64,000 bases of DNA, taken from contig CAZUZG010000001.1 in assembly GCA_964624665.1 (NCBI GenBank), positions 7,310-71,309 on the forward strand. The letters are read 5' to 3'. Source of the stretch: an uncultured Candidatus Saccharibacteria bacterium (GTDB taxonomy: Bacteria > Patescibacteriota > Minisyncoccia > Phycocordibacterales > UBA9973). A program made the position numbers and the translations under genes. Position 1 is the first letter of the stretch; each line of letters opens with the position of its first letter. This document shows, in pieces, positions 1-64,000 of this stretch. The notes beneath the pieces were generated by a model that was given only the letters and a program-made list of their open reading frames with translations, ran no database searches and was not told the origin of the DNA.

Positions 1-8642: not shown

Positions 8643-8712
8643 GATGAAAATTATTTAGTTTTTAATTTCTGTATTATTAATCTCATTAAATAGAAAATTT
8701 AATGAGAGTTCA

Positions 8713-9351
8713 TTAAAATGAACTGCTCTTTTTTACTGAATCAATAAAAATTTTTTCATTCTTTTTATTTTGAAGATCAACCTCAATTAGATTATTTTCT
8801 TCTTCAATCTTGTTGGAAATCCAACAAACAACTCTAAAGCCTCTTTTTTCAGTTTTAATTCCTAATCGAATTATTTTATTCCCCTTTTCCCAAATATAAT
8901 ACCAACGAATCCAATCTGTCGCCTCATATGAGCTAATCGATGGTCCTGTTTCACCATATTTTTCTATTATAGAATTTAAGAATCTTTCCAGATAATTTGC
9001 AAAGCAGGTTGAGTCTTTTAAATCGGCAGGGCTTAAAAAATTAGTTAAGGTGTCGACACCAATGAATTGAATTTTATACAGTTCATTATACTTATTAAAA
9101 AATGGAGTCAATAAATAATTGTCTTTACCGGCTATCAATACTGTATCTGTTTGATTAACAATTTTAAATTTGTCAGCAGATATTCCAAAGTTAATTGACC
9201 CATATACTTTATTCTCATCTTCATTTTTAGAAAAAAAAAATTTTCTTTCAGCAGAATTACTATCTAAAGAAGTTGGATTATCATCAATCTTCTCCGGCTC
9301 AGAATTACAAGCATAGAAAAACACTATAATAATTAAGGGTAAATATTTCAT
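8713..9351 (-). CDS. Lipoprotein (hypothetical)
   Basis: Signal peptide with lipobox IIIVFFYAC-NSE. Confidence 0.55.
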   Translation of the reverse strand: MKYLPLIIIVFFYACNSEPEKIDDNPTSLDSNSAERKFFFSKNEDENKVYGSINFGISADKFKIVNQTDTVLIAGKDNYLLTPFFNKYNELYKIQFIGVDTLTNFLSPADLKDSTCFANYLERFLNSIIEKYGETGPSISSYEATDWIRWYYIWEKGNKIIRLGIKTEKRGFRVVCWISNKIEEENNLIEVDLQNKKNEKIFIDSVKKSSSF

Positions 9352-9414
9352 TTTCTATGCTTGCTTTTTATGAGTTCTTTGTATTTATAATTAAACTTAA
9401 GAAAAAAATCTCAC

Positions 9415-12400
9415 TTATTCCTTCTTCGTTCTCTTTATTGAATCATAAACAATCTTAGAAATAGCATCCCTCTTGTTTTTTTTATCTTCCTCCGACAATT
9501 CCTCAAAGTTTACTTTCACCCGATACCCCTTAACTGTTTCCTCTGATGTACTTTCTTTTGCAATTACATTCAATAAATAATCTTGTATTTCACCTGGCTC
9601 AAAAACAAAGACTCTTTGAATATCCACTAAGTCAATATTAGCCTGGACAGTTTTTCTAATTTTCTCAATGTTCTTTTTTTCAGTTGGGCAGACTATAACA
9701 AAATTATAACCTGCCTTTAGACACTTCTTCACATTCTGTAATTCGTGCGCATCGCTTGTAGTAGAAGAAATTTCAACTGCAATTTTTAAATTGTTGCGGA
9801 TTAGCCCAACATCAACCTTTCCATTTGGTATCGCTTCTTCAATGGTTGCTTTAAAGCCAAAGGATTCGGCTATTCGTTTAATGAAGTTTTGAAAATACCG
9901 GTGTTCTGTTTCTTCTTTTTTAACTGGCGGCATCTTCGGTCCCTTTATAGCCTCAACTAAATTTTGGGAAACCTGATCTGATACAAATTCTTTTACTGTT
10001 TCTTTTTCAACTGGCTTCTCTTGTTTTATTGGCTTGGGTACTGATTGAACTGGCTCTGGCTTTTCTTCTTTTAAAGTTTCTGATTGGTAATAGAAGCGTG
10101 CAATTAATTCTTCAATCTCAGCTTTAGGTTTGCTGTATTTATCTCTCGAAAGATTTGTTATCTCTCTCCTTCTGCGCTTCCCTATCTCTGAATCTATATT
10201 CGGATTATTAAACACACTTAGGTTAAAGTCATTATCCGGCTTATCTATTTTTACAATCGCTTCTCCAGTTTCTAAATTCTGTAAGTTCTTTGAATCAAAG
10301 AAGGTAAAGCCATCGGCCAATTTACGGCTGTCTACTTCTCCTACCTTAAAGCAAATTCTTGTTCCGGCATTAGTTATTGAATTCGCTAAATCAACATCAC
10401 TCCTTGATAGTTGTAACAGGTCTTGGTGTGAAAGAGTAAGTCCCAAGCTAAATTTACGTCCCCCGGAAAGTATTGATTCCATTGAGGGGCTTAAAAAATA
10501 TTGGCATTCATCTACATAAACAAAAAAAGGTTTTCTATCTTCTTCTCTTATTAATTGTCTCGCAATTGCGACTTGATGTATTTTAGAGAGAATAAGGCTG
10601 CCTAAAAGATTGCTGTTCTCGATTCCAATCAATCCCTGTGATAGTTTTATCAGTAGTATCTTGTTTGAATTTACTATTTCATCAAAATTCAATCCGTCTC
10701 TTTGCGCAACCATATTGCGGATAAGTTTTGGGCGAAGGAATGAATCCAGGCGGGTTAATATCGGTCCGATTGAGTTGGTGCGTAATAACGGGTATTCTTT
10801 TTGCCAGTAATATACAATGCTTGGTTCGGTAACTGTTTTTAGAAATTCCGTCCTGAATGCCTTATCAACCAAAAATCTTTTTAAATCAATTAATGTGCCT
10901 CCGGCTTTGCTTTCAATAAAGGCGGCAACCGCATTGGCAAGTACGGCTGACATTTGTGCACCCCAGCCGGTTGTATATCTTTGGAATATAGAAACAAGGT
11001 CGGATGACAAAACATCCTTTTCAATTTCTGAATAGGCTTTCAAAATATTTATACCAACAGGAAACTCGGCGTCCGAGGGATCAACCAAGACTATGTCTTT
11101 ACACCTATTCTCCGGGATATGCTCAATTATGGAATCTATTAGATCACCATGTGGATCAAGCACAGCGCACCCTTTACCGCTTTTAATATCCTGAATTATT
11201 AAATTTTCCAAGAGCGTTGATTTTCCAGAACCCGTGACACCTATGACATGAAGATGTTTTAGGCGCTGGGTTGCACTTAGAGAAACTTTTGTTCCGCTAT
11301 CTCCGCAAACATTTTCGCCTAAGATAAAATCATGGCCTAAAGCAATGGCTGGCGCAGCTTTGGATTTCTTTGGTTCTGAATATATTTTTGTCGAGTTAAA
11401 TGAATGCGGAAAATGAACCAACGAAACAAGTTCTTCGCTGTTTAAAATCATTCCGCTTAAATGCGTTTGCCTTAATTTAAAGTCCTCATATCTTGTTTCA
11501 AATGGATAATCATCATGGGTTATTGGTATAAAGGCATTACTGCTTGGGTCTTTGAAAGTAGAAAAGGCCGTGCCAACATTAATGCCAAGTTCTAATACCT
11601 TTCGATCATCTAAACCTTGAACAAAAGTATTTACAACAACAGCAAATAAAGGTTTTGAAATTTTCTTCTTTGTCAGTTGTGCCATATCCGGCGCATCTGA
11701 AAAATATGATTCACCCTTGTGATTCATCACTGCCTTCACAATACTTTCAGACCAGGGCTTTTCAACTCCTTTAAATAGTACTTGCATGGCGCAAACTTCA
11801 CCATCCCGAAGATTATCCATTAGTCCCAACAATGCTATTAAAGGATCAAGTGAAAAACTCTTGTATGTTTTTATCGGGCGCATAAATTCTTCGGCAAGCC
11901 CAATACCATATATGGCGGAATTTCGTTCCTGAACTATGGCTTTGTTTAAGACTTCTTTTTCTTCTTGTAAAAAAGCATTGGGAAAAAATGTCTTTAATTG
12001 ATTGCGTAATTGATTAGCATCTGCGCTCCGGCATACATACTGGCAAACAATTCTCAGTTTGGTCCCGATTATCTCAAATGCAATTGGATATTTTGAATAA
12101 CTGAGCAGGGTTAAGAAACTTTCCGCTTCTTCTCCGCTAAATCTTTCGCCTTTCGGAAATGATATTTGTATTTCGTGATAGCCTGTTTGTCCGTCAAGCC
12201 TTTTAGGTTGGATATATTCTTCATCATCCGAAACAAAATTTCTATTAATATCCTGGTCAGATGAAACTACACCGACACTTTTAAAAAACGATTCAAATAG
12301 TCCGGTATTCGTCGGAGCATTATTCTGTCCCTTTGCATATCCTTTAAATGGCTTAAACGGCGGTTCTAATTCAACTGGATAGTCCCACAATAGCCAACCT

Positions 12401-12462
12401 CTGCCGCGACCTTCCCAGGAATAAAACTGCTCTGATATATTTTCGCCAAATGGTATATACAT
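9415..12462 (-). CDS. Large HerA/FtsK/TraD-like (DUF87-type) P-loop ATPase with ~400-aa N-terminal and ~300-aa C-terminal extensions
   Basis: Walker A HLHVIGVTGSGKSTL; KGCAVLDPHGDL motif; Walker B KPFFVYVDECQYF; LGLTLSHQDLLQL sensor region. Paralogous to ORF 60219..61514. The C-terminal region (GKVDVGLI..KIAVEISS..NFVIVCP) has an alternating beta/alpha pattern that could be a restriction-endonuclease-like fold; this is inference. Confidence 0.7.
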   Translation of the reverse strand: MYIPFGENISEQFYSWEGRGRGWLLWDYPVELEPPFKPFKGYAKGQNNAPTNTGLFESFFKSVGVVSSDQDINRNFVSDDEEYIQPKRLDGQTGYHEIQISFPKGERFSGEEAESFLTLLSYSKYPIAFEIIGTKLRIVCQYVCRSADANQLRNQLKTFFPNAFLQEEKEVLNKAIVQERNSAIYGIGLAEEFMRPIKTYKSFSLDPLIALLGLMDNLRDGEVCAMQVLFKGVEKPWSESIVKAVMNHKGESYFSDAPDMAQLTKKKISKPLFAVVVNTFVQGLDDRKVLELGINVGTAFSTFKDPSSNAFIPITHDDYPFETRYEDFKLRQTHLSGMILNSEELVSLVHFPHSFNSTKIYSEPKKSKAAPAIALGHDFILGENVCGDSGTKVSLSATQRLKHLHVIGVTGSGKSTLLENLIIQDIKSGKGCAVLDPHGDLIDSIIEHIPENRCKDIVLVDPSDAEFPVGINILKAYSEIEKDVLSSDLVSIFQRYTTGWGAQMSAVLANAVAAFIESKAGGTLIDLKRFLVDKAFRTEFLKTVTEPSIVYYWQKEYPLLRTNSIGPILTRLDSFLRPKLIRNMVAQRDGLNFDEIVNSNKILLIKLSQGLIGIENSNLLGSLILSKIHQVAIARQLIREEDRKPFFVYVDECQYFLSPSMESILSGGRKFSLGLTLSHQDLLQLSRSDVDLANSITNAGTRICFKVGEVDSRKLADGFTFFDSKNLQNLETGEAIVKIDKPDNDFNLSVFNNPNIDSEIGKRRRREITNLSRDKYSKPKAEIEELIARFYYQSETLKEEKPEPVQSVPKPIKQEKPVEKETVKEFVSDQVSQNLVEAIKGPKMPPVKKEETEHRYFQNFIKRIAESFGFKATIEEAIPNGKVDVGLIRNNLKIAVEISSTTSDAHELQNVKKCLKAGYNFVIVCPTEKKNIEKIRKTVQANIDLVDIQRVFVFEPGEIQDYLLNVIAKESTSEETVKGYRVKVNFEELSEEDKKNKRDAISKIVYDSIKRTKKE

Positions 12463-12472
12463 TCATTACAGA

Positions 12473-12967
12473 TTATATCCTCTTATTTCCCCTCGATATT
12501 TTTTGATTCCTAACAACTTCTATCGCTGCAATAATACTTTTATGCACCATTGCTTTGTAAGCTGTGTCTAAATGCAATTCGCCCCCACCATTACTTTCCT
12601 CTAATGTTCTTACTATGTCTTTGGCAATTGGAATGCTTGATAGCAGATCAAGTCCGGAGCTTGATGATTTAAACAGCTTCCAGCCGATATAATGGTTATG
12701 GATTTGATGGATGCAAAGAACATCAAAGTAATATGATTTAAATTCAATTCTTAAACCTTTTCTGTATGCAGAAAACAAACTTTCCTTTTTCCATATCAAC
12801 TTCATTTTGCTTTTCTGAAATTCATTATGGCGCAAAATTTCCATCACGACTTCATAAAATTCATCAGCCGAAATACCAAGATTATCCATTATCTCATTCC
12901 AACTCCCGATTTCTTTCGGTGGTTTGAACATACTGGAACCTGCATTAAATCCATCTGAAAATGACAT
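12473..12967 (-). CDS. Hypothetical protein (164 aa), middle gene between the J-domain protein and the ATPase
   Basis: 10-nt and 14-nt gaps to its flanking genes on the same strand. No motif recognised. Confidence 0.5.
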   Translation of the reverse strand: MSFSDGFNAGSSMFKPPKEIGSWNEIMDNLGISADEFYEVVMEILRHNEFQKSKMKLIWKKESLFSAYRKGLRIEFKSYYFDVLCIHQIHNHYIGWKLFKSSSSGLDLLSSIPIAKDIVRTLEESNGGGELHLDTAYKAMVHKSIIAAIEVVRNQKISRGNKRI

Positions 12968-12981
12968 TCTTTTCTTTTACG

Positions 12982-13977
12982 TTATTTATTCTCTATATCC
13001 CTTAATTCAATATATGCGTGCGATAAATCCAATATTTCTTCATCGGTTAAAGTCTTAGGGTCTCTTTCCATTAACTCTTGGATATACCAGTCGGCAACTC
13101 CGCCGTAATAACAGACTGTTTTTGTATTTCGGCCTAAAACTTTATCGCCCCATATTTCTCCGGCTATTAAATACAAAGGATAGAATACAATGCCTTGAAT
13201 GATCTTGGCTATCCATACTGGAATATCAAACAGCAAACTATGCCTTGCATTATTCCGAGCTTGATGGGAAGCAGTTTCATAGAAACCCAACCCTATATTC
13301 ACAAACCACCAAACGACCTTGTATATATCCTCCGGCATCCATGCCGCTGAAAGCGGTATGATAGCGAGGAAGCAGGAAATAATCTGTAGAACCCAAAAGA
13401 AACTGGCAATAGAAATTATTACGGGAAAGAAGAAGCCAATAAGGGATATTGGAATCATAATATACATGCTCATCATAATGGAGGTTAAGCATTGAGCCGG
13501 AATTTGATTTTCCAATTCATGCTTTAAATACTCTCTTACCTTAATCCCCTGCGTTATTATTATATCTTTCATTTCCAACTTAAATCCGGTAGCCACAACT
13601 TCTTCCCATATCTCCCTTAGCTTGTCTTGCATCATCGATGCTTTTTCCCTCAGATATTCCCCAGGGTCTTTAGGCGATTCCCAAGCACTCTTATCTACCT
13701 TTTCTTCTACATGATATTCACCTTTGACATACCTGGTCAATAATTCAATACATGGTTCAATGCTTTGAAAATTCTGAGTGTATTTCCTTGTAAGTTCGGC
13801 GTTGTCTAATTTTTCAATTTTATCCGGATGCCATTTAATGGAAGCGCGCTTTTTAATCTTTGGAATATCCTCAAGGGTAACTGAATCCAAGTCGGTTATC
13901 TCGAGAATTTCGAGAATCTTATCTAAGGTTATGTCTTCCATTGTCGGAAAGTTTAGATTTGATAGTGAATATACCAA
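12982..13977 (-). CDS. J-domain (DnaJ-like) protein with C-terminal polytopic membrane domain
   Basis: N-terminal KILEILEITDLDSVTLEDIPKIKKRASIKWHPDKIEKLDNAELTRKY contains the HPD tripeptide in J-domain context. Followed by at least 4 hydrophobic helices (IMMSMYIMIPISLIGFFFPVIISIASFFWVLQIISCFLAIIPL...). Confidence 0.7.
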   Translation of the reverse strand: MVYSLSNLNFPTMEDITLDKILEILEITDLDSVTLEDIPKIKKRASIKWHPDKIEKLDNAELTRKYTQNFQSIEPCIELLTRYVKGEYHVEEKVDKSAWESPKDPGEYLREKASMMQDKLREIWEEVVATGFKLEMKDIIITQGIKVREYLKHELENQIPAQCLTSIMMSMYIMIPISLIGFFFPVIISIASFFWVLQIISCFLAIIPLSAAWMPEDIYKVVWWFVNIGLGFYETASHQARNNARHSLLFDIPVWIAKIIQGIVFYPLYLIAGEIWGDKVLGRNTKTVCYYGGVADWYIQELMERDPKTLTDEEILDLSHAYIELRDIENK

Positions 13978-14134
13978 AATTTTAAAAAAAATTTGGTATT
14001 TTAAATAAATAGGTATAATTTTATACTACTCTAAATCCCGCCTCAATTATAGTGGGTCTTCCGCGAATAGACAATTTTGATCTCGTTATTGTTTCTCTCT
14101 CTTTCTCTTTAAAGGATTTAGTTAAATACTTAAT

Positions 14135-14374
14135 ATGGAAATGGCAAAGCAGAATGACATAAAAATATCACCAATTTTATTTAAAGTTATTGTTGGAATT
14201 ACTCTAATATCTCTGACGGCTAACATATATTTTGTGTTTAATATTTATATCACGAATAACGACACCATTATAAGAGGTAACACAGCCCCTATAAATGGTG
14301 TTGGAAACAATAGCCCAAATAGTAATGCTGGACCGAATAGTATAAACAATAGCCCAAATAGTGGAAACAAATAA
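14135..14374 (+). CDS. Small membrane protein with Asn/Ser/Pro-rich C-terminal repeat
   Basis: A TM helix (ILFKVIVGITLISLTANIYFVF) followed by SPNSNAGPNSINNSPNSGN, shared with the next gene. Confidence 0.4.
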   Translation: MEMAKQNDIKISPILFKVIVGITLISLTANIYFVFNIYITNNDTIIRGNTAPINGVGNNSPNSNAGPNSINNSPNSGNK

Positions 14375-14643
14375 TTGGAACTTAGATTGAAATATTTTAT
14401 ATGATTATATCAGGTAATGATTACAAAAAGCACTATAAAAATAATGCGAAGGATAACCTACAGTAGTCTATGGTTTATATTTTTGTTTTGTAATTTATCT
14501 TGTAACCAAGATTATAAAGGAGAAACCAATACCACAGACACTGAAGATGTTCCCGAACCTCCAACAAATATTGTAGGAAAAGAAAGCCCGAATAGTAATG
14601 CTGGACCGAATAGTATAAACAATAGCCCAAATAGTGGAAACAC
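14312..14643. repeat. 59-bp direct repeat (copies at ~14312-14370 and ~14585-14643, 1 mismatch) encoding SPNSNAGPNSINNSPNSGN in two adjacent genes
   Basis: TAGCCC(A/G)AATAGTAATGCTGGACCGAATAGTATAAACAATAGCCCAAATAGTGGAAACA occurs twice. Confidence 0.8.
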
Positions 14644-15475
14644 AATCGTTAATATTAATGCCAAAGAATTAATTTTCAATGTAAATAAAGATACTTGTGC
14701 CTGTCGTAAAGAAAATAGAGCAATGCTTGTTGGGCTGTTAAATGAATTAAATACATTTAATATTAACAACGGTAACAATTTTAAAATAACTCCAGATTAT
14801 GATTTACCGAATGGAAAATTCAAAGCAGTAAACGACGATATGTCTATAACTTTTTCAAGAGATTCAAAAGAACAAAATAATCTTATAATTGAATTTCAGT
14901 TTGGTTATGATGTAAGTGTGAAAATTTCCAACTTTGAAAAAGGCCGTTATAGAACACCAAAATCAGAAAAAGCCATTAACACTTTTACAGAGTTCATTAG
15001 CTCACTTCTTGAAAACGATTTCAAGCCTAGTAAAATAACTGGCGAAATATATGGCTATGCGGATAGTACAGATAATGATGTAATAAAGGGCTCTGTGTAT
15101 AAAGGTGATATTTGTGGACTTATAGACGAGAACATAGACGATCAGCCTTTCTCTATAAAAAAATTTGATGAATATGGAAGATATAGTGGTATCGAAGACG
15201 ATACAATATCCCTATTATCGAATTATACACAATTAAGGAATATTGATTTTGCATTTCTACGCGCATTCGATTTGAAAAAAAGTTTGTTAGACAACATTAT
15301 TGCCCCTAATCAAGATTATCCAATTATTGAACCACAAAGCTTATGGATTTGTGTAACTGAAATAAAAACTTCGAGCAATATGGCTAATAGAAAGGTTACT
15401 GCAACATTGCACTTCATAGGTAGTTTAAAGAAAACAATCGATAATCTTCGACTTTTAGACAAGAATAATAATTAA
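14417..15475 (+). CDS. Lipoprotein (hypothetical), carries the same SPNSNAGPNSINNSPNSGN repeat
   Basis: Lipobox FCNLSC-NQD. 352 aa. Confidence 0.5.
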   Translation: MITKSTIKIMRRITYSSLWFIFLFCNLSCNQDYKGETNTTDTEDVPEPPTNIVGKESPNSNAGPNSINNSPNSGNTIVNINAKELIFNVNKDTCACRKENRAMLVGLLNELNTFNINNGNNFKITPDYDLPNGKFKAVNDDMSITFSRDSKEQNNLIIEFQFGYDVSVKISNFEKGRYRTPKSEKAINTFTEFISSLLENDFKPSKITGEIYGYADSTDNDVIKGSVYKGDICGLIDENIDDQPFSIKKFDEYGRYSGIEDDTISLLSNYTQLRNIDFAFLRAFDLKKSLLDNIIAPNQDYPIIEPQSLWICVTEIKTSSNMANRKVTATLHFIGSLKKTIDNLRLLDKNNN

Positions 15476-15478
15476 AAA

Positions 15479-15500
15479 AAGAACCCATTAATGGGTTCTT
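15479..15500. terminator. Bidirectional hairpin terminator between convergent genes (AAGAACCCAT/ATGGGTTCTT)
   Basis: 10-bp perfect stem flanked by A-run (5') and T-rich (3') sequence. Confidence 0.6.
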
Positions 15501-15509
15501 TGATTCAGC

Positions 15510-15956
15510 TCAAATAATTTCTATTGGCACTGATGCTTTATACACTTTGTTTTCTGAGGATTTAGCAATTATTTTTATAAATAAAAACTGTCCTTTTTTA
15601 ATAGTGTCAGAAACCGAAAACCTAATTAGAAATTCTCTACAATCTCCCTCCTTAAAATTATGAGGAACAAAATAAAAATTTTGACCGCAATTATTGCTTA
15701 GATATTTCCCGGTATTAGTTGGATATATTCCTATCGGAAGCATAACTTTAATCTCGGCATTGATTGAGTCGTGATGGGTACAATGGTTTTTAATACTTAT
15801 ACCAATTTTGTACTTTCCGCTCGGCCGAATTTCCATTTTAGCATGAGAATATACTTCAAGACATTTTTTATGAGCAAATAATCGAGGTATTATAAGTGCA
15901 AGGAATATAAAAATTAGAATTGGATGTTGCCGTATGTGGTTTTTAATGGACTTCAT
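15510..15956 (-). CDS. Secreted hypothetical protein (signal peptide)
   Basis: N-terminal hydrophobic segment PILIFIFLALIIPRLFA. 148 aa. Confidence 0.45.
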   Translation of the reverse strand: MKSIKNHIRQHPILIFIFLALIIPRLFAHKKCLEVYSHAKMEIRPSGKYKIGISIKNHCTHHDSINAEIKVMLPIGIYPTNTGKYLSNNCGQNFYFVPHNFKEGDCREFLIRFSVSDTIKKGQFLFIKIIAKSSENKVYKASVPIEII

Positions 15957-16136
15957 CTTGAATAAATTAATTGGTTAAATCAAGATGTAACAAGGCGCTA
16001 TAAAAAACACCTATCCTGATTTAACCAATTAATTACAAGCTTTATAGTTCTATACTATTTGTCTAAGCCGATTATACAAAACTATTTTTACATTGTCAAC
16101 TCTACAACCATTTAGTACCAATGGTTGTAGGCCAAG

Positions 16137-17300
16137 CTAAATTTTTATTGGAGGTTTACTTTTCTTCCTTCTTTTCAATTCAATTTCAATTTCTGAAAGC
16201 TCAGCGTTTTTATTTCTAATATCCATTTTATGATTTAAAAAATGAATATATTTCATCGGACCAACGATTCTATTTAAAGCCGGAATAATTACAATACTTA
16301 TTCCATCGCCAATTTTATCCTTGAAATCATAGGCAGATTTATCAATTTTAACAGAAGCCCAAATCGAATTGTATAATGTAATCGTTAACGCAACGCAGTC
16401 TGGTAAATTTAAGAGGGTTATCAAATGCCCTCCTTCCCAACCATAGAATTCCAACAAGTCATCTTTTTTGTTTGGATCAAAGAAACTCATTCCGTGAAGG
16501 GGGATATTTTCCCGTTCTTCTTTTGTCTTTGCCCACATATATTTTCTTAATCTTTCAGCCTCAAGGCTTTTCACAAAATTTTCACCCAAAAATTTTGCTC
16601 CCATACCTAAAGCCATCTTTGCTAAAAATCTGTTTTCAGCAAAAGGAGTGAATTCAAATCCTACCTCAAGTACTTTTTTCTTAAATAACTTATTATTTAG
16701 TTTCTTTAATTCACTGGGAATTTCAGAAAACACATTACCTGGTGGCTTATCTCCATTTCCAAGAAACAGTTGTGAGCCTTTAAACTTCTTAATGAAAGAC
16801 CTAAAAATAGTTGGGTGCCATGCTTTATTATTACTGACAACAAAAAGAAAAGCGAACCCTTTATCTACATCACTCTTTTTTAAATATGGCGGTATTCCAA
16901 CCACCGCCGGATATGATTTTGAATCAGAATAAGGAATATGAAAATGGTAAATTGAATCACCTGTTGGTCCAATCCAAACATCACAAATTTTACCTTCATA
17001 GGTAACCGAGCTTAACTTCCCCATGTATTTTAAAGGCAGTACCGGATTATCTTCAATTTTCGCGTAATCTCTATAATGAGTTGATAATTGGGATTGCATA
17101 AACCAGCCTTTCACCGCAGGAGCATCGATAAATCTACCAGCAAGATTATTACAATTACCACACACATTTGGAATGGTAAAAAGGTTGTTTTTAGGTGTGC
17201 CAATTAAGGATTTTGGCAAAATATGTTCTTTGGAAAACCTATATTTTTCTCCCAAAGCTTTCAGCTCATCACTATCCCTTCCACAGTAAACACAAACCAT
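16137..17300 (-). CDS. HNH-endonuclease-domain protein with long C-terminal domain of unknown function
   Basis: N-terminal CVYCGRD...FSKEHILPKSL...VCGNCNN matches the CxxC...EHIxP...CxxC HNH zinc-finger nuclease layout. 387 aa. Confidence 0.55.
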   Translation of the reverse strand: MVCVYCGRDSDELKALGEKYRFSKEHILPKSLIGTPKNNLFTIPNVCGNCNNLAGRFIDAPAVKGWFMQSQLSTHYRDYAKIEDNPVLPLKYMGKLSSVTYEGKICDVWIGPTGDSIYHFHIPYSDSKSYPAVVGIPPYLKKSDVDKGFAFLFVVSNNKAWHPTIFRSFIKKFKGSQLFLGNGDKPPGNVFSEIPSELKKLNNKLFKKKVLEVGFEFTPFAENRFLAKMALGMGAKFLGENFVKSLEAERLRKYMWAKTKEERENIPLHGMSFFDPNKKDDLLEFYGWEGGHLITLLNLPDCVALTITLYNSIWASVKIDKSAYDFKDKIGDGISIVIIPALNRIVGPMKYIHFLNHKMDIRNKNAELSEIEIELKRRKKSKPPIKI

Positions 17301-17482
17301 TAAAACAATCGTTTATTTAATTCATCCTTTTCTTTTTTATCCATTTTAGTTTATTGTTGTTTGCTTCTTCCATAGAATAACAAATCGGCCCAGAAGCCTA
17401 TAGTATCATTAAACAGATTCAAGTATAAAACTCATTGCCTCAATTTTGCTAAATAATATCATAAGAAGGCTTAGGTGATTAC

Positions 17483-18505
17483 CTAATTTTCTTTACCGAA
17501 GTAATCGCAATCACCAGGTACTTTCCCAAAAAAAACAAAAGAGATCATCTCCATAATTGTTGGCAATTGTTTCCCTTTTTTATTTTTAAAAATTATTCTT
17601 CTATGTTTTCTACTGAAATTTTTATATACAACAGATTTAAAAAAAATGTTCCTTTCTGGAATCCATCCATCAATAAGCATTTGAAAATTAACAGGAAATT
17701 GGCAAGGCCCCCAAACTTTTCCATTAACCATTACCATTCTTGGTAGGAATGCCATTACTTGAGATGCATTTCTTTCCCATAGATTAGTATCGATTGTCCC
17801 ATTATTAGGAAGAAAAATTGCTACAGATTTTGGACCAATACCATTATTCCTAAATGAGGCGCATTGGATTATTTTAGAAGAATAGTTGATAATATCATGC
17901 GGATTTGCATTTGAAGAAACTATTTTTGAAAGAGTTTCTTTTTCTAATATGGTCACAGCGCTAGTCATTCCTCCAATCATATAGTCTGCTTGTTCAACTG
18001 TTTTAAAAAATAAATTGAACCCATTAATTTGATATTCACGTTCAAAATCAGCAGTTATATACCAAGGTTTAGTCTTGGTGAAGTTTGAGATACATGCCAT
18101 AAATGGCATAGGTAATTGTTTATGAAAGCCAACTATATGCAATTCCAAGTATGGAAAAGTGCCTTTAATTTTACTAATTGCTTTTGAAATATCTTCTGTA
18201 AGTTCTAACACAATTTCACCAAAACCGAAATTCTTATTTGCACTTTTAGAAAGAGAATCTGAAATGATATCATAGGTTTTCACTTTCTTTCCTGAATCAT
18301 ACCATTCAGCTACGCCAGTGTATGAAATATTTGCGCCTAATTCTTCAATATTGAATAATATGTGCTTATTAAAGTTTTCATCTACAGAAATATATGTGTT
18401 ACCCCTTTGAACTGATACCCTCATATCTGAATTTGATATGCATTGATTTACTCTAGCGATTGTTAATAAGAGAGTCATATTTATTTGCGCTTGCTTCCAA
18501 TGCAA
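17483..18505 (-). CDS. Hypothetical protein (340 aa)
   Basis: Long ORF with no recognisable motif. Confidence 0.45.
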   Translation of the reverse strand: MHWKQAQINMTLLLTIARVNQCISNSDMRVSVQRGNTYISVDENFNKHILFNIEELGANISYTGVAEWYDSGKKVKTYDIISDSLSKSANKNFGFGEIVLELTEDISKAISKIKGTFPYLELHIVGFHKQLPMPFMACISNFTKTKPWYITADFEREYQINGFNLFFKTVEQADYMIGGMTSAVTILEKETLSKIVSSNANPHDIINYSSKIIQCASFRNNGIGPKSVAIFLPNNGTIDTNLWERNASQVMAFLPRMVMVNGKVWGPCQFPVNFQMLIDGWIPERNIFFKSVVYKNFSRKHRRIIFKNKKGKQLPTIMEMISFVFFGKVPGDCDYFGKEN

Positions 18506-18764
18506 TTTACAAATAAAATAATAAAATCTTATTTCCCTTATAGTGAACTACATACCAAAGTCAAAATTATTTTATGGCACCTTTTCATCGATTTAGCCTC
18601 CCTTTTCCTAAAAAGAGTATCTTCGAATACGTTTAGGATTCTATCTACATCTTTTTGGATAAGACGGAGTACTATTCCTTTCAGGCTATATCTAAACGAC
18701 TATTGCAATTTGATAAAAATCTATAAAAAAGGAATCAAATATTTTTTAAATTTGAATTGGTATT

Positions 18765-19628
18765 TTGAAAATCAAAAAGGAAAATAAGGAAATTGCCAAT
18801 ACAAATTTTACTGAAAATTCAGTCGAAAAGAATGCCCTTTTACCCCAAGATGCGTTCCTGAAAAAATTTAAGATTTCACCAAAACTTTTTGAATCAACAG
18901 AAATAAAATGGAACGAATTACAAAAAATCCATGCACATTATATTAAAAATCAGGAATTCCTACAAAATACTGTTAACACAATTATTTCAAAATTTGTAAC
19001 AAATGATGCCAAAGATGTTGGGGTTCACTCTGTACGTTCTCGTTTGAAAAAGCCAGATAGTTTAATTGAAAAAATTATTCGAAAGACTATTGATGCAAGG
19101 AAAAAAGGTGGTAATCGAAATATTACGGTTAGAAATTATGGTAATGAAATTAATGATCTAATTGGTATAAGAATATTACATGTTTTTAAAGATGATTGGT
19201 TCGGAATTCACAATTTTATTTTAAGCAATTGCGAATACAAGACAAAAGGAAAACCACTCGCTTACTATAGGAAAGGTGATGAAAAATCATTTATTTCAGA
19301 ATGTAAAAAAAATGGATGTGATGCAAAAGTGCATCCAAAGGCATATAGGTCTATTCATTATATTATTAATCCATATCCTCAACAAAAAATTGGATTTGCT
19401 GAAATTCAAGTTAGAACGGTTTTTGAAGATGGTTGGAGTGAAATAGATCATAAGCTTAGATACGCTTCTAAAAAAGGAACAAAAAATAAATTAGATAGCT
19501 ATTTACTCGCTTTAAATAGAATAGCGGGAAGTGCGGACGAAATTGGAACTATTATAAGAAATAGACAAACAGAATTAAGGCAGGCAGAGTATGAGAGACA
19601 ACTTAATGTTAAAAAAGGAAACAAGTGA
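18765..19628 (+). CDS. RelA/SpoT-domain nucleotidyltransferase (small alarmone synthetase-like; toxSAS-like)
   Basis: All four synthetase motifs are present: VGVHSVRSRLKKPDSLIEKI; INDLIGIRILHVFKDDW; HPKAYRSIHYII; AEIQVRTVFEDGWSEIDHKLRYA (EiQiRT...W.E..H). No HD hydrolase domain. 287 aa. Confidence 0.75.
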   Translation: MKIKKENKEIANTNFTENSVEKNALLPQDAFLKKFKISPKLFESTEIKWNELQKIHAHYIKNQEFLQNTVNTIISKFVTNDAKDVGVHSVRSRLKKPDSLIEKIIRKTIDARKKGGNRNITVRNYGNEINDLIGIRILHVFKDDWFGIHNFILSNCEYKTKGKPLAYYRKGDEKSFISECKKNGCDAKVHPKAYRSIHYIINPYPQQKIGFAEIQVRTVFEDGWSEIDHKLRYASKKGTKNKLDSYLLALNRIAGSADEIGTIIRNRQTELRQAEYERQLNVKKGNK

Positions 19629-19887
19629 GATTATGTTAGATACAGCGATCGGTCCCATAATAAGAATTATAGACGCAAATTCTTTCCAGATGCAGGTGAC
19701 ACATATCGGCAGGCATAATGCTTATTCGTATGCAAACTATGAAACTGTGTGTATTGCCCCTAACCCAAACTTAATCCATGCAACTCAATTATCGACAGCT
19801 TTAATTGGTAGAAGAATAAAATGTAAAGTTCAATATAGAGATAATTACAACCGGCTTTATGGGGAAGTTGAATTTGATAACTCTTAG
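19591..19887 (+). CDS. Small degenerate staphylococcal-nuclease (SNase)-like OB-fold protein, probably non-catalytic; overlaps the RelA/SpoT-like gene by 38 nt
   Basis: 98 aa. Alignable to SNase, but catalytic/Ca-binding residues are replaced (IDANSF in place of IDGDT; VCIAPNPN in place of RLLLVDTPE). Paralog of ORF 22335..22643. Confidence 0.5.
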   Translation: MRDNLMLKKETSEIMLDTAIGPIIRIIDANSFQMQVTHIGRHNAYSYANYETVCIAPNPNLIHATQLSTALIGRRIKCKVQYRDNYNRLYGEVEFDNS

Positions 19888-19920
19888 TTTGTAATTTTAT
19901 AAGTGTCTGATCGATTTCCC

Positions 19921-20131
19921 AGAGATGTACTGTATTTTCAGCAACACCAATAATTCCAGCCACCACTTTCTGACCTATCTGAAGTTCTGCCCTTCTCTTT
20001 CGAATATGCTCTCCTATTGTATTCATAGGCATTCTTGTTAATTCAGGCTTGATCGCTCTTAAAGTGACCGGATAAAGAGGTAGATTTTCTTTAATTATTT
20101 GGAGAATTTCCTCAATAGTTTGAACCTTCTT
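19921..20131 (-). pseudogene. Remnant of the 3' end of a paralogous large serine recombinase gene (C-terminal ~70 codons including the HTH)
   Basis: Minus-strand translation upstream of the 90-aa ORF reads ...IIKENLPLYPVTLRAIKPELTRMPMNTIGEHIRKRRAELQIGQKVVAGIIGVAENTVHLWE. This is collinear with recombinase 20205..21956 C-terminus ...TILSLAYPLRPVVLKGIKPEFKRLPVNTLGDHLRKRRKELGLFQKDVAIILKISEDSLTYWE. It begins directly after an in-frame stop at 20132-20134, so no N-terminal part is present. Confidence 0.65.
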
Positions 20132-20204
20132 TTAATCCCTGGTTCTTCTTTCTTTTTCATATTAGGCTTTTTAAAGCAAAAGTACCGGAAGCTACAAAAC
20201 ATGA

Positions 20205-21956
20205 CTAAAATCCTGGAGAATATCCTAGAAATTCTATGATCGTAGCATGGTGCTTTTTTTGAGGTTTAGCCCTTCCATTTTCCCAATAAGTCAACGAATC
20301 TTCACTTATTTTTAAGATAATTGCCACATCTTTCTGGAAAAGCCCGAGTTCCTTCCGCCGCTTCCTTAGGTGGTCACCTAATGTATTGACGGGCAGTCTT
20401 TTAAACTCTGGTTTTATGCCTTTTAAAACTACCGGCCTCAATGGATAGGCAAGAGAGAGAATGGTCAATGAAACTATGTGGTTTCGTAGACCATTCTCTG
20501 TGAATTTCGGAGAGGCATTGAGGTTGTTGAGCGTAATCTCAATCTCGGTTTTGTTGACTATTATCTTGTTGGTAATGGATTCAATAATAAAGCGCTTGTC
20601 TTCATCGTTGTAGGTTCCCCAATTTTCATAAACGTTTTGGCTTTTGGAAATTGCCTCATTGTTGTTTATGACCTGAATCTTCATAAAATCGACATCGGAT
20701 TGGATAATGGCTAATTCCTCCTCTTTTTGGTTTAAACGCTCTTGTATGGGCATATAGCGCTTATTAAACCCTTCTTTGGGTATCTCTTGGCTGTTTAATA
20801 GGTCAAATAGAGTATCTATCTCAGAATTGATTTTTTTAATGTCAGCTTTAAGCAAATCCCTTTTTTGTTCGCTTTCTTTTACAATATTCTCATTGTCTTT
20901 GAAATGATCTGAAACATCGGTGGTGTTCCAGTATTTTTTGACTTCGTAAAGGAATACTTCCTCGATGTCGGGAATTGTGATTTTGTTCCGGCATTTGGTG
21001 CAAGTATATTTTTTGATACTTGGGATTACATACATCTTGTGATTTGGGTCACAATAGCAGAACATTAAGCCAGAGAATAGGTTAATGGTTTTCTTAGGTT
21101 GCTTCACTCTGTTTATCTTATTCCCATTCAAAATGGAAATACACTGGTTGAATGTTTCTTCTGAAATAATGGCCGGAGCAGGATTAATTATCCATTCGGA
21201 TTCAGGTTTTAACTTCCAGGCCTTTTTATCACCTGTAGACTTGGTATAGTTGCGGATTCTTGAACCCATAGCAATTGGGTCCCGAAGTAACCGGTCTATG
21301 GTTGCATCTGAGAATTCTGAATTATTCCGAGTTCTATATCCCCTCCTATTCAGTTCGTTCGCTACAGTTAATTTGCGTTTGTGCTTTAGGAATAAGTCAT
21401 ACATTAGTTTACGGACTTTAGATTCTTCCTCGTTTATTGCAAGATTCTTTGCTGAATCATACATATATCCAAAAGGGGCTGCGCCACCTAAAGGTTTGCC
21501 CATCTTTGCGCGAATTGGCACACTAGCCGCAACACGTTCAGCGATTTCTTCCCTTTCAAATTGGGCTAATGCTGCAATGACGGTAAAGAATAGCCGTCCT
21601 GCGCCGGAGCTGGTATCAATGCTTTCGTGAAGGCTAATGAGGTCGGCATCATGTTTACGGAACATTTCAGCAAAGCTTAATAGTTCCGTTGTGTTTCTTG
21701 ATAGCCTGGCAAGCTTTGAGAATATTAAGCCAGTGATCTTACCCGATTTAATGTCGCTTAGCATCTTGGCTGTTTCAGGATAATCCATTACTGATTTTCC
21801 TGATTTCGCATCGAGTCTATACATTTCTTTTACCTCCCACCCTTTGGCTTCGGCATATAGTCGCCCACGCTTTTCGTGAACCTCTGGGCTTTCACTATTT
21901 ACTGAGTCTTCATGGCTTACACGAATCCATAGTCCTACTGATTTACTGCTTTGCAT
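20205..21956 (-). CDS. Large serine recombinase (resolvase domain + recombinase domain + zinc ribbon) with C-terminal XRE-like HTH
   Basis: GLWIRVSHEDS (catalytic Ser context) and LHESIDTSSGAGRLFFTVIAALAQFEREEIAERV (resolvase); CYCDPNHKMY...CTKCRNK (zinc ribbon); C-terminal LGDHLRKRRKELGLFQKDVAIILKISEDSLTYWENG. Confidence 0.85.
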   Translation of the reverse strand: MQSSKSVGLWIRVSHEDSVNSESPEVHEKRGRLYAEAKGWEVKEMYRLDAKSGKSVMDYPETAKMLSDIKSGKITGLIFSKLARLSRNTTELLSFAEMFRKHDADLISLHESIDTSSGAGRLFFTVIAALAQFEREEIAERVAASVPIRAKMGKPLGGAAPFGYMYDSAKNLAINEEESKVRKLMYDLFLKHKRKLTVANELNRRGYRTRNNSEFSDATIDRLLRDPIAMGSRIRNYTKSTGDKKAWKLKPESEWIINPAPAIISEETFNQCISILNGNKINRVKQPKKTINLFSGLMFCYCDPNHKMYVIPSIKKYTCTKCRNKITIPDIEEVFLYEVKKYWNTTDVSDHFKDNENIVKESEQKRDLLKADIKKINSEIDTLFDLLNSQEIPKEGFNKRYMPIQERLNQKEEELAIIQSDVDFMKIQVINNNEAISKSQNVYENWGTYNDEDKRFIIESITNKIIVNKTEIEITLNNLNASPKFTENGLRNHIVSLTILSLAYPLRPVVLKGIKPEFKRLPVNTLGDHLRKRRKELGLFQKDVAIILKISEDSLTYWENGRAKPQKKHHATIIEFLGYSPGF

Positions 21957-22334
21957 TGTTACTGAATTTAAGAGTTAATTTACTGAATCTTGGTTTAATA
22001 AAAAATTAAATTTTTCAAAAGAAAAAAGGACAAAAAAGAAAGCGATAATAAAAAGCACGGGTTTCTTGGTGTCAAGGTTTTTTGAACAAAATATTTTTAC
22101 TTCAAAAAATTAACGCTAAAATATATTTTCAAAAACTTGTATAACCTTTACTCCAAGAAACACGTGCTTACCTTTGCGACCTTTTTTGTTTTTTCATTTG
22201 GAAAACAGGGAGATTTAAAATGTGTCGAAACTCACCCAATTTTTTTTTAAAATCATTAGTTGGTTTGCCTGCAAAGTATATATTAGCAATCGAATAAGAA
22301 AATTTCAAAAAATTATTATTTGTAAAAACAAATT

Positions 22335-22643
22335 ATGGTAGCTCAGGTACGAGGCAAAAAGAAAGAAACTATGTTTGATACTATTATCGGGTCGGTTGTA
22401 AGCATTGCTAATGGCAATACCTTTACAATGCAAGTTACCCATATTGGTATTAATAATATTCTTTCTTACAAAAACCTTGAGATTATAAGAATAATTGACA
22501 AGGAGTCTGCTGACCTATCAACAACCAAAGGATTTTCTGATAAAAAAGAACTTTCTAATCTTTTAATTGGGAAAAAGATTAAATGCAAAATTCATCACAG
22601 AAACGAATACAATATACTCTTAGCCAATATTGAAATAATTTAA
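22335..22643 (+). CDS. Degenerate SNase-like OB-fold small protein (paralog of 19591..19887)
   Basis: VVSIANGNTFTMQVTH / LEIIRIIDKES / ELSNLLIGKKIKCKIHHRNEYNILLANIEI align with SNase ATLIKAIDGDTVKL / FRLLLVDTPET / [34 protein letters not shown]. D21/D19 become N and R87 becomes I. Confidence 0.5.
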   Translation: MVAQVRGKKKETMFDTIIGSVVSIANGNTFTMQVTHIGINNILSYKNLEIIRIIDKESADLSTTKGFSDKKELSNLLIGKKIKCKIHHRNEYNILLANIEII

Positions 22644-23235
22644 ACTCAAATTCTGCATTCATGGCAAGTGCAATGAAATAAAATATTAGGTATGGCACAA
22701 AAGGGGCAAGCATATTTTATTTATTGCTCTTGCACTCAGGCGGGTGTTTTTGTGATTAAATAAATTTGGTCTTGCTCTGCAAGGCGATTTATTTAATTAC
22801 AAAAACACGAAGGGTTGGCGTGGGTCAGCTGTGCGGCTATTTACACATAATGCCAATTATATTGTGAAGAAATTAACTCCGCGCGAAGCGCACCTTTGAA
22901 AAAGTCTGAGCGATATAATTTGCATTATGTTATATAGCTTAGGGCTATATTTTCATCGCATCCTTTTTTGTGTGTAAGCCAACTCTTTTCAACCACAGCT
23001 TCGTTTTGACGAAGCGAGGATTGGAATGGGTTGTTTGTGGGCGGATAAAAAAATGCGGTGAAAATATAGCAGAAGGGCTGGCGTGCGGAAGCGGCAAAAA
23101 TACAGTAAAGCCCGAAGCATGAAGGGCAGTGGATTTTTGCCGCTGGGGACTTTTTTGCTCTTTCGATAATTCCCTTCTTATTATCTAAATGCTACGATCC
23201 ATTCAGAAGTTTCAACAAACAAAAACCTTTCTGAA
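22644..23235. other. ~590-bp GC-enriched non-coding region with several strong hairpins (candidate structured RNA or recombination/regulatory region)
   Basis: No long ORF. 10-bp inverted repeat TTAAATAAAT..(21 nt)..ATTTATTTAA at ~22755-22795; GCTTCG/CGAAGC hairpin at ~22997-23020; 11-bp stem GCGGCAAAAAT...ATTTTTGCCGC at ~23090-23145 followed by a T-run. The motif GG(T/C)TGGCGTG(G/C)G is repeated at ~22812 and ~23073. Confidence 0.35.
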
Positions 23236-23970
23236 ATGGAAACACTCAGCTCTTTCACATCAATTTTCGACAAAGTGGCCTATGGAAACAATTACACTAA
23301 AACATTCGATGATTTTCTTATTATGTGTCTTTGCGCATTCAGTAGAAATCCGGAAACAGGTTTATCCTATAATGAGGATGAATATTTACAAATCATTGAG
23401 CCTTACAAAAAAGATGATCGAGTAAAATATTTCCCACAACTATTAGGCTCAATGATTCTTTATATGGAGGACCATAAAGATAGTGATAGCGGAAACGACC
23501 TACTTGGCTCATTTTATGAAAAGGAGCTAAGCCTAGGAAAAAACGGGCAATTCTTTACCCCCTTTCATATTTGTTCGATGATGGCTAAAATGCAAGGGAA
23601 CCAAGATAAAAGCAGATCGCTTAATATTTTGGACCCATGCTGCGGAAGCGGGAGGATGCTTATGGCTCATGGGAAAAGTAACGGAGGATTCAACAATCAC
23701 TACGGAATAGATATTGACCCGTTATGCGTAAGAATGACAACAATAAACTTATTTCTAAATGGATTAAGCGGTGAAGTTATCTGCGCTAATGCACTTATAC
23801 CGGATGACTTTAGATTCGGGTATAGAATATCATTTCTTCCTTTCGGAGTTTTTAGAATTGATAAAAAAGAAGATTCTGTGCTTTGGCAAATTAATCAGGC
23901 TACATTTGAGTCGAGAATTGCAAATCATGAATCAAATAAGCCTACTCAGGAACAGCTACGATTATTTTGA
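23236..23970 (+). CDS. N6-adenine DNA methyltransferase-like protein, truncated (motifs X and I present, motif IV NPPY absent); probably a remnant or non-catalytic
   Basis: GQFFTPFHICSMMA (motif X) and ILDPCCGSGRML (motif I, SAM binding). No (D/N/S)PP(Y/F) follows within the 244 aa, whereas HsdM-like enzymes are about twice this length. Confidence 0.45.
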   Translation: METLSSFTSIFDKVAYGNNYTKTFDDFLIMCLCAFSRNPETGLSYNEDEYLQIIEPYKKDDRVKYFPQLLGSMILYMEDHKDSDSGNDLLGSFYEKELSLGKNGQFFTPFHICSMMAKMQGNQDKSRSLNILDPCCGSGRMLMAHGKSNGGFNNHYGIDIDPLCVRMTTINLFLNGLSGEVICANALIPDDFRFGYRISFLPFGVFRIDKKEDSVLWQINQATFESRIANHESNKPTQEQLRLF

Positions 23971-24498
23971 TTTAAACAACAACTCCCGTAATTTAACATT
24001 GCAGGAGTTTTATTTATTGGAGACGCTTTTGATAATAAAAGTAGAAACAACTAAAGCTCCCATTTAAAAGTAGACTCAAAGCCTCTGCGCAAGTTAAATC
24101 ATTATTTTATTAATTTTATGGCTATAAAAAAATAAAAGTGTATTGTTTCTTACAACTGGAATTGAATCATCGCGCCGCACTTCTATGGGAGAACGGAACC
24201 CATCTTCAAACTATAATCCAGCCTAAAAAAACATATTCTCTTTATCATTTAAAAAGCTTTTATGTTGAAGTTATTGTCCATAACAACCTGAATGAAATCA
24301 TTGATATTACCCCCTTTGTTAGAGGTTGGAGATTGGACAAATATCTTGAAATTATTGAGATTGAGGAGATATAAAAAAGAAATTTTAATTATTATAATCT
24401 ATCCTGCTTAAAGCCACATTGCTAAAAAATTCAGTATATATTATCTGCTTCCATAATTAGGATATTTCATATAAGGCATTTTATATTTAAAACTCGGA

Positions 24499-24921
24499 TC
24501 AAGTTGAAAACCTTGTATATTTCCTTCTCAAATCATTCTTCTTTTTCTCATGCAGCGTCTTTAATAATTTGAATTTCGACTGTAAAACCCTTTTGATAGC
24601 CCTCTCGGCAACATCATTAAAATGTTCAATATATTCCTCTAATCTAATTCCTTCAAACCGACTTCTATATACAACCTCCTTTGAAAGCAAATTAATAACC
24701 ATTACAATTGAAATTCGATCTATGTTTTCAAAAATATCATTTTCAATTTTTAATGATTTAGTTTCTATTTCACCCTCAGTTAATTGCTGTCTATAAATTG
24801 ACTTCAGTTTCTCTGAAATATGCTTATGAAACTTTGAGTGGATTTTTTCCTGGGAATCAAAATTTTTATTGATAATTTTCAGAACCAATAAAGCAAGCTG
24901 TAGTTTGGAATATTTTTTCAT
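24499..24921 (-). CDS. Hypothetical protein (140 aa)
   Basis: ORF only; Lys/Glu-rich, no motif recognised. Confidence 0.3.
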   Translation of the reverse strand: MKKYSKLQLALLVLKIINKNFDSQEKIHSKFHKHISEKLKSIYRQQLTEGEIETKSLKIENDIFENIDRISIVMVINLLSKEVVYRSRFEGIRLEEYIEHFNDVAERAIKRVLQSKFKLLKTLHEKKKNDLRRKYTRFST

Positions 24922-24988
24922 TCATTACAAATATAAAAATCGAAATGAAAAATTTTATTAAATTCGATCTTTATTTGTTACCAATCTA

Positions 24989-26341
24989 TTGATTATGATA
25001 AAACTATTAACCCGTTGTTTAACCTTCCTATTTATATTTCAATTAAGTAAAAATCTCAATGCTCAAATCATTACAACCATCGCTGGTGGAACATTAGGCT
25101 ACTCGGGTGATGGTGGTCCGGCGATAAGTTCTCAATTAACATATCCTGAAGGCGTTTGTGTAGATGATTCCGGCAATGTATATATCTCAGATGCAGGAAA
25201 TAATAGAATTCGAAAAATAAGCGCTTCAACAGGTTTTATTAATACAATTGCAGGTACGGGAACAGCAGGCTATTCTGGTGATAGCGGTCAAGCCGTTAAT
25301 GCTGAAATTAATCAACCTATTGGCATTGCGTTGAGTCGTTTAACCGGTGATGTATATTTTGCTGAGTATGGAAATAACACCATTCGAAAAGTAAATCAAT
25401 CGACAGGCTTAATATCAACCGTTGCAGGAACTGGGATAGCTGGTTATTCAGGAGATAACGGGCCTGCAATAAATGCGAAATTATATTTTCCACTGGGAGT
25501 TTGTTTGGATACTTTAGACAATGTTTATTTTTCGGATGCATGGTATGGACGTGTGCGAAAAGTGGAAGTTGCAACTGGAATTATAACAACGATAGTTGGA
25601 AATGGTATATCCGGTTATAATGGTGATGGAATTCTTGCAACAAATGCCCAATTAAATTATCCAACAGGGGTTTGTTTAGATGATTCCAGTAATTTATATA
25701 TAACAGATTGCTTTAATTCACGAGTAAGGAAAGTAAATGCAATTACAGGGCTCATTAGTACAATTGCCGGAAATGGAACTTCTGGCTTTTCAGGAGATGG
25801 CGGAATCGCAACCAGTGCAACATTAACAAGTCCTGCGGGAGTTTTTGTTGATGATACCGGACATGTTTATATTTCAGTTCCAAATAACAGAAGAATTAGA
25901 AAAGTAAATGCTTCTACTGGTATAATAACAACAATTGCAGGAAATGGTAGTGGAGGTTTTGCCGGAGATGGAGGACTTGCAACAGACGCAAAATTAAATA
26001 ATCCGAAAAGTCCATTTTTTGATAAACAAGGTAATTTATATATAGCGGATTCACAAAATAATAGAATTCGAAAAGTGGTATCTAATATTACCGCAATTAA
26101 GAATAGTGGAGGGCTCAGTGAAATTAGTATTTACCCTAATCCTGCTAACGAGCTGGTAAACATAACTGGTATAACGGGTGCAACCTCAATAAGGATGTAC
26201 GACGTGATCGGCAACTTAGTAATGCAAAAAGAAACAGATGTGAATACAACAATAGAAACAAATCAATTTGAAAATGGTATATACCTGCTTATTGTAAAAA
26301 GCGAAAAAGTATCAGTAAATAAAATTGAAATAAGTAAATAG
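24989..26341 (+). CDS. NHL-repeat beta-propeller protein with T9SS type A C-terminal sorting domain
   Basis: Signal peptide. Seven or more repeats of YP.GVcvD.sGNvYisD.gNnRIRKi..stG.I.TiAG.G..GysGDgG.A. C-terminus ISIYPNPANELVNITGITGATSIRMYDVIGNLV...GIYLLIVKSEKVSVNKIEISK is a Por_Secre_tail-type CTD. Confidence 0.8.
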   Translation: MIMIKLLTRCLTFLFIFQLSKNLNAQIITTIAGGTLGYSGDGGPAISSQLTYPEGVCVDDSGNVYISDAGNNRIRKISASTGFINTIAGTGTAGYSGDSGQAVNAEINQPIGIALSRLTGDVYFAEYGNNTIRKVNQSTGLISTVAGTGIAGYSGDNGPAINAKLYFPLGVCLDTLDNVYFSDAWYGRVRKVEVATGIITTIVGNGISGYNGDGILATNAQLNYPTGVCLDDSSNLYITDCFNSRVRKVNAITGLISTIAGNGTSGFSGDGGIATSATLTSPAGVFVDDTGHVYISVPNNRRIRKVNASTGIITTIAGNGSGGFAGDGGLATDAKLNNPKSPFFDKQGNLYIADSQNNRIRKVVSNITAIKNSGGLSEISIYPNPANELVNITGITGATSIRMYDVIGNLVMQKETDVNTTIETNQFENGIYLLIVKSEKVSVNKIEISK

Positions 26342-26420
26342 TTGCTTTATGAATGTGGTTAGGCTTTATCATTTTAATGAGAAAGTTCTTTTATCCCGGA
26401 TTTTGTAGTAGAAATTAAGT

Positions 26421-26932
26421 TTATAAACTGAGCGGGAATTTTGCGTAGGCAATTTTACCCATTAAACTACCGTACCATTGCCTTCTTTTTTGCGGCACAC
26501 TCATTTTTAGTATTGCTTTATTTCCTTTTTTTATCATCCAACTTCCTACTGCAAAGCAGTTGAATCTAAGTGTGGGAAGTTTAGGCTGGGCTTGACCTTG
26601 GTGCGTCAGCTGACGATATAAGCTCATCAAATTATAACTGATAGTTACCATTCTCATAGCTGCTTCTGTGACATAAAAATCATCCATGCTAAAACCTTCG
26701 GCTCCAAAATCTTCTTTAAGTTCCTTATATTTTTTCTAATGCATACTCTGGGATCAAAAAATAAATTTGAGTAATGTACTGAAAAATGGTTGGTGAACTT
26801 TTGAATAAAAATTCTTATCATAGCCACGTTATTCTGAAGAGGAAATAGGCTCTGTTGGGAGAACAACCTATCAGCAATAAGAATAATGCTGATAAAGAAA
26901 GGAAAGGTAGTTAATTGACTACCTTTTTTCAT
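26421..26932 (-). pseudogene. Degraded 3' fragment of an IS4/IS5-like DDE transposase (frameshifted)
   Basis: Two frame-shifted minus ORFs; ...GAEGFSMDDFYVTEAAMRMVTISYNLMSLYRQ resembles the conserved C-terminal '...aYNLl.lfR' block of IS4-family transposases. No DDE core is present. Confidence 0.35.
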
Positions 26933-27276
26933 TTCTTACTGTTTAGCTTTAATGGCTAAGAAAAACTCACTTTTCATTGGCAAAAAATATATACCATTTT
27001 TTTGACTTTTCCATCTGCAAAAAAAGTTTAGTGAAACCAGTTTCACTAAACTTTCTTCAAGCCCTCTTACAGCTCAAGCTCAAAGGATTTTCACCAACCA
27101 TTTTTCAGTAATATGCCTAAATTTGAACACTGAGGCTTTATCAAACAGATAATATCTCTTATAAACATTGCCCTCATTTAAGGCCTTAAACACTCGCTCG
27201 CTTTACCTAACTTCTCCAAAGACCTTTTCAAAATCAACCTTTTTCATTCAAAAGGTTATAAAATTAAATACCCTCC

Positions 27277-27660
27277 CTATGGAAATTTAAGTTCATTACA
27301 ATTACATTTTTTCCTTTTACTAAGTCGCCCATTTATTTGGTTTTGAAGATAACACTTTTCTTTGCGATAGCCCCAGGAATTAACCTTTCCTTTTTTTCTA
27401 GTAACTGCATGTATTTTTCCATCTTTATCGAAGTCCGTAATTACTAATAAAAATTTGCATGTAGCATCCTGATATTGTATACATTTTCTATATGAAAAAT
27501 ATTTAGTGCTTACTACCTTGCTTATCGCTTTTGTATTTTCATCGTAAAACACTATTTTTTCAGTCATACCACGTCCTTTTCTGGTAATAATTGTATCTTG
27601 AGAATATAAATTATTACACAGCACAAAGACAAGTACAAAGACAAGAGAAGCTGTTTTCAT
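27277..27660 (-). CDS. Putative immunity protein for the RHS C-terminal toxin (secreted, 127 aa)
   Basis: Signal peptide MKTASLVFVLVFVLCNNLYSQ. Starts 2 nt after the stop of the RHS gene on the same strand, the typical toxin-immunity arrangement. Confidence 0.5.
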   Translation of the reverse strand: MKTASLVFVLVFVLCNNLYSQDTIITRKGRGMTEKIVFYDENTKAISKVVSTKYFSYRKCIQYQDATCKFLLVITDFDKDGKIHAVTRKKGKVNSWGYRKEKCYLQNQINGRLSKRKKCNCNELKFP

Positions 27661-27661
27661 T

Positions 27662-30600
27662 CTACTTATTGCTTACAGAGTCCGGCAATCTGTTATCTGT
27701 ACCCTTGTTTTCTTTTTTAAATCCATGACCTTTACCTAACCTAGCCGGGAAGCTAATTATTTTTCTGAACAAATTTTCAAAACCAACTGTTTTTTGATCA
27801 TTTTCTTTACTTCCAGATTTATCTCCTTTTACCCAATTAATAAAGTGACCAAATTCATGCCATGCAACAATTGACTTTGAGAATTTATTTGATACCGTTT
27901 TTTGCTCACCATCATCTAATATTTTATCAGCGTCTTCAACTTCTTTCTGATCAATATCAAAATCTAACAAATTGTATTTAACTTTAGGATTAAGGTCAAT
28001 ATCAACTTTAACAACCCCCTCTTTGGATGCGTCATCGTAACTCTCTGTCGGCAATTCAGTAACACCAGGCGAACTACCTGTTCCAATTCGAGTAACCTTA
28101 ACATTTACTTCTACTTTTTGATTGTTAACTATATTGTTTACAAATTCCGACATCAGAACTTCTTGTGCTTCACTGGTTTTAGTAAAATCCGCTTTGGTTT
28201 GATCAAAGATTAATTTATTATTTTCAAATCTGAATGCATCTTTATTGTCTCCAAATGCTTGTTCTAACGCTAGTGTAACTCGCTTCTGAGCTTTTTTATT
28301 TTTAGCAATTAAATCTCTTCCATCATAATCTTGGAAAACAATTGGATTGTCTAAAGAAAAATTATACGGAGAAGAACCTGGGTACTTTTTAAAAAGCGGG
28401 TCGACACTTAACCAGCCACAAATCCTTGAGTCATAAATCCTTGCACCAAAGTCTAAACTATTCCCATTTCCTTTAATTTCGTCATCTTTCTCTTTTCCAT
28501 TAAAGCCATAACGATAACCTTCCGAACTTGCATAACTCCTTTTCAAAATCGGCATACCGAAAGCGTAGTAATCTGAATACTGAATAGCTTCGGCAAAATT
28601 GGTAATTGTTCCACCTGTTAAAATTGCTCCTTTACGGGCACTTATAATTGCACGCACATTACTTAGGTGGTCTTTCAATTCATATGTATGAGTTGCTACC
28701 ATCCTGTCGAATATACCTTCATTAGTTGTAATTAACTGAAGCTTATGCAGCTGTTGTGATAATTTACCGGATAGCAAATAGGTATTATCTGATAAGGCTG
28801 TATTGTCATCTACGCTTAAAGTATTCGTAGTAAAGGTATTTGCAATATGCTCGTCTATTAAAGACCAGCCCGTGTTTTCACTATTGCTTACATATATCAC
28901 CTTATCACTACCAATCCCACGTCGTATATCGCCTTCCTCGCTTAGCATATAAGTACTAGTTGCTAATGAAGACTGGTATTGCCAAATGACTTTATCGCTG
29001 GTTACTCCTGCAGATACTGTTAATGGTGTCAGTAATCGCTGGCTGTAATATAAATAACCGCTTTGGTGCGAGTATTCAATACCTGCATCTTTACCCGTTA
29101 AATCCGCAAGGGAAGCATTAAAATCACGCCCCGTTACCGCATGGTTTACATCCAATTGCCAGCCTATTAATTGGGCCGGGCGGAAATCGTACCAGCCTGT
29201 GGCTAATCCGGTAAACGCCACTGTTGTCAGCTGTTTACCATCAGGTGACAATTGTATGTCACCTTTTCCATCAGATGTCGTTACATTGCCAATAACATCT
29301 GCCACAACGGGGCCTGTAATATCTCCTGCGGGAGTAATATTGTAGGCTATAAGCTCCGTTTCATTAGCTCCTGAAACATAACGTGTCTGATATAAAACAG
29401 AATTTTTATTTGGGCGGGCATCTTCAAACAAAGCCATGTAATTACCCTTGCCAGCTCCTAATGGGACATTTATACGGCTTGCGTCAATATCACCCAGAGG
29501 GTTTGCCCCCACTGCTGCATTTCCGGCAAGACTCATATCTACTACATGATAATAACTGTAACCTGAAACATCTACAGTGAACACAAAATATTCAGACGGA
29601 GCAGCGGGATTACGCATAATGACAGGTTTAGAAGCGCCTGAAGCCAAGATTCCCAATCCTGCATTTGGCATCAGGTTCCAGTCCTTATCATAGATCATAA
29701 ATGTATTCGTTGCTCCGTAATAATCATCCGCTACAGCAATGTAAAACAATGGATTACCGTTTTCGTCTTCTACAACTGCCATTCCTCTACTGAGCGTTCC
29801 TTCAAACTCTAATTTGTTGAAGGCCGTTGTTGTGCCCAAGGCATCAATATCCACATCTTTCAATTGAGCTTTAATTACAGTTCCACCTGCAATTGTTGTA
29901 TTTTGAGTACCTGAAGCCAACAGATGTGTATTCTCTGTTTTACTGATGCTTGTAATGCTGTTAAAACTCACATCATTTATATCAGCCATATCAAAATCTA
30001 CAATTCCAACTGTCATATTATTTACAATACGCATTCCGATACGGCCACTGCCATATATGGATTGTTCTTTTAATTTATACTCAGCCTGCATCACTTGTGG
30101 ATCTGCCGTTGTAAGATTCTTACGTTCATAAACAGCCATGATGTTTCCACCCGCATCATGAACGTAATATGTATACGCCCATAGATCCGGATCAGATATT
30201 CCAGAACCTGTGCGGGGCTTAAGTAATTTAAGAACGCGATTACCTCCAGCATCATACATAAATTCCATATCTGGTTTAGTACTACTTGGTATTCGAGTAA
30301 TACTTTTTATTTTTCCATAAACTGTCCAGTCAATTGTTGCAATTTCTTCAGCTTCGTCTTTTATTAAATTACCGATGCCATCGTAATCGTAATTGGTAGC
30401 GGCTTGCGTAGTAATGTCGTCCATGGTTCCATTCTGACTACCAGTAGCATTATCAGTTACGTAAGCCAGTTTATTGTTATTAGTTGGATCAACATAACTA
30501 TACGCTATATCATCAAAGAAATTACCCGTACCTTCAGATCTACGCGTAAGGTTTAGTAAATTACCATTAGGGTCGTAAGAATATGAAGTCGAATAATCAT

Positions 30601-33600
30601 CATTTGATGCGCCCCAACTACGTGAAGATGAATTGTAGTCTTTCTTAAACTCACTGTCCTTAATACGGTTCAGTTCGTCATAATGGAAAACCTGCCCCAT
30701 TAATTTACCGTCATCAGGATCATTCGCCACAGTAATACCATGATTAATACAGGTAGACCATGTTGAGATGTTACTATTAAACAAATCCTGCCCAGTATAA
30801 TTTAATGTAGCAAAATTAGAGGCTGTATATGAGTTCGTGTTACCTAGATCATAGTTAGTATTTTCATAATCATTCGTATAATAACCCAATGACATAGCGA
30901 AAACATCTTTTTCATAGGCGGAGCTTGTAAGCGCTTCGGGATCAGGTGAAATAGAACTGTTTATTTCCGGAAAATTTATCGCTTTTATGTATCCTTGTAT
31001 AGTATAAGCGTAATCAATCCCCTGTATATGATCCTGGCCTAATTGCTGTCTCTTTAAAGGACCGTGTTTGTAATAATCATATTCAGCATCATGTTCCCAG
31101 TTTAAATTATTATCTGATGTAAGTACTTCTATGAGTTGATTGTTTTCATCATAAATATATTTATGAAAAAAGCGATCGGAACGGGATTCATTATAACGCA
31201 CCATCAAAATCTTATTACTTATTAAATCATAATCGTACTTAATGTAGTTGTCAGAAAAGCCCGGAATAACCTGAATCAGCCATTCTACATTTCCATGTGT
31301 ATCATAGCTGTAATATGTATATGTTCCCTCTGATGTATATACATAACTAACTCTATTTTCAAGAAACTTTTGTGGATCACCGGCATAGCTAATACTCAAA
31401 TCTGGAATACCATAAACAGTAAAAGTTTGTTGTGTCCCGTTTAACGGAAAAGTATTATCATTTGTGTAGATAACATTATCAAGGGCAGAAAATGTCATAA
31501 CTCCACTAGGTAAAATAGCTTCACCAACCTCGATTATTCTATTTAAATCATCATATTTATTATACGAATAAACATTACTAATTGCCTGTTTTGCATTTTG
31601 AGAAAAACGCAACAAACGCTTATCACTATAAATGAATGCAGTGGTTCCTGCATCAAGAGTTTGTTGACTTATCAGTCCCTTTAAAGAATTATTATCGTAA
31701 CCACTTACAAAAGTATGATTAGGATGCATAGCCCTTGTTGTTGAACTAAGGTCAATACCTTTCGGTGGTACAGTACGTACAAGATTTTGAGCTCTGTCGT
31801 AATAGTACAAGGTAAAATGCTTCAAACTAATATCATAACAAACATGCAGGTTGTCATTAATATTATCTCCATTCGCACATTTCTGCGATAAAATTGCTTT
31901 CAACTCATCCTGACTCGCCAATTGACACTGTTCCTCTGGCGGTGGTGGTGGCGGTGGTGGTGGCGGTGGTGGTGGCGGTGGCGGTCCACACGGAGGAAAT
32001 GGACAATCCGGTATACACGGTGGAGCATCGCATGGAGGATCAGGTGGCGTGTATTTACCCTTCCAGCGGAAACACAGGTCAAAAGATCGTGTGACAGCAG
32101 TTGGGTTAATAAACAATGTTGTTGTTGAAGTACAACCAGAAACATCGGTAGCCGTGATAACATAATTTCCGGCGGCTATATTTATAGCAGAAGAAATACC
32201 TGTTGTATTATTGAATTCATTGTATTTTACAGAACCCGAAGGTTGCAAGGCCCACACAAAACTATAAGGAGCAATACCACCCGTTAAAGTAGCGGTAGCA
32301 TCGCAACTCGTTGTGCTTCCAAGAGCAGTCAGATTCATTACTGGAGGATCTGTTAATGTAACAGTGGCTGTTGCTTCGCAGCCACCAGCATCACTAACGG
32401 TTACCGAGTAGGCGCCAGCAGGTAAATTGTTAGCAAAGGCAAATATTGAAACGCTTGTATTAGAACTATTTGTCCAGTTATAGGTTACAGGAGGTGTACC
32501 TCCTGTAGCGGCAACAACTGCACTACCTGTAGAAGCTCCATTACATAAAGGATTAACAGCATTGTTAATTGCAGCATATAATGGCACTCCCGGTTTTACC
32601 GTAAAATTAACTGTAGCCGTACAACCATAATAGTCATCTACCACCGTTACCTGATAATTACCCGGAGCCAATGTGTTTTGTTCTTTATTAAAAGCAAGAG
32701 AAGTACCCGAACCTATGGCAACAGGGCTTCCGGTTGACATATCAAACCATGTAAAAATATAACCGGTAGGTACAGGCGATGTAGGAGTAGTATTAATACC
32801 TGCGGTCGCAATTACATCAGCCACATTATCGGCACAGGCCACTAAATTCTTTAAAGTAATATAAACAGAAGGTGTAACAACATTAACTGATTTAGTTACC
32901 GGAGGGCAATTGAAACCTACATCTGTAAACGTTAAGGTATAAGTTCCACCAACAGCCGGGTTAATAGAAGAGCCTGTAGATTGTCCCGAAGGTATCACCC
33001 CTCCGTTTGATGCTGTCCATAGATAGGTATAAGTGCCACTACCACCAGTAACAGTTGTTGTGATCTGTCCTCCTGTACCATCTGTGCATTTGATATTGGT
33101 GGCATTAAGTGCAATAAATGGCGAGAGAATTGTTAAAACACCTGTTCCTGTTCCTGTGGTAGCCGTTAAAGTACAAGTTTCGGAAGTAGCTATACAAGCC
33201 GTGTTTCCAAGCATGTTTGTTGCCGCTTGCAATTGCAATGGTAATCCACATGGTATAGCATCATCATCTGCAAGTGTATATGTAAAAGTTACGGATTGAC
33301 CAGGCGCAATACCTGAGGGTAAATGCCATTTAATATCCGAGTTAACAATGGTGTAATTAGGGGAAGCGACAGCCTGAACTCCCACAGGAACTGTCAATAC
33401 CAAATAACTGAAGCTACCTGTTGGTTGCATTCCGTTATTGGTAACGGTTATTGTTCCGTTAACTTCAGTAGAACCAGAATACATATTAACAGGAGCTATA
33501 GAAACTCCCAGATTTTCTAATTCAGGAAATCCCTGGATTTTGATTTTTTTACTGAAAGCCAAATTGATGTCATTGTTACAATTGGTTTTTCCAACTATAA

Positions 33601-36600
33601 AAAACTTAACGGGTAATCCCGGATCAAAGCCACAATTAGGAATTAAACTCAAATCAAGATTTAAGAGATTACCGTTTCCTCCTCCATTACCCGGAAGGCC
33701 ATTATTAATTGCAGAAATAGACGATGATAAATCCCAACAATATTGACCAGTTGCATTAGGTGCTCCTGCACAATTTACCGTTGTAGCTGCCGTCAAGGAA
33801 CCAGTAGCTCCGGTTCCAGGATACGCATACGTTGGATTATTTGGACTTACCAGAGTAACGTCATGCGGAAGTTCTGCTCTTAATGATAAATCATAAACAA
33901 AACCTAATTTCGTTGAAGTTAAATCAATTGAGTAGGCAACATCCGTACAAAGTTCATGTGGTTCTGCCGTTGTTTCTGCAACAAGCATTTGCAGATTGGC
34001 TGTTTTGTAACGCAGAAATAAATCCTGTGGGCCATTTGTGCAAAGTGCCGATAATACAGGAGATGAAGCATTCGGATAACCAGCGCAATCCCATCCGTAA
34101 TAAATTTTTAAATTATCTGTTACATCTTCCACACAGGCTGTATAGGTTGCATTAATACGAATATGCCTGTTTACACCTGCAGGTATAGTACCGGCTTGTA
34201 TGAAATATTTTTCGCCTCCGGCTGTTGGGTATTCAGATGGTGTTGGTAACCAAACGTTATTATCTTCGTCGTATGCAGAAACAATTGTGATGTTTCCAAC
34301 ATTTGATGCACTTGGTTCAATCGCCAGCCATGTGTTTGGAGCAGCCCCTTGTAAAACAGAATTATAAATAAAAACATCCCAGCTTACAACTTGTTGGATT
34401 CCATCTTGTGTGGAATTTACACCTAAGGTTAAATCAGGCTTGTTAAAGTGATAATTGAAAAAAGTCATATTACTGTAAAGCCCGGAGGTCTTACAAGCGG
34501 CATCGTATGAATGATCTGAGTAATACACAGTTGTATTGCTATTATGATCTCCGGCAGACGTTGTGCAAGAAGGAATAACAGTATAATCTACCTGAATGGA
34601 TGCGTTAGGTCTTTTATCTAGTAAGAACCAGTTAGAACTACTGGCCCATTGAAGCTGATTTCCAATAACGACGGGGTTACTTATAGTCGTTGTGCCATAG
34701 TTAGGCCCATATTGTGACATGGTGGTTACCGATGAAGAATTATAGTTAAAGCCCGAAGGTAAAAACGCAGTAAAAGAATTCATATCACCAACAGGTCTGA
34801 ACTCATTCGGGAAATCATCACCCGGGGATCCGCCTTGGTATCTAAAAAATATCCCGCCATAATTAATACAATCACTAGGTGTCGTGTAACCGTTTACATC
34901 AACAAGGGGTTTTAAAATAAAAAACCGACCTCCCCAACTTTCGCCGCCACACTGCAATCCACCCGTCATGCCAATGTATGTAACCCTGAACCGTGGTATC
35001 TCATAAAAAGCATAATCAGGAATAGAAGCATCTTTTTTTACCGTAAAATCTGCATCCAGATTTATGCTAACTTCCGGAGACGTTGTTGAAGGAAAATAAG
35101 TACCGGGTACCGTAAAATCAAAATAATAAACTCCGGCCGCGGAAGTTATGCTTGGCGCGGGAGCCGCCTGCGGGGTGCCGTTAATAGTGAAAATAGCTGA
35201 ACTAAAATTAAAATCCAAAATATTAACCGAAGGTGAGGGGGGCGTATAGTTCAGGATAATATGAATATTATCAACTCCGCAAAGCGGATCACCCGTAACC
35301 ACACCCAAGGCTTGTACATGAAAATCATCACATTCATAAGCTCTTTCCAGATCAACTCCAACAGAGTTTTCATCGGCATTGGCAGCTGCGTTGTAATCAC
35401 TTAAAGTCCACGCAGAGTTATCAGTATCGGGTTTATACTTTCCAAATGAAGTTCTCTTAATTATTAGGTCCGTTGGCCGTGGTTCACATCCTCCACTACC
35501 ACCACTACAGGCACTTATATGATTGTACACCTCTATTGTATGACATCCTAAAGGCTGTTTACAGCTGGGGCTGGATGTACAATACATATAATAATTCATT
35601 GGGATATTCTGGAATCCACCCTGAACGCCTGTTGTGCAATCAAATTCGATATCTATTTCTAATCTACCATTTCGCGGGTCGTTAGACTGAACAGGAATTG
35701 TCAAAATGCCATTAGAAAAATTGTAATTGCTTATTGAAACACCATTAAATCTAACGGGGTTTGCAGATGTTGAAGAAATAGAGTATCCAACAGGTAATGT
35801 TACAATCGCTTGATAATTTTCAGTTGAACAATCGATAAGCCCATATGGATTGTTACTTGCATATCCACTTAAATTATAGGCAAAAGTAGTGTTTTGGCTT
35901 GTGGCCATGTCAGTTGGTCCGGTTCCTGTAACTGATACAGTAGGAGAATAAGCAAATATTGAACTAAAGATAGCCGGCGAAATATGGTTAATACCGCAAA
36001 TATCATCCGTTGAGTAATTAGGCGCTAGACTCATTGAAAAATAATTTTGACAAGCATCAGGAAAAGAACAAGGAATTTGAAATCCTATTCGAACGGTAAG
36101 TGTTTCCTCATCAGGCAAGTCATCATAAAAGCCGTCACCATCCAGATCCTCCATTCCAAAACCCGAACCATCAGGATCGGCTGTACAGGCTGAAAAATCG
36201 AGATGAAATACTCCCTGAAATTGAGTAATAGTTAATCCTGTAATCTGATCTATAGGAGTATAACCGCCAATTGAGTTTAAAACAGACACACTATAAGTTG
36301 GACCTATATCAATCGTCATACTATTGTAAAAGAAATCGGCAATAAAATTTGTACCACCATCCTGTTTATCGAACTGACCTGAAGTTGTTCCTATGTTGTG
36401 GAAAGTAACATTAATTTCTCCGGATCCCCCCATATTAGCCGGAGTAATTACCGTCGTTTGTTTATCAATTACCGGCAACCCATTTAACGCATTAATATAA
36501 CTGTTAGCCTGGGCATCATTTTCTCCTGCATTACATAAATCAGGAGGGTTACTACCTACAAGCGGGGTACAACCCCATTCAACCGTATAGTCAGTTTGAA

Positions 36601-37387
36601 GTGATAAGCCACAATCATTCACATGAACCTGTTCCAATAAAACAAGCTCCTCATTTTGTGCTAAGTTGTAGGCACTTAAATCGAAGGTATACACACTACC
36701 CGATATAGAAGGAGTAATAACAGTGTTAGGTCCCTGAACAATAAGATTTACAAAAGTAAGTGTTGAAGGATAGGTAACAACTAATCTTGCACCATGCAGT
36801 GCGCCCAAACCAGTATTTTTAATAGATACCTGCCTTGTTTTGTTTTCGTTTATAACTGCATTCTGTGTTTGTGTTGAATTAATGATAGAAAGAATAAGGT
36901 CGGCATATTTTACATTATAGGAAGAAGAACCATTTGGTTCAGTAATATTTCCTGAAGTACTCCCTGCTACATAATCAACATCGGTATTGTTATGTACCAA
37001 TTGATTTGTAGGAAGCGTACTTATTATTTGACATCCAACTTCTGCACTGAAAACTAACGAAGTACTTTGTCCTGGTAGAATAGTTCCTGAGAAAGTAAAA
37101 GTGGGTGTAGCTGAAGGAGATGTTGGCCCTGCCCAACCTGTACCACTCGAAGTGCCGTTATAAATTACATGAGTTGGTAAACCCGGATGTAATGAAAGTG
37201 AAGTAATAGTCTCTGTATTATCAGACGAATTACTTACTGTTACTGTGAAGGTAGCAGCTCCCCCACAAACTTCTATGTAAGAAGGCACATCTGTGCTAAC
37301 AGTAATAAGTTGTGCCTGTGCAACTAAACTTCCGCCACATAACAGAAGTAGTAACAACAACCTGATTCGATTTTTAATTAAACCCAT
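27662..37387 (-). CDS. RHS-repeat polymorphic toxin (3241 aa): signal peptide, Ig/SprB-like repeat region, poly-Pro linker, YD repeats, RHS core, C-terminal HExxH zincin-like toxin domain
   Basis: SprB-type repeats (..CTDGTGGQITTTVTGGSGTYTYLWT..; ..LTGGIAPYSFVWAL..). P16 tract. YD repeats (YSYDTHGNVEW, YDPNGNLLNL, YDYDGIGNLIKD). RHS core DHLSNVRAI...YYAFGMP...YRYGFNGKEKDDEI..FGARIYDSRICGWLSVDPL..SPYNFSLDNPIVFQDYDGRD. C-terminal domain with VAWHEFGHFINWV. Confidence 0.85.
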   Translation of the reverse strand: MGLIKNRIRLLLLLLLCGGSLVAQAQLITVSTDVPSYIEVCGGAATFTVTVSNSSDNTETITSLSLHPGLPTHVIYNGTSSGTGWAGPTSPSATPTFTFSGTILPGQSTSLVFSAEVGCQIISTLPTNQLVHNNTDVDYVAGSTSGNITEPNGSSSYNVKYADLILSIINSTQTQNAVINENKTRQVSIKNTGLGALHGARLVVTYPSTLTFVNLIVQGPNTVITPSISGSVYTFDLSAYNLAQNEELVLLEQVHVNDCGLSLQTDYTVEWGCTPLVGSNPPDLCNAGENDAQANSYINALNGLPVIDKQTTVITPANMGGSGEINVTFHNIGTTSGQFDKQDGGTNFIADFFYNSMTIDIGPTYSVSVLNSIGGYTPIDQITGLTITQFQGVFHLDFSACTADPDGSGFGMEDLDGDGFYDDLPDEETLTVRIGFQIPCSFPDACQNYFSMSLAPNYSTDDICGINHISPAIFSSIFAYSPTVSVTGTGPTDMATSQNTTFAYNLSGYASNNPYGLIDCSTENYQAIVTLPVGYSISSTSANPVRFNGVSISNYNFSNGILTIPVQSNDPRNGRLEIDIEFDCTTGVQGGFQNIPMNYYMYCTSSPSCKQPLGCHTIEVYNHISACSGGSGGCEPRPTDLIIKRTSFGKYKPDTDNSAWTLSDYNAAANADENSVGVDLERAYECDDFHVQALGVVTGDPLCGVDNIHIILNYTPPSPSVNILDFNFSSAIFTINGTPQAAPAPSITSAAGVYYFDFTVPGTYFPSTTSPEVSINLDADFTVKKDASIPDYAFYEIPRFRVTYIGMTGGLQCGGESWGGRFFILKPLVDVNGYTTPSDCINYGGIFFRYQGGSPGDDFPNEFRPVGDMNSFTAFLPSGFNYNSSSVTTMSQYGPNYGTTTISNPVVIGNQLQWASSSNWFLLDKRPNASIQVDYTVIPSCTTSAGDHNSNTTVYYSDHSYDAACKTSGLYSNMTFFNYHFNKPDLTLGVNSTQDGIQQVVSWDVFIYNSVLQGAAPNTWLAIEPSASNVGNITIVSAYDEDNNVWLPTPSEYPTAGGEKYFIQAGTIPAGVNRHIRINATYTACVEDVTDNLKIYYGWDCAGYPNASSPVLSALCTNGPQDLFLRYKTANLQMLVAETTAEPHELCTDVAYSIDLTSTKLGFVYDLSLRAELPHDVTLVSPNNPTYAYPGTGATGSLTAATTVNCAGAPNATGQYCWDLSSSISAINNGLPGNGGGNGNLLNLDLSLIPNCGFDPGLPVKFFIVGKTNCNNDINLAFSKKIKIQGFPELENLGVSIAPVNMYSGSTEVNGTITVTNNGMQPTGSFSYLVLTVPVGVQAVASPNYTIVNSDIKWHLPSGIAPGQSVTFTYTLADDDAIPCGLPLQLQAATNMLGNTACIATSETCTLTATTGTGTGVLTILSPFIALNATNIKCTDGTGGQITTTVTGGSGTYTYLWTASNGGVIPSGQSTGSSINPAVGGTYTLTFTDVGFNCPPVTKSVNVVTPSVYITLKNLVACADNVADVIATAGINTTPTSPVPTGYIFTWFDMSTGSPVAIGSGTSLAFNKEQNTLAPGNYQVTVVDDYYGCTATVNFTVKPGVPLYAAINNAVNPLCNGASTGSAVVAATGGTPPVTYNWTNSSNTSVSIFAFANNLPAGAYSVTVSDAGGCEATATVTLTDPPVMNLTALGSTTSCDATATLTGGIAPYSFVWALQPSGSVKYNEFNNTTGISSAINIAAGNYVITATDVSGCTSTTTLFINPTAVTRSFDLCFRWKGKYTPPDPPCDAPPCIPDCPFPPCGPPPPPPPPPPPPPPPPEEQCQLASQDELKAILSQKCANGDNINDNLHVCYDISLKHFTLYYYDRAQNLVRTVPPKGIDLSSTTRAMHPNHTFVSGYDNNSLKGLISQQTLDAGTTAFIYSDKRLLRFSQNAKQAISNVYSYNKYDDLNRIIEVGEAILPSGVMTFSALDNVIYTNDNTFPLNGTQQTFTVYGIPDLSISYAGDPQKFLENRVSYVYTSEGTYTYYSYDTHGNVEWLIQVIPGFSDNYIKYDYDLISNKILMVRYNESRSDRFFHKYIYDENNQLIEVLTSDNNLNWEHDAEYDYYKHGPLKRQQLGQDHIQGIDYAYTIQGYIKAINFPEINSSISPDPEALTSSAYEKDVFAMSLGYYTNDYENTNYDLGNTNSYTASNFATLNYTGQDLFNSNISTWSTCINHGITVANDPDDGKLMGQVFHYDELNRIKDSEFKKDYNSSSRSWGASNDDYSTSYSYDPNGNLLNLTRRSEGTGNFFDDIAYSYVDPTNNNKLAYVTDNATGSQNGTMDDITTQAATNYDYDGIGNLIKDEAEEIATIDWTVYGKIKSITRIPSSTKPDMEFMYDAGGNRVLKLLKPRTGSGISDPDLWAYTYYVHDAGGNIMAVYERKNLTTADPQVMQAEYKLKEQSIYGSGRIGMRIVNNMTVGIVDFDMADINDVSFNSITSISKTENTHLLASGTQNTTIAGGTVIKAQLKDVDIDALGTTTAFNKLEFEGTLSRGMAVVEDENGNPLFYIAVADDYYGATNTFMIYDKDWNLMPNAGLGILASGASKPVIMRNPAAPSEYFVFTVDVSGYSYYHVVDMSLAGNAAVGANPLGDIDASRINVPLGAGKGNYMALFEDARPNKNSVLYQTRYVSGANETELIAYNITPAGDITGPVVADVIGNVTTSDGKGDIQLSPDGKQLTTVAFTGLATGWYDFRPAQLIGWQLDVNHAVTGRDFNASLADLTGKDAGIEYSHQSGYLYYSQRLLTPLTVSAGVTSDKVIWQYQSSLATSTYMLSEEGDIRRGIGSDKVIYVSNSENTGWSLIDEHIANTFTTNTLSVDDNTALSDNTYLLSGKLSQQLHKLQLITTNEGIFDRMVATHTYELKDHLSNVRAIISARKGAILTGGTITNFAEAIQYSDYYAFGMPILKRSYASSEGYRYGFNGKEKDDEIKGNGNSLDFGARIYDSRICGWLSVDPLFKKYPGSSPYNFSLDNPIVFQDYDGRDLIAKNKKAQKRVTLALEQAFGDNKDAFRFENNKLIFDQTKADFTKTSEAQEVLMSEFVNNIVNNQKVEVNVKVTRIGTGSSPGVTELPTESYDDASKEGVVKVDIDLNPKVKYNLLDFDIDQKEVEDADKILDDGEQKTVSNKFSKSIVAWHEFGHFINWVKGDKSGSKENDQKTVGFENLFRKIISFPARLGKGHGFKKENKGTDNRLPDSVSNK
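31937..31986. repeat. Trinucleotide simple-sequence repeat (GGTGGTGGTGGC)x3+GGTGGCGGT encoding a P16 linker on the minus strand
   Basis: Read directly. Length stays in multiples of 3. Confidence 0.85.
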
Positions 37388-37436
37388 AACTTTCTTTTTA
37401 TAACGTTTTACAAATAGCTTTTATCAATTTTATATA

Positions 37437-40400
37437 CTACGGCGTGGTAATAACAATATGTTTAACTTCAGAATAATCTGTACTAACAGGCTCTCCGTTT
37501 ACACATTGTGGGCTCGGAGACAAACCGTCTGTACATATTCTTGCAGCTCCAATATAAGTTCCTGTCAGTGGGTCTCCATTGCTATAATCAGCAGGACAAA
37601 TTGATTTTATATCTAACTCAAATCCCCACGCCATAGCCTGTTGATATTGAAGCTGAGCACATTTATTTAAAATTAATTCGGGGTATGTAACTACTAAATC
37701 GGGTTTGTTGACACAAATCGGATATGTTTTAGTGCAAGTAATTTGGTTACAATCGGAAGAGGTAAGCTCCGGTAATTGGCAATCTAATTTACATTGTGCA
37801 ACTAATTCAGCAACCATTTTATCAATATCGGCCATAGTAACGGCATTTGCATCAGGATTAGCAGGGCATTCAACAATTACATAACAACTGGCCTGTAAAG
37901 CGGCAATGATAGCTTGTTTAAAATCACCCGCCTTGTTATCACAAGAGGTTTCGCAATTATCTATTACACCGGGTAACGCTTGATTGTAATTTGCAACTGC
38001 ACACGAACAAGTTGTACATGCCTCAGGTGGTGGAGTTATTTGCGGCGATTCAGTACTATTTTTTATACATTCATAAAAACTCCCTCTCATTGAACAACTC
38101 CAATCGGCAACATTCGCCTGACAGGTAGTACCTGAATAACATGGTGCGGTAGCGGGAGTTACTGTGCTTGGTCCATAAAAATTATACAGTTCTTCGCAAG
38201 TGGAATTATCACCACAGGTATATTCAAAATACTTAAATGCGAATACGGGATTTTTAATGTAGGGATATACCGGATCCGTAGTGTTATCAGGATGTGTAAC
38301 CATTGGGATTGCTGTTGATGTGCCTCCACCCCATAAAGTGTTATTGTATTCGGGCTGATCAGTGGTTAAAGGAATAAAATCATCAGGAGTCGTACTTGGA
38401 GTAATACATGAGTAACAATCCGGATTAAGAATTATTTTCGCGAATTTGTTTCCGGCACATTGTAAAAATGGAGTAACCATGTTGTATTGGTAATCTGCGT
38501 CCTCACCTCTCATCCAATTTCCAAGTAAACCCGAAATAAATTGATTCAGCCAATCGATCCCTCCACTATTATCATTGAATGGTAAATCAAATAACGAGCT
38601 CGGACCAGTTTCATTTCCGCTCTCATCATCCTGGTCATCGCCATCTGCTCCATCTTCAACATGAGAGCCTGAAGGCAAACCATCAACAACATCTTCGTAG
38701 GTATGTACAATTGCTTTCCAGCAAAGCTCCAATTGTGGACAAGTGTATTGTACCATTGGCGCGGCAGTTATTGGATTGCCATTGCAATCCGTTGTTCCCT
38801 CACAACTGTAAACGTCATTTAACATATGCGTTACCATTTGGTCAAACTGACCTATTTGGTATCCCGGGCAAAAATTGGAAGTGAAATTCAAAGCAAAACT
38901 TGCCGGACCAACAGCGTCCATAAGATACTGCTCAAAATGAGGCGTAATATGCCCTGTTCCCGGGTCAACATCACAAAGGCTTTTTTCAGTTGAACAACCA
39001 ATAGCTGTGACCGAGTAAGGACAGCAAGGGGTACTTACAGCAATTTGAACGGGATCACCATTTGAATTATAGATAAGTGAAACTGACGATGGCATAGGCA
39101 TGCCATCAGGATAAGCCGAGCCGGAAAAATAAGTTGTAATGTCAGCAGAAGGAACGTTCGCCGGAAAATTATTCAAATAGCCTTCGTAAACTTCTTGGTC
39201 GAGATGTTGGGTACAAATCCAATTCTGAACCATTGCAATGAAGCCATCAGGGCCATTTCCTTCTTTTGGAACTATTGTAACTCCTGTTGGTGTAATAATT
39301 TTTTCAATAATATAAGTTCCCGGAGGAAGACCTGAAATTGGATATGGCCCAACATCCTCAACACCACTTGCTCCGCACACAGTTTGACTGGTAAAGTTTA
39401 ACAAATCTACACCCGGGTTATCGATGTTAAATACTCTCATTGCTAAGGTATATCCGCAAGTACCATCGGCACACATAGCCTCAACATTATCGCAATCAAT
39501 ATGATAACTAACAGTAAGTGTATTACTAGCCAATGTAAGTGTTATACGTTTTGTTGTTACATAACCATCTCCAACTTTAACCTTGCCGGTAACATCATCG
39601 CATACATTTATATCTAAACCTGTTTCATCAAGAGGTACAAGCGCGGTGTTTTCGTTTGGACTAAATGCAAGGGCAGTTGCAATGGTATGCCCTTCAAAAG
39701 TATAAGTTACCGAAGCTGTATTATTGGCATCAAAAGTAATCGTTTTCAAAACAGAAGATGCGTCAGGAGCTTCGTCACCAAATAAACGTATCAGTTCCAT
39801 ATCGGAAGGACTGTCATAATATGTTCGGGTAGTATGATTTTGCCCGGTCTGTAAACCTAAACTATGCGCAAAACCAGGTGAAGATATTTCCTTAACCCTA
39901 TTCGTTCCATCGTTATAATAAATAACACGGGAATAAGGATAACCTTTAGCATCGGCAACCCTATCGGTATTTCCTGAATAATAATCAAAAGCTCCAGTGT
40001 TCTCCGAAACAATTGATGGAGTCGTAAAATTACTATTTTCGTCAAAATCATCCGCTGTATATAATTCAGGCGTTGGCGATGCCGTATTCAACATAAAGTC
40101 ATTTTTATAACCGCTCAAATTACCATTAACAGGAACAGGAAGCGAGGTTAAAGAAGGACGTCCCGTATTGTCATTTACTGTAGAAGAAACAACCGTAGTT
40201 TGTTCCGACTGAATATAAGCCTGCGATTGAGTTATGTGTTGTAAACCATTTGCATAACTGATCTGCTCATTTTTTTTATTGCCCTCATTAAAAGTACGTG
40301 AAAAAATCCAGTTCTTATCAGCATCAGGATCGGTGTAGAAAAAATAAGGGCAGGTACTTCCTGTTAATGAAGAAAGACCAAGTGAAACAGTTCCTGAGGT

Positions 40401-41303
40401 AATTGCATTTGTCCACTGTCCCCAGTTCTGATAATTTGTAGCACCGCCAGGATAATATGTTCCTATTGGGCGAACACGCCAAACATAAAATCCCGTTCCC
40501 TCTGCAATGTGCAAAGTCATTGTGGTAGCTTTATCTTCAGTTTCAATATTCAGGGCACCACTCCAGTCAATCTCAGAAGTAATAATATTTTCCGACACCA
40601 TTGTTAAAGTACTTGTATTCCTTAAACGCAATAATTGAAACTGATAATTCTGATATTCATGCCCTCCATTATTCCATGAGAAAGTAGCTAAACGCGAGCC
40701 TAACTGAGCCGTTTGTGGGGTTATGGTAAATGATTGAAATGCTGATGCGTTTCTTACATCAACACCATAATTAACGGCATAATTAATATCCAATACAAGA
40801 GAGTTTTCGATTGTTGTTTGTATCGCAGCCGGATTACCTGCATCAGGAGTAAGTGTAATGTTTGATACTACTACCTTGCCTATTTTTGCAGATGCAGTTG
40901 TCCATTGCGTAAAGTTTCTATAATATACAACTTCGGGTTTGTTTTCATCAATGTGTATTGTTTGACTGGTCGAACTAAAAACACCCGGTATTAAAACACC
41001 TGCCAATGTCTGCGCTTCAATATCAAAAGTTATGGTATACCCCCAAACAATTTTTCCAAGCGCATACTCATCTTGTCCGCTTTTAAACCGAACAAAAAGT
41101 TCTGCTTTATCTATTCTGTTATCAAGGTTAAAATTCCTGTAGGTAACATTTGTAGTTGCAGGACTTGCAGCTAAAATAGAAGCTTTAGTGATAATAGTAT
41201 TAGGCGTTCCCCAATAGGTTTGAGCATTGGCTTGCATCGTGCAACATGCAATGATCAAAAGCACCAAGCTTTTTATAAAACGGATTTTTGTTAGAAAATT
41301 CAT
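37437..41303 (-). CDS. Large secreted protein (1288 aa), Cys-rich C-terminal third, unknown function
   Basis: Signal peptide LLIIACCTMQANAQ. No recognisable enzymatic motif. Located between the TcB-like and RHS genes. Confidence 0.55.
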   Translation of the reverse strand: MNFLTKIRFIKSLVLLIIACCTMQANAQTYWGTPNTIITKASILAASPATTNVTYRNFNLDNRIDKAELFVRFKSGQDEYALGKIVWGYTITFDIEAQTLAGVLIPGVFSSTSQTIHIDENKPEVVYYRNFTQWTTASAKIGKVVVSNITLTPDAGNPAAIQTTIENSLVLDINYAVNYGVDVRNASAFQSFTITPQTAQLGSRLATFSWNNGGHEYQNYQFQLLRLRNTSTLTMVSENIITSEIDWSGALNIETEDKATTMTLHIAEGTGFYVWRVRPIGTYYPGGATNYQNWGQWTNAITSGTVSLGLSSLTGSTCPYFFYTDPDADKNWIFSRTFNEGNKKNEQISYANGLQHITQSQAYIQSEQTTVVSSTVNDNTGRPSLTSLPVPVNGNLSGYKNDFMLNTASPTPELYTADDFDENSNFTTPSIVSENTGAFDYYSGNTDRVADAKGYPYSRVIYYNDGTNRVKEISSPGFAHSLGLQTGQNHTTRTYYDSPSDMELIRLFGDEAPDASSVLKTITFDANNTASVTYTFEGHTIATALAFSPNENTALVPLDETGLDINVCDDVTGKVKVGDGYVTTKRITLTLASNTLTVSYHIDCDNVEAMCADGTCGYTLAMRVFNIDNPGVDLLNFTSQTVCGASGVEDVGPYPISGLPPGTYIIEKIITPTGVTIVPKEGNGPDGFIAMVQNWICTQHLDQEVYEGYLNNFPANVPSADITTYFSGSAYPDGMPMPSSVSLIYNSNGDPVQIAVSTPCCPYSVTAIGCSTEKSLCDVDPGTGHITPHFEQYLMDAVGPASFALNFTSNFCPGYQIGQFDQMVTHMLNDVYSCEGTTDCNGNPITAAPMVQYTCPQLELCWKAIVHTYEDVVDGLPSGSHVEDGADGDDQDDESGNETGPSSLFDLPFNDNSGGIDWLNQFISGLLGNWMRGEDADYQYNMVTPFLQCAGNKFAKIILNPDCYSCITPSTTPDDFIPLTTDQPEYNNTLWGGGTSTAIPMVTHPDNTTDPVYPYIKNPVFAFKYFEYTCGDNSTCEELYNFYGPSTVTPATAPCYSGTTCQANVADWSCSMRGSFYECIKNSTESPQITPPPEACTTCSCAVANYNQALPGVIDNCETSCDNKAGDFKQAIIAALQASCYVIVECPANPDANAVTMADIDKMVAELVAQCKLDCQLPELTSSDCNQITCTKTYPICVNKPDLVVTYPELILNKCAQLQYQQAMAWGFELDIKSICPADYSNGDPLTGTYIGAARICTDGLSPSPQCVNGEPVSTDYSEVKHIVITTP

Positions 41304-41322
41304 AGCCTTTCAGTATAATGAG

Positions 41323-42087
41323 TTAATGAGTCTTTTTGCTTTTAACTTTGGTTTTACTTCTGTTGTCAACCAGTTCGTATCCTTTATATTTCGTAGTTAA
41401 TTTTCCACTGCTTGTTATAAATATTTCTTTTACATTTTTTTCCTTTGGAGGAGTCGTGTAATTAAAATCAACCGTTTTATACGTAACAGTAGTTTGTTTG
41501 ACCTTATATGATGGTACATAATTCATTTTTAGTTGAGTCAGTAAACTATCATTCATATCCATGATACATGAAAACCCTTGCAGGTTACTTTTAGCCCTTA
41601 ATTTAACAGGAACTACCAAATCCATCCTTTTGTAATTACGCCCATTTTCTGCAAAATCTTTACACGAAACTATTTCGCTGGACATTAACAAAGAATCCCT
41701 CATTTGGAAGAGCTTTGTGTTTGTTTCTGCAAAGTTCCCTTTCTTTTCATCCACCGCATCCATCCAATAAACGGATTTATCAGCTTTTGTTACAACAAAC
41801 ATATCTTTATCATCCTTGTAAATATTCATCAGATCGCTGAGATAGAAATAGATTTTATCTGTCATAATGAGCTTTACTTCTGATTTTACTTTTGGATACA
41901 AACTACTATCCTTCATTACCGACTCACTAAGCATGTGCATATAATAGCACTGCCCTGATTTTGGCGATTTGCTGATATTCATCTTTGAATAGTAATTGCC
42001 CAATAATTTTTTGCAACCACTATCCTCCACTGTTCCTGCAAAACAGAATGGAATAAGAAGAAATACTATGTAATATTTTTTAAGCAT
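41323..42087 (-). CDS. Secreted hypothetical protein (254 aa)
   Basis: Signal peptide YIVFLLIPFCFAG. Confidence 0.45.
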   Translation of the reverse strand: MLKKYYIVFLLIPFCFAGTVEDSGCKKLLGNYYSKMNISKSPKSGQCYYMHMLSESVMKDSSLYPKVKSEVKLIMTDKIYFYLSDLMNIYKDDKDMFVVTKADKSVYWMDAVDEKKGNFAETNTKLFQMRDSLLMSSEIVSCKDFAENGRNYKRMDLVVPVKLRAKSNLQGFSCIMDMNDSLLTQLKMNYVPSYKVKQTTVTYKTVDFNYTTPPKEKNVKEIFITSSGKLTTKYKGYELVDNRSKTKVKSKKTH

Positions 42088-45000
42088 TTATCGTAGTACG
42101 GATTCTGTATTGTAATGAGTTTCAGTAATTGTTTTCATACCTCTTTCCGTTTCAACCATTTTACGAATCAACTTACCTTCATCGTTATACTGGTAAAACA
42201 ATCCGAAATTTCTGTCATCAAACTGCGCTATCAGACGAAGTGATTTGTTGTCATAAACATAAGATGTTACCTGAGCATCGATTGGCTGGAAACGGAAATC
42301 ATCCATTAAAACCTGTTCACCTCCTTGAGCATTGTATTTTAAAGCAATGCTTGAGCTTGTTGCACCACTCCAGTTTGTAATATTTACTTCATATAAAGAC
42401 CAATCTCCAAGCGTTGCAACTTTTGTAAATGGAACCGTTCCTCCGGAAGTCACAGCCCGTAAGTTTCCGCTTAAATTATGCGTTGATGATTTTAACCATA
42501 GTTTTATGGCAGCTCCTTTCGTGGCAAGACCTGTACTCGTTAGATTAATATTAGAAAGCATGGTATAGCCGGAAGAAACGGATACTGAAATATCAAGCGA
42601 TTGTTTTCCCGAGTGTCCATCCGCAACAATTACCGGACTACCGCTGTAATCTGAATTGTATTCAAAATCATAGAAATAAGAAGCGGCGTACTTGGTATTT
42701 TTACCGATTAGTACCGGAACCAGTTTCTTGTAACCATACTTAGCCGCACTATATATACCTGTAATATCCACTTCTTCGAGTGCTTCGCCATCAGGAGAAT
42801 ACATAGTAACTTCATTTACTTTTATCCAATTGTTTGAGCTATTGGAAGGGTTTTGCCAATCAAATAATGAGAAGGTATTGAAAATTCCTCCATCCCAAAT
42901 TTTGTTTGTTCCCTGTTGGTTGGAAGACAAAACAATTTCATCTTTATAAGCATAATTTGCTTTCAATCTGAAAATTGGATTTGAAGCAGCAGCTGTCGCT
43001 GTGGAATAATCTGCAATTAAATCTGTTGCTCCCCAATTCCACGAATTGGAATATTCCATGGCTTCTGCTGATACAATCCCCTGCGGGCTTCCAAACCATG
43101 GTAATGGTGTTGGACTTAATGGCCCTCCGATATTAACATACGTTGGACTTGTTCCCGGGGCTAAAATAAATGGATTACCATTTATTCCGTAGGAAACAAC
43201 AGTACCTGCGGGTAGCTTCAACTGGTTAGTGTTTGAAGATGAAATCCATTTTGGTCGCATAGCTGTGTAATACCACGCAGCCGGAATATTCATGCTATAA
43301 AACGCTCCGTCATGCGGAACTGTTTTGTCTGCTAACATAAGTTTATCGAAACCGTCATAGGTACGTGTAAGTACTTTATTACCGGTATAATAATCAAAGC
43401 CCAAATTATCTGTAACAGACCATGAACCATCCTGGTAAGCACGCACAGATTTTATTATCGCAGGATATCTTGTAACTTTTGAAATAGAGTGAGAACTTAT
43501 TGCACTCTCATGCAAGTCCATAGATACACAAGCTGTAACAAAAATAGGTGGTGGTATTGCAAGTGTTATACTCACATCGAGTTCTAATGAAAGATCAATG
43601 TTCTTATCTTCAATAGAACGCATATCCATGCAGAGATCCATTTCTTTACCCGGATAGGATTTAATGGCTTTTATACCGCCATTTTCACCATACATCAGCG
43701 TAATCTTTTCGCCAGGTTCAAAGTAGGTAAATTCCTGGGCTGAAGTAAGGTATGCATCAGGAGAATTAAAGCCTCCCGATCCATTTGCTGTTGGTGTCAT
43801 TGAAGTACCACCATACGTATATGTCGCCTTTGTTTGACCATGCATGCTATTGATAATAAATCGGAATCCCTGAGCCAGCCACTGCTTGGATTTAGAGTAA
43901 TTAATAAGTCCGGCAGGAACTTGTAAAAAGTCCTTCTTTGAATTTGAACTGAGTTCACTTGCTTCAAATCCTTTTCCTACAACATCATCCGTTGAATAGT
44001 AACGGTCAAAGGCATAATCCTTTGCAGTATAAAATTCATTCACAGAAAATCCTGTACCGGTATTTCCGCTATGAATATTTTTTGTAACGACCCTCGAATA
44101 TCCAATGGATGGAGAAGATATAATACTTTCTCCCAGAGGCCCTTCTAACTCCGTTTTATCTTCACCTGCGGTTAATTGGCTATACAGAGATTGTGATTTA
44201 CGCGGGATTAAATATACCAATGGACTTTCTTCTTTACCTCCGGAAGGCTCATTTACAGCTACACCGCTACTCAATCCATCGTTCCCTTTGTATTCGTATT
44301 CCGAACCATAAAGAACAGCATCGCCCGTTTCCATTCCAGGATCATACATTAATAAACGTTTAACTCTTATTCCACCACCTCGTTTATCTTTTACAAGCGG
44401 AACACGGACATAAGACAAGGATGGTAAATACTCACCAACATCACCTAACTCAGGAACATCATAAGTATCATCTGAAAGTGTTGGTAAAATACCAGTAGCA
44501 CCACCTGTTATCCCCTTTGCTATTTGCTTTACAAATCTAGGTAAAGGCTTATTCGGACCTCCCTCGTTAATATTATTATCATCAAAACTAAATGTAGAAG
44601 CATCGCTGACGTTTCCTGTATGATGAAGATATGCATCTGTTAGATCCGCATCAAACCCATCATAATTTGTTGAACAATTAAGTTTTCCACCCTTTTGAGA
44701 TCTCACATACTGCAAGCACTTCCCTTTTGGTGTATGTTCTCCATCATCGGTAATACTAATTATTATTTCATTTCCGGAAGCTGAAACACCTGAAACATCA
44801 ACATAGCCGTCAATATACTCTGATGTGCAATTATCACTAAGTGATGGTGTAACACCCGACTTTAATCCATAAAGGAATTTGAAAAACATTTTTTTCTTAT
44901 CAGGGCCAAGATACTCTGCTGTTATAGCGTCCTTCAAAGCATCGCGTTCATTTGCAAAGCCTGGATCTGAAGGGTTATACCCCAAATCAGCCAGATTAAT

Positions 45001-47856
45001 ATGATACTCAGCTGTACCTGATGAAGAAGTTAGTGATACCATTGCCATTGCCTTTCTGTCCTGTACATAACGATAATCCTTTTCCTCATACTGGATATGA
45101 ATTTCTCCACCCGATGGTAAAACAATTTGTTTTAATTGCCAGGCCGCAGGATCGTAATTAGCAGTTGAAGGAATAGCTCCCTGATACACCCATGGTTTCA
45201 TATCTATGTGTCTTTGTGCACCGTCGTATTGATGATGCCCCCACATATCCATATTGTATGGTTCGTAATTAGGATTCTGAGCATAATAATTTAATAAAGC
45301 ATATGGAGTAGAAGTTCCAGCTATATCGGGGTATTTACTCTGCAATTGAGCCGGATAATTCGTATGATATTCATATTTGAATTCGTAGGGCGAAATTTTC
45401 GCATTATAAATCCCTTCGTATTCAAACCATATTTTTTTCAAAGTTAATTTCCCGCTTCCGGCACCGGTCGCTGTAGAATTTGGTAAGCCTTGAACTAGAC
45501 TATTATCATATTCGAAATTCACAATCTTAATAGGCTTGTCGTAACGACCTTTTGCGAAAAGTATGATTTTCTCTAATTTTTCAAGTTTCTGCGTTCCTTT
45601 CATCGTAGTACTTGCAGAAGCTCCAGCAGCACCACCCAAACCGTCAGGTCTATCAATCCCTGAACCGTTTAATACCGTTTGATTTGCTGAAGGAATACCA
45701 AATGAAGCAAAGTCACTTGCAACAGTTTCATTTGTAATGAAGAATGCCACATGGGTTTTTGTTTCAATAACTTTTAAATAGTTAACTTCCTTTTCTCCAA
45801 TATTCAATCCCCCCATATCATCATTCTTGTCAGAAATTTGGTTTTTAGCATAAGTAAGTCCATTGTACGGAATACGCCAGTTATACCAACTACCTTGCGA
45901 ACTATTATCTCCATACACTTTTCTATAATCAAATTTTGTCCATGAACCGAAATCATCATCATCGGGTGCGCCATTACCGTTAGCATCAACATATTCAGGC
46001 GAAATAATTTGTGTAAGTAAATAAGAAGATGCATAAGGGGTACTTCTTTTTTCACCAACAACTGTCTTATTTACAATCGGATCGCTTTCATTCGCATCAT
46101 GTGCAACTAAGTAGTTGTTTTGTGGTATTGCATTATCAATATCCACCTGAATATTTAATTCATTTTTATTGTATACGGGTAAACTGTAAACATATTTATT
46201 TCCTTCGTCATTGTATATTTCAAAAGTAGAAAGGCCGGAATTAGGATTAATATAGGAAGATGATCCTCCTGTTTGTGTCATTCCACTGGCATTGGTATTA
46301 ACATCTGAAGGAACCCTAGGTTTGAAATTTTTAACTCCGGGAATATTTAAATCAGTTTCAAATTTAGCAACAGAAACACCTGTATTGGAGGAATAATCTA
46401 TACTACCTCCTAAATCATTATTAAATCGGAAAACATAATCGGATAAAGACCCTGAACCAGAATATTCATAATCTCCTCCAGCGTTTGCAACATCCCACTG
46501 CTTATTTTGAATGTACTGTTTACCAATACCAAAATCGAAACCAACTTCAAGATTAGCCCCCAAGCCAATCTCCAATCCCATTTGCCTTGTCTTTATTTCA
46601 CTCTTGGTATAGTTAGGACGATAATGACCGACACGTTTGTCATACATACGAAAACCACCACTAACACCTTCACCACTTACAGAAAAATTATCCGCATTGT
46701 TAAAAGGTATACCAATAAAATTATTTCTCTTATTATATGGATTGTCTTTTTCAAGATAGTAATCAGTCATTGCATCTTCACCGGGAGCAAATCCAATACC
46801 TGATGTACTAACAGTTACATTACCTCCCTGAGCAACATCCTTATTATGCATATAACCATATACACTTCTGTTAACAATTGGTGCATTTCCTTGAATATTG
46901 AAATTTCCTTTTTGACCCACTTCTACTCCTACAGGAATGGAAGGATTTGCCTGAATAGTGCTTGACCAGTTGTAGCCCAATCCTGTGTAAGGAGTTAGTG
47001 CCATAGAGCGCACTGCTTCAGAATGTGTAAACAATCCATAAGATGTACCGAAGGACTGTCCTCCGCTATATTTTAAATTGTTTTTCATTTTAACCTTCGG
47101 CACAAAATCTTTCTTCTTTGCGTTCTTTAATTTTTGCTTGGCAGCCTTTAGCTGATCTTTTAAAGATTTCTTTACCTCTTTTACTTTTTTCTGTTTAGGT
47201 TCATTATCCTTCTTTTTTTGTTTTTTAGTCAAACCTCTTAAAATTGCAACAGGATTAATATTTGCAGAGAAAGTGTATTCACCATCGCTTACATTCATTC
47301 CCAAATTCACCATCCCTTTAAAGCCAACATTCATTCCAATGTTCTTTGAATAGCCTTGATAGTTGTTGTATCTCAAACAACGGGAAGCCCCTAAAGAAAC
47401 ATCCAATGAAAAGGCATCCAATCCAACATCTTTTGTAACTGATGCTGACCAATTAGGTTTTGTTTTATTATAGTAGGTTACCTGCTCACCACTCCATTCA
47501 TCCGGAAAACCTCTTACATCACGGTTAATCGCACCAGGGTTTAATGTCCAGCCATAACCAACCCATGAGGCTTCTTCTTCAGCCGATCCACCCGAGTGGT
47601 ATGAAAGTGATAAATCGTAACCATCACCTTCCGGCCCCGGAACTTTTATAACAGGTAAATTATAAGTGAAATCACCAGAAAATACATTTACCATATCTGT
47701 AGTTGCAACCGGTTCAAAACTTGAGAACTCTGGCGCATTTGGACCTGATGTTAATGCAAATGCAACTGTCGGACTAAATATTTCCGAAAGAAAGGCAACA
47801 GTCAATATTAACGCTGTTACTCTTATTACCTTATTTTTTCGATGCTTATACATCAT
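42088..47856 (-). CDS. SpvB/TcaC-N-terminal-domain protein (Tc-toxin TcB-like), 1922 aa, with C-terminal YD-type repeats
   Basis: N-terminal ..TSGPNAPEFSSFEPVATTDMVNVFSGDFTYNLPVIKVPGPEGDGYDLSLSYHSG...WVGYGWTL matches the Salmonella virulence plasmid SpvB N-terminal domain signature. Lys-rich linker. C-terminal YVYDNKSLRLIAQFDDRNFGLFYQYNDEGKLIRK. Confidence 0.7.
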   Translation of the reverse strand: MMYKHRKNKVIRVTALILTVAFLSEIFSPTVAFALTSGPNAPEFSSFEPVATTDMVNVFSGDFTYNLPVIKVPGPEGDGYDLSLSYHSGGSAEEEASWVGYGWTLNPGAINRDVRGFPDEWSGEQVTYYNKTKPNWSASVTKDVGLDAFSLDVSLGASRCLRYNNYQGYSKNIGMNVGFKGMVNLGMNVSDGEYTFSANINPVAILRGLTKKQKKKDNEPKQKKVKEVKKSLKDQLKAAKQKLKNAKKKDFVPKVKMKNNLKYSGGQSFGTSYGLFTHSEAVRSMALTPYTGLGYNWSSTIQANPSIPVGVEVGQKGNFNIQGNAPIVNRSVYGYMHNKDVAQGGNVTVSTSGIGFAPGEDAMTDYYLEKDNPYNKRNNFIGIPFNNADNFSVSGEGVSGGFRMYDKRVGHYRPNYTKSEIKTRQMGLEIGLGANLEVGFDFGIGKQYIQNKQWDVANAGGDYEYSGSGSLSDYVFRFNNDLGGSIDYSSNTGVSVAKFETDLNIPGVKNFKPRVPSDVNTNASGMTQTGGSSSYINPNSGLSTFEIYNDEGNKYVYSLPVYNKNELNIQVDIDNAIPQNNYLVAHDANESDPIVNKTVVGEKRSTPYASSYLLTQIISPEYVDANGNGAPDDDDFGSWTKFDYRKVYGDNSSQGSWYNWRIPYNGLTYAKNQISDKNDDMGGLNIGEKEVNYLKVIETKTHVAFFITNETVASDFASFGIPSANQTVLNGSGIDRPDGLGGAAGASASTTMKGTQKLEKLEKIILFAKGRYDKPIKIVNFEYDNSLVQGLPNSTATGAGSGKLTLKKIWFEYEGIYNAKISPYEFKYEYHTNYPAQLQSKYPDIAGTSTPYALLNYYAQNPNYEPYNMDMWGHHQYDGAQRHIDMKPWVYQGAIPSTANYDPAAWQLKQIVLPSGGEIHIQYEEKDYRYVQDRKAMAMVSLTSSSGTAEYHINLADLGYNPSDPGFANERDALKDAITAEYLGPDKKKMFFKFLYGLKSGVTPSLSDNCTSEYIDGYVDVSGVSASGNEIIISITDDGEHTPKGKCLQYVRSQKGGKLNCSTNYDGFDADLTDAYLHHTGNVSDASTFSFDDNNINEGGPNKPLPRFVKQIAKGITGGATGILPTLSDDTYDVPELGDVGEYLPSLSYVRVPLVKDKRGGGIRVKRLLMYDPGMETGDAVLYGSEYEYKGNDGLSSGVAVNEPSGGKEESPLVYLIPRKSQSLYSQLTAGEDKTELEGPLGESIISSPSIGYSRVVTKNIHSGNTGTGFSVNEFYTAKDYAFDRYYSTDDVVGKGFEASELSSNSKKDFLQVPAGLINYSKSKQWLAQGFRFIINSMHGQTKATYTYGGTSMTPTANGSGGFNSPDAYLTSAQEFTYFEPGEKITLMYGENGGIKAIKSYPGKEMDLCMDMRSIEDKNIDLSLELDVSITLAIPPPIFVTACVSMDLHESAISSHSISKVTRYPAIIKSVRAYQDGSWSVTDNLGFDYYTGNKVLTRTYDGFDKLMLADKTVPHDGAFYSMNIPAAWYYTAMRPKWISSSNTNQLKLPAGTVVSYGINGNPFILAPGTSPTYVNIGGPLSPTPLPWFGSPQGIVSAEAMEYSNSWNWGATDLIADYSTATAAASNPIFRLKANYAYKDEIVLSSNQQGTNKIWDGGIFNTFSLFDWQNPSNSSNNWIKVNEVTMYSPDGEALEEVDITGIYSAAKYGYKKLVPVLIGKNTKYAASYFYDFEYNSDYSGSPVIVADGHSGKQSLDISVSVSSGYTMLSNINLTSTGLATKGAAIKLWLKSSTHNLSGNLRAVTSGGTVPFTKVATLGDWSLYEVNITNWSGATSSSIALKYNAQGGEQVLMDDFRFQPIDAQVTSYVYDNKSLRLIAQFDDRNFGLFYQYNDEGKLIRKMVETERGMKTITETHYNTESVLR

Positions 47857-47866
47857 AGCTTTTTAT

Positions 47867-48490
47867 TTATAAAAAATTCAAATTAATTTCCTGATTGATC
47901 TCCTTTTTCTTGAATACAAAATGTGAAATACCTGTTTTGAAAAGTTCTCCATCCAATATAAAATCAAACTCTTCGGAGTTTTCCAAATCAGAAGTTTTAT
48001 CCTTTTCCGTAAAAACAATTAGGAAATTTCTTCCCTTTTCAACACTGTAAGTATTTTCCATATTCACTAAAACAGGGGCTAATTCCTGCTTATCAGTTTT
48101 TAGTGTGATGAATCCTTCCATGTCAAAATTTAAAGTCTTTGTTCTTTCAACATAATCCCCAAAAGAGGCTACATCTTCGTATTGAATATCTCCTCCCTTT
48201 TTTACATCGGCCGGCTCAATCTTAAGTAAAAAAGTGCGCGACTTTGAATAGTAATTTTCCAAACTGTCTTTTACATCTTTACTTGTTCCCTTTTTATTCT
48301 TAAGTTCCTTGTATGCCAAAAATTGCGGTGGAAGATATTTAACGCTGATCTTTTTATCGCCAATCACCTTTATTTTAATAAACCCGTTTTCATCGTTGTT
48401 AAACCATTTGTAAAAGGCGGCCTCATCCTTAAAGCCACTTGAACAGCTACTTAAAAGAGAAGCAATAAATATTAAAATATATATTCTCAT
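47867..48490 (-). CDS. Lipoprotein (hypothetical)
   Basis: Lipobox ASLLSSC-SSG. Confidence 0.5.
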   Translation of the reverse strand: MRIYILIFIASLLSSCSSGFKDEAAFYKWFNNDENGFIKIKVIGDKKISVKYLPPQFLAYKELKNKKGTSKDVKDSLENYYSKSRTFLLKIEPADVKKGGDIQYEDVASFGDYVERTKTLNFDMEGFITLKTDKQELAPVLVNMENTYSVEKGRNFLIVFTEKDKTSDLENSEEFDFILDGELFKTGISHFVFKKKEINQEINLNFL

Positions 48491-49035
48491 TTTTTATAAT
48501 TCACGTTAAGCTCTTTTATTAAATCATCCGTAATATCAATAGCATCATCACCATAAAGAATATTACCTGATTTGGTAACACCTAAAACAACTGTAATACC
48601 TTTGCGCTTTGCGTACTCTGAAATAAATGAGTTAACTTGATTCAGAGCTCCCTGTGTTGTATTTGCATCTTCTTCTACAGCCTGTTGTTTTAACCGCTCT
48701 TCTAACGACATTATTTCTGACTTTTCTTTTTCCAGAGCATACTCAGCATCTTCTCTATCACTTGGTTTCATTTTAGACTTAGCTTGCTCTAAATCGCTTT
48801 CATGTAACTGATAACGGGTTACCATTGAGTCTAATGTATTCTGCCAGCTATTCAATTTTGCCTGATATTTTTTACGTACTTCCTTTATCCCCTCATATCT
48901 TTCCACCAGCTCACCTGACTTAACATAAGCTATTTTGTTACTCTTAAAGCTGTTGAATAAACCAAGCCCCAAAGCAGAAACAGATATAAGCCCTATTGAT
49001 ATAATAAGAAAAAAAAGTGTTCTATTATTGCCCAT
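48487..49035 (-). CDS. OmpH/Skp-family periplasmic chaperone
   Basis: Signal/TM segment, coiled-coil middle, C-terminal ..YAKRKGITVVLG...GNILYGDDAIDITDDLIKELN typical of OmpH. Confidence 0.65.
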   Translation of the reverse strand: MGNNRTLFFLIISIGLISVSALGLGLFNSFKSNKIAYVKSGELVERYEGIKEVRKKYQAKLNSWQNTLDSMVTRYQLHESDLEQAKSKMKPSDREDAEYALEKEKSEIMSLEERLKQQAVEEDANTTQGALNQVNSFISEYAKRKGITVVLGVTKSGNILYGDDAIDITDDLIKELNVNYKK

Positions 49036-52000
49036 CGTTTATTATAAATTGTCCGTTAAAAGTTTCTCCGTCCACTACTAAATTAAATTTGTAAAGCCCA
49101 GGAACTACTGCATTACTTATCTTTCCATCCCAAGGAGTATTCACAGGATCGCTTGTTTGAAACACCTGTTGACTGGCTTTATTAAAAACGGTTAGCTCTG
49201 CTGTTGCAGTTGAAGGAATACCTGAAAATTGAAACTGATTGAAAGTAGTGCTGTTCGGCGTCAGAGCAAGACCATTCTTCAGATTTAGTGCATATTGAAT
49301 GCGGTCAAGTACTTTTTCGCTTGGAATTCCATCTTTGTAAAACACAAGTGTCTTGTTATTAATAATTCCATAAAGATCCGTAGATAATGGAACCAGTTGC
49401 GAGTTAAGTTCAATTCTTACATTGGAAATGGCACCAACACTGTTTATATCAAATACGAATTTTGCGGGATTGCTGGAACTCGTGGCAACAACATCTATCA
49501 CAACAGCAAATGTTGAACTTCCGGTAGGCAGGGTTGGTGTCAATTGCACATTTGTCCCAGACATATATGTTGCAGAAATTCCTGCACCTGAAACGGAGTA
49601 TTGAAATCCAGGCACCTTGGTTGTGTTTATATAAAGACCAACTGTTTGATCAACAGTAACTATTGAAGTTGCAGAACCTGTACATCCATTTGCATCGACT
49701 CCTAAAACTGTATACGTTGTCGTATTTGCCGGGTCAGCGTCAACGCTCGTTCCACTGGTTGAACTCAAACCTATTGTCGGACTCCAAGAATAGGTACTTG
49801 CTCCACCTGCAGTTAATGTAACAGAACTTCCAATTAAAATTGTTGCGGAAGAAGGGCTAACCGTGACTGTAGGTAAATTGAATTCAGTCAGCGTAATTTC
49901 ATCGCTCGAACTACAACCATTATTATCAGCAATGGTCAATGTATAAGTTATTGATGTAGTGACAATGGCAGAAGGGTTAGGAGAAGAGGCTGAATTCAAA
50001 CCTGTTCCCGGTGTCCATGTATATGAATATGGTGAAGTCCCTCCAGTGGCCGTTGGAGAGCCTCCAATTTGAACAGTACTTCCGATACACACGGATTGAT
50101 CAGAACCGGCATCAGCAGTTGGCACTGGATTAACGGTAACTAAAATATTGTCATTTGCACTACATCCAGCATTGTCGCTAACCGATAAAGTATAATTTGT
50201 GGTTATTGCCGGTGTCGCTGTGGGATTAGCGATATTTGTCACACTTAATCCTGTTGAAGGTGACCATGTGTAAGTATAAGGACCAGTTCCACCACTTGCT
50301 GATGGCGTTCCTCCAATTTGAACAGTGGCTCCCGGACACACACCAATGTTAGCACCTGCGTCAACAAGAGGTATAGGATTGACCGTTACCACCACCACGT
50401 CGGTACTGCTTTGTGCACCAATGGTAGCGGTTACTGTATATGAAGTTGTAACTGTTGGCGAAGCAACCGGGTTAGCAATATTGGTTGCACTTAAGCCTGT
50501 TGCCGGCGACCAACTATAGGAATTACCTCCGGTAGCAGCCAACTGAACACTCTGGCCTGCACAAATAGTAGAATCGGCTCCCGCATTGGCAAGAGGGGCA
50601 GCTTCGTCAGCACCGATGCAAGGTGAAGAAAAACGGGTGTCGTTATATATGTCTGTGGTAATATCACTGATGGTAACACCGGTCAATGTGGCCGGTGAAG
50701 TGCCCGGAATATCAAGGTTATTATCGCCAGTATTAACGTACTGCGGGTTGCCGCTGGCAGAATGCTCGTCGCCAAGAGTTGTTTCATCAGCATGATCCAG
50801 CGCCTGGAAGGACGCTAATGTACTGTAGTTGGTGGAATTAAACCTTGCAATACTTCCACCGTTGGGGGCATAGAATAAATTGTAATCGCAGGCATCAAAC
50901 ACAACGGCGTTACCATTGTGGATACAGGCATTGGTTGAACTGCTGCCGGTTGTATATAAAATATTATTTTTTATTTTCCAGTTAGCGCCAGATGAAAATG
51001 CAAAATATAAATTGGTTATTGAGTTATAAAACGAGTTAAAATAAATTTCACCGTTATCGGCCGTAGAAGTGGAAACATACAAGCCATAATCGTTACCACT
51101 GAAATAATTGTTATATACTTTGGAATAATCAGAGCTGGTGGTGTAATAAATACCATTGCTACCACCAATGATGCGGTTGTTATAAATAAGCGTTTTTCCA
51201 GTTGAAACGGAACCAATTCCTGCAATCCAGATACCGGCGGCTGACGCATCAGATTTTAATGCAACGGTTATCGTATTATTATATATTTTGGTGTTATCAA
51301 TTGCATGATCATAACCAAAAATACTAACTCCCCAATTCTGAGTTCCAATAACATTATTGTGTACTTTAACATTTGTAGGATAGAGATAGACAGTATTTGC
51401 CCCATTACCTATAGAATGAGTAGTTAAGAAAATTGCATCATAAGGAGCAGACGATGACATAGTTATGGTATTGCTGTCAATTTCAACTGAATCACAATCA
51501 CCCGTCAGGTAAATTCCATATCCGGTTGTAGCAGAGTTTTGAATTGTGTTATTCGTGATCCTGTTTAAATCAGCATCTAAGTTGCTGGTTCCCTCATCCC
51601 CCGAAATATGTATATTGGTATATCCCGAATGCGTAAGTTTATTTCCTGAGATGATATTGTATCTCGATTCATTAATCATCAGGTTGTTCTTAGTACTCTG
51701 AGTACTATTTAATGTAAAGCCTTGAATACGGATATAATCCGGTTGATTAAGGTTTATATTATGTCCTCCTGAAGGTGCTGCCAGTATTGCAACATCAATT
51801 CCCGCTCCATACAAGGTAACATAACCTGAGGAACTACCACCATCGACATAGTTAATTACAACTTCCTCGGTATAATTTCCTTTATCAACAAAAATAGTAT
51901 CACATGCGCCTAAATCATAAGTAGCTAAAACATCGCTAATACTGGCTTTAGGTTTTGAAGCACTGCGACCATCGTTCGATGAACTACCAACGGCTGAACA

Positions 52001-54838
52001 AAATACATCGCCGCTTGAGATGTTATCGTTTACATAATAATTATTGCTGGTAACATAATAGGCCGATGCCGAGTTAGCGGTGCAACTGCCATTGCTTAAA
52101 ACAGCCCTGAAATAAGTAGAAGAATTAACCTGAGTGGTGCAAGGCAAGCTTGTTCCCGAAGGCAGATCGGCATAGGTAATATTATCGCTTGAATATTGCC
52201 ATTTTACAAATGTGCTCAGGGTACGTTCCAAATTAAACTGCATATTCAATACAGCCGTAAGGCGTGCACAGTTGGTACAGGTTGAAGGGAAACTGGCATC
52301 TTTGTAATCTCTTCTTAAACGCGCATCGGCATAACCCGAGGTGTATCGGAATAGTGGGTAACCTGTAGCATAAGTACCATCGCGGTTCTCAAATAAAAAT
52401 TCCAGGTTGTCTGTTCCGTTATAACTGAAAGGTGTGCTAAGGGTAATTTCTTTCCAGCCACTACCATTGTAGGTGATACTGCCATCGTATACCAGGGTAA
52501 ACCCTGATGTTCCGGGATAATTATTGTCGCTATACGAACCGCTGCTTGTATGACGGACATAAATTTTCTGGCTATTCATCGTATAGTTTGAAGGAGCATT
52601 GTCTACATAAAACGATACTTTGTTTAATGTACCCGCTGCACCCAGTTCGCTTTGCAGGTAAAGTGCATTCGACCAGCTGAAATCATAAAAACCATTGAAT
52701 GGATAACGCTCGGAAGCGAGTGTTCCGTTGCCTATTGTTGATGTAGAATTTCCGCTAAGGGAAAGAATAGCCTGGCTGTTTGAACAGGGATCGCTGCTAC
52801 CGTTGGCAACAGCAGTTCCCGCATTAACCGTACCAACACTCACAGAAACAGTAGCGGTGGAAGAACAACCATTGCTTGTCCCAGTGACTGTGTACGTAGT
52901 ATTGGTAGTTGGTGTAGCCGTAACGGTTGCTCCTGTGGTTGCACTTAAACCCGTTGCAGGCGACCAGCTATAAGTTGAAGCGGCACTCGCCGTTAAACTA
53001 ACACCGGTTCCATTACATACTGTTGCGGAGGAAGGAGAGATACTAACAGAAGGTATTGCATTAACCGTTACTGTTACCATTTGTGTATTTACGCAACCTG
53101 AAGCATCTGTTCCGGTTACCGTATAAATGGTGGTGCTTGTCGGGGAGGCGATAACCGTTGCTACGGTTGTGGCACTTAATCCTGTTGAAGGACTCCATGA
53201 GTATGTACTTGCCCCGATTGCTGTTAAGGAAACATTACTCCCTTCACAAATAGCGGGTGCCGATGGACTAACTGTTATTGACGGCAAGGCATTAACCGTT
53301 ACTGTAACTGTTTGGCTTTGTGAGCAACTGTTGGCATCGGTACCAGTTACTGTATAGGTTGTTGTGGTAGCTGGTGATGCCGATACACTTGCCCCAGTTG
53401 TTGCACTTAAACCTGTGGTGGGAGACCAGCTATAAGCGGAAGCCCCTGATGCCGTTAAAGAGGTATTTGCTCCATTGCATATAGTGGACGAAGTCGGACT
53501 TACGCTTACCGTTGGAAGGGAATTAACTGTAACCGTAACCGTTTGTGTATTTACACATCCGGCGGCACTTGTTCCTGTGATGGTGTAAGTAGTGGCAGAG
53601 GAAGGATTGGCTGTTACCGTTGTTCCGGTTGTTGCACTTAATCCTGTTGAAGGACTCCATGAATAGGTACTTGCACCACTGGCGGTGATGGACACATTTC
53701 CTCCGGCACAAAGTGATGGTGAAGATGGACTCGCTGTAATGGTGGGAAAAGAATTAACGGTTACGGTAACGTTTTTGGTATTGACACAGCCATTGGCATC
53801 TGTACCGGTAATGGTATAAGTACTGGTTGATGAAGGATCGGCTGTAACCGTGGCACCAGTAGTGGCGCTCAGTCCTGAAGAAGGGCTCCATGAGTATGTG
53901 CTTGCTCCGCTGGCTGTTATGGAAATGTTTCCTCCGGTACAATACGATGGCGATACAGGATTGGTTATAATAACCGGCAAGGCATTAACCGTTACTGTTA
54001 TTGTTTTGCTTTGGGAACAGTTGTCGCCATCTACTCCTGTTACTGTGTATGTAGTGGTAGTTGTTGGATTGGCAGTAACTGTTGCTCCTGTTGTTGCGTT
54101 TAAGCCTGTTGAAGGGCTCCATGAATAGGTGTTGTTGCCACTGGCTGTAATACTTACATTGCTCCCGTTACAAATGGTTGAACTTGTTGGGTTGAGGCTC
54201 AGAGTACTGTTGCAGCCCATTGTTAATTGTATATTAAGTGCTGCCGTTAAGCGTGCGCAATTGGTGCAGGTGGATGGGAAACTGGCATCTTTGTAGTCGC
54301 GGCGCAAGCGGTAGGTTGAATAGCCGGAAGTGTATTTGAAAGTTGGATAGCCTGTTGCATACGAACCATCGCGGTTCTCAAATAAAAATTCCAGGTTGTC
54401 TGTTCCGTTATAATTAAAAGCGGTGGTAAGCGTTACTTCTTTCCAACCGCTGCCGTTATAAGTGATGCTGCCATCGTAAACTAAAGTAAAACCTGAGGTG
54501 CCCGGATAGGTGGCATCTGAAAATCCTGTTGAGGTGGTATGACGAACATAAATTTTCTGGCTGTTCATCGTATAATTGGATGGCGTATTGGTAACATAAA
54601 AAGCTACTTTGGTAAGCGTGGCTGCTCCACCGATTTCGCTTTGCAGGTAAAGAGCATTTCCCCAACTATAGTCATAGAAACCATTGAAGGGGTATCTTTC
54701 CGAATATATTGAGGAGTTTACATCTCCAATAGTAATTGTTGTTTGTGCGGATACTTTATTATTACTAAACAATAAAACCCCACATAACACTATTAAAAAT
54801 GTTCGGTGGAATATCCCAAAGACATTGGCCTTATTCAT
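49025..54838 (-). CDS. Giant surface protein (1937 aa): duplicated N-terminal ~160-aa module, tandem Ig-like ~90-aa repeats, right-handed beta-helix region, T9SS type B (gliding-motility-associated) C-terminal domain
   Basis: Repeats TYSWSPSTGLSATTGATVTA.P...TYT(V/I)TGTD..GC....TVTVTVN at least 9 times. NxxIxN-type beta-helix rungs. C-terminus ..LTVFNKASQQVFQTSDPVNTPWDGKISNAVVPGLYKFNLVVDGETFNGQFII resembles a TIGR04131-type CTD. Confidence 0.75.
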   Translation of the reverse strand: MNKANVFGIFHRTFLIVLCGVLLFSNNKVSAQTTITIGDVNSSIYSERYPFNGFYDYSWGNALYLQSEIGGAATLTKVAFYVTNTPSNYTMNSQKIYVRHTTSTGFSDATYPGTSGFTLVYDGSITYNGSGWKEVTLTTAFNYNGTDNLEFLFENRDGSYATGYPTFKYTSGYSTYRLRRDYKDASFPSTCTNCARLTAALNIQLTMGCNSTLSLNPTSSTICNGSNVSITASGNNTYSWSPSTGLNATTGATVTANPTTTTTYTVTGVDGDNCSQSKTITVTVNALPVIITNPVSPSYCTGGNISITASGASTYSWSPSSGLSATTGATVTADPSSTSTYTITGTDANGCVNTKNVTVTVNSFPTITASPSSPSLCAGGNVSITASGASTYSWSPSTGLSATTGTTVTANPSSATTYTITGTSAAGCVNTQTVTVTVNSLPTVSVSPTSSTICNGANTSLTASGASAYSWSPTTGLSATTGASVSASPATTTTYTVTGTDANSCSQSQTVTVTVNALPSITVSPSAPAICEGSNVSLTAIGASTYSWSPSTGLSATTVATVIASPTSTTIYTVTGTDASGCVNTQMVTVTVNAIPSVSISPSSATVCNGTGVSLTASAASTYSWSPATGLSATTGATVTATPTTNTTYTVTGTSNGCSSTATVSVSVGTVNAGTAVANGSSDPCSNSQAILSLSGNSTSTIGNGTLASERYPFNGFYDFSWSNALYLQSELGAAGTLNKVSFYVDNAPSNYTMNSQKIYVRHTSSGSYSDNNYPGTSGFTLVYDGSITYNGSGWKEITLSTPFSYNGTDNLEFLFENRDGTYATGYPLFRYTSGYADARLRRDYKDASFPSTCTNCARLTAVLNMQFNLERTLSTFVKWQYSSDNITYADLPSGTSLPCTTQVNSSTYFRAVLSNGSCTANSASAYYVTSNNYYVNDNISSGDVFCSAVGSSSNDGRSASKPKASISDVLATYDLGACDTIFVDKGNYTEEVVINYVDGGSSSGYVTLYGAGIDVAILAAPSGGHNINLNQPDYIRIQGFTLNSTQSTKNNLMINESRYNIISGNKLTHSGYTNIHISGDEGTSNLDADLNRITNNTIQNSATTGYGIYLTGDCDSVEIDSNTITMSSSAPYDAIFLTTHSIGNGANTVYLYPTNVKVHNNVIGTQNWGVSIFGYDHAIDNTKIYNNTITVALKSDASAAGIWIAGIGSVSTGKTLIYNNRIIGGSNGIYYTTSSDYSKVYNNYFSGNDYGLYVSTSTADNGEIYFNSFYNSITNLYFAFSSGANWKIKNNILYTTGSSSTNACIHNGNAVVFDACDYNLFYAPNGGSIARFNSTNYSTLASFQALDHADETTLGDEHSASGNPQYVNTGDNNLDIPGTSPATLTGVTISDITTDIYNDTRFSSPCIGADEAAPLANAGADSTICAGQSVQLAATGGNSYSWSPATGLSATNIANPVASPTVTTSYTVTATIGAQSSTDVVVVTVNPIPLVDAGANIGVCPGATVQIGGTPSASGGTGPYTYTWSPSTGLSVTNIANPTATPAITTNYTLSVSDNAGCSANDNILVTVNPVPTADAGSDQSVCIGSTVQIGGSPTATGGTSPYSYTWTPGTGLNSASSPNPSAIVTTSITYTLTIADNNGCSSSDEITLTEFNLPTVTVSPSSATILIGSSVTLTAGGASTYSWSPTIGLSSTSGTSVDADPANTTTYTVLGVDANGCTGSATSIVTVDQTVGLYINTTKVPGFQYSVSGAGISATYMSGTNVQLTPTLPTGSSTFAVVIDVVATSSSNPAKFVFDINSVGAISNVRIELNSQLVPLSTDLYGIINNKTLVFYKDGIPSEKVLDRIQYALNLKNGLALTPNSTTFNQFQFSGIPSTATAELTVFNKASQQVFQTSDPVNTPWDGKISNAVVPGLYKFNLVVDGETFNGQFIINDGQ
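52250..54760. repeat. Intragenic duplications in the 1937-aa gene: ~0.5-kb duplicated module (~54230-54740 and ~52250-52760) plus ~270-bp tandem Ig-domain repeats (~53100-54200)
   Basis: Protein segments ERYPFNGFYD(Y/F)SW(G/S)NALYLQSE...RLRRDYKDASFPSTCTNCARLTA occur twice. Off-frame ORFs in the track show near-identical peptides from successive repeats. Confidence 0.7.
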
Positions 54839-54864
54839 AAAATGCTCTTTTAATATTTTTTAAA

Positions 54865-55245
54865 CTATTCAGTGTCCGGATCGCGCTGATATTTACAATC
54901 GGCGGATAAAGCATCGTAAGCCCCATTTTTTGCCCTGATATCAGAAGTGTCGTAACCCGCAAGCGCAAAGAAAGAGTGGATATCAGACAATGGAATGGCA
55001 GCAGGAATAAATTTTATAGTAACCTGTTTAGTACCTGAATCCCAGATAACCGATAATACACCGGCTTTTCCGGTTAAAACAGATTCAATATTTGCTTTAC
55101 AGGCAGTGGTTCCGTTCACTTTAAATGATACGGTTACAGTATCGCTTTCTTCCATACCAAGACTGGCCGAAACAAAGGTGTTAGCTTTGGAAATGCCTGT
55201 ATTTAAGATGCTAAAAAGAAAAATATTGATTAAAAATGTCTTCAT
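54865..55245 (-). CDS. Small secreted protein, ferredoxin-like/HMA-like fold (degenerate, single Cys)
   Basis: Signal peptide. TVSFKVNGTTACKANIESVLTGKAGVLSVIWDSGTKQVTIKF resembles an HMA betaalphabetabetaalphabeta fold but lacks the CxxC metal-binding motif. Confidence 0.3.
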   Translation of the reverse strand: MKTFLINIFLFSILNTGISKANTFVSASLGMEESDTVTVSFKVNGTTACKANIESVLTGKAGVLSVIWDSGTKQVTIKFIPAAIPLSDIHSFFALAGYDTSDIRAKNGAYDALSADCKYQRDPDTE

Positions 55246-55509
55246 GTGTTTTTTTAAATAAATTTTAACAATAGTAGTATAAATTCCTTTTTTCGCAAAA
55301 TATTGTTAATTACTTTTTACTAAATTTAATAATGAATTGATAATCAGGTAATAATTTATTAATGATACTTAAGAATTAAGTTAATTTTAAGTTCTTATTT
55401 ATTTAGATTGTCTATTTCACATAAATTTCATGTTGATTAAATATTAGTTTGATTAACCAATATTTAATAATAAAGGTCAATATTATCATTTATTAAAATT
55501 TCAATTTCA

Positions 55510-55570
55510 TTCGGTTTATAATTGGATACTAAGAGTTTATAGTTGGTTCTCCTGGGTTTATAATTGGCTC
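55510..55570. promoter_or_regulatory. Three direct copies of GTTTATA(A/G)TTGG spaced ~20 bp in an AT-rich intergenic region
   Basis: cGGTTTATAATTGGa...aGTTTATAGTTGGt...gGGTTTATAATTGGc read directly. Upstream of the minus-strand gene 54865..55245. Confidence 0.35.
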
Positions 55571-55886
55571 TTTTTTCCAGCACAATCTTATTTGCATTCT
55601 TTCAACACTTGCATTAATTTTTGTCTGGAGTTATCCTGCACACGGAAAAAGTTCATTCACAAAAGCCTTATGCATGGAAACAACAGAAGAAAAATCAGCC
55701 CGGCAAAAACACGAAAACGAATCTTAACGGTATCTGCCGGAAGCAAGGACGGCACTGACCGCTATTACTTCCTTTTTGTCTGGCTTCACGGGAAATACTT
55801 TCTCAAGTTTTGTAAATTTAGTAGTCAAAAAAAATTATGCCTTAAATCACTCGTCATGAAAAGCAAAAAAATGAAACCATTTTTTG

Positions 55887-57854
55887 TTATTTAACCCTCA
55901 CAACCATTATCTCCACCCTCCGATTTTTCTCAAACTCTTCATCGCTATTGGCTCTGGGGTAAAGCTGTTCCTTGTCGCCAAGGCCGACATAAGACAGTCT
56001 ATCTTTCTCAATATTTTTAGATATAAGAATGTTATAGACAGTTTGAGCTCTTAGTTCAGACAGATGTTGATGATTCGGATTATTGCACAGTCCTCCGTTA
56101 AACGGATGATTTACATGGCCTTGTATTTGTATAATCATCTTCGGATTCTTCTTCATTAATTTGCATAATGAAATAACAGACGGATAAGATGTTCGCAGAA
56201 GTTCAGGAGAGTCAGGTTGAAAATTAATGTTTCCTAAGGTATATTTTCCACCTTTTTTCAGTTTCGGTAAAATCGTTTTGATGTTAGCCAGCTCCTTGTT
56301 TTTTGCGTCTGATTCGGAAACTTTAAATTCTTTAGTGGAAACAAAAAAATTGTCATTCATGATATTGATCGTGTAAGACCTGCCTTGCATCAAATCAGCT
56401 GAGAACATATACTTCCCGGTCATTGGGTTGCTCCTGATCTTCTTAATCTCATGCCGTTCATCCTCGACTGTTATCTCGGCTTCAATCGGTTTGTTTTCAT
56501 CGTTTAATACCGTTCCGCTAAATTCTACTTTTTTTCGATAGCCGAAAATCAATTCAACCCTGCGATTTTGTTCATGCTCGCTTTCCGAACATTCAACGCT
56601 ATCCTTGCAACGATTGAGCAATTGCGACTCCCCTTTGCCGTAACCAGTTAATCTTCCTTTTTGAATTCCATTTTTGTTTAGGTGGTTGATAATAGATTGA
56701 ACTCTTTTATTTGATAAAATCAGGTTTGCCTGCTCTCCCCCTTTTGAATCGGTATGGCCGATAAGCTCAAGGTGTATTTTGGGATTTGCTTTCATATATG
56801 AAACAACGCTTTCCAATTCCCCCTTTGCCTTTTCTGAAATATCATAATTGCTATTGGCAAAGGAAATACGTTTTACAAGAGTCGTTGAAGTTGCAGGGTT
56901 TGGGGGCGATTTAGCCAGCTTCAATACCGGATCAGCTTCTTCTGTTAGTTCCAGCTTTACGATATCAGCCGGCAATATTGAAAACATGAAATCACCTTTC
57001 GCATTTCTCTTTATTTCTCTTACAACCTTACCCGTCTGCCTGGCTAAGAATAGCTTTTGGTCTTTTTCCAGCTTTGCGTCAATTTTAAGATTTAATTCGC
57101 TTTTATCTTTTACGCTGAGTGAAAAGTCGCCCCATTGGTCGGTAACGGTTGATTCGATGATTTTCCCGTCTTTGTCCAGAGATTTAACGGGGATAGATTT
57201 GCCATTGGATCGTTCCTGATTACTGCTTTCAATTATCAGCCTTGCAAATAGATGCTTGGGTTTTTCTGTTGGAACTGTTGAAATGGTTTGAATTGTCGGT
57301 CGGCCGGAGACAATCAGGAATTGCGTGTCTTCAAGTTTTTCAAGCTTGGGTCTTGTTGCCCATGGTTCTCTTTTTTCTACAAGTATGTCAGATAATTGGA
57401 AGCAAGCACTCTTTTCTTTAATCGCTTTTTGGTATAGGTAGGAGAAAGCCGTTTCTAAAGGCATATATCCTTCTTCGGCGGAATCACGTAATAATTGAAT
57501 ATAATTGCTCTTTACCGAATTATTTATCCCCTTTTTTTGCCGGCTTTCGTCTTCATAGTAAATATGCCGGATTTTTCCTTTGCTATCCTCGAAATAGAGA
57601 TAAAAGTTAAGCACCGAGATTTTTACGGGCGTTTTGCTAAACCGTTTTTCTATTTTAATTAAAGAGTCGATATCCAAAATTTCGTAATTGCCCGGATTGA
57701 TATATATGAAGTTCTGCTTTATCTCGGCATTACCTTTTATATTCTTAGCGGTGATTTTGTATTGTGGTTGGTATTGGGTTTGTCCGCTTGCTTCGTTTAA
57801 AGGCGCGATTAGTATTGGAATAAGCAATAATATTGAGATCGTAATTTTTTTCAT
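55887..57854 (-). CDS. OmpA-family protein with two C-terminal OmpA-like peptidoglycan-binding domains
   Basis: Signal peptide. ISFANSNYDISEKAKGELESVVSYMKANPKIHLELIGHTDSKGGEQANLILSNKRVQSI and a second ..QIQGHVNHPF...LSELRAQTVYNILISKNIEKDRLSYVGLGDKEQLYPRANSDEEFEKNRRVEIMVV. Confidence 0.8.
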   Translation of the reverse strand: MKKITISILLLIPILIAPLNEASGQTQYQPQYKITAKNIKGNAEIKQNFIYINPGNYEILDIDSLIKIEKRFSKTPVKISVLNFYLYFEDSKGKIRHIYYEDESRQKKGINNSVKSNYIQLLRDSAEEGYMPLETAFSYLYQKAIKEKSACFQLSDILVEKREPWATRPKLEKLEDTQFLIVSGRPTIQTISTVPTEKPKHLFARLIIESSNQERSNGKSIPVKSLDKDGKIIESTVTDQWGDFSLSVKDKSELNLKIDAKLEKDQKLFLARQTGKVVREIKRNAKGDFMFSILPADIVKLELTEEADPVLKLAKSPPNPATSTTLVKRISFANSNYDISEKAKGELESVVSYMKANPKIHLELIGHTDSKGGEQANLILSNKRVQSIINHLNKNGIQKGRLTGYGKGESQLLNRCKDSVECSESEHEQNRRVELIFGYRKKVEFSGTVLNDENKPIEAEITVEDERHEIKKIRSNPMTGKYMFSADLMQGRSYTINIMNDNFFVSTKEFKVSESDAKNKELANIKTILPKLKKGGKYTLGNINFQPDSPELLRTSYPSVISLCKLMKKNPKMIIQIQGHVNHPFNGGLCNNPNHQHLSELRAQTVYNILISKNIEKDRLSYVGLGDKEQLYPRANSDEEFEKNRRVEIMVVRVK

Positions 57855-57887
57855 GGCTGTTTTTTTAATTACTCAATTACAATTTTT

Positions 57888-58211
57888 TCATGATAATTCT
57901 TTTTCCAACCACATGAACCGAGTAAATTCTTGCCGGAACATTGTCAGAATAGGAAGCTTCCCCGTTCCTCCACTCTGGCGCATGATATGAAATCGAATTG
58001 GGATTGATGTGACCGATTGGAATTGTCGGGCAAATTGTACAAACGCCTGATAGCTGAAATTTGAGTCCTTACTACTTACTGTTCCGCAAGGCAAAGTCTG
58101 AGTCTTTCCAATTGTTTGAAACAAAAGGAAGACTCCTAAGATGAGTAAATAATTCTTCATGATTTTATTTTTGATAATCAAAAGTACAAAATAACTCTTA
58201 ATATGGAGCAA
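57888..58211 (-). CDS. Small secreted hypothetical protein
   Basis: Internal Met followed by NYLLILGVFLLFQTIGKTQT signal-like segment. Confidence 0.3.
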   Translation of the reverse strand: MLHIKSYFVLLIIKNKIMKNYLLILGVFLLFQTIGKTQTLPCGTVSSKDSNFSYQAFVQFARQFQSVTSIPIRFHIMRQSGGTGKLPILTMFRQEFTRFMWLEKELS

Positions 58212-58274
58212 TTAAATATGGAGTAACGTAATTTAAAGGCTTTCTATTGATTTGCTCTACAAAAAGAGTGTTTT

Positions 58275-58544
58275 ATGGCAAAGAAAATAGCTAAGGCTGT
58301 TAAAAAGAAAAATGTCGAATCCGGCGAAACCGAATACCTGAAGAAAGTCGGAGAAAGATTGAAGTATTATAGAAAGAAGGCCGGTTATACCAGCTATGAA
58401 TACTTTGCCTATGAACACGGATTTAGCAGGCCACAATACGGTAAATATGAGGCTGGTGCAAATATTCAATTAAATACTTTAATGAAGATACTGAGAGCTC
58501 TTAATGTCACCCTTGAAGAGTTTTTTAAAGGGTTTAATTACTAA
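58275..58544 (+). CDS. XRE-family HTH transcriptional regulator
   Basis: LKYYRKKAGYTSYEYFAYEHGFSRPQYGKYEAG...LMKILRALNVTLEEFF. Confidence 0.65.
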   Translation: MAKKIAKAVKKKNVESGETEYLKKVGERLKYYRKKAGYTSYEYFAYEHGFSRPQYGKYEAGANIQLNTLMKILRALNVTLEEFFKGFNY

Positions 58545-58576
58545 ATTGATGTTATAAGCTTAAGAATACAAACTTC

Positions 58577-58999
58577 TCATTTCATTAATATTCGTTGTAT
58601 TCCTTTTATCCTGTCACTAATTATCATCGCAATTTGCTCTGAATTATTAAGTGTAATTTCTAAATTTTGACTAAGATATATTGTCAGATAGTTCATCCCA
58701 TATTGTCCCTCATTAATCCAATATGAATAATCCGGATTATTATTTATCCGATTAAAAAAAGTGTCACGCTCTTGAAGCCTTTCTGCGCCTTCAAATAGAA
58801 GTTGGAATACAAATCCCTGATTATGCGGAATATTAAAAAAAACATCCTTGGGTAATCCAAAATTGCCGGTAATTCTAAAACGATTTCCGGTTGGTCCCTT
58901 CCTTGTAATCTCATCAAACTGAATCCCCAATTCATCTAAGATAGCTCTTATTATGTATTTACTTTCTTCAGTCATATTTGCGTAGTTAAAAAAGGCCAT
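58577..58999 (-). CDS. Hypothetical protein (140 aa)
   Basis: ORF only. Confidence 0.4.
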   Translation of the reverse strand: MAFFNYANMTEESKYIIRAILDELGIQFDEITRKGPTGNRFRITGNFGLPKDVFFNIPHNQGFVFQLLFEGAERLQERDTFFNRINNNPDYSYWINEGQYGMNYLTIYLSQNLEITLNNSEQIAMIISDRIKGIQRILMK

Positions 59000-59076
59000 A
59001 ACTAAATAGCGCTAACCTTTACTTAGAAGAGTTTCTCTTAAAAACTCTTCTTTTATTTAAGCAAATGGTTACTTAA

Positions 59077-59289
59077 TTAATTTCTTGTATTTGTATTTGA
59101 AGCAATAATTTTCGCTTCCATCTCTTTTAACTTGGCATCCATTTTATCGCTGTTTCTCGAACTGACCGCCCAAATAGCAGCCGGAATCCAACCAATTAAA
59201 GTGCATTGAAGTATAAGACAGACAATACCTCTAAGAATTTTTCCATTTATTAGAAAAGAAAGCCATGGGAATAAGATTGCTAATAACAT
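59077..59289 (-). CDS. YqaE/Pmp3-family small proteolipid membrane protein
   Basis: LLAILFPWLSFLINGKILRGIVCLILQCTLIGWIPAAIWAV matches the UPF0057 two-TM pattern. Confidence 0.6.
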   Translation of the reverse strand: MLLAILFPWLSFLINGKILRGIVCLILQCTLIGWIPAAIWAVSSRNSDKMDAKLKEMEAKIIASNTNTRN

Positions 59290-59562
59290 AAAATTTGATT
59301 TTTTTCACTCACCTACTCATTGGCTTTTCGGCATTCGCCCCGTACTCTTTTATAAAAAGGATTTTCCGGTATTCCCTTGTTTATGGAGAATTAATTTTTT
59401 GCTACATGCAAAAAATTAAGCCCTGATAATGAAATCGAATGTATGTTAAAAATATCAAAATCACAATAAATTGATTAAAAAATTAAAAAAAACAGCTGTT
59501 TGCTTTACAAAAACACTTTCATTTGGAAAATGTTTACCTTTAAAGGAAATTAAATCAGAACG

Positions 59563-60216
59563 ATGCCAAGTAAAAAAATACCCAAAAATTATCAAGATTT
59601 TGACGTAGAGGAAGACGGTATAATTGCCAATGAATCCATTGTTAAGTATGACTCAAACGCAAATATTAAGAGGCCCAAAATAACTAATGGCGGCTTCCAA
59701 ATTAATATTCTTAAAGGTAAAATTGGACAAATTGTAGTTGAAAGTGTTTTGAATAATTTCAATTATCAAACATTCGCCTTTGGCTACGAGCATATTGTTA
59801 ATTCCACAACATTAAGCAAACTTGATTGGAAAAAGGAGGATGACAATACATCTAAACTTAGAATTAATCCGGATATATTGGTACTGAATGAAGAGAAAGG
59901 GCTGTTAATGCCCGTTGAAGTAAAATCGATTTTCAAGAATGATCGCGATAAACTTAATCTTACTAAAGTTAAATTTGAGATGTATCGTAAAAACTGGCCT
60001 CATGCTATTTTAGCAATATTCCACTATCAAACTTTTAAAATCTATTGTGAAGAATTTTGCAAGATTGAAGCAATAGATTCAACTAAGAAAATTGGCGAAG
60101 TTGAAATAAATTATCTAGGTCTTAAAAGCCTTTGCCATTTTTTTCCTGAGATTAAAGACGAAGCTCTAAACAACTATCTTAATATGATTTCAAAAGAAAT
60201 TTTCAAAGTAGAATAG
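59563..60216 (+). CDS. PD-(D/E)xK-fold nuclease (putative type II restriction endonuclease)
   Basis: 217 aa. NPDILVLNEEKGLLMPVEVKS is a canonical PD-x14-E-V-K arrangement. Convergent with the ATPase/MTase operon. Confidence 0.55.
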   Translation: MPSKKIPKNYQDFDVEEDGIIANESIVKYDSNANIKRPKITNGGFQINILKGKIGQIVVESVLNNFNYQTFAFGYEHIVNSTTLSKLDWKKEDDNTSKLRINPDILVLNEEKGLLMPVEVKSIFKNDRDKLNLTKVKFEMYRKNWPHAILAIFHYQTFKIYCEEFCKIEAIDSTKKIGEVEINYLGLKSLCHFFPEIKDEALNNYLNMISKEIFKVE

Positions 60217-60218
60217 AT

Positions 60219-61514
60219 CTAAAGCCGCCTGTTTCGATTTTTCAAATGCTCTTCTATCTCATCTTTATTCCTTGCATATTGCATCCGAGAAAATCTTATT
60301 ACATCATCCTTAAATGAAATATCTCTTTCAGGTATGGGCAAAGTTCTTGCACTAAATGGCCTGGAAGTCATTCCGTCAATCATTAGTTTTAAATATATGG
60401 AATGATTAGGTAAGTTTGCCAAGTCTTGTACGCCAAATACCGGTTTAAATTCATGTTCTAAATACCCAGCATCTTCTGCGCCAACTCTAAATGAAATAAT
60501 GGTTCCGGTATTGCCAAAAACTGCTGTTCTAATTTTCTCATGTAATTGCCCTACATACTGGTGCGCCAAGAGCAAGGATAAACCATACTTGCGGGCTTCC
60601 GAAAGAATATCACCAAAAGATAGATTGGCAAAAGAGCTGAACTCGTCTACATACAGATAAAAAGGCTTTCGCTCATGTTCTGCTTGATCAGCCCGCCGCA
60701 AGGCTGCAAGCTGCAATGTTGTAACAAACATCCCGCCCAAAAGCGCAGTGTTATCCTCCCCAATTTTTCCCTTTGAAAGATTAGCAATAAATATTTTCCC
60801 TTCATCCATTATGTTTTGAATCCGGAAGCTTCTTGATTCCTGGCCGACAATATTTCTAAGCGGTGGGCTTGATAAAAATTGTCCCATTTTATTTAAAATC
60901 GGCGCAACTGCTTCACTCTGCAACCAAGGTGAATATTTTTCAAATTCTCCCTGCCAAAAGGCTTTGATATATGGATTAGTTAATCGGCCAACAACTTTAT
61001 CTCGGAAAACCTTATCGGTTAAAAGTATTGGAATATCAAGCAATGTACTACGTGGGTTTTCCAATAAAGTAAATAAAGTATTTCTTAATATGTGTTCCAA
61101 TCTTGGTCCCCAAAATTCAAACCATATCTTTTTAAAAGTTGAAATTAATCCGGAAACTAATAAATGATGATTATCTGGGTGCACATTCCCCAGTGGATTA
61201 TATGCCATTGGAAAATCCAAATCCCCGGCATTGAAATATATGACATCAGCAATTCTTTCTTGTGGTACATGATTCAGTATTTCTTCAGACAAATCTCCAT
61301 GCGGATCAATCAACCCAATCCCCTTTCCTTTTTTAATATCAGAGATAACCATATTAGCTATAAGTGTTGATTTACCAACACCAGTCTTTCCCACAACATA
61401 GATATGTCCACTTCGGTCTTTGTCCTTGATACCGAAAACATCTTTAGTATTTCTATAATCGGTTGTACCGAAGTGGGTGACCGAATCAATATTCTCATTT
61501 TTGTTTTCATTCAT
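60219..61514 (-). CDS. HerA/FtsK/TraD-like (DUF87-type) P-loop ATPase, 431 aa; paralog of the ATPase core in 9415..12462
   Basis: Walker A HIYVVGKTGVGKSTL; KGKGIGLIDPHGDL; Walker B KPFYLYVDEFSSF; LSLLLAHQYVGQL. Alignable over ~330 aa with the 1015-aa protein. 7-nt gap to the upstream MTase gene. Confidence 0.7.
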   Translation of the reverse strand: MNENKNENIDSVTHFGTTDYRNTKDVFGIKDKDRSGHIYVVGKTGVGKSTLIANMVISDIKKGKGIGLIDPHGDLSEEILNHVPQERIADVIYFNAGDLDFPMAYNPLGNVHPDNHHLLVSGLISTFKKIWFEFWGPRLEHILRNTLFTLLENPRSTLLDIPILLTDKVFRDKVVGRLTNPYIKAFWQGEFEKYSPWLQSEAVAPILNKMGQFLSSPPLRNIVGQESRSFRIQNIMDEGKIFIANLSKGKIGEDNTALLGGMFVTTLQLAALRRADQAEHERKPFYLYVDEFSSFANLSFGDILSEARKYGLSLLLAHQYVGQLHEKIRTAVFGNTGTIISFRVGAEDAGYLEHEFKPVFGVQDLANLPNHSIYLKLMIDGMTSRPFSARTLPIPERDISFKDDVIRFSRMQYARNKDEIEEHLKNRNRRL

Positions 61515-61521
61515 ATATTAT

Positions 61522-62514
61522 TTAAAATTTTGTAGAGCTAATAATTGCGACCATGATTTCTCGAATAACATTTACCGTAACTGCATTTCCTAAACACTTG
61601 TATCTCTGTGTATCGCTTACACCCTCGGTCCAGCCATCAGGAAACCCTTGCAATCGCTCGCACTCAGTCGGAGTGAAATAGCGCAATTTCATTCCATCAA
61701 CTGTTCCTTGAGACATGCTTGTGGTTAAAGTGTGTGTCTTATCTTTAATTACCCTGCCATGCCTTGTTTTACTACGGGGATAATCATAGGAAATACCATC
61801 TCCTTTTGTAGCGTATGTAAAGCCACCCTTTTTAGTGGCTTCAAATATTCTTAGTCTTTTCTTTTGTACCGGGATACGGATATAACCTCCATTGGACTGC
61901 GCCCCGTAATAGCGTGCTGTGAGTGTGGGCACAACAATATTCTTTTTGTCGCTCTTTCCGAAAGGAAATACTTTGGGTCTGCCGGTTCCTCTAAGATGTC
62001 CAATAATAAAGACTCTTTCTCTGTTCTGTGGAACTCCGAAATTCTTGCTGTTAAGCACTTGCCATTGCACGTCATACCCCAATTCAACAAGCGAGGTAAT
62101 GATGGTTTTAAAAGTTTTTCCGTTGTTGTGAGAAAGCAATCCTTTAACATTTTCAAGGAAGACAAGTCGAGGTTTTTTTGCTCGCAGTATTCTCGCAATT
62201 TCAAAAAAGACTTCCCCTCTGGAATCTTCAAACCCTTTTCTTTTCCCAGCAATGCTAAAAGCTTGGCAAGGAAACCCTCCAACGAGCAAATCGAAATCTG
62301 GGAGTTCCGATGTTTTGATTTTTGTGACATCTCCATAGTTTTTGTGATTACCAAAATGCCTTTCGTAAATGCAGGCTGCGTGCTTATCGATTTCCGCGTA
62401 ACCAACACAATCAAATTGTCGCCTTTTCTTAAAACTAACCTGAACAATTTTTAATGCTTGTTGTATGCCCAATTCAAAGCCCCCAATACCGCTGAATAAC
62501 GATAAATATTTCAT
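61522..62514 (-). CDS. dcm: DNA (cytosine-5)-methyltransferase
   Basis: Motif I LFSGIGGFELG; motif IV GFPCQAFSIAG; motif VI LVFLENVKGL; motif VIII QNRERVFIIG; motif IX/X TPTECERLQGFPDGWT...GNAVTVNV. Confidence 0.9.
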   Translation of the reverse strand: MKYLSLFSGIGGFELGIQQALKIVQVSFKKRRQFDCVGYAEIDKHAACIYERHFGNHKNYGDVTKIKTSELPDFDLLVGGFPCQAFSIAGKRKGFEDSRGEVFFEIARILRAKKPRLVFLENVKGLLSHNNGKTFKTIITSLVELGYDVQWQVLNSKNFGVPQNRERVFIIGHLRGTGRPKVFPFGKSDKKNIVVPTLTARYYGAQSNGGYIRIPVQKKRLRIFEATKKGGFTYATKGDGISYDYPRSKTRHGRVIKDKTHTLTTSMSQGTVDGMKLRYFTPTECERLQGFPDGWTEGVSDTQRYKCLGNAVTVNVIREIMVAIISSTKF

Positions 62515-62592
62515 AGTAGGTTTAGAAGAACTATTTTTTTCCTTTCATTCTCGACCTAAACAAAATAGTATCTCTTTGAAAAATATATTGGC

Positions 62593-62632
62593 AGTAGTGG
62601 GAATTTTGCTTTAAAGCAAAATTCCCACTACT
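62593..62632. promoter_or_regulatory. 40-bp perfect palindrome AGTAGTGGGAATTTTGCTTT|AAAGCAAAATTCCCACTACT in the divergent intergenic region upstream of the MTase operon
   Basis: Read directly, zero mismatches. ~80 bp upstream of the dcm start and ~185 bp upstream of the small + strand ORF. Confidence 0.6.
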
Positions 62633-62816
62633 TAACTCCTTCTCGATTGTAAGGATAATAGAACCCGGATTAAGTTCTTTCGGGTGATTTAATAATCAAG
62701 CCTTTATCCGACAAAAGCTACACATGTCGAAGTGATTTCAAAAAAGGGAGTAGTTCGGCTGCTTCCTTTTTTGAAATCAACCACGTCTATTAACAAATAA
62801 AAGGAGAAATGATAGT

Positions 62817-63086
62817 ATGAAAAAGTTACACAAAAGCCACAATGATACAAAAGAACTTGAACCTAAAGAGGGGCAACAGGGGCTTTTGTGTAACAACAAA
62901 GTATCATCCAGTTGTCCCTCTTTGGGTTTTGAGAAATTAGAAATTACTCCTGAAAGGATAAGGACATTTTGCGACTTAGGCATTACCCTTAAAAAAATTC
63001 ACACTAGGCTTTTAATGGAGGGATTTAAGTTTGAGGACGGAAAAATAATTGAACCCAATGAAAGAAAACAAAATCGAATTGAATAA
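62817..63086 (+). CDS. Small hypothetical protein (89 aa) overlapping the recombinase start; possible regulator or directionality factor
   Basis: ORF only. Lys/Glu-rich. Confidence 0.3.
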   Translation: MKKLHKSHNDTKELEPKEGQQGLLCNNKVSSSCPSLGFEKLEITPERIRTFCDLGITLKKIHTRLLMEGFKFEDGKIIEPNERKQNRIE

Positions 63087-64000
63087 AAAATTCTCAGAGT
63101 GCTATTTCATTTACACACGAAAAAGCACCGATGATTCAGAAAATCAAAAAAACTCCATCGCGTATCAGGTGCTAGAAAATAAAAAATTTTCTGACAAAGA
63201 GAACATCAAAATTGCTCAAATAAACATTGAGGGATTTTGCACTAATGGAATTATTGAAGAACATCATTCTGGTTACAAGCAGGATGATAGTTTTGAATCA
63301 AATGATAATGGGACAATCACCTATAAAGTTCTAAGGCCAAAATTCCTTACGTTAATAAACTTCTTGAGGAGTAAAAAAATTAAAGGTGTAGTCTGCCTAT
63401 GTTGGGACAGATTAAGTAGAAATGAATCGGATGATGTAATAATTAAAAAACTAATTACTCAAGGAATTGATGTACGCTTTGTCCAGGCTAATTATGAAGA
63501 CAGTAGCTCCGGTGCTTTACACATGGATATAGACGGAATGTTCTCAAGGCATTACTCACGGGTTATAAGCGAAAAAGTAAAAGCAAGCTACAAAAAATTA
63601 AGGAGCGAAGGACGATGTCTTTATGCTGCTCCAATAGGATACTTAAATAAAGGGTCTGACGATAAACCCCTTGACCCAAAAAGAGCCCCCATTGTTAAAC
63701 AGATATTTGAGCTATATGCAACAGGGCAATGGAGTTTTATCTCACTCTCAAAGTGGGCAAACAAACAAGGATTAACAACAAAACCCTTACGCCGAAAAAG
63801 AACAAAAGAAGAAAAAGCAAATGGAATGGAATTAGAAAAGATTCCAAAAATAAACAAGGCTATTACAGCAAAGACAATTGAAAATATTCTAAAAAACCCT
63901 TTTTATACCGGTAAAATTGTTGCCAATGGCGCTATAATCGACAGCAAGGTCCATCAAGCCCTAATTGATACTAATCTATTTTACCAGGTGCAATCCTCAC
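63058..64000 (+). CDS. Large serine recombinase, 3'-partial (runs off the window)
   Basis: MKENKIELNKKFSECYFIYTRKSTDDSENQ (catalytic Ser region) ... VVCLCWDRLSRNESDD ... recombinase domain ..LYAAPIGYLNKGSD..IVKQIFELYATGQWSF. The start coordinate is uncertain by +/-1 because of a one-base discrepancy near 63000 between my reading and the ORF track. Confidence 0.8.
   Translation, partial: MKENKIELNKKFSECYFIYTRKSTDDSENQKNSIAYQVLENKKFSDKENIKIAQINIEGFCTNGIIEEHHSGYKQDDSFESNDNGTITYKVLRPKFLTLINFLRSKKIKGVVCLCWDRLSRNESDDVIIKKLITQGIDVRFVQANYEDSSSGALHMDIDGMFSRHYSRVISEKVKASYKKLRSEGRCLYAAPIGYLNKGSDDKPLDPKRAPIVKQIFELYATGQWSFISLSKWANKQGLTTKPLRRKRTKEEKANGMELEKIPKINKAITAKTIENILKNPFYTGKIVANGAIIDSKVHQALIDTNLFYQVQSS

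Follow-up and report, generated by a model that had tools for sequence, protein, structure and literature searches.

A synthetase-only RelA/SpoT gene followed by a truncated, degenerate SNase-fold gene as a candidate toxSAS-like module

Introduction

In the 64-kb stretch of DNA analysed here (hereafter the window), a gene for a RelA/SpoT-domain protein is directly followed by a small gene that had been read, in a first-pass annotation, as the remnant of a nuclease turned antitoxin. We asked what each of the two genes encodes, whether they belong together, and whether the pair is better understood as a toxin-antitoxin module of the toxSAS kind or as something else, such as a non-toxic regulatory pair. 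The partner type appears not to have been described before.

Results

The upstream gene, a candidate toxin (18765-19628, forward strand), begins with TTG, ends with TGA at 19626-19628 and encodes 287 amino acids. The annotated ORF and its four quoted synthetase motif strings are present, and the reported lack of an HD domain was borne out: RelA_SpoT is the only Pfam domain found, and a Pfam scan of the protein returned no HD, TGS, ACT or any other family. The profile check that had been suggested, against Pfam RelA_SpoT (PF04607), gave a match over residues 92-236 with E=1.1e-18 and 68 bits against a cut-off of 27. Scored with the patterns R-x-K-x3-S-x3-K-x2-R, D-x2-G-x-R and E-x-Q-x-R-T, the ATP donor-site and catalytic set is complete (R93, K95, S99, K103, R106, D131, G134, R136, E213, Q215, R217 and T218), and among 37 homologs these residues are invariant except for S99. 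R93, K95, S99, K103 and R106 correspond to FaRel2 R64, K66, S70, K74 and R77, and D131, G134, R136, E213 and Q215 to FaRel2 D90, G93, R95, E145 and Q147 (PMC11782079).

In the AF2 model of the synthetase (pLDDT 85), about 85 residues at the N-terminus form a structured helical region, with residues 1-20 disordered, and in Foldseek the fold resembles that of single-domain SASs. Among solved structures, RelP and RelQ are the nearest (E ~1e-9) and CapRel is a weaker match (3e-6, TM ~0.4); neither FaRel2 nor Tas1 is among the structure matches listed. A PDB sequence search also led to RelP/RelQ, at 20-22% identity, and PADLOC found no relevant defence-family match for either the synthetase or the small protein. 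As far as these comparisons reach, they place the enzyme in none of the validated toxSAS subfamilies (FaRel, FaRel2, PhRel, PhRel2 and CapRel); from taxon spread alone, we would guess at a resemblance between the wider synthetase family and the fpRel group of 2011. The predicted pI of the synthetase is 9.7. On the strength of motifs, domain content and modelled fold, we conclude that the protein is a synthetase-only RelA/SpoT homolog of the small alarmone synthetase (SAS) class.

The downstream gene, which we call small1 (19633-19887, forward strand; TAG at 19885-19887), is the candidate antitoxin or partner and encodes an 84-aa predicted OB-fold protein. The first-pass annotation had it as 98 aa and overlapping the synthetase by 38 nt. 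That overlap is spurious, arising only when the ORF is taken in its longest form, 19591-19887. In other genomes gene callers place the small gene 4-6 nt past the synthetase stop with a length of 82-86 aa (2-7 nt over all the short-form loci examined), and a conserved M(L/F)DT forms the N-terminus in 20 of 33 homologous small proteins and in a paralog within the window, so that the start is to be placed at ATG 19633, 4 nt past the synthetase TGA and without overlap. The extension upstream of this ATG seems conserved only because it is read, in another frame, from the sequence that encodes the conserved C-terminus of the synthetase. Small1 has a pI of 7.8 and its family a median of 9.1, that is, neutral to basic. 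The pair is more than a chance arrangement, since 72 homologs of the small protein were found, all at E<=3e-23, and purifying selection acts on both the synthetase and the small gene (pN/pS ~0.25 and ~0.23, respectively). The level of amino-acid change is equal in the two genes (pN 0.196 vs. 0.188).

The kinship of the small protein with SNase, which had been proposed from an alignment, is upheld by way of intermediate sequences. There is no direct match to the SNase profile PF00565, which none of 34 family members matched at E<=10; Pfam, NCBIfam, PADLOC and PDB sequence searches with the small protein and its close homologs gave no SNase match; and hhalign of the close family against the S. 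aureus nuclease gave a probability of 0.3%. The link surfaced only through an exhaustive profile search, which connected the small family to mini-SNases of about 90 aa bearing DGDT, RIA.IDAPEL and YGR motifs (hhalign of the two families, 99.8%, E=8e-28). Four of these intermediates exceed the PF00565 threshold, with 26-31 bits, in matches that span only positions 1-59 of the 107 of the profile. It is this path, through motif-bearing proteins above the Pfam threshold, that makes the small protein an SNase relative, and it is predicted to fold as an OB barrel, the core common to the SNase/thermonuclease family (PF00565). The small protein terminates 3 residues past the last barrel strand, so that the C-terminal helical segment of SNase is absent.

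In the alignment, SNase D21 is replaced by N16, R35 by C40, D40 by P45 and E43 by I48. Among the SNase Ca2+ ligands (D21, D40 and T41) and catalytic residues (R35, E43 and R87), only R87 is retained, as R74. The equivalent of D83 is also retained (D70), and N29, Y33, E37 and R69 are invariant across the family, with C64 nearly so. As far as sequence and modelled fold can tell, the small protein derives from a truncated SNase in which Ca2+ ligands and catalytic residues have been lost. The name nuclease would therefore be misleading, and a role as a nuclease toxin is ruled out by the loss of D21, R35, D40 and E43. Like the SN domains of Tudor-SN, it probably serves for binding and not for catalysis. 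A search of a viral fold library gave nothing significant.

A survey of 160 loci found neither motif-intact mini-SNases nor canonical thermonucleases beside RelA/SpoT genes, and no conserved neighbour gene for the mini-SNases. Antitoxin domains known from toxSAS systems are pZFD, Tis1-like, SAH and PanA, none of them with an OB-barrel SNase fold (PMC11782079), which agrees with the earlier suggestion that the fold would be new among such antitoxins; Pfam, NCBIfam and PADLOC searches of the small protein and 33 homologs found no pZFD, Tis1-like, SAH or PanA/DUF4065 domain.

That a small gene should follow the synthetase at homologous loci, as had been anticipated, proved correct: it comes directly after the synthetase in all 15 short-form loci first examined and likewise in three further loci (L089, L092 and L093). 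The 14 distinct partnered synthetases, from Bacteroidota and Ignavibacteria, form one exclusive clade, in which every synthetase has the partner. Past the synthetase core they extend by 0-6 residues, against a median of 102 in 70 unpartnered relatives. These long-form relatives, one of which lies on B. anthracis pXO1, have no adjacent partner, and their C-terminal extension consists of coiled-coil and low-complexity sequence without a Pfam domain. The extension is not a fused version of the small protein, since those ORFs gave no match to the small-protein HMM.

The flanks of the module differ from genome to genome (DnaK, UvrC, SMC-like, DUF6443 and PBP genes), and the pair is a unit that moves between genomes. 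In Ignavibacteria its neighbours include a type IIG R-M gene, EVE/NmeDI, Abi_2, a Gp49/HTH pair and a Mu portal gene; at locus L088 they include DarT/Macro, PLD and UDG, and AAA_15 and SMC-like ATPases adjoin the module in other loci. The window itself holds, as context of this kind, an HNH-like gene, a methylase fragment, a HerA-like ATPase and a recombinase. Decay is asymmetric at two loci, where the synthetase is disrupted and the adjoining small gene intact: at L255 an IS3-type transposase lies within the synthetase, and at L088 the synthetase is frame-shifted, although these frameshifts may be errors of long-read assembly, since the adjacent DarT gene is likewise split. No intact synthetase of the clade lacking the small gene was seen among the loci examined.

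Beyond what had been annotated, the window holds a second paralog of the small protein, small2, and an insertion that separates it from small1. Small2 (22371-22643, forward strand) encodes 90 aa from a conserved MFDT start, and its ORF can be extended 5' to ATG 22335 to give 102 aa. It is 42% identical to small1 (E=2e-23; HMM E=2e-32) and orthologous to the second tandem copy that lies directly 3' of small1 in L003/L008 and L012, 372-420 nt past the synthetase stop. A serine recombinase and the remnant of a second recombinase C-terminus are inserted between small1 and small2; a search for att sites or direct repeats flanking the insertion found nothing convincing. On the forward strand, terminator-like hairpins, a weak indication, occur only after small2, at 22729-22785. 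The intergenic region upstream of the synthetase (18506-18764, forward strand), read directly from the sequence, presumably carries the promoter of the module, and by eye TAAATTTG at about 18748-18755 may be a candidate for a -7 box of the Bacteroidetes type. A promoter scan for the sigma-70 type is uninformative for this kind of organism and gave fewer matches than shuffled sequence.

Discussion

We consider a toxSAS-like toxin-antitoxin or abortive-infection module to be the best reading of this locus, with about an equal chance of being right or wrong; of this reading we infer the toxicity of the enzyme, its direct binding by the partner, the trigger and the substrate. The module would stand on its own and be horizontally mobile, with two genes, or three in some genomes. 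The 287-aa enzyme, judging from its residues, would be an active RelA/SpoT-type pyrophosphokinase that uses ATP as pyrophosphate donor and modifies its acceptor at the 3' position. That acceptor may be the 3'-CCA end of tRNA or a purine nucleotide, in which case (pp)pApp or (p)ppGpp would be made; without restraint the enzyme would arrest growth. Small1, probably co-translated with the synthetase, would most likely be the cognate neutraliser, binding the enzyme directly and blocking a substrate site until a trigger, for example phage infection, caused the enzyme to be released. Small2 would serve as a further partner or as an alternative to small1.

A toxin-antitoxin logic would fit the variable flanks, the defence-gene neighbourhoods and the two disrupted synthetases beside an intact small gene, and a conserved bicistronic-type layout has predicted SAS toxicity before (Jimmy et al., 2020; PMC7229694). 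Against it, the enzyme is nearer to the non-toxic housekeeping RelP/RelQ than to CapRel, PADLOC assigns no defence family, and the decay asymmetry comes from two loci only. The small protein and the enzyme also lack charge complementarity, the one being neutral to basic and the other basic, whereas typical antitoxins are acidic; an OB fold of basic character points to nucleic acid, more than to a toxin, as the ligand. Moreover, since the long forms stand alone, the synthetase family need not be lethal, unless their C-terminal extension is an internal inhibitor.

With the bipartite toxSAS systems FaRel2-ATfaRel2 and PhRel2-ATphRel2 (Jimmy et al., 2020; Dominguez-Molina et al., 2024), the locus shares a synthetase-only enzyme with a small, well-folded partner, a tight, conserved and mobile bicistron, the ATP donor-site residues and phage-defence neighbourhoods. 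It differs from them in that the enzyme belongs to another clade, nearer RelP/RelQ, in hosts of the Bacteroidota and Ignavibacteria, and in that the candidate partner is a dead, truncated SNase with an OB barrel instead of a pZFD, Tis1-like, SAH or Panacea protein; also unlike them, some genomes have two paralogous partners. CapRel, an anti-phage fusion of toxSAS and antitoxin, is echoed in the alternation between forms with an extension and forms with a separate partner; however, the long-form extension bears no similarity to the small protein, and the structural match is weak. RelP and RelQ have all the synthetase motifs and the helical C-terminus in common with the enzyme described here, but are chromosomal, without TA-like partners and non-toxic (PMC7229694), whereas this enzyme lies in mobile contexts with a conserved gene for a partner and has the structured helices of its first 85 or so residues.

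It is this resemblance that gives weight to an unlikely but credible alternative, a non-toxic signalling pair composed of a RelP/RelQ-like, (p)ppGpp-producing SAS and an OB-fold regulatory subunit, which could, for instance, couple activity to single-stranded RNA or DNA and take the place of the long-form C-terminal extension. RelP/RelQ are indeed the top matches in both sequence and fold, the partner occurs exactly where the extension has been lost and is a basic OB fold of the nucleic-acid-binding kind, and RelQ is itself regulated by single-stranded RNA. Such a pair, nevertheless, sits poorly with a patchy distribution and flanks that change with each genome, which are not what a housekeeping regulator would show, with the repeated occurrence of the module amid defence and mobile genes, and with an IS that knocked out the synthetase while the partner was kept.

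That last observation also bears on a second, quite doubtful possibility, in which the small protein would not inhibit the enzyme but act as its positive adaptor or as a sensor, for if the partner were needed for activity its retention after loss of the synthetase would have no obvious explanation. Here the dead nuclease fold would bind a nucleic-acid 3' end (of tRNA, or of phage ssDNA or RNA) or a 3',5'-phosphorylated nucleotide, and either offer this ligand to the synthetase as substrate or activator or soak up the product. Descent from nucleotide- and nucleic-acid-binding SNases, with the R87 and D83 equivalents kept as R74 and D70, speaks for it, as do the four invariant polar residues with the nearly invariant C64 and the basic pI of the family; SNase binds the 3',5'-bisphosphate pdTp, which is chemically like 3'-pyrophosphorylated products. 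The C-terminal third of SNase, however, completes the nucleotide pocket with Y113 and Y115, and this third is missing from the small protein. An effector-immunity pair for interbacterial competition, like Tas1-Tis1, with a delivered synthetase and the small protein as its immunity factor, seems to us very improbable: the gene order of toxin and then small downstream gene would fit, and locus L007 adjoins DUF6443/RHS-type genes, but the synthetase has no secretion or trafficking domain or signal (Pfam finds RelA_SpoT only, and its first 20 residues are disordered), and neither T6SS nor other secretion genes recur near the module at the loci examined.

We think it doubtful that the dead, truncated SNase fold represents a new class of toxSAS partner acting by nucleotide or nucleic-acid recognition and not by simple capping. 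Such a partner might bind the 3'-pyrophosphorylated product or tRNA 3' ends, as a product sponge or a target protector, or else might sense phage single-stranded nucleic acid and release the enzyme. If this were true, the SAS clade of Bacteroidota and Ignavibacteria would be one of toxic effectors.

Should the two genes truly form a toxin-antitoxin or defence module, the pseudo-nuclease OB fold of the partner would join pZFD, Tis1-like, SAH and Panacea as the fifth structural class among toxSAS neutralisers, and toxSAS biology would extend to Bacteroidota and Ignavibacteria. If the pair is non-toxic, alarmone synthetases would gain, in the small protein, a regulatory subunit of a new kind. Within one enzyme family, the loss of a C-terminal extension coincides exactly with the gain of a separate partner, a natural experiment that could show how fused and split forms of RelA/SpoT regulation interconvert. 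Since its ancestry suggests nucleotide binding, the dead-nuclease partner, small and tractable, could also reveal the acceptor substrate of the enzyme.

Identity of the synthetase and its small neighbor

The four RelA/SpoT motif strings described in the first-pass annotation were found in the plus-strand ORF at 18765-19628, whose 287-aa product matches the Pfam family RelA_SpoT (PF04607) at E=1.1e-18, with 68 bits where the cut-off is 27. RelA_SpoT is its only Pfam domain, in agreement with the earlier statement that an HD hydrolase domain is missing. Among solved structures, those of the small alarmone synthetases RelP and RelQ are closest by sequence (E about 3e-7), and the same two proteins gave the best Foldseek superposition (E about 1e-9, 20-22% identity) of an alignment-based AlphaFold2 model of the synthetase (pLDDT 85), which CapRel matched less well (E=3e-6); these comparisons did not place the protein in a validated toxSAS subfamily. 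In FaRel2, the ATP donor and the catalytic metal are bound by R64, K66, S70, K74, R77, D90, G93, R95, E145, and Q147 (PMC11782079). The equivalents in the synthetase are, in the same order, R93, K95, S99, K103, R106, D131, G134, R136, E213, and Q215, none is missing, and all except S99 (nine of the ten) are invariant among 37 homologs. Given this complete set of residues and the RelA_SpoT-only domain content, we infer a synthetase-only RelA/SpoT enzyme that is competent for catalysis. Its acceptor could be GTP/GDP, ATP/ADP, or the tRNA CCA end; according to the literature, toxSAS that target tRNA have no clear sequence signature.

The small gene downstream, small1, had been described as a 98-aa ORF overlapping the synthetase by 38 nt. 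The longest form of the ORF (19591-19887, plus strand) does so, but the true start is ATG 19633, leaving a product of 84 aa and a 4-nt spacer, because gene callers place the homologous gene of other genomes 4-6 nt past the synthetase stop (82-86 aa) and because a conserved M(L/F)DT forms the N-terminus in 20 of 33 homologs and in the paralog present in the window. Small1 is a real gene, as indicated by its homologs, 33 in a first and 72 in a second word-indexed search (all at E<=3e-23), by a pN/pS of 0.25, compared with 0.23 for the synthetase, at synonymous sites that are close to saturated, and by an amino-acid divergence equal to that of the synthetase (pN 0.196 and 0.188).

Relationship of small1 to staphylococcal nuclease

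Direct comparisons did not connect the small protein with SNase: a PF00565 match, the HMM check proposed alongside the successful one for PF04607, was absent from all 34 family members even at E<=10, searches of NCBIfam and PADLOC gave no hit and those of PDB sequences none that was meaningful, and hhalign of the family against S. aureus nuclease gave a probability of 0.3%. The link that decides the matter runs through intermediate sequences. When 1.84 billion representative proteins were searched exhaustively by HMMER with the small-protein profile, 224 related clusters were retrieved, the remoter of which are proteins of about 90 aa, here called mini-SNases, in which the classic motifs of thermonucleases are present: V-D-G-D-T-F, R-I-A-x-I-D-A-P-E-L, and R-D-x-Y-G-R. 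Four of ten mini-SNases tested passed the Pfam SNase gathering threshold of 21 bits, at 26-31 bits; the mini-SNases align in register with S. aureus nuclease across DGDT, R35, D40, E43, and R87, and the profile-profile alignment of the small1 family with the mini-SNases reached 99.8% probability (E=8e-28). Reading residues across both alignments, D19, D83, and the catalytic R87 of the nuclease are kept in small1 as D14, D70, and R74, and the Ca2+ ligands D21 and D40 (N16 and P45 in small1) and the catalytic R35 and E43 (C40 and I48) are lost. The C-terminus of small1 falls directly after the barrel, so the C-terminal helices of SNase are absent. By this route small1 belongs to the SNase superfamily, as a truncated member that is dead as a catalyst. 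The first-pass description of a degenerate SNase-like ORF was thus right in substance; of the two arginine positions it held to be substituted, R35 is indeed changed, but R87 is retained.

The mini-SNases, from metagenome contigs (L095-L111; proteins P0203-P0220), keep DGDT, R35, D40/E43, and R87, but the last third of staphylococcal nuclease is missing from them. Each is a solitary gene, in surroundings that vary and showed no conserved neighbor. Among 160 loci with a motif-intact mini-SNase or an ordinary thermonuclease, none adjoins a RelA/SpoT gene, which makes the pairing specific to the degenerate branch.

Conservation and spread of the pair

We detected 806 homologs of the synthetase and 553 related loci from many phyla in the genome collection, 93 of which were examined. 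The relatives form two classes, short (about 280-290 aa) and long (340-500 aa), the latter extended at the C-terminus by coiled-coil and low-complexity sequence. A conserved small gene downstream, as anticipated earlier, lies directly 3' of the synthetase in every short-form locus examined (15/15 at first, then L089, L092, and L093), 2-7 nt after its stop as placed by gene callers, and none was seen beside the long-form synthetases examined. A neighbor-joining tree built from 84 distinct synthetase cores groups the 14 partnered proteins in a single clade that includes no unpartnered one. These 14 extend 0-6 residues past the core, whereas the median for the remaining 70 is 102; acquisition of the partner thus goes together with loss of the C-terminal extension. 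In the material seen, this clade is confined to Bacteroidota and Ignavibacteria, and at none of its loci did we find an intact synthetase without the small gene.

Long-form relatives with 37-43% identity to the synthetase occur in three kinds of element (L094, L256, and L257): B. cereus biovar anthracis pCI-XO1 (L094, record 166929-167978), of the pXO1-type virulence plasmids of the B. anthracis/cereus group, where the gene adjoins xerS; a PM2-like Vibrio prophage, with the match mostly within unannotated DNA; and an unannotated record labelled Ralstonia phage and flagged UNVERIFIED_ORG.

Genomic neighborhoods and disrupted loci

The module has different flanking genes in each genome (DnaK, UvrC, an SMC-like ATPase, DUF6443/RHS-type genes, PBP), which indicates an autonomous, horizontally moving unit, and its neighborhoods are often defense islands or mobile DNA. 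In Ignavibacteria (about 60 contigs) it lies among type IIG restriction-modification, EVE/NmeDI, RNase T-like, Abi_2, and Mu portal genes and a Gp49/HTH pair; DarT/Macro, PLD, and UDG genes are near it in L088, and AAA_15 and AAA_23/SMC-like ATPases are its neighbors in L092 and L093.

In the window, the surroundings comprise HNH-like, unknown, methylase-fragment, HerA/DUF87-like ATPase, and serine recombinase genes. Just upstream of the module, on the minus strand, are a 387-aa protein (16137-17300) whose N-terminus matches HNH_5 weakly (26 bits, slightly under the cut-off) and a 340-aa protein without a family match (17483-18505), which may constitute a separate defense system. Downstream, a 244-aa plus-strand ORF (23236-23970) matching only the first 131 of 311 N6_Mtase profile positions is probably a truncated restriction-modification methylase. 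A 1015-aa HerA/DUF87/TrwB-like ATPase (9415-12462) and a DUF7379 protein (6930-8642), both on the minus strand, are surrounded by familyless ORFs, and the entire region between about 6.9 and 24 kb resembles an accessory or defense island. Farther on are a 450-aa NHL-repeat protein with a T9SS Por_Secre_tail sorting domain (24989-26341), a domain suggestive of a Bacteroidota host, and, near it, a row of very large minus-strand ORFs (27662-57854; 3241, 1288, 1922, 1937, and 655 aa).

Two loci show the synthetase broken and the small gene intact. In L255 (6001-8375), the synthetase is interrupted at profile position ~205 by an IS3-type transposase pair (rve + HTH_Tnp_1), and a short stretch is duplicated where the two meet; the disruption was seen on three contigs from short-read assemblies. 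In L088, where positions 1797-2909 and 6448-7261 cover the affected genes, the synthetase is in at least four frame-shifted pieces; this case is ambiguous between decay of two toxins and assembly indel errors, because the gene for the DarT toxin close by is likewise in two parts.

Proposed function of the module

The best supported reading, in which we place about even confidence, is that the module is a toxSAS-like toxin-antitoxin or abortive-infection system, where the synthetase would arrest growth as the effector and be neutralized by its cognate partner, the dead mini-SNase relative. In its favor we count the toxin-antitoxin-like layout, the genomic contexts, the asymmetric decay, and a precedent, as a conserved arrangement of this kind predicted toxicity of small alarmone synthetases, and the partnerless RelP and RelQ were non-toxic (Jimmy et al., PMC7229694). 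The module shares its gene layout with bipartite toxSAS systems, of which it is a candidate member, and small1 differs from all four known types of neutralizer, namely pseudo-Zn-finger domains (ATfaRel2, the CapRel C-terminus, PAD1), Tis1-like domains, SAH hydrolases, and Panacea domains (PMC11782079); among the papers listed by a search of the literature on toxSAS with SNase or OB folds, none contains the word toxSAS.

Several observations weigh against this reading: the synthetase is nearer to the non-toxic RelP and RelQ than to any known toxSAS, PADLOC does not recognize it, both proteins are basic (pI 9.7 for the synthetase and 7.8 for small1; family median 9.1), and the long-form relatives, including the gene on B. 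anthracis pXO1, are solitary. A non-toxic alarmone synthetase whose small partner is a nucleic-acid-binding regulatory subunit, standing in for the lost C-terminal extension, is worth considering but rather unlikely, and it is somewhat more doubtful still that the small protein acts as an adaptor, sensor, or product binder instead of an inhibitor. An effector-immunity pair, for which a trafficking domain and a secretion context were not seen, seems very improbable.

A second small gene and a probable recombinase insertion

A paralog of small1 (42% identity, E=2e-23), small2, is located 2.4 kb away at 22371-22643 on the plus strand. In L003/L008 and L012 its ortholog begins about 80-170 nt past the end of the first copy, and these second copies share with small2 the features EIIRI and RNEY(N/D)VLIADV. 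Between small1 and small2, on the minus strand, lies a large serine recombinase of 583 aa (20205-21956) with Resolvase, Recombinase, and C-terminal HTH_3 domains, and immediately 3' of it what remains of a second recombinase C-terminus/HTH (53 codons, about 19916-20074, minus strand), which shares 49% identity with residues 521-559 in the intact protein. The G+C of this segment is 0.37-0.41, compared with 0.29-0.33 in the flanks. We read the segment as an insertion into an ancestral synthetase-small1-small2 operon, for which clear att repeats were not found, and the intact gene and the remnant together look like repeated integration at a single spot. Two strong inverted repeats were observed, one of 27 nt (22053-22079/22143-22169, 89% complementary) in the 378 nt that precede the recombinase gene and one of 22 nt (22744-22765/22787-22808, 95%) just 3' of small2; possible roles are as recombinase sites, as regulatory hairpins, or as a terminator.

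Follow-up and report, generated by a model that had tools for sequence, protein, structure and literature searches.

A conserved, strand-specifically folding non-coding element of about 480 nt upstream of an HsdM-like gene: a candidate structured RNA

The window, that is, the whole 64-kb stretch of DNA that was analysed, contains a non-coding element of ~480 nt that forms five successive long hairpins (H1 to H5) on the + strand at 22664-23157. The element folds in a strand-specific manner, is well conserved in a second, independent copy, and is linked to the gene downstream of it. With a probability that we put at roughly 0.55, it encodes a structured RNA of the + strand, either as a leader or as a stand-alone RNA. 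We infer that the element is transcribed, and the functions offered for it below are guesses. Few structured RNAs of bacteria exceed 400 nt, and several of these few have opened up new biology. The present element is strongly constrained and matches no described family, and its companion, on mobile elements that move defence genes around, is an apparently inactive HsdM-like protein. As an RNA, it would represent a new family of large RNAs tied to the establishment of mobile elements. If it acts as single-stranded DNA (ssDNA), it would be the place where transfer or replication begins in a class of minimal hitch-hiking islands of Bacteroidota.

Location, composition and hairpins of the element

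The non-coding region is bounded by a 102-aa ORF, which stops at 22643, and a 244-aa ORF, which starts at 23236. A preliminary description had called this region free of ORFs and enriched in GC, and both statements held. There is no ORF longer than 50 aa in it and none that is conserved in L004, the Logan contig carrying the second copy, and the GC content is 0.40-0.45 in 22700-23200, compared with 0.26-0.32 in the left flank and 0.33-0.42 in the gene to the right. On the folding (+) strand of the element G exceeds C, and the setting is AT-rich. Long inverted repeats (15 nt or more, within 130 nt) number 20 in the whole 64-kb window; four of them fall in 22744-23144, and a fifth long inverted repeat is located just upstream of the element (22053-22169). 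The parts of the element and the genes that follow it are listed below, with z for the single hairpins.

22664-22733, + strand: H1, AU-rich hairpin of ~29 bp (z -3.9)
22744-22808, + strand: H2, 22-nt arms with an inner 7-bp stem at 22769-22785 (z -10.4)
22814-22819, + strand: 5' strand (GUUGGC) of the junction-closing helix, pairing with 23077-23082 in the consensus fold
22820-22844, + strand: small G-U-rich hairpin within the junction (consensus pairs, columns 85-109)
22845-22930, + strand: H3, 18-nt arms of 94% complementarity, up to a GCGC-GAA-GCGC tip (z -6.2)
22944-23070, + strand: H4, 127-nt hairpin of ~50 bp with 24-nt outer arms (z -7.9)
23077-23082, + strand: 3' strand (GCUGGC) of the junction-closing helix in the consensus fold
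23090-23156, + strand: H5, 15-nt arms of 93% complementarity (stem to 23144), then a T-run (z -3.0)
23157-23235, + strand: leader of the methylase-like gene, unstructured and rich in pyrimidines; identity to L004 80-85%
23236-23970, + strand: HsdM-like (methylase-like) protein of 244 aa, from Pfam and PDB alignments and the translation
24138-24374, + strand: 78-aa ORF without family match, 70% DNA identity in L004

The hairpins and motifs named in the preliminary description were all present where it had placed them, but they turned out to be parts of larger hairpins. The arms of H2 (22744-22765 and 22787-22808) are 95% complementary, and TTAAATAAAT (22756-22765) and ATTTATTTAA (22787-22796), with a 21-nt loop between them, are the inner part of these arms. 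The GCTTCG/CGAAGC pair (22998-23003 and 23010-23015) is the tip of H4, and GCGGCAAAAAT (23091-23101) pairs with ATTTTTGCCGC (23133-23143) in H5. The T-run at 23151-23156 begins 6 nt past the full H5 stem, an arrangement that is terminator-like but not canonical. A terminator scan flagged 23127-23145 with its T-rich tail, in the same orientation as the downstream gene. The raised GC content, the excess of G over C on the folding strand, and the terminator-like 3' hairpin are features typical of a structured RNA, while the spacing of 6 nt between H5 and the U-run, which is not that of a textbook terminator, counts against the RNA reading.

The duplicated motif that had been reported is also there, at 22809-22829 and 23072-23092, with 81% identity between the copies. 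Each copy holds a quasi-palindrome, GUUGGC and GCUGGC, and in the consensus fold the GUUGGC at 22814-22819 pairs with the GCUGGC at 23077-23082 in a helix of 6 bp, which closes a junction with the small hairpin, H3, and H4 inside. In L004 there is a T-to-C change in each strand of this helix, by which a U-G and a G-U wobble become G-C pairs. In this fold the element is thus more than a row of independent hairpins. By estimate, the chance expectation for the 21-nt repeat alone is roughly 0.1; a better account of the repeat is that its copies are the opposite strands of a quasi-palindromic helix. A duplication of a whole module (H2 and H3 against H4 and H5) was considered too, but the alignment gave no support for it.

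The + strand is favoured in folding

The folding energy of the whole region was -216.9 kcal/mol for the + strand (z -9.5 against shuffled sequences) and -166.4 kcal/mol for the - strand (z -5.9). When 22655-23165 was folded, the + strand reached -199.5 kcal/mol and the - strand -142.0 kcal/mol, 57 kcal/mol weaker. The + strand fold of this segment has 186 pairs, 23 of them G-U, and no A-C single mismatch, whereas the - strand fold has five G-U pairs and five A-C mismatches. The L004 copy showed the same strand pattern of G-U and A-C. With DNA folding parameters the + strand was still favoured (-110 versus -87 kcal/mol).

In repeats that act as double-stranded DNA (dsDNA), G-T and A-C are expected to be equal in number. 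The bias therefore indicates selection on the + strand in single-stranded form, as RNA or as ssDNA. As a control, published Frpo single-strand promoters were folded, with sequences taken from the supplement of PMC11541004. The ColIb-P9 Frpo1 and Frpo2 have 7-10 G-T against 0-1 A-C on the transferred strand. Because these proven ssDNA elements share the bias, an excess of G-T over A-C is proof of single-strandedness and does not separate RNA from ssDNA.

The control leaves room for a second reading, in which the + strand acts as an ssDNA cis element in transfer or rolling-circle replication, either as an oriT borrowed from a helper ICE or as a single-strand origin or priming site. We regard this reading as the strongest rival of an RNA, though an unlikely one. 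The strand-specific wobble is compatible with it, whereas the GC enrichment and the purine bias suit an RNA better; further points on both sides come from the conservation and from the neighbouring genes, as described below.

Conservation and pair-preserving changes in L004

L004 was the only independent relative of the element that we found. A protein search with the downstream 244-aa ORF gave 404 relatives, the closest of which (P0002, 87% identical) is encoded on L004. Searches for exactly matching proteins yielded nothing but the source contig and near-identical copies. The element and its L004 copy are 82.5% identical overall, and in 40-nt bins the core (22700-23145) is 88-97% identical. 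For the methylase-like gene, the identities at codon positions 1, 2, and 3 are 91%, 95%, and 64%, respectively, with 57% at fourfold sites. No other part of the module is thus as well conserved as the non-coding core. H2 is identical in L004 but for one pair. The least conserved part of the element is the 5' arm of H1, with 57% identity and an indel; the GCAAG/CUUGC closing pairs of H1 are nevertheless kept, and its AU stem is present in altered form. In the leader at 23157-23235, L004 carries a 39-nt duplication at the 5' end. The conservation spans loops and stems alike, as would be expected of sites recognised by a protein, which speaks for an ssDNA element.

A consensus fold was computed by RNAalifold on the two sequences, the window element and L004. 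In it five pairs are changed on both sides, and all of them are still paired. Four are in defined hairpins, GC to UG and AU to GC in H3, and CG to UA at the base and UA to CG at the tip of H4; the fifth, CG to AU, is in a weak outer helix. A further 13 pairs are changed on one side between G-U and Watson-Crick with pairing kept, and H4 has six one-sided changes that keep the pairing. In the single-sequence fold of H2-H5, seven switches from G-U to Watson-Crick and no switch to A-C were counted, with 5-6 pair breaks, mostly small internal loops. As only two independent sequences are compared, the covariation is thin. The high identity of the core could in principle come from a recent exchange of just that segment. 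Judged from the aligned sequences, strong purifying selection on the non-coding core is much the likelier cause, given substitutions that keep to the fold.

The block of homology shared with L004 comprises 22664-24018 and 24136-24377 of the window, and both flanks differ. Its 5' start coincides with the 5' edge of the element (22664), and it spans the methylase-like gene and the 78-aa ORF. The upstream neighbour in L004 is an OLD/TOPRIM nuclease gene on the opposite strand, and there is no recombinase beside the element. The companions of the element are therefore the downstream methylase-like gene and the 78-aa ORF, and not the recombinase of the window.

This result bears on the suggestion in the preliminary description that the region serves for recombination or attachment. 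Bacteroidota use invertible promoters flanked by inverted repeats, and a large serine recombinase gene lies 700 bp from the element, so that several kinds of site acting as dsDNA came into question: a segment that can be inverted, sites to which a recombinase binds, or an attachment region belonging to the serine-recombinase element. We consider such sites very unlikely. The L004 copy is conserved beside a different neighbour, the OLD-family nuclease, without a recombinase; the 23:0 ratio of G-U to A-C and the seven versus zero switches in H2-H5 are not expected of dsDNA sites; and the nested junction is unlike a simple flanked segment.

Coding potential

The preliminary description had also named a degraded gene as an option, and this option was rejected. 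The region is more conserved than codon positions 1 and 2 of the neighbouring gene, it differs from L004 by 1-nt indels, and the longest ORFs of the + strand are broken there. In L004 a stop codon interrupts the 33-aa ORF (22766-22867), and 1-nt indels break the 50-aa ORFs. From these indels and the stop codon it follows that no ORF is conserved, and the conservation of the element relative to L004 showed no codon periodicity. Homologues of the region might have been annotated with spurious ORFs by gene callers; a search was therefore also made with its translated frames free of stops, and no protein relatives were found among 5.8 billion sequences.

The exception in frame is a hydrophobic mini-ORF of 16 codons, MLYSLGLYFHRILFCV (22927-22977), which is kept in L004 with three synonymous and three replacement changes. 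Messenger RNAs of the hok type are ~400 nt long and very structured, and the element could accordingly be the structured mRNA of a small toxin of a type I toxin-antitoxin system. We hold this, like a decayed protein gene, to be most improbable in view of the broken ORFs, the translated frames without relatives, the lack of codon periodicity, and a conservation above that of the neighbouring gene; a product of 16 aa is also below the known sizes of toxins.

Searches for known families

No family of Rfam 15 matched at the gathering threshold anywhere in the window or in L004. At E <= 10, the element matched only eukaryotic miRNA and snoRNA models, far below threshold and of the kind that match any hairpin; outside the element, one sub-threshold thermometer and two lncRNA models were listed. 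A scan for tRNA and tmRNA found none, and blastn against phage and plasmid records gave no match. With nhmmer and relaxed blastn, no match to the element was found in the 80 genome loci where relatives of the methylase-like gene occur, nor in five further loci. Exact-pattern scans of viral contigs gave chance matches or none. The scan of metagenomes with GGCGTGGGTNAGCTGTGCGGC gave 59 matches, all by chance, 50 of which were in one coding gene of gut bacteria.

The element shares several features with GOLLD, ROOL, HEARO/omega RNA, OLE, and raiA. Like these RNAs, it is several hundred nucleotides long, enriched in GC relative to an AT-rich genome, folded into many helices with a closed junction, borne by a mobile element, and strongly conserved. 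Unlike them, it matches no Rfam model even at E <= 10, it was found in two lineages only, and it consists mainly of long near-perfect hairpins instead of an ornate multi-junction fold. Its constant neighbour is an HsdM-like pseudo-enzyme, whereas those RNAs are found with tRNAs, IscB, or membrane proteins.

The structured RNA of the preliminary description was thus borne out in so far as the fold is specific to the + strand, is under purifying selection, and shows pair-preserving changes, but the likeness to retron ncRNA that had been suggested did not hold. Like a retron msr-msd, the element lies in non-coding DNA close to defence genes and combines inverted repeats with a long hairpin. However, it has no adjacent reverse transcriptase gene: the flanking ORFs encode the 102-aa protein without family match and the HsdM-like protein, and no RVT domain was detected in the 30 window ORFs scanned, a set that left out the giant ORFs at 27-55 kb, which are not adjacent. 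With ~480 nt and five hairpins, the element is two to three times longer than a retron msr-msd, which measures about 150-250 nt. Its sole long-range helix is the internal 6-bp junction helix, and it lacks the a1/a2 architecture flanking a single msd hairpin.

An integron attC site was also rejected. The R''/R' boxes (RYYYAAC/GTTRRRY) are absent at the hairpin bases, the stems are near-perfect, and there is no integron integrase, the nearby enzyme being a serine recombinase.

The neighbouring genes and their context

The 102-aa ORF upstream had been labelled SNase-like, a label for which we found no support: it matched nothing in Pfam, NCBIfam, PADLOC, or the PDB. A paralogue of it (19591-19887, 42% identical) adjoins a gene with a RelA/SpoT domain.

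The HsdM-like protein downstream keeps the SAM-binding motifs FFTP and DPCCGSG (DPxCGSG in the family). In place of the catalytic NPPF of motif IV it has FLPF, and its C-terminal end lies ~40 aa further; the alignments to Pfam N6_Mtase and to EcoR124 HsdM end before motif IV. An HsdM methyltransferase of a Type I R-M system was rejected for the FLPF in place of NPP[FYW] and for the family length of ~244 aa. Nor is the gene a truncated N6-MTase, as had been thought: the Bacteroidota family to which it belongs has proteins of 240-270 aa, and among these it is of full length. Judging from its motifs, the HsdM-like protein appears to be catalytically degenerate. Together with the putative RNA and the 78-aa ORF, it most likely forms a conserved module of three parts, as far as can be read from the two sequences.

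In the 80 genome loci and several metagenome contigs, the methylase-like gene has one of the following as a neighbour: ArdC, small type IV coupling proteins, a large serine recombinase, or tyrosine integrases within about 2-3 kb of it. The gene also often borders defence genes: OLD nuclease (L004), NACHT (L005), Shedu SduA (L179), and AAA_15/21 (L183/L184). From this combination of ICE genes and variable defence genes, we concluded that the methylase-like gene belongs to the backbone of ICEs and of small integrative elements with defence cargo. The protein is probably an anti-restriction or establishment factor, and in the window the module most likely borders on the variable cargo of a small integrative element in a Bacteroidota bacterium.

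Such contexts of conjugation and establishment, with ArdC, type IV coupling proteins, and integrases beside the family, are in favour of the ssDNA cis element introduced above. The window element and several of the relatives are tiny and without a relaxase, like the 'oriT-only' islands that have been described (bioRxiv 10.64898/2026.01.13.699239). The likeness to the sso of rolling-circle plasmids and ICEs and to oriT extends to its being orientation-specific, non-coding, rich in hairpins, within 150-500 nt, and on a mobile element. However, no Rep or relaxase gene is nearby, and neither conserved sso motifs nor a nick motif were recognised. Known oriTs have one to three short inverted repeats, whereas here there are five hairpins with ~150-190 bp of stem, much longer and more numerous than in sso or oriT. 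Moreover, if the + strand is the one transferred, the adjacent anti-restriction-like gene will not be expressible from it.

A further reading is a single-strand promoter of the Frpo/ssi type, from which the methylase-like gene would be expressed early on the incoming transferred strand. Frpo elements are situated upstream of genes of the anti-restriction type in the leading regions of plasmids (PMC11541004), and, like Frpo/ssi of enterobacterial plasmids, the window element is a structured non-coding element of a few hundred bases that is richer in GC than its flanks; the gene directly downstream is probably of such a type, on an element that may be transferable. H4, a long imperfect hairpin, has a Frpo-like size, and in ICE-type relatives of the gene family a repeated element lies upstream that has just the geometry expected. 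We nevertheless take a promoter of this type to be highly improbable. The strand that folds better is the sense strand, while the ColIb-P9 Frpo controls fold better as the template (transferred) strand. The -33/-7 consensus is absent from the hairpin arms on both strands, and a lone antisense TAnnTTTG in H5 is lost in L004. Frpo/ssi is one long hairpin and not five separate ones. The profile of the ICE-type repeated element gave no match to the window, so that the window element, which differs from Frpo in strand and in promoter, was rejected as a copy of it.

Proposed fold and action of the RNA

In the structured RNA that we prefer, two 5' hairpins (H1 and H2) would be followed by the 6-bp helix of 22814-22819 and 23077-23082, which would close the junction holding the small hairpin, H3, and H4, and the terminal H5 and the U-run would come last. 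The RNA would be read from the sense strand, codirectionally with the downstream gene, and would end or pause at H5. It might work in cis, as a long structured leader that separates the expression of the methylase-like gene from that of the upstream cargo. Alternatively, it might be a stand-alone RNA working with the proteins of the module.

Two further observations count against an RNA. No promoter of the Bacteroidetes type (TTG-N17-23-TAnnTTTG) was present on either strand of 22600-23240 or in the L004 copy; single -7-like boxes in the element are on the wrong arm or not conserved, and other promoter searches of the region were negative. In addition, long near-perfect stems of 20-30 bp are unusual for riboswitch-like or ribozyme RNAs.

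Hairpin arrays in other small integrative elements

Hairpin arrays were also found beside other members of the methylase-like family. The window and the loci were scanned for folds by a regression-based method, and by a rough count, windows with z < -4 just upstream of the family were no commoner than background. The arrays at L012:1388-1948 and L015:72-630 are paralogous and 87% identical, with seven to eight hairpins of 19-26 bp each (z -22). On the strand opposite the methylase-like gene they have 21 G-U versus 0-1 A-C, and six compensatory pairs, three of them consecutive, distinguish the two copies. The blocks shared by the two loci are the methylase-like gene and the array only. Another array, L006:2752-3160 (z -9.3 on the strand opposite the methylase-like gene), has a homologue at L179:1591-1892. 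In L179 a Shedu gene stands between the array and the methylase-like gene and is flanked by a leader repeat of roughly 140 nt. A further array was found at L074:960-1340.

The window element resembles these arrays (L012/L015, L006/L179, and L074) in its row of long hairpins over 300-600 nt, with G-U wobble specific to one strand, in its conservation between paralogous or related elements, and in its position, as the arrays adjoin the methylase-like gene or sit across cargo from it. With that gene they bracket or adjoin variable cargo. However, they have no detectable sequence similarity to the window element, and their folding strand is opposite to the methylase-like gene, while that of the window element is the same. 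These likenesses raise the idea that hairpin-array RNAs are a new class of large ncRNA whose partner is a catalytically dead HsdM-like protein, on small integrative elements of Bacteroidota that bear defence cargo, an idea that we find rather doubtful. The window element would be one family of such a class, and L012/L015 and L006/L179 would be others; the class might serve as an RNA-protein device for anti-restriction or establishment, or as a cis landmark for the swapping of defence cassettes.

Other leads in these loci were dismissed. A similarity of the structured region of L006 to the window element, seen by eye, was not significant. The structured gap in L063, upstream of a distant relative, is a decayed ArdC gene, and that in L018 is an apparent membrane ORF of 59 codons, as read by eye.

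A repeated element upstream of genes in ICE-type loci

Sixteen ICE-type loci (L060-L086) carry the repeated element mentioned above. It is roughly 200 nt long, occurs in one to three copies, always in the orientation of the genes, and each copy ends at a start codon, for example that of ArdC. A consensus fold of 21 copies has compensatory changes in 16 of its 24 pairs. The sequence TTG-N19-22-TAnnTTTG is found antisense in 17 of 32 copies, in the distal arm of a long-range helix, and in none of the 32 on the sense strand. By analogy, this geometry is the one expected of a Frpo-like single-strand promoter with the transferred strand as template. A promoter on ssDNA, an RNA leader, and a divergent promoter are all candidate readings of the element. 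The repeated element may be of wider importance: if the first reading is confirmed, single-strand promoters would extend beyond enterobacterial plasmids. The two gene-proximal hairpins of the ICE-type element lean to G-U on the sense strand, as a transcribed 5' UTR would.

Structured regions beside relatives of the methylase-like gene

The HsdM-like methylase gene directly 3ʹ of the element had been taken as truncated in the preliminary description, which was not borne out: window 23236-23970 encodes a full-length protein of a family found in Bacteroidota, with 404 relatives. SAM-binding motifs are present in the protein, and the catalytic NPPF is changed to FLPF. ArdC, coupling proteins and integrases are recurrent neighbours of the family, and the edge of variable defence cargo is another recurrent position of the gene. 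Several loci with relatives of this gene also carried structured regions.

L012:1388-1948 and L015:72-630, paralogous hairpin arrays, 87% identical
L006:2752-3160, minus strand, homologous structured region
L179:1559-1886 and 3043-3185, minus strand, homologue of the L006 region (z from -9 to -12 for the two)

Each array of L012 and L015 consists of 7-8 near-perfect hairpins of 19-26 bp. The arrays gave a z of -22, and the strand opposite the methylase-like gene showed 21 G-U against 0-1 A-C. The only two blocks common to both loci are the hairpin array and the methylase-like gene.

L006 and L179 are related tyrosine-integrase elements, and a tRNA gene (L006:2233-2305) adjoins the former. In L179 the array and the methylase-like gene are separated by an inserted Shedu (SduA_C) gene, and a direct repeat (~140 nt) of the leader flanks this insertion.

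A repeated element in ICE-type loci

The ICE-type loci with methylase-like genes (L060-L086) contain a ~200-nt structured element in 1-3 copies per locus, as in this example.

L071:773-971, 1882-2079 and 3885-4095, copies of the ~200-nt element

Every copy is oriented as the genes are, and ends at the start codon of ArdC or a neighbouring gene. Covariation was found in 16 of the 24 consensus pairs. Of 32 copies, 17 have the Bacteroidetes -33/-7 consensus (TTG-N19-22-TAnnTTTG) in their antisense strand, placed in the distal arm of the hairpin, and no copy has it on the sense strand. The ~200-nt element is a candidate for a Frpo-like family of single-strand promoters in Bacteroidota.

Small ORFs within and upstream of the element

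22927-22977, hydrophobic 16-codon mini-ORF within the element, MLYSLGLYFHRILFCV
22335-22643, 102-aa ORF upstream of the element
20205-20400 and 19760-20032, both minus strand, similarity between the C-terminal part of the recombinase and a 90-aa ORF
18765-19887, RelA/SpoT-domain gene and overlapping 98-aa ORF

In L004, the only independent relative found of the element, the frame of the mini-ORF is intact, with 3 synonymous and 3 replacement changes.

An HTH domain makes up the last ~63 aa of the serine recombinase (583 aa). Over its first 39 residues it shares 49% identity with the N-terminal 39 aa of the 90-aa ORF directly downstream; beyond that point the similarity is lost. This resemblance suggests either that an XRE-type regulator gene holds an integration junction or that two elements lie side by side.

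The 98-aa and 102-aa ORFs share 42% identity, and neither protein gave a family match. Possibly the 287-aa RelA/SpoT-domain protein is a toxin of the small alarmone-synthetase type, paired with a partner.

Further inverted repeats and the left third of the window

22053-22169, hairpin flanked by the recombinase gene and the 102-aa ORF; its 27-nt arms are 89% complementary and enclose a loop of 63 nt
60219-62800, minus strand, C-5 cytosine methylase and small coupling-protein-like genes
62593-62632, perfect 40-nt palindrome upstream of these two genes
62733-62779, hairpin with 21-nt arms, likewise upstream
9415-12462, HerA/TraD-like ATPase, 1015 aa
6930-8642, DUF7379 protein

The hairpin at 22053-22169 is the longest inverted repeat of the window. 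At 60219-62800 lies a second mobile-element module, and the region upstream of it is structured. A defence island seems to occupy the left third of the window. The ATPase matched mad8 of the methylation-associated defence system in PADLOC (E 4e-19). The DUF7379 protein adjoins it.

Follow-up and report, generated by a model that had tools for sequence, protein, structure and literature searches.

Metallopeptidase domains at the C-terminal end of RHS proteins form an established class, described as Tox-HopH1 and Tox-MPTase1-5 (PMC3482391) and as Rhs-M91 (PMC13556075). The Tox-HopH1 signature, an HExxH motif followed by [DE]N, is found on RHS toxins, those of Bacteroidetes included (PMC3482391), and the class also has TcdB/TcaC-linked forms. 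Peptidase M91 is the MEROPS family closest to the botulinum neurotoxin (BoNT) light chains (PMC6367388). In Salmonella, an Rhs-M91 domain is toxic only if sent to the periplasm, and the product of the neighbouring gene neutralises it (PMC13556075). On another carrier, the C-terminal metallopeptidase of Pseudomonas aeruginosa VgrG2b is described as an antibacterial periplasmic toxin with a periplasmic immunity protein (PMC6899460).

The stretch of DNA analysed here (the window, 64,000 nucleotides) encodes a giant RHS protein for which an initial annotation had proposed a zinc-metallopeptidase toxin at the C-terminus and a secreted immunity protein just downstream. Our analysis confirms what had been observed and, overall, supports how it was interpreted, each testable prediction of the annotation having been borne out. 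The exception is the supposed rarity of such RHS tips: metallopeptidase RHS C-terminal domains being established, the finding is less unusual than had been held. We consider it fairly probable that the last 216 residues are a toxin with a zincin (gluzincin-type) metallopeptidase fold, belonging to a small Bacteroidota branch, invisible to Pfam, within the NleD/HopH1 (Peptidase M91) class.

Both open reading frames are present as described (Table 1). The 3241-aa protein starts with a Sec signal peptide, followed by a large Ig-like/SprB-repeat region, a poly-Pro linker, YD repeats, the RHS core and the C-terminal toxin domain. The residue at +1 is a Gln, typical for Bacteroidota signal peptidase I substrates. 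The SprB repeats match Pfam (E 1e-17). Evidence of YD/RHS repeats comes from aa 2026-2415, where [YFW]x[YFWH]Dxx[GNS][NRQK] occurs eight times; shuffled sequences would yield 0.13. The Pfam RHS_repeat model gave no match to this protein, and neither TcC, Rhs nor teneurin was matched when the whole of it was searched against PDB sequences. The RHS core passes TIGR03696 by a narrow margin (33.5 bits for a cut-off of 32.5, E 4.6e-8) and directly precedes the variable C-terminal domain. The GC content of the toxin and immunity module (0.30-0.33) is lower than that of the remaining gene (0.39). Further giant surface proteins are encoded in the operon, where T6SS genes are absent; PDB sequence searches with the neighbouring 1922-aa and 1288-aa proteins returned nothing useful. 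DUF6443 and OmpH genes are neighbours as well. Within the window, tblastn revealed no second RHS tip and no other copy of the toxin or immunity gene that could represent an orphan cassette.

The RHS core terminates in DNPIVFQDYDG, and DYDGR is, from its sequence, the predicted point of toxin release by autocleavage. Some 24 residues upstream lies VDPLF, and the two together make up a pair of DPxGx-like motifs, with DYDGR as the second; this two-motif logic of the aspartyl autoprotease comes from Rhs1 (PMC8636562). The initial annotation had named DPxG(L/x) as the autoproteolysis site of such proteins. Here the sequence is DYDGR and not DPxGL, with a Tyr in the usual Pro position, and the annotated interval ends at 28330, the base with which DYDGR opens. 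Relatives mostly carry DPDG, and D-x-[DNG]-G occupies the equivalent position in family members.

Table 1. Features of the RHS toxin locus in window coordinates; a slash marks the end of a predicted signal peptide, and residues such as H152 are numbered within the 216-aa domain, here and in the text
Feature	Position	Strand	Basis or remark
RHS/YD-repeat polymorphic toxin gene	27662..37387	-	ORF list and translation, 3241 aa
N-terminal signal peptide of the RHS protein, MGLIKNRIRLLLLLLLCGGSLVAQA/Q	37313..37387	-	read from sequence
RHS-associated core (C-terminal plug with aspartyl autoprotease region), aa 2940-3023	28319..28570	-	NCBIfam TIGR03696
DYDGR, predicted autoproteolytic release site just ahead of the toxin domain	28316..28330	-	sequence
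C-terminal toxin domain, 216 aa (LIAKNKK...SVSNK), probable zincin fold, divergent NleD/M91 (Tox-HopH1)-like	27665..28312	-	
HEFGH, aa 3177-3181	27845..27859	-	H152 and H156 predicted zinc ligands; E153 predicted general base
GFEN	27773..27784	-	G177 invariant; E179 and N180 at least 90% conserved; E179 predicted third zinc ligand (gluzincin type)
RLGKGH	27725..27742	-	R191 at least 90% conserved; G193 and H196 invariant
127-aa exported basic protein, predicted cognate immunity protein	27277..27660	-	ORF
Predicted signal peptide of the 127-aa protein, MKTASLVFVLVFVLCNNLYS/QD	27601..27660	-	hydropathy; SQD junction conserved in the homologue

The non-RHS end of the protein, in which an HExxH motif had been noticed, is a 216-aa domain carrying HEFGH. 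This is the sole HE..H in the 3241 residues, with chance expectations of about 0.018 for the whole protein and about 0.003 for the C-terminal domain. As third zinc ligand downstream of HExxH, the candidate is E179, which lies in the near-invariant GFEN of the next helix, 23 residues past the second His. Its counterparts are the [DE]N in the Tox-HopH1 signature and, in NleD, SEN. Both halves of that signature, HExxH and a downstream [DE]N, are present in the window's domain as HEFGH and GFEN. Further on, RLGKGH aligns with PRRTSYPH of NleD, and R191, G193 and H196 are predicted to shape the active site or act on the transition state. A metzincin assignment was rejected, as HEFGHFINWVK has Asn and Lys in the Gly and His positions of HExxHxxGxxH.

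An exhaustive HMMER search with the toxin domain retrieved 24 homologues, eight of them at E<=1e-10. The resulting family is small: 27 sequences counting that of the window, 22-67% identical, most of which sit behind an RHS tip (the tip motif NPIxFxDxDG precedes the domain in 19 of the 24 homologues). All loci with a named source belong to Bacteroidota. Across the 27 members, H152, G155, H156, G177, G193 and H196 are invariant, while conservation reaches at least 90% at E179, N180, R183 and R191, and the family signature is HxxGH-x19-33-[VI]G[FY][ED][NS]xxR-...-RxGxxH. The window's domain contains only three His, and they are precisely the three that never vary. The domain has no direct match in Pfam, NCBIfam or PDB sequences, even at E<=1 to 10, and the family profile found nothing in PDB sequences either. 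A word-indexed search of 5.8 billion proteins yielded no match with the domain as query and four proteins only with the family profile; a profile scan for related loci with a closer sub-alignment gave three genome loci, and two metagenome scans, one for the toxin and one for the immunity protein, found nothing.

Such a lack of direct database matches, which extends to the 127-aa protein, is what one would expect if HExxH had arisen by chance in a variable, functionless tail and the short ORF were no real gene. We give this next to no credence: the motif is hardly expected in the domain by chance, two His and four more positions are invariant despite the divergence of the 27 sequences, AlphaFold folds the domain confidently, and an ORF 44% identical to the 127-aa one, its five Cys included, occupies the same position in a second genome. 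The conservation data already refute it.

That the domain is a zincin-like protease toxin, as first proposed, is strengthened by the sequence link that joins its family to Peptidase_M91/NleD. One relative, P0004 (phmmer E 2e-12 to the window's domain), passes the Pfam Peptidase_M91 model with 25.8 bits for a cut-off of 25, and this model matches two of the 25 family members scanned. The window's domain has no match to PF14891 at E<=1 and stays below the gathering score; its membership in M91 is therefore transitive only. In profile comparison, hhalign aligned the family alignment (A1) to NleD over 58 columns with E 2.5e-4, at a probability of only 43%, and HExxH, TVG, EN, P-R and H all fell in register; the result was repeated with a sub-alignment (A2, E 1.1e-3). 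Kinship with NleC (M85) was rejected, profile comparison showing none, and so was membership in Tox-MPTase1-5, none of the Pfam Tox-MPTase models matching the window's domain or the 25 scanned members.

Structure prediction points in the same direction. The AlphaFold model built from the family alignment (pLDDT 82.1, pTM 0.84) places HExxH in helix 143-161 and GFEN in the following helix, 169-185. This is the layout of a gluzincin-type zincin, with a beta-sheet and its backing helix, the HExxH helix and then the helix of the Glu ligand, and the model resembles the BoNT/A light chain. Foldseek comparison of the model with PDB and BFVD gave nothing significant. From the single sequence, pLDDT was 38, which made that model unusable.

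The window protein keeps the Glu of HExxH, as do 17 of the 27 family members overall; in the other 10 it is replaced (by G in seven, A in two and D in one), every other motif residue being retained. In view of these replacements, canonical zincin catalysis is not required family-wide, and for the window's domain we infer zinc binding and proteolysis rather than demonstrate them. Alternatively, the zincin scaffold could serve a non-protease, which would either poison by some other metal-dependent chemistry or act as a stoichiometric binder; H152, H156 and H196 would then form the metal site, E179 would be catalytic and the HExxH Glu dispensable. The Glu-less third of the family speaks for this: it forms two diversified clades with Gly/Ala at that position, which keep the three His, GFEN, RxGxxH and the linked exported genes, as seen for P0024 and P0025, and the coincidence of the window's only three His with the invariant ones would suit such a site. 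However, HExxH is intact in the window protein and in its closest relative, M91/NleD, the nearest family by sequence, is a proven protease family, E179 stands where gluzincins classically have their ligand, and nucleic acid in the cytosol is a poor candidate target for a toxin whose immunity proteins are exported. We therefore regard a non-protease zincin as unlikely. The broader proposition that toxicity throughout the family, window protein included, does without the canonical general base, by a three-His metal site with catalytic E179 or by inhibitory binding to a periplasmic target, appears to us decidedly unlikely; were it true, the family would consist of envelope toxins derived from zincins but working by a non-canonical mechanism.

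The 127-aa ORF follows the RHS gene immediately, a single base separating stop and start codons (...AAT AAG TAG a ATG...). The start of its product, to which a signal peptide had been attributed, fits Sec: M-K-T-A-S is followed by a hydrophobic stretch (mean Kyte-Doolittle 3.6 over 10 residues) and by LYS/QD. The mature protein has a pI of 9.8 and five Cys. Its sole known relative is the 130-aa product of a gene in another Bacteroidetes genome, with which it shares the five Cys; this gene lies directly downstream of the closest toxin homologue, 67% identical to the window toxin. Neither protein has a significant match in Pfam, Imm models included, or in NCBIfam. Among 5.8 billion proteins the 127-aa family comprises two clusters only, and exact lookup of the protein returned the same locus alone. 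The partner is not conserved independently of the toxin: in each of the four contexts seen, its relative comes directly after the closest toxin homologue, and the pair recurs as a cassette in locus L004, with homology extending into the RHS tip. Support for an immunity role comes, for the 127-aa family, from two independent lineages only, and the protein is probably the immunity protein of the RHS toxin.

The same arrangement is found more widely. A downstream ORF with a hydrophobic N-terminus is present at all seven toxin loci examined, and the exported products belong to three families, unrelated to one another, whose distribution follows the toxin clades: the 127-aa protein and the 159-aa downstream protein of another clade share no similarity, and the downstream proteins of the other clades also lack Pfam and NCBIfam matches. 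Exported partners in several toxin clades point to an envelope-acting toxin, and their occurrence in all three fits the periplasmic or envelope site of action that had been suggested. As to genomic surroundings, the closest homologue sits in an array with a DUF4329 toxin and an Imm-NTF2-2 immunity cassette, and P0025, whose partner has 158 aa, belongs to a five-cassette orphan array that includes Tox-MPTase2.

These contexts also bear on the possibility of an anti-eukaryote effector, comparable to NleD, BoNT light chains or the Chryseobacterium Cp1 toxin, released from an RHS cocoon of the Tc-toxin or teneurin type, with the 127-aa protein as accessory or chaperone. The closest characterised relatives of the domain, by sequence and by fold, do target eukaryotic proteins, and both the TcdB/TcaC-linked forms of Tox-HopH1 and an operon rich in giant surface proteins and devoid of T6SS genes would be in keeping with it. 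Yet a small exported gene comes after the toxin at every locus examined and switches family with the toxin clade, a hallmark of toxin-immunity pairs, the two arrays contain other toxin or immunity cassettes, and one Rhs-M91 toxin is antibacterial by experiment. An anti-eukaryote role is, in our judgement, quite improbable.

Under the favoured metallopeptidase reading, the signal peptide would direct the giant protein to Sec export, and the RHS/YD shell would display or deliver the toxin, which the RHS aspartyl autoprotease would cut off at DYDGR. Once in the periplasm or envelope of the recipient, the toxin may bind zinc via H152, H156 and E179, with E153 as general base and R191 and H196 shaping the active site, and cleave an envelope protein. 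Protection of the producer would fall to the 127-aa protein, whose translation is coupled to that of the toxin; this basic exported protein, probably with disulfide bonds, may bind the toxin and block it.

The locus would extend the NleD/M91 toxin class by a rare Bacteroidota branch that Pfam does not see and, alongside it, bring in three undescribed families of exported putative immunity proteins. It supports the envelope as the site of action recently found for M91 domains linked to Rhs. Because Gly or Ala replaces the Glu in natural family members, these lend themselves to testing whether killing needs proteolysis, and the domain, small (24 kDa), free of Cys and paired with a protein of 12.6 kDa, would be convenient for finding the substrate of a metallopeptidase toxin acting in the periplasm. 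The RHS tip and its partner are otherwise a toxin-immunity module of the expected kind, fairly ordinary within a known class of contact weapons.

Among known systems, Tox-HopH1/Peptidase_M91 (PF14891), which includes the type III effectors NleD and HopH1 and RHS/T6SS-linked toxins such as Salmonella Dublin SED_RS06335, stands closest. The window's domain shares with it HExxH followed by [DE]N, the TVG...EN...P-R...H block, which hhalign sets in register with NleD, and the C-terminal position on RHS proteins, Bacteroidetes included; the model of the Salmonella Rhs-M91 toxin resembles the BoNT/A light chain, as does ours. In contrast to Tox-HopH1/M91, the window family has a fixed Gly at HxxGH; between TVG and EN it is without the 9 residues inserted in NleD, and it does not conserve the Tyr of the NleD RxxY, having instead an invariant His five residues past the Arg. 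The carriers also differ: the window protein is a Sec-exported giant SprB-repeat RHS protein without PAAR or T6SS context, and its immunity protein is predicted to be soluble, exported and Cys-rich, whereas that of Salmonella Rhs-M91 is membrane-anchored. Tox-MPTase1-5, the small zincin-like RHS toxin domains of Zhang et al. (2012), have role, RHS position and general fold class in common with the window's domain, but their Pfam models match neither it nor its scanned relatives. VgrG2b is, by its description, also an antibacterial toxin of zinc-metallopeptidase type, but on a T6SS spike and not on an RHS protein. Botulinum-type light chains (Peptidase M27) and other gluzincins (thermolysin, M1 aminopeptidases, anthrax lethal factor) are 8-14% identical to the window's domain, with no match at the sequence level; they exceed 400 aa, whereas the domain described here reaches 216 aa and does without their substrate-binding insertions.

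The initial annotation of a non-RHS C-terminal domain with an HExxH motif was correct: HEFGH is the sole HE..H in the entire 3241-aa protein and lies within the 216 residues after the RHS-associated core, where a domain of this size would contain HExxH about 0.003 times by chance. No direct match to the domain was found in Pfam, NCBIfam, PDB sequences or a word-indexed search of 5.8 billion proteins. Exhaustive phmmer on 1.84 billion cluster representatives returned 24 homologues, one at 67% identity and the others at 22-45%, and the RHS-tip motif NPIxFxDxDGxD precedes the domain in 19 of them; a profile search added two further members. H152, G155, H156, G177, G193 and H196 (numbering within the 216-aa domain) are invariant in the initial 25-sequence alignment, conservation reaches 90% or more at E179, N180, R183 and R191, and the signature HxxGH-x(19-33)-[VI]G[FY][ED][NS]xxR-...-RxGxxH is present in all 27 sequences. 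The window domain has no cysteine and exactly three histidines, coinciding with the three invariant ones of the family.

This domain terminates an RHS protein whose shell carries, at aa 2026-2415, eight repeat motifs of the YD type where chance predicts 0.13, and whose core ends in ...VDPLFKKYPGSSPYNFSLDNPIVFQDYDGRD. The roughly 500 residues from the last recognisable YD repeat to the core show neither YD motif nor family match, sequences of solved Rhs, TcC and teneurin proteins match nowhere in the shell, and a T9SS C-terminal domain is absent from the protein. The predicted release motif at the RHS tip reads DYDGR, not DPxGL as first suggested. The gene is the last of a long minus-strand operon, whose other products include an OmpA-like protein, the 1937-aa Ig/PKD/beta-helix protein, the OmpH chaperone, the 1288-aa DUF6443 protein and a 1922-aa protein; the last of these has a weak DUF6531 match and an N-terminus that we take to be SpvB/TcB-like. 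The genes scanned included no recognisable PAAR, VgrG or other T6SS gene.

Features of the RHS locus and of related loci (window positions unless a locus handle, L, or aa is given)
Feature	Position	Strand	Remark
RHS ORF, 3241 aa	27662-37387	minus	ORF list and translation
Signal peptide	N-terminus of RHS protein	minus	read from sequence
SprB repeats	RHS protein		Pfam E 1e-17
16-Pro run	31937-31984 (aa 1802-1817)	minus	in Pro/Cys-rich linker, SprB-repeat region to YD-repeat shell
Last YD repeat to core	28600-30140 (aa ~2420-2930)		
RHS-associated core	aa 2940-3023		TIGR03696, 33.5 bits (cut-off 32.5)
HEFGH	27845-27859 (aa 3177-3181)		
127-aa ORF	27277-27660	minus	ATG one base past RHS TAG stop
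Toxin and immunity module	27277-28312		GC 0.30-0.33
Rest of RHS gene	28313-37387		GC 0.39
Upstream genes, same orientation	37437-57854	minus	DUF6443 protein (1288 aa); 254-aa; 1922-aa; 207-aa; OmpH chaperone; 1937-aa Ig/PKD/beta-helix protein; HMA-like protein; OmpA-family protein
Variable/mobile region	20205-26932		just 3' of immunity gene
DDE transposase C-terminal fragment	26421-26687		in this region
T9SS-sorted NHL-repeat protein	24989-26341	plus	in this region
N6-methylase fragment	23236-23970		in this region
Large serine recombinase with HTH domain	20205-21956		in this region
HerA/TrwB-like ATPases, TraG/TraD-like coupling-protein fragment, C5 cytosine methylase, HNH protein	9415-12462, 60219-61514, 61522-62514, 16137-17300		both sides of RHS operon
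Glu-replaced family members	L001 3497-4672, L002 4352-5344		P0003, P0005, P0008, P0010, P0011, P0016, P0017, P0024, P0025, P0026
Short stand-alone members	L005 5671-6612		P0010, P0011, P0018
Cassette array	L001 57-8844		

Several lines connect the family to a described toxin class. A member-by-member Pfam scan matched Peptidase_M91 (NleD family) in two of 25 members, and the homologue P0004 (phmmer E 2e-12 against the window domain) scores 25.8 bits on this model, for a gathering score of 25. Aligned by hhalign with E. coli O157 NleD (Sakai genome), the family profile gave E 2.5e-4 and a probability of 43%, with HExxH, TVG, EN, P-R and the final His all in register and an insert of 9 residues separating TVG from EN in NleD; a six-sequence sub-alignment kept the same register (E 1.1e-3). 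No relationship was found between the family and NleC (M85). The Tox-HopH1 class, comprising HopH1 and NleD, was defined by 'HExxH, [DE]N' and listed on RHS toxins of several phyla, Bacteroidetes included, with no immunity family known there (Zhang et al. 2012, PMC3482391). Because of the Pfam matches, the NleD alignment and this literature signature, the window domain is probably, as judged at the sequence level, a divergent member of the known NleD/M91 (Tox-HopH1) class, lying below the reach of the Pfam model. A metzincin was ruled out, HEFGHFINWVK being without the Gly and the third His, and the domain is not one of Tox-MPTase1-5.

Single-sequence AlphaFold gave an unusable model (pLDDT 38); supplied with the family alignment, it reached pLDDT 82 and pTM 0.84, with the order helix, hairpin, helix, three strands, a low-confidence insert, helix 143-161 (HEFGH) and helix 169-185 (GFEN). 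Listed beside this model are Spartan and Wss1, YbeY and M1 aminopeptidases. E179 lies 23 residues past H156, on the helix after that of HExxH, and would occupy the third-ligand position of a gluzincin; in thermolysin the ligand stands at +20, a comparable position. The third zinc ligand that the initial annotation had left to be located downstream of HExxH thus has a candidate, and R191 and the invariant H196 are candidate transition-state stabilisers. M91 and M27 have been described as having a conserved third ligand (Mansfield et al., PMC6367388).

The one unexpected point is that related clades have naturally lost the catalytic Glu. The HExxH Glu is replaced in 10 of the 27 members (Gly in seven, Ala in two, Asp in one) with the three His, GFEN and RxGxxH motifs intact. 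A neighbour-joining tree built from the motif block places the Gly and Ala forms in two diversified clades, and at least two Glu-replaced proteins keep a conserved exported partner downstream. Either these clades switched mechanism, or the whole family is independent of the canonical general base. For the window protein we favour ordinary gluzincin catalysis, since it and its nearest relative retain the Glu; protease activity itself we infer.

The adjacent 127-aa ORF is also present as described, with a predicted signal peptide: a strongly hydrophobic stretch is followed by LYS/QD, and the mature protein is very basic (pI 9.8) with five Cys. A profile search of 5.8 billion proteins yielded two clusters only, the protein itself and the 130-aa P0027 (44% identity), both with the SQD junction and the five mature-region Cys. 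P0027 sits directly 3' of P0001, the 480-aa homologue at 67% identity, in which homology reaches back through the RHS tip. The two genes are adjacent in each of the four contig contexts seen, which lie beside an integrase and are followed by a DUF4329 toxin plus Imm-NTF2-2 immunity cassette. Conservation of the 127-aa protein independent of the toxin was not found, this only relative being next to a toxin homologue. Neither the immunity protein nor the toxin had a match in metagenome scans; the family is therefore rare.

Other toxin clades are followed by different proteins, of two families: one of 171 aa, found in one Chryseobacterium and one Flavobacteriales MAG and in a Logan contig, and one of 158/159 aa after the Glu-replaced P0024 and P0025 (29% identity, E 2e-9), neither with a Pfam match. 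A hydrophobic signal-like N-terminus is present in all seven downstream proteins examined. The GC of the toxin and immunity module is lower than that of the rest of the RHS gene, as expected of a recombination swap at the RHS tip; the window holds a single copy each of RHS tip, toxin and immunity gene. These features are consistent with a toxin-immunity pair of the cassette type, with an immunity protein that acts outside the cytoplasm, so that the toxin target would be in the periplasm or envelope. The proposal of a zincin-like protease toxin with a periplasmic immunity protein is thus supported in silico by the M91/NleD link and the exported downstream proteins.

Other layouts exist among related loci. 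In P0010, P0011 and P0018, which are 313-343 aa long, a signal peptide leads into a conserved N-domain of ~100 aa (…LSKGRYxExFxxDTLxxIGS…), after which come just the final ~35 RHS-core residues and the toxin; instead of silent orphan cassettes, these may be mini-toxins that are secreted. The L001 array comprises five or more toxin/small-ORF cassettes in succession (334/159, 404/185, 391/158, 477/229 and 381/146 aa), among them one Tox-MPTase2 and P0025. Around the window operon itself, the ATPase, coupling-protein, methylase and HNH genes on both sides suggest integrated conjugative-element or defence-island DNA.

The closest described parallel is a Salmonella Dublin Rhs effector, whose antibacterial M91 C-terminal domain, modelled as BoNT/A-like, shows toxicity solely after targeting to the periplasm, where the product of the adjacent gene neutralises it (2026 paper, PMC13556075). 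The RHS-linked metallopeptidase toxin class was already known, and our in silico results support the window protein as a rare and divergent member of it, with an undescribed family of exported putative immunity proteins.

What the first reader, a model, noticed from the sequence alone, without database searches (positions are those of the whole stretch)
59563..62514. Restriction-modification-like cluster with an embedded HerA/TraD-like ATPase: Dcm-type C5-MTase, 431-aa ATPase and a convergent PD-(D/E)xK nuclease
Seen: dcm (all C5-MTase motifs) is followed 7 nt later on the same strand by a 431-aa P-loop ATPase (GKTGVGKST, DPHGDL, YVDEF, LLLAHQ). A 217-aa ORF with textbook PD-x14-EVK ends 2 nt from the ATPase stop on the opposite strand. 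Established: classical type II RM needs only MTase and REase. HerA/FtsK-like ATPases are components of several recently described defence systems and of type IV coupling proteins. Inference: either a three-component MTase-ATPase-nuclease defence system (the ATPase regulating or translocating the nuclease), or a type II RM that captured a coupling-protein-like gene. The same ATPase core recurs in the 1015-aa protein at 9415..12462, which implies modular reuse within one island.
Basis: partly seen in the sequence, partly recalled or inferred. Interest (0 to 1): 0.65.

Follow-up and report, generated by a model that had tools for sequence, protein, structure and literature searches.

The report
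Mobile-element ATPase flanked by methylase and nuclease
The three genes are real, but they are not a three-part restriction or defence system: the ATPase is the conserved signature gene of a very widespread, uncharacterised family of integrating mobile elements, and the methylase and the nuclease-like gene are add-ons placed next to it.

Summary
A C5 DNA methyltransferase (61522-62514, -) lies 7 nt upstream of a 431-aa P-loop ATPase (60219-61514, -). A convergent 217-aa ORF with a PD...EVK motif (59563-60216, +) ends 2 nt from the ATPase stop.

The system-level reading is not supported. The ATPase is a TrwB/VirD4-like coupling-protein fold with no membrane anchor. It belongs to a family kept at 55-65% identity across at least 10 phyla. 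In 49 of 66 comparable loci it lies within 3 kb of a large serine or tyrosine recombinase. Here a serine recombinase starts at 63058 and runs off the window; a contig from the same sample shows a tRNA 3' end just beyond it.

A C5 methylase touches the ATPase only in this window, in its 91%-identical relative L001, and in one further element where the gene order is reversed and no nuclease is present.

The 217-aa protein belongs to a stand-alone PD-(D/E)xK-like family. In 80 other loci it never co-occurs with the ATPase and almost never with a methylase.

In 9 other genomes the 1015-aa paralogue sits directly downstream of the small ATPase. No relaxase or T4SS was found, so the ATPase's role (DNA translocation for transfer or maintenance) is inferred. 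Interest is moderate.

The parts
60219..61514 (-). 431-aa soluble TrwB/VirD4-like P-loop ATPase. It has the nucleotide-binding domain and the all-alpha domain but no transmembrane segment. It is the conserved core gene of the element family.
   Evidence: Pfam TrwB_AAD_bind, T4SS-DNA_transf, DUF87 and TraG-D_C, all weak. A profile of the family hits TrwB in the PDB at 6e-10. AF2 model: pLDDT 76, pTM 0.80. Foldseek top hits are DotL and TrwB at TM about 0.58, then HerA. Maximum Kyte-Doolittle 19-residue hydropathy is 1.07. Homologues and their neighbourhoods.
61522..62514 (-). 330-aa C5 cytosine DNA methyltransferase, first gene of the MTase-ATPase operon. It is an accessory gene of the element.
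   Evidence: Relatives at about 50% identity are on temperate phages and in phage-like contigs. A 63%-identical relative sits directly after a 58%-identical ATPase in L167.
59563..60216 (+). 217-aa ORF of an uncharacterised stand-alone family with a PD-(D/E)xK-type motif (E76, PD104, E119xK121), in the variable slot downstream of the ATPase.
   Evidence: No Pfam, PADLOC, NCBIfam, PHROG or PDB hit. 75 remote homologues. Conserved motif. Family members give only sub-threshold hits, all to PD-(D/E)xK clan families. Contexts. The slot downstream of the ATPase is variable.
62515..62816 (.). 302-bp divergent intergenic region between the MTase-ATPase operon and the small-ORF/recombinase operon. It presumably holds both promoters.
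   Evidence: ORF map. No promoter analysis was done.
62817..63086 (+). 89-aa small protein (cluster c14) that precedes the serine recombinase in 10 loci. Its function is unknown; a recombination directionality or regulatory factor is a guess.
   Evidence: No Pfam hit.
63058..64000 (+). N-terminal 314 codons of a large serine recombinase that runs off the window end.
   Evidence: Translation. 79% identical to the 577-aa Resolvase+Recombinase protein of L001. L170, from the same sample, extends it to a tRNA 3' end.
59077..59289 (-). 70-aa Pmp3-like membrane peptide, the last gene syntenic with L001 on this side.
9415..12462 (-). 1015-aa paralogous ATPase: an N-terminal domain, a TrwB-like ATPase at residues 400-785, and a conserved C-terminal domain of about 150 aa. 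In 8 other genomes it directly follows the small ATPase and a c10 ORF; in a ninth (L073) it lies within 3 kb on the opposite strand.
12473..12967 (-). 164-aa c10-like ORF that precedes the large ATPase. In other genomes this ORF lies between the small and the large ATPase.
3791..5544 (+). Other recurrent genes of the element family: an XRE HTH (c3), an HTH_36/DnaD-like replication-initiator-like protein (c5), a RuvC-like protein (c2, weak) and a SymE-like protein (c24).
20205..21956 (-). Second large serine recombinase (583 aa) of the same cluster.

Best explanation
The cluster is the recombinase-proximal end of an integrated mobile element, not a single system.

Shown:
- The 431-aa protein is an intact, membrane-anchor-less TrwB/VirD4-like ATPase.
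- Its orthologues are the signature gene of a very widespread family of integrative elements that carry large serine or tyrosine recombinases.
- In this window the recombinase operon is divergent from the MTase-ATPase operon. The recombinase gene ends at a tRNA 3' end just beyond the window.

Inferred:
- After excision, the ATPase, probably as a hexamer and probably together with its 1015-aa paralogue, binds and pumps element DNA.
- This would either hand the DNA to a transfer channel supplied in trans, as integrative mobilizable elements do, or serve post-excision maintenance or resolution.
- The C5-MTase was inserted at the head of the ATPase operon. It most likely acts as a solitary, element-borne methylase that protects element and host DNA from cytosine-sensitive restriction when the element enters a new cell.
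- The 217-aa PD-(D/E)xK-like gene occupies the variable cargo slot after the ATPase. It is an independent accessory nuclease whose target is unknown.
For: ATPase fold and intact catalytic motifs. No TM segment.

Distribution: 8000 of 8000 scored candidates were significant, and the top 120 are 60-68% identical (apart from the 91% copy P0001), from Ignavibacteria, Nitrospirota, Planctomycetota, Patescibacteria, Bacteroidota and a Woesearchaeota record. At least 543 loci were found in one-genome-per-species contigs, against 6 in 2.9 million viral contigs.

Neighbourhoods:
- A serine recombinase lies within 3 kb in 41 of 66 non-CPR loci and a tyrosine recombinase in 9; 49 loci have either.
- The recombinase overlaps a truncated comM in 8 loci (7 distinct), which marks an element end.
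- Even a 40%-identical plasmid homologue sits 1.3 kb from a recombinase.
- Recurrent neighbours are ArdC, RadC, DUF932, PDDEXK_1, HTH proteins and a replication-initiator-like protein.

This window: the recombinase starts at 63058. The tRNA 3' end is in L170, and L001 diverges from L170 exactly there.

The MTase is accessory. It touches the ATPase only in this window, in L001 and, in reversed order without a nuclease, in L167. An unrelated N6_N4 MTase takes the same position in L045 and L051. Its closest other relatives are phage-borne.

The nuclease-like gene is accessory.
Against: - No relaxase, oriT or T4SS component was recognised in the window or among recurrent neighbours, so the transfer role is only an analogy.
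- The left end of the element was not found inside the window, so its size and content are not defined.
- DNA methylases of two families sit directly next to the ATPase in 5 loci. That could mean a functional link and not a shared cargo slot.
- The MTase, ATPase and 217-aa genes were inherited together in two diverged elements (79% nt identity), so a working R-M pair split by the ATPase cannot be excluded.
- The fold of the 217-aa protein could not be tested: the AF2 single-sequence model had pLDDT 29.5.
- ORF calling in the comparison loci was a crude longest-ORF method.
Confidence: 0.6

Rival explanations
1. The MTase and the 217-aa protein are a working type II restriction-modification pair, serving as an addiction or defence cargo, whose two genes happen to flank the element's ATPase gene.
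For: The MTase is complete and closest to M.HhaI. The 217-aa protein has a conserved PD-(D/E)xK-type motif. Both genes keep the same positions in two elements that have diverged to 79% nt identity.
Against: The two genes are separated by 1.3 kb of another gene, which is unusual for R-M pairs. The 217-aa family is not methylase-linked elsewhere: 2 of 80 loci have a C5-MTase within 5 kb, and only 2 have any xPPY-motif neighbour within two ORFs. Some members sit beside polA and fpg. The closest MTase relative in the same element family (L167) has no nuclease partner. The 217-aa protein is only 57% identical between the two elements, against 85% for the MTase and 91% for the ATPase.
Confidence: 0.2
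2. A three-component MTase-ATPase-nuclease defence system, in which the ATPase loads or translocates the nuclease on unmethylated DNA.
For: Tight spacing of 7 nt and 2 nt. The PADLOC mad8 model (MADS) hits at 1e-12, with weak HerA hits. Foldseek also finds HerA defence ATPases and the DndH C-domain. Methylases recur next to the ATPase in 5 loci.
Against: The trio exists only here and in L001. About 90% of ATPase loci have no adjacent methylase, and none has the 217-aa family. By the authors' method description, the MADS gene profiles were built from HHpred matches against the PDB, so the mad8 hit is probably a generic ATPase-fold match; the other seven MADS genes and its N6-MTase are absent. 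The ATPase's consistent partner is a recombinase, not an effector.
Confidence: 0.07
3. The small and large ATPases, with their associated nucleases (PDDEXK_1 in many loci, a possible C-terminal nuclease-like domain in the 1015-aa paralogue, the 217-aa protein here), form a conserved ATPase-nuclease module. This module would act against competing DNA or process element DNA ends in the way HerA-NurA does. It would not be a coupling protein.
For: A PDDEXK_1 gene lies in the flanks of 18 loci, within 3 kb of the ATPase in 14 and usually divergent from it. The operon small ATPase - c10 - large ATPase is present in 8 genomes, and the pair lies within 3 kb in 9. The large paralogue has a conserved C-terminal H..Q..E..D..E..K pattern. 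The ATPases lack membrane anchors.
Against: The C-terminal domain gave no significant match to the 217-aa family (hhalign probability 0.2%) or to any PDB chain. Structural similarity is higher to coupling proteins than to HerA. No HerA-type partner effector is conserved.
Confidence: 0.13

Closest known systems
Type IV coupling proteins (TrwB of R388, VirD4, TraD, DotL)
   Same: The P-loop nucleotide-binding domain and the inserted all-alpha domain. These are the best sequence and structure matches: TrwB at 6e-10, DotL and TrwB at Foldseek TM about 0.58. The length equals that of the soluble TrwB-deltaN70 fragment.
   Different: No N-terminal transmembrane domain. No relaxase or T4SS nearby. 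Scores are far below the curated TraD/VirD4 cut-offs, 47 bits against 366. The family is linked to recombinases and has a 1000-aa paralogue.
[quoted passage not shown]
   Same: An integrated element with a serine or tyrosine recombinase and a coupling-protein-like ATPase but no mating-pore genes. ArdC, RadC and DUF932 accessory genes are typical of conjugatively transferred DNA.
   Different: No relaxase or oriT was recognised. The ATPase subfamily is different and membrane-less. The elements occur in phyla where no helper conjugative systems are known, including Patescibacteria. Transfer has not been shown.
Orphan VirD4-like T4CP homologues of Patescibacteria (PMC12102498)
   Same: That paper reports 5,713 VirD4-like T4CPs in 2,918 genomes, only 148 of them near virB4, and raises exaptation. 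Seventeen of my 80 loci are such CPR genes.
   Different: The CPR chromosomal subfamily is longer (about 570 aa) and sits in a conserved c7-c8-ATPase context beside housekeeping genes, not beside recombinases. The window's protein belongs to the 440-aa recombinase-linked branch.
HerA-type ATPases of defence systems (HerA-Sir2/Nezha, HerA-DUF4297, DndH, MADS mad8)
   Same: The same FtsK/HerA/TraD ATPase superfamily. There are weak PADLOC hits and secondary Foldseek hits.
   Different: No conserved effector partner and no match to the system architectures. The structural match is worse than to coupling proteins.
M.HhaI-like C5 methyltransferases, solitary phage-borne forms in particular
   Same: All catalytic motifs are present. 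M.HhaI is the best PDB hit. Relatives at about 50% identity over the full length occur in Streptococcus and Arthrobacter temperate phages.
   Different: The target sequence is unknown. Here the gene is fused into an operon with the element's ATPase.

Membership tests
C5 cytosine DNA methyltransferase (Dcm/M.HhaI type) | Motifs I (FxGxG), IV (PCQ), VI (ENV), VIII (QxRxR) and X (GNAV), and a full-length family profile match | tested here: met
   Motifs read. Pfam 295 bits over 1-325. TIGR00675 scores 314 bits against a 100.65 cut-off.
Type II restriction-modification system | A cognate endonuclease gene adjacent to the MTase, from a family that is consistently methylase-linked | tested here: not met
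   The candidate is separated from the MTase by the ATPase gene. Its family has a C5-MTase within 5 kb in 2 of 80 loci and an xPPY-motif neighbour in 2.
Type II restriction-modification system | Sequence-specific cleavage that is blocked by the MTase's methylation | not testable with these tools
   Needs biochemistry or a methylome.
PD-(D/E)xK nuclease superfamily (217-aa ORF) | A conserved acidic/lysine catalytic motif (E...PD...(D/E)xK) | tested here: met
   E76, P103, D104 and K121 are invariant; position 119 is E in most and Q or H in a few of 28 sequences.
PD-(D/E)xK nuclease superfamily (217-aa ORF) | The restriction-endonuclease-like alpha-beta-beta-beta-alpha-beta fold, or a significant profile match | tested here: inconclusive
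   The AF2 single-sequence model is unusable, pLDDT 29.5. There are no PDB hits. Only sub-threshold Pfam hits were found, to VRR_NUC, NOV_C, TnsA_N and HSDR_N_2 in 3-5 of 28 members.
Type IV coupling protein (VirD4/TraD/TrwB) | A Walker A/B nucleotide-binding domain with an inserted all-alpha domain | tested here: met
   (helices 113-237, pLDDT 84-96).
Type IV coupling protein (VirD4/TraD/TrwB) | An N-terminal transmembrane anchor | tested here: not met
   Walker A begins at residue 42. The maximum 19-residue hydropathy is 1.07.
Type IV coupling protein (VirD4/TraD/TrwB) | Genetic linkage to a relaxase and/or T4SS genes | tested here: not met
   None was found among the window ORFs that were scanned or among the recurrent neighbour clusters that were annotated in 66 loci. 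Divergent relaxases could have been missed.
Type IV coupling protein (VirD4/TraD/TrwB) | A score above the curated family thresholds | tested here: not met
   The best NCBIfam hit is SXT_TraD at 47 bits against a cut-off of 366.
MADS (methylation-associated defence system) | An eight-gene mad1-mad8 operon with an N6-methyltransferase | tested here: not met
   Only the mad8 profile hits, at 1e-12. The MTase here is a C5 enzyme. Operon content is taken from the preprint.
HerA-effector defence systems | A HerA ATPase with an adjacent conserved effector (Sir2, DUF4297, NurA-like) | tested here: not met
   PADLOC HerA hits are partial, at 1e-7 or weaker. No such partner is recurrent.
Integrative (mobilizable) element | A site-specific recombinase at an element end, next to an integration target | tested here: met
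   The serine recombinase starts at 63058. A tRNA 3' end lies at its 3' end in L170. Related loci are inserted in comM.
Integrative (mobilizable) element | Both ends (attL and attR) defined, and excision or transfer shown | tested here: inconclusive
   The left end is not in the window. L001 has the order expected of a circular junction, but that is indirect evidence.

The most novel reading that the evidence does not exclude
The 431-aa protein and its 1015-aa paralogue mark an undescribed family of integrative elements. The family spans phyla and possibly domains, and would move or maintain its DNA with membrane-less coupling-protein-like ATPases, with no recognisable relaxase or T4SS. That would be a new route of horizontal transfer or of post-excision maintenance, reaching from Bacteroidota to Patescibacteria and DPANN archaea.
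Probability: 0.25. Interest if true: 0.75.

Novelty: new variant of a known kind. Interest (0 to 1): 0.42.

Why it matters
As a putative defence system, this cluster should not be counted as a new type. It is a mosaic at the end of a mobile element.

What deserves attention is the ATPase. It is a strongly conserved, membrane-less coupling-protein homologue present in hundreds of species across many phyla. It lies almost always beside a recombinase, is often paired with a 1000-aa paralogue, and has no known function.

If it drives the transfer or maintenance of these elements, it would explain the many 'orphan VirD4' genes reported in genome surveys. It would also define a broad-host-range vehicle for cargo genes, which here may include methylases, toxin-antitoxin pairs and possibly large adhesins.

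Tried and rejected
- AF2 of the 217-aa protein as a single sequence failed (pLDDT 29.5).
- PDB sequence and profile searches for the 217-aa family found nothing.
- I tested whether the 217-aa family is homologous to the conserved C-terminal domain of the 1015-aa ATPase. hhalign gave probability 0.2% and there was no PDB hit, so there is no support.
- I tested whether the ORF after the MTase in L167 is a nuclease. It is a membrane protein unrelated to the 217-aa family.
- The MADS reading was rejected. Only the mad8 profile hits; the paper's methods say the gene profiles came from HHpred/PDB alignments, so I take the hit as a generic ATPase-fold match.
- The phage or packaging-ATPase reading was rejected. 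There are only 6 IMG/VR loci, and phage hits are at most 28% identical.
- The plasmid reading was rejected. The best plasmid hit is 40% identical, and it too lies next to a recombinase.
- I tried to recover the source contig beyond the window. Only short Logan contigs are indexed.
- I searched for a second att copy in the window and found none.
- ARAGORN finds no complete tRNA in the window or in L170, because the L170 contig stops inside the tRNA.
- Literature searches for a described family with these features returned nothing specific.
Full report
OBSERVATION. The ORF list shows three genes.
- A 330-aa ORF at 61522-62514 (-).
- A 431-aa ORF at 60219-61514 (-), starting 7 nt after the first.
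- A convergent 217-aa ORF at 59563-60216 (+), whose stop is 2 nt from the ATPase stop.

The first ORF is a complete C5 DNA methyltransferase. Pfam DNA_methylase scores 295 bits over residues 1-325, TIGR00675 scores 314 bits, and M.HhaI is the closest solved chain. These residues are invariant in 20 homologues from many phyla. The third carries PD104-x14-E119-V-K121. The 1015-aa protein at 9415-12462 shares the ATPase core, 34% identity over 399 aa, E 5e-67.

THE ATPASE. Pfam gives weak hits to TrwB_AAD_bind, T4SS-DNA_transf, DUF87 and TraG-D_C. NCBIfam TraD/VirD4 models hit far below their cut-offs. A family profile finds only TrwB in the PDB, at 6e-10. An AF2 model built on 20 homologues (pLDDT 76, pTM 0.80) matches DotL and TrwB best (TM about 0.58). 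HerA, DndH-C, Cag-beta and VirB4 follow. The model has a confident all-helical insertion at residues 113-237, equivalent to the TrwB all-alpha domain. There is no hydrophobic segment, and Walker A starts at residue 42. The protein therefore corresponds to the soluble part of a coupling protein without the membrane anchor.

THE ATPASE FAMILY AND ITS NEIGHBOURS. The protein search was saturated: 8000 of 8000 scored candidates were significant. Apart from a 91%-identical copy (P0001), the top 120 hits are proteins of about 440 aa at 60-68% identity. They come from Ignavibacteria, Nitrospirota, Planctomycetota, Scalinduaceae, Patescibacteria, Bacteroidota and a Woesearchaeota record. In one-genome-per-species contigs, at least 543 loci encode a relative. 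I clustered crude ORF calls from 80 of these loci plus L001-L003.

Seventeen loci, mostly Patescibacteria, form a separate subfamily of about 570 aa in a conserved context beside housekeeping genes. Counts for the other 66 loci:
- A large serine recombinase lies within 3 kb in 41 and a tyrosine recombinase in 9; 49 loci (74%) have either.
- In 8 loci (7 distinct; L003 and L006 are the same contig) the serine recombinase overlaps a 5' fragment of comM. That marks the end of an inserted element.
- Recurrent neighbours are PDDEXK_1, DUF932, ArdC, RadC, XRE HTH proteins, an HTH_36/DnaD-like replication-initiator-like protein and a RuvC-like protein.
- In 8 loci the small ATPase is followed in the same orientation by a c10 ORF of about 180 aa and a paralogue of 720-1020 aa. 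A ninth locus (L073) has the large paralogue within 3 kb on the opposite strand.

A 40%-identical plasmid homologue also lies 1.3 kb from a recombinase. The family is nearly absent from viral contigs, with 6 loci in IMG/VR. Phage homologues are at most 28% identical. No relaxase or T4SS gene is recurrent.

THIS WINDOW IN THAT FRAME. Upstream of the MTase and divergent from it lie an 89-aa ORF of cluster c14 and a large serine recombinase. The recombinase starts at 63058 and runs off the window. The window also contains:
- the family's HTH, replication-initiator-like, RuvC-like and SymE-like genes at 3791-5544;
- the c10-like ORF and the large ATPase at 9415-12967;
- a second serine recombinase at 20205-21956.

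A Logan contig from the window's own sample (L170) extends the recombinase gene. Its 3' end runs into the reverse complement of a tRNA 3' end. The related contig L001 shares the sequence only up to TGGCTCCCCG and then diverges. L001 joins the recombinase end directly to sequence homologous to window 605-3702. This is the gene order expected for a circular, excised junction. No second att copy is present in the window, so the left end was not located.

IS THE METHYLASE A PARTNER OF THE ATPASE? In the 66 loci, a C5-MTase lies within 3 kb in three: this window, L001 and L070. It touches the ATPase only in the first two. A search with the MTase found one more case, L167. There a 63%-identical MTase directly follows a 58%-identical ATPase, behind two tyrosine integrases. 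The next gene in L167 is a membrane protein, not a nuclease. In L045 and L051 an unrelated N6_N4 methylase occupies the same downstream position. Other close MTase relatives are in phage-like contexts, beside SSB, Tad2-like, RNase T or primase genes, and on temperate phages at about 50% identity. Methylases are therefore occasional accessory genes placed next to the ATPase. That is typical of solitary protective methylases of mobile DNA (my inference). They are not obligatory partners.

IS THE 217-AA ORF A RESTRICTION ENZYME? At close range only its own sequence and the L001 copy (57% identity) exist. A full HMMER scan found 75 remote homologues. In a 28-sequence alignment, G52, Y75, E76, P103, D104, K121 and W145 are invariant, and position 119 is mostly E. 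Members give only sub-threshold Pfam hits, but these go to PD-(D/E)xK clan families: VRR_NUC, NOV_C, TnsA_N and HSDR_N_2. The fold test failed.

In 80 metagenomic loci of this family:
- the ATPase never occurs;
- a C5-MTase occurs in 2;
- any xPPY-motif neighbour occurs in 2;
- four members sit next to polA and fpg.

The gene downstream of the small ATPase is highly variable. It is convergent in 27 of 64 loci, and the convergent ORFs I listed are all singletons. The 217-aa gene is best read as a stand-alone nuclease-like cargo gene, not as the cognate endonuclease of the MTase. A split R-M pair is not excluded, because both genes were co-inherited in two diverged elements.

DEFENCE-SYSTEM READINGS. 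PADLOC gives mad8 (1e-12) and partial HerA hits for the ATPase, and MTase_II/DrmMII/DruM for the methylase. MADS is an eight-gene operon with an N6-methylase. By the authors' method description, its gene profiles were built from HHpred/PDB alignments, so I read the mad8 hit as a generic ATPase-fold match. No known system architecture is matched.

MECHANISM.
Shown:
- an intact coupling-protein-like ATPase without a membrane anchor;
- membership in a recombinase-linked element family;
- an operon with an accessory C5-MTase;
- location 1.5 kb inside the recombinase/tRNA end of an integrated element.

Inferred:
- the ATPase, with its large paralogue, translocates element DNA after excision, either for transfer through a channel supplied in trans (IME-like) or for maintenance;
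- the MTase protects element and host DNA from restriction;
- the 217-aa protein is an independent nuclease.

The published observation that most VirD4-like genes of Patescibacteria are far from virB4 and may be exapted (PMC12102498) concerns the same superfamily. It shows that the function is open.

VERDICT. The domain calls are right; the reading as one system is not. The cluster itself is ordinary mosaic mobile-element content. The ATPase family behind it is widespread, strongly conserved and uncharacterised, which gives the finding moderate interest.

Noticed in passing
window 605-3702 and 59077-64000; L001 1-12461: The 17-kb contig L001 (79% nt identity) joins the recombinase end directly to homologues of window 3702->605 (HicAB and the 235/235/321-aa genes). 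It is a circular permutation of the window's gene order. Homology stops abruptly at window 605. This could be an excised circular form or a different insertion.
   Followed up: partly
L170 2090-2119 (about window coordinate 64.69 kb, beyond the window): The 3' end of the serine recombinase ORF runs into the reverse complement of a tRNA 3' end (TGGCTCCCCGGGTAGGGATCGAACCTACGA). L001 shares only TGGCTCCCCG and then diverges. The att site is therefore probably inside the recombinase gene's 3' end, at a tRNA gene.
   Followed up: partly
window 9415-9930 (C-terminal ~170 aa of the 1015-aa protein): The C-terminal domain has residues invariant in all 9 aligned sequences (this window plus 8 orthologues): H10, Q14, E22, E31, D40, E53, K69/C70 and a KGYRV motif. 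It looks nuclease-like but has no detectable match to the 217-aa family or to the PDB. A precomputed Pfam DUF8128 hit covers the N-terminal part of the protein.
   Followed up: partly
L002, L003/L006, L018, L031, L033, L043, L065: In these related elements the serine recombinase gene overlaps a 5' fragment (about 350 codons) of comM. They are inserted in comM. The other comM fragment is more than 10 kb away.
   Followed up: partly
L049, L058, L062-L064, L067-L069, L072, L074, L075, L077-L079, L081, L084, L085: A separate ATPase subfamily of about 570 aa, mostly in Patescibacteria and at 53-57% identity to the window protein, sits in a conserved sigma-like (c7) - membrane protein (c8) - ATPase context. 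The neighbours are secDF, alaS and mnmA, not recombinases.
   Followed up: no
window 1-390, 641-1108, 5299-5544: Toxin-antitoxin genes are present: a PemK/MazF-like toxin cut by the window start, a HicB/HicA pair, and a SymE-like ORF. The MazF-like gene's best match lies directly upstream of the ATPase in the Patescibacteria contig L038.
   Followed up: no
window 27662-54838: Four giant ORFs (3241, 1288, 1922 and 1937 aa) with repeated domains lie here, with a 450-aa NHL-repeat protein (24989-26341) bearing a T9SS sorting tail and an OmpA-like 655-aa protein (55887-57854) on either side. All lie between the two parts of the element-like gene set. Whether they are cargo or chromosome is unresolved.
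   Followed up: no
window 16137-19628: A 387-aa protein with an N-terminal HNH_5 domain, a 340-aa unknown protein and a 287-aa RelA/SpoT-domain protein lie together. This may be a small alarmone-synthetase toxin or a defence gene set. PADLOC found nothing.
   Followed up: no
L088, L089, L097, L103: Members of the 217-aa PD-(D/E)xK-like family (about 259 aa, some with an N-terminal Cys-rich extension) lie next to or just upstream of polA, with fpg following. This hints at a DNA-repair role for part of the family.
   Followed up: no
window 58275-58544: An 89-aa XRE HTH protein has weak PADLOC 'control protein' hits (1e-4). It lies 1 kb from the 217-aa gene, but it is not syntenic in L001 and is separated by two genes. 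It is probably not an R-M C-protein.
   Followed up: partly
window 23236-23970: A 244-aa ORF with an N6_Mtase-type domain (phrog_5696, 3e-38) is recurrent in 6 related loci (cluster c21). It is a second methylase-like gene of the element family.
   Followed up: no
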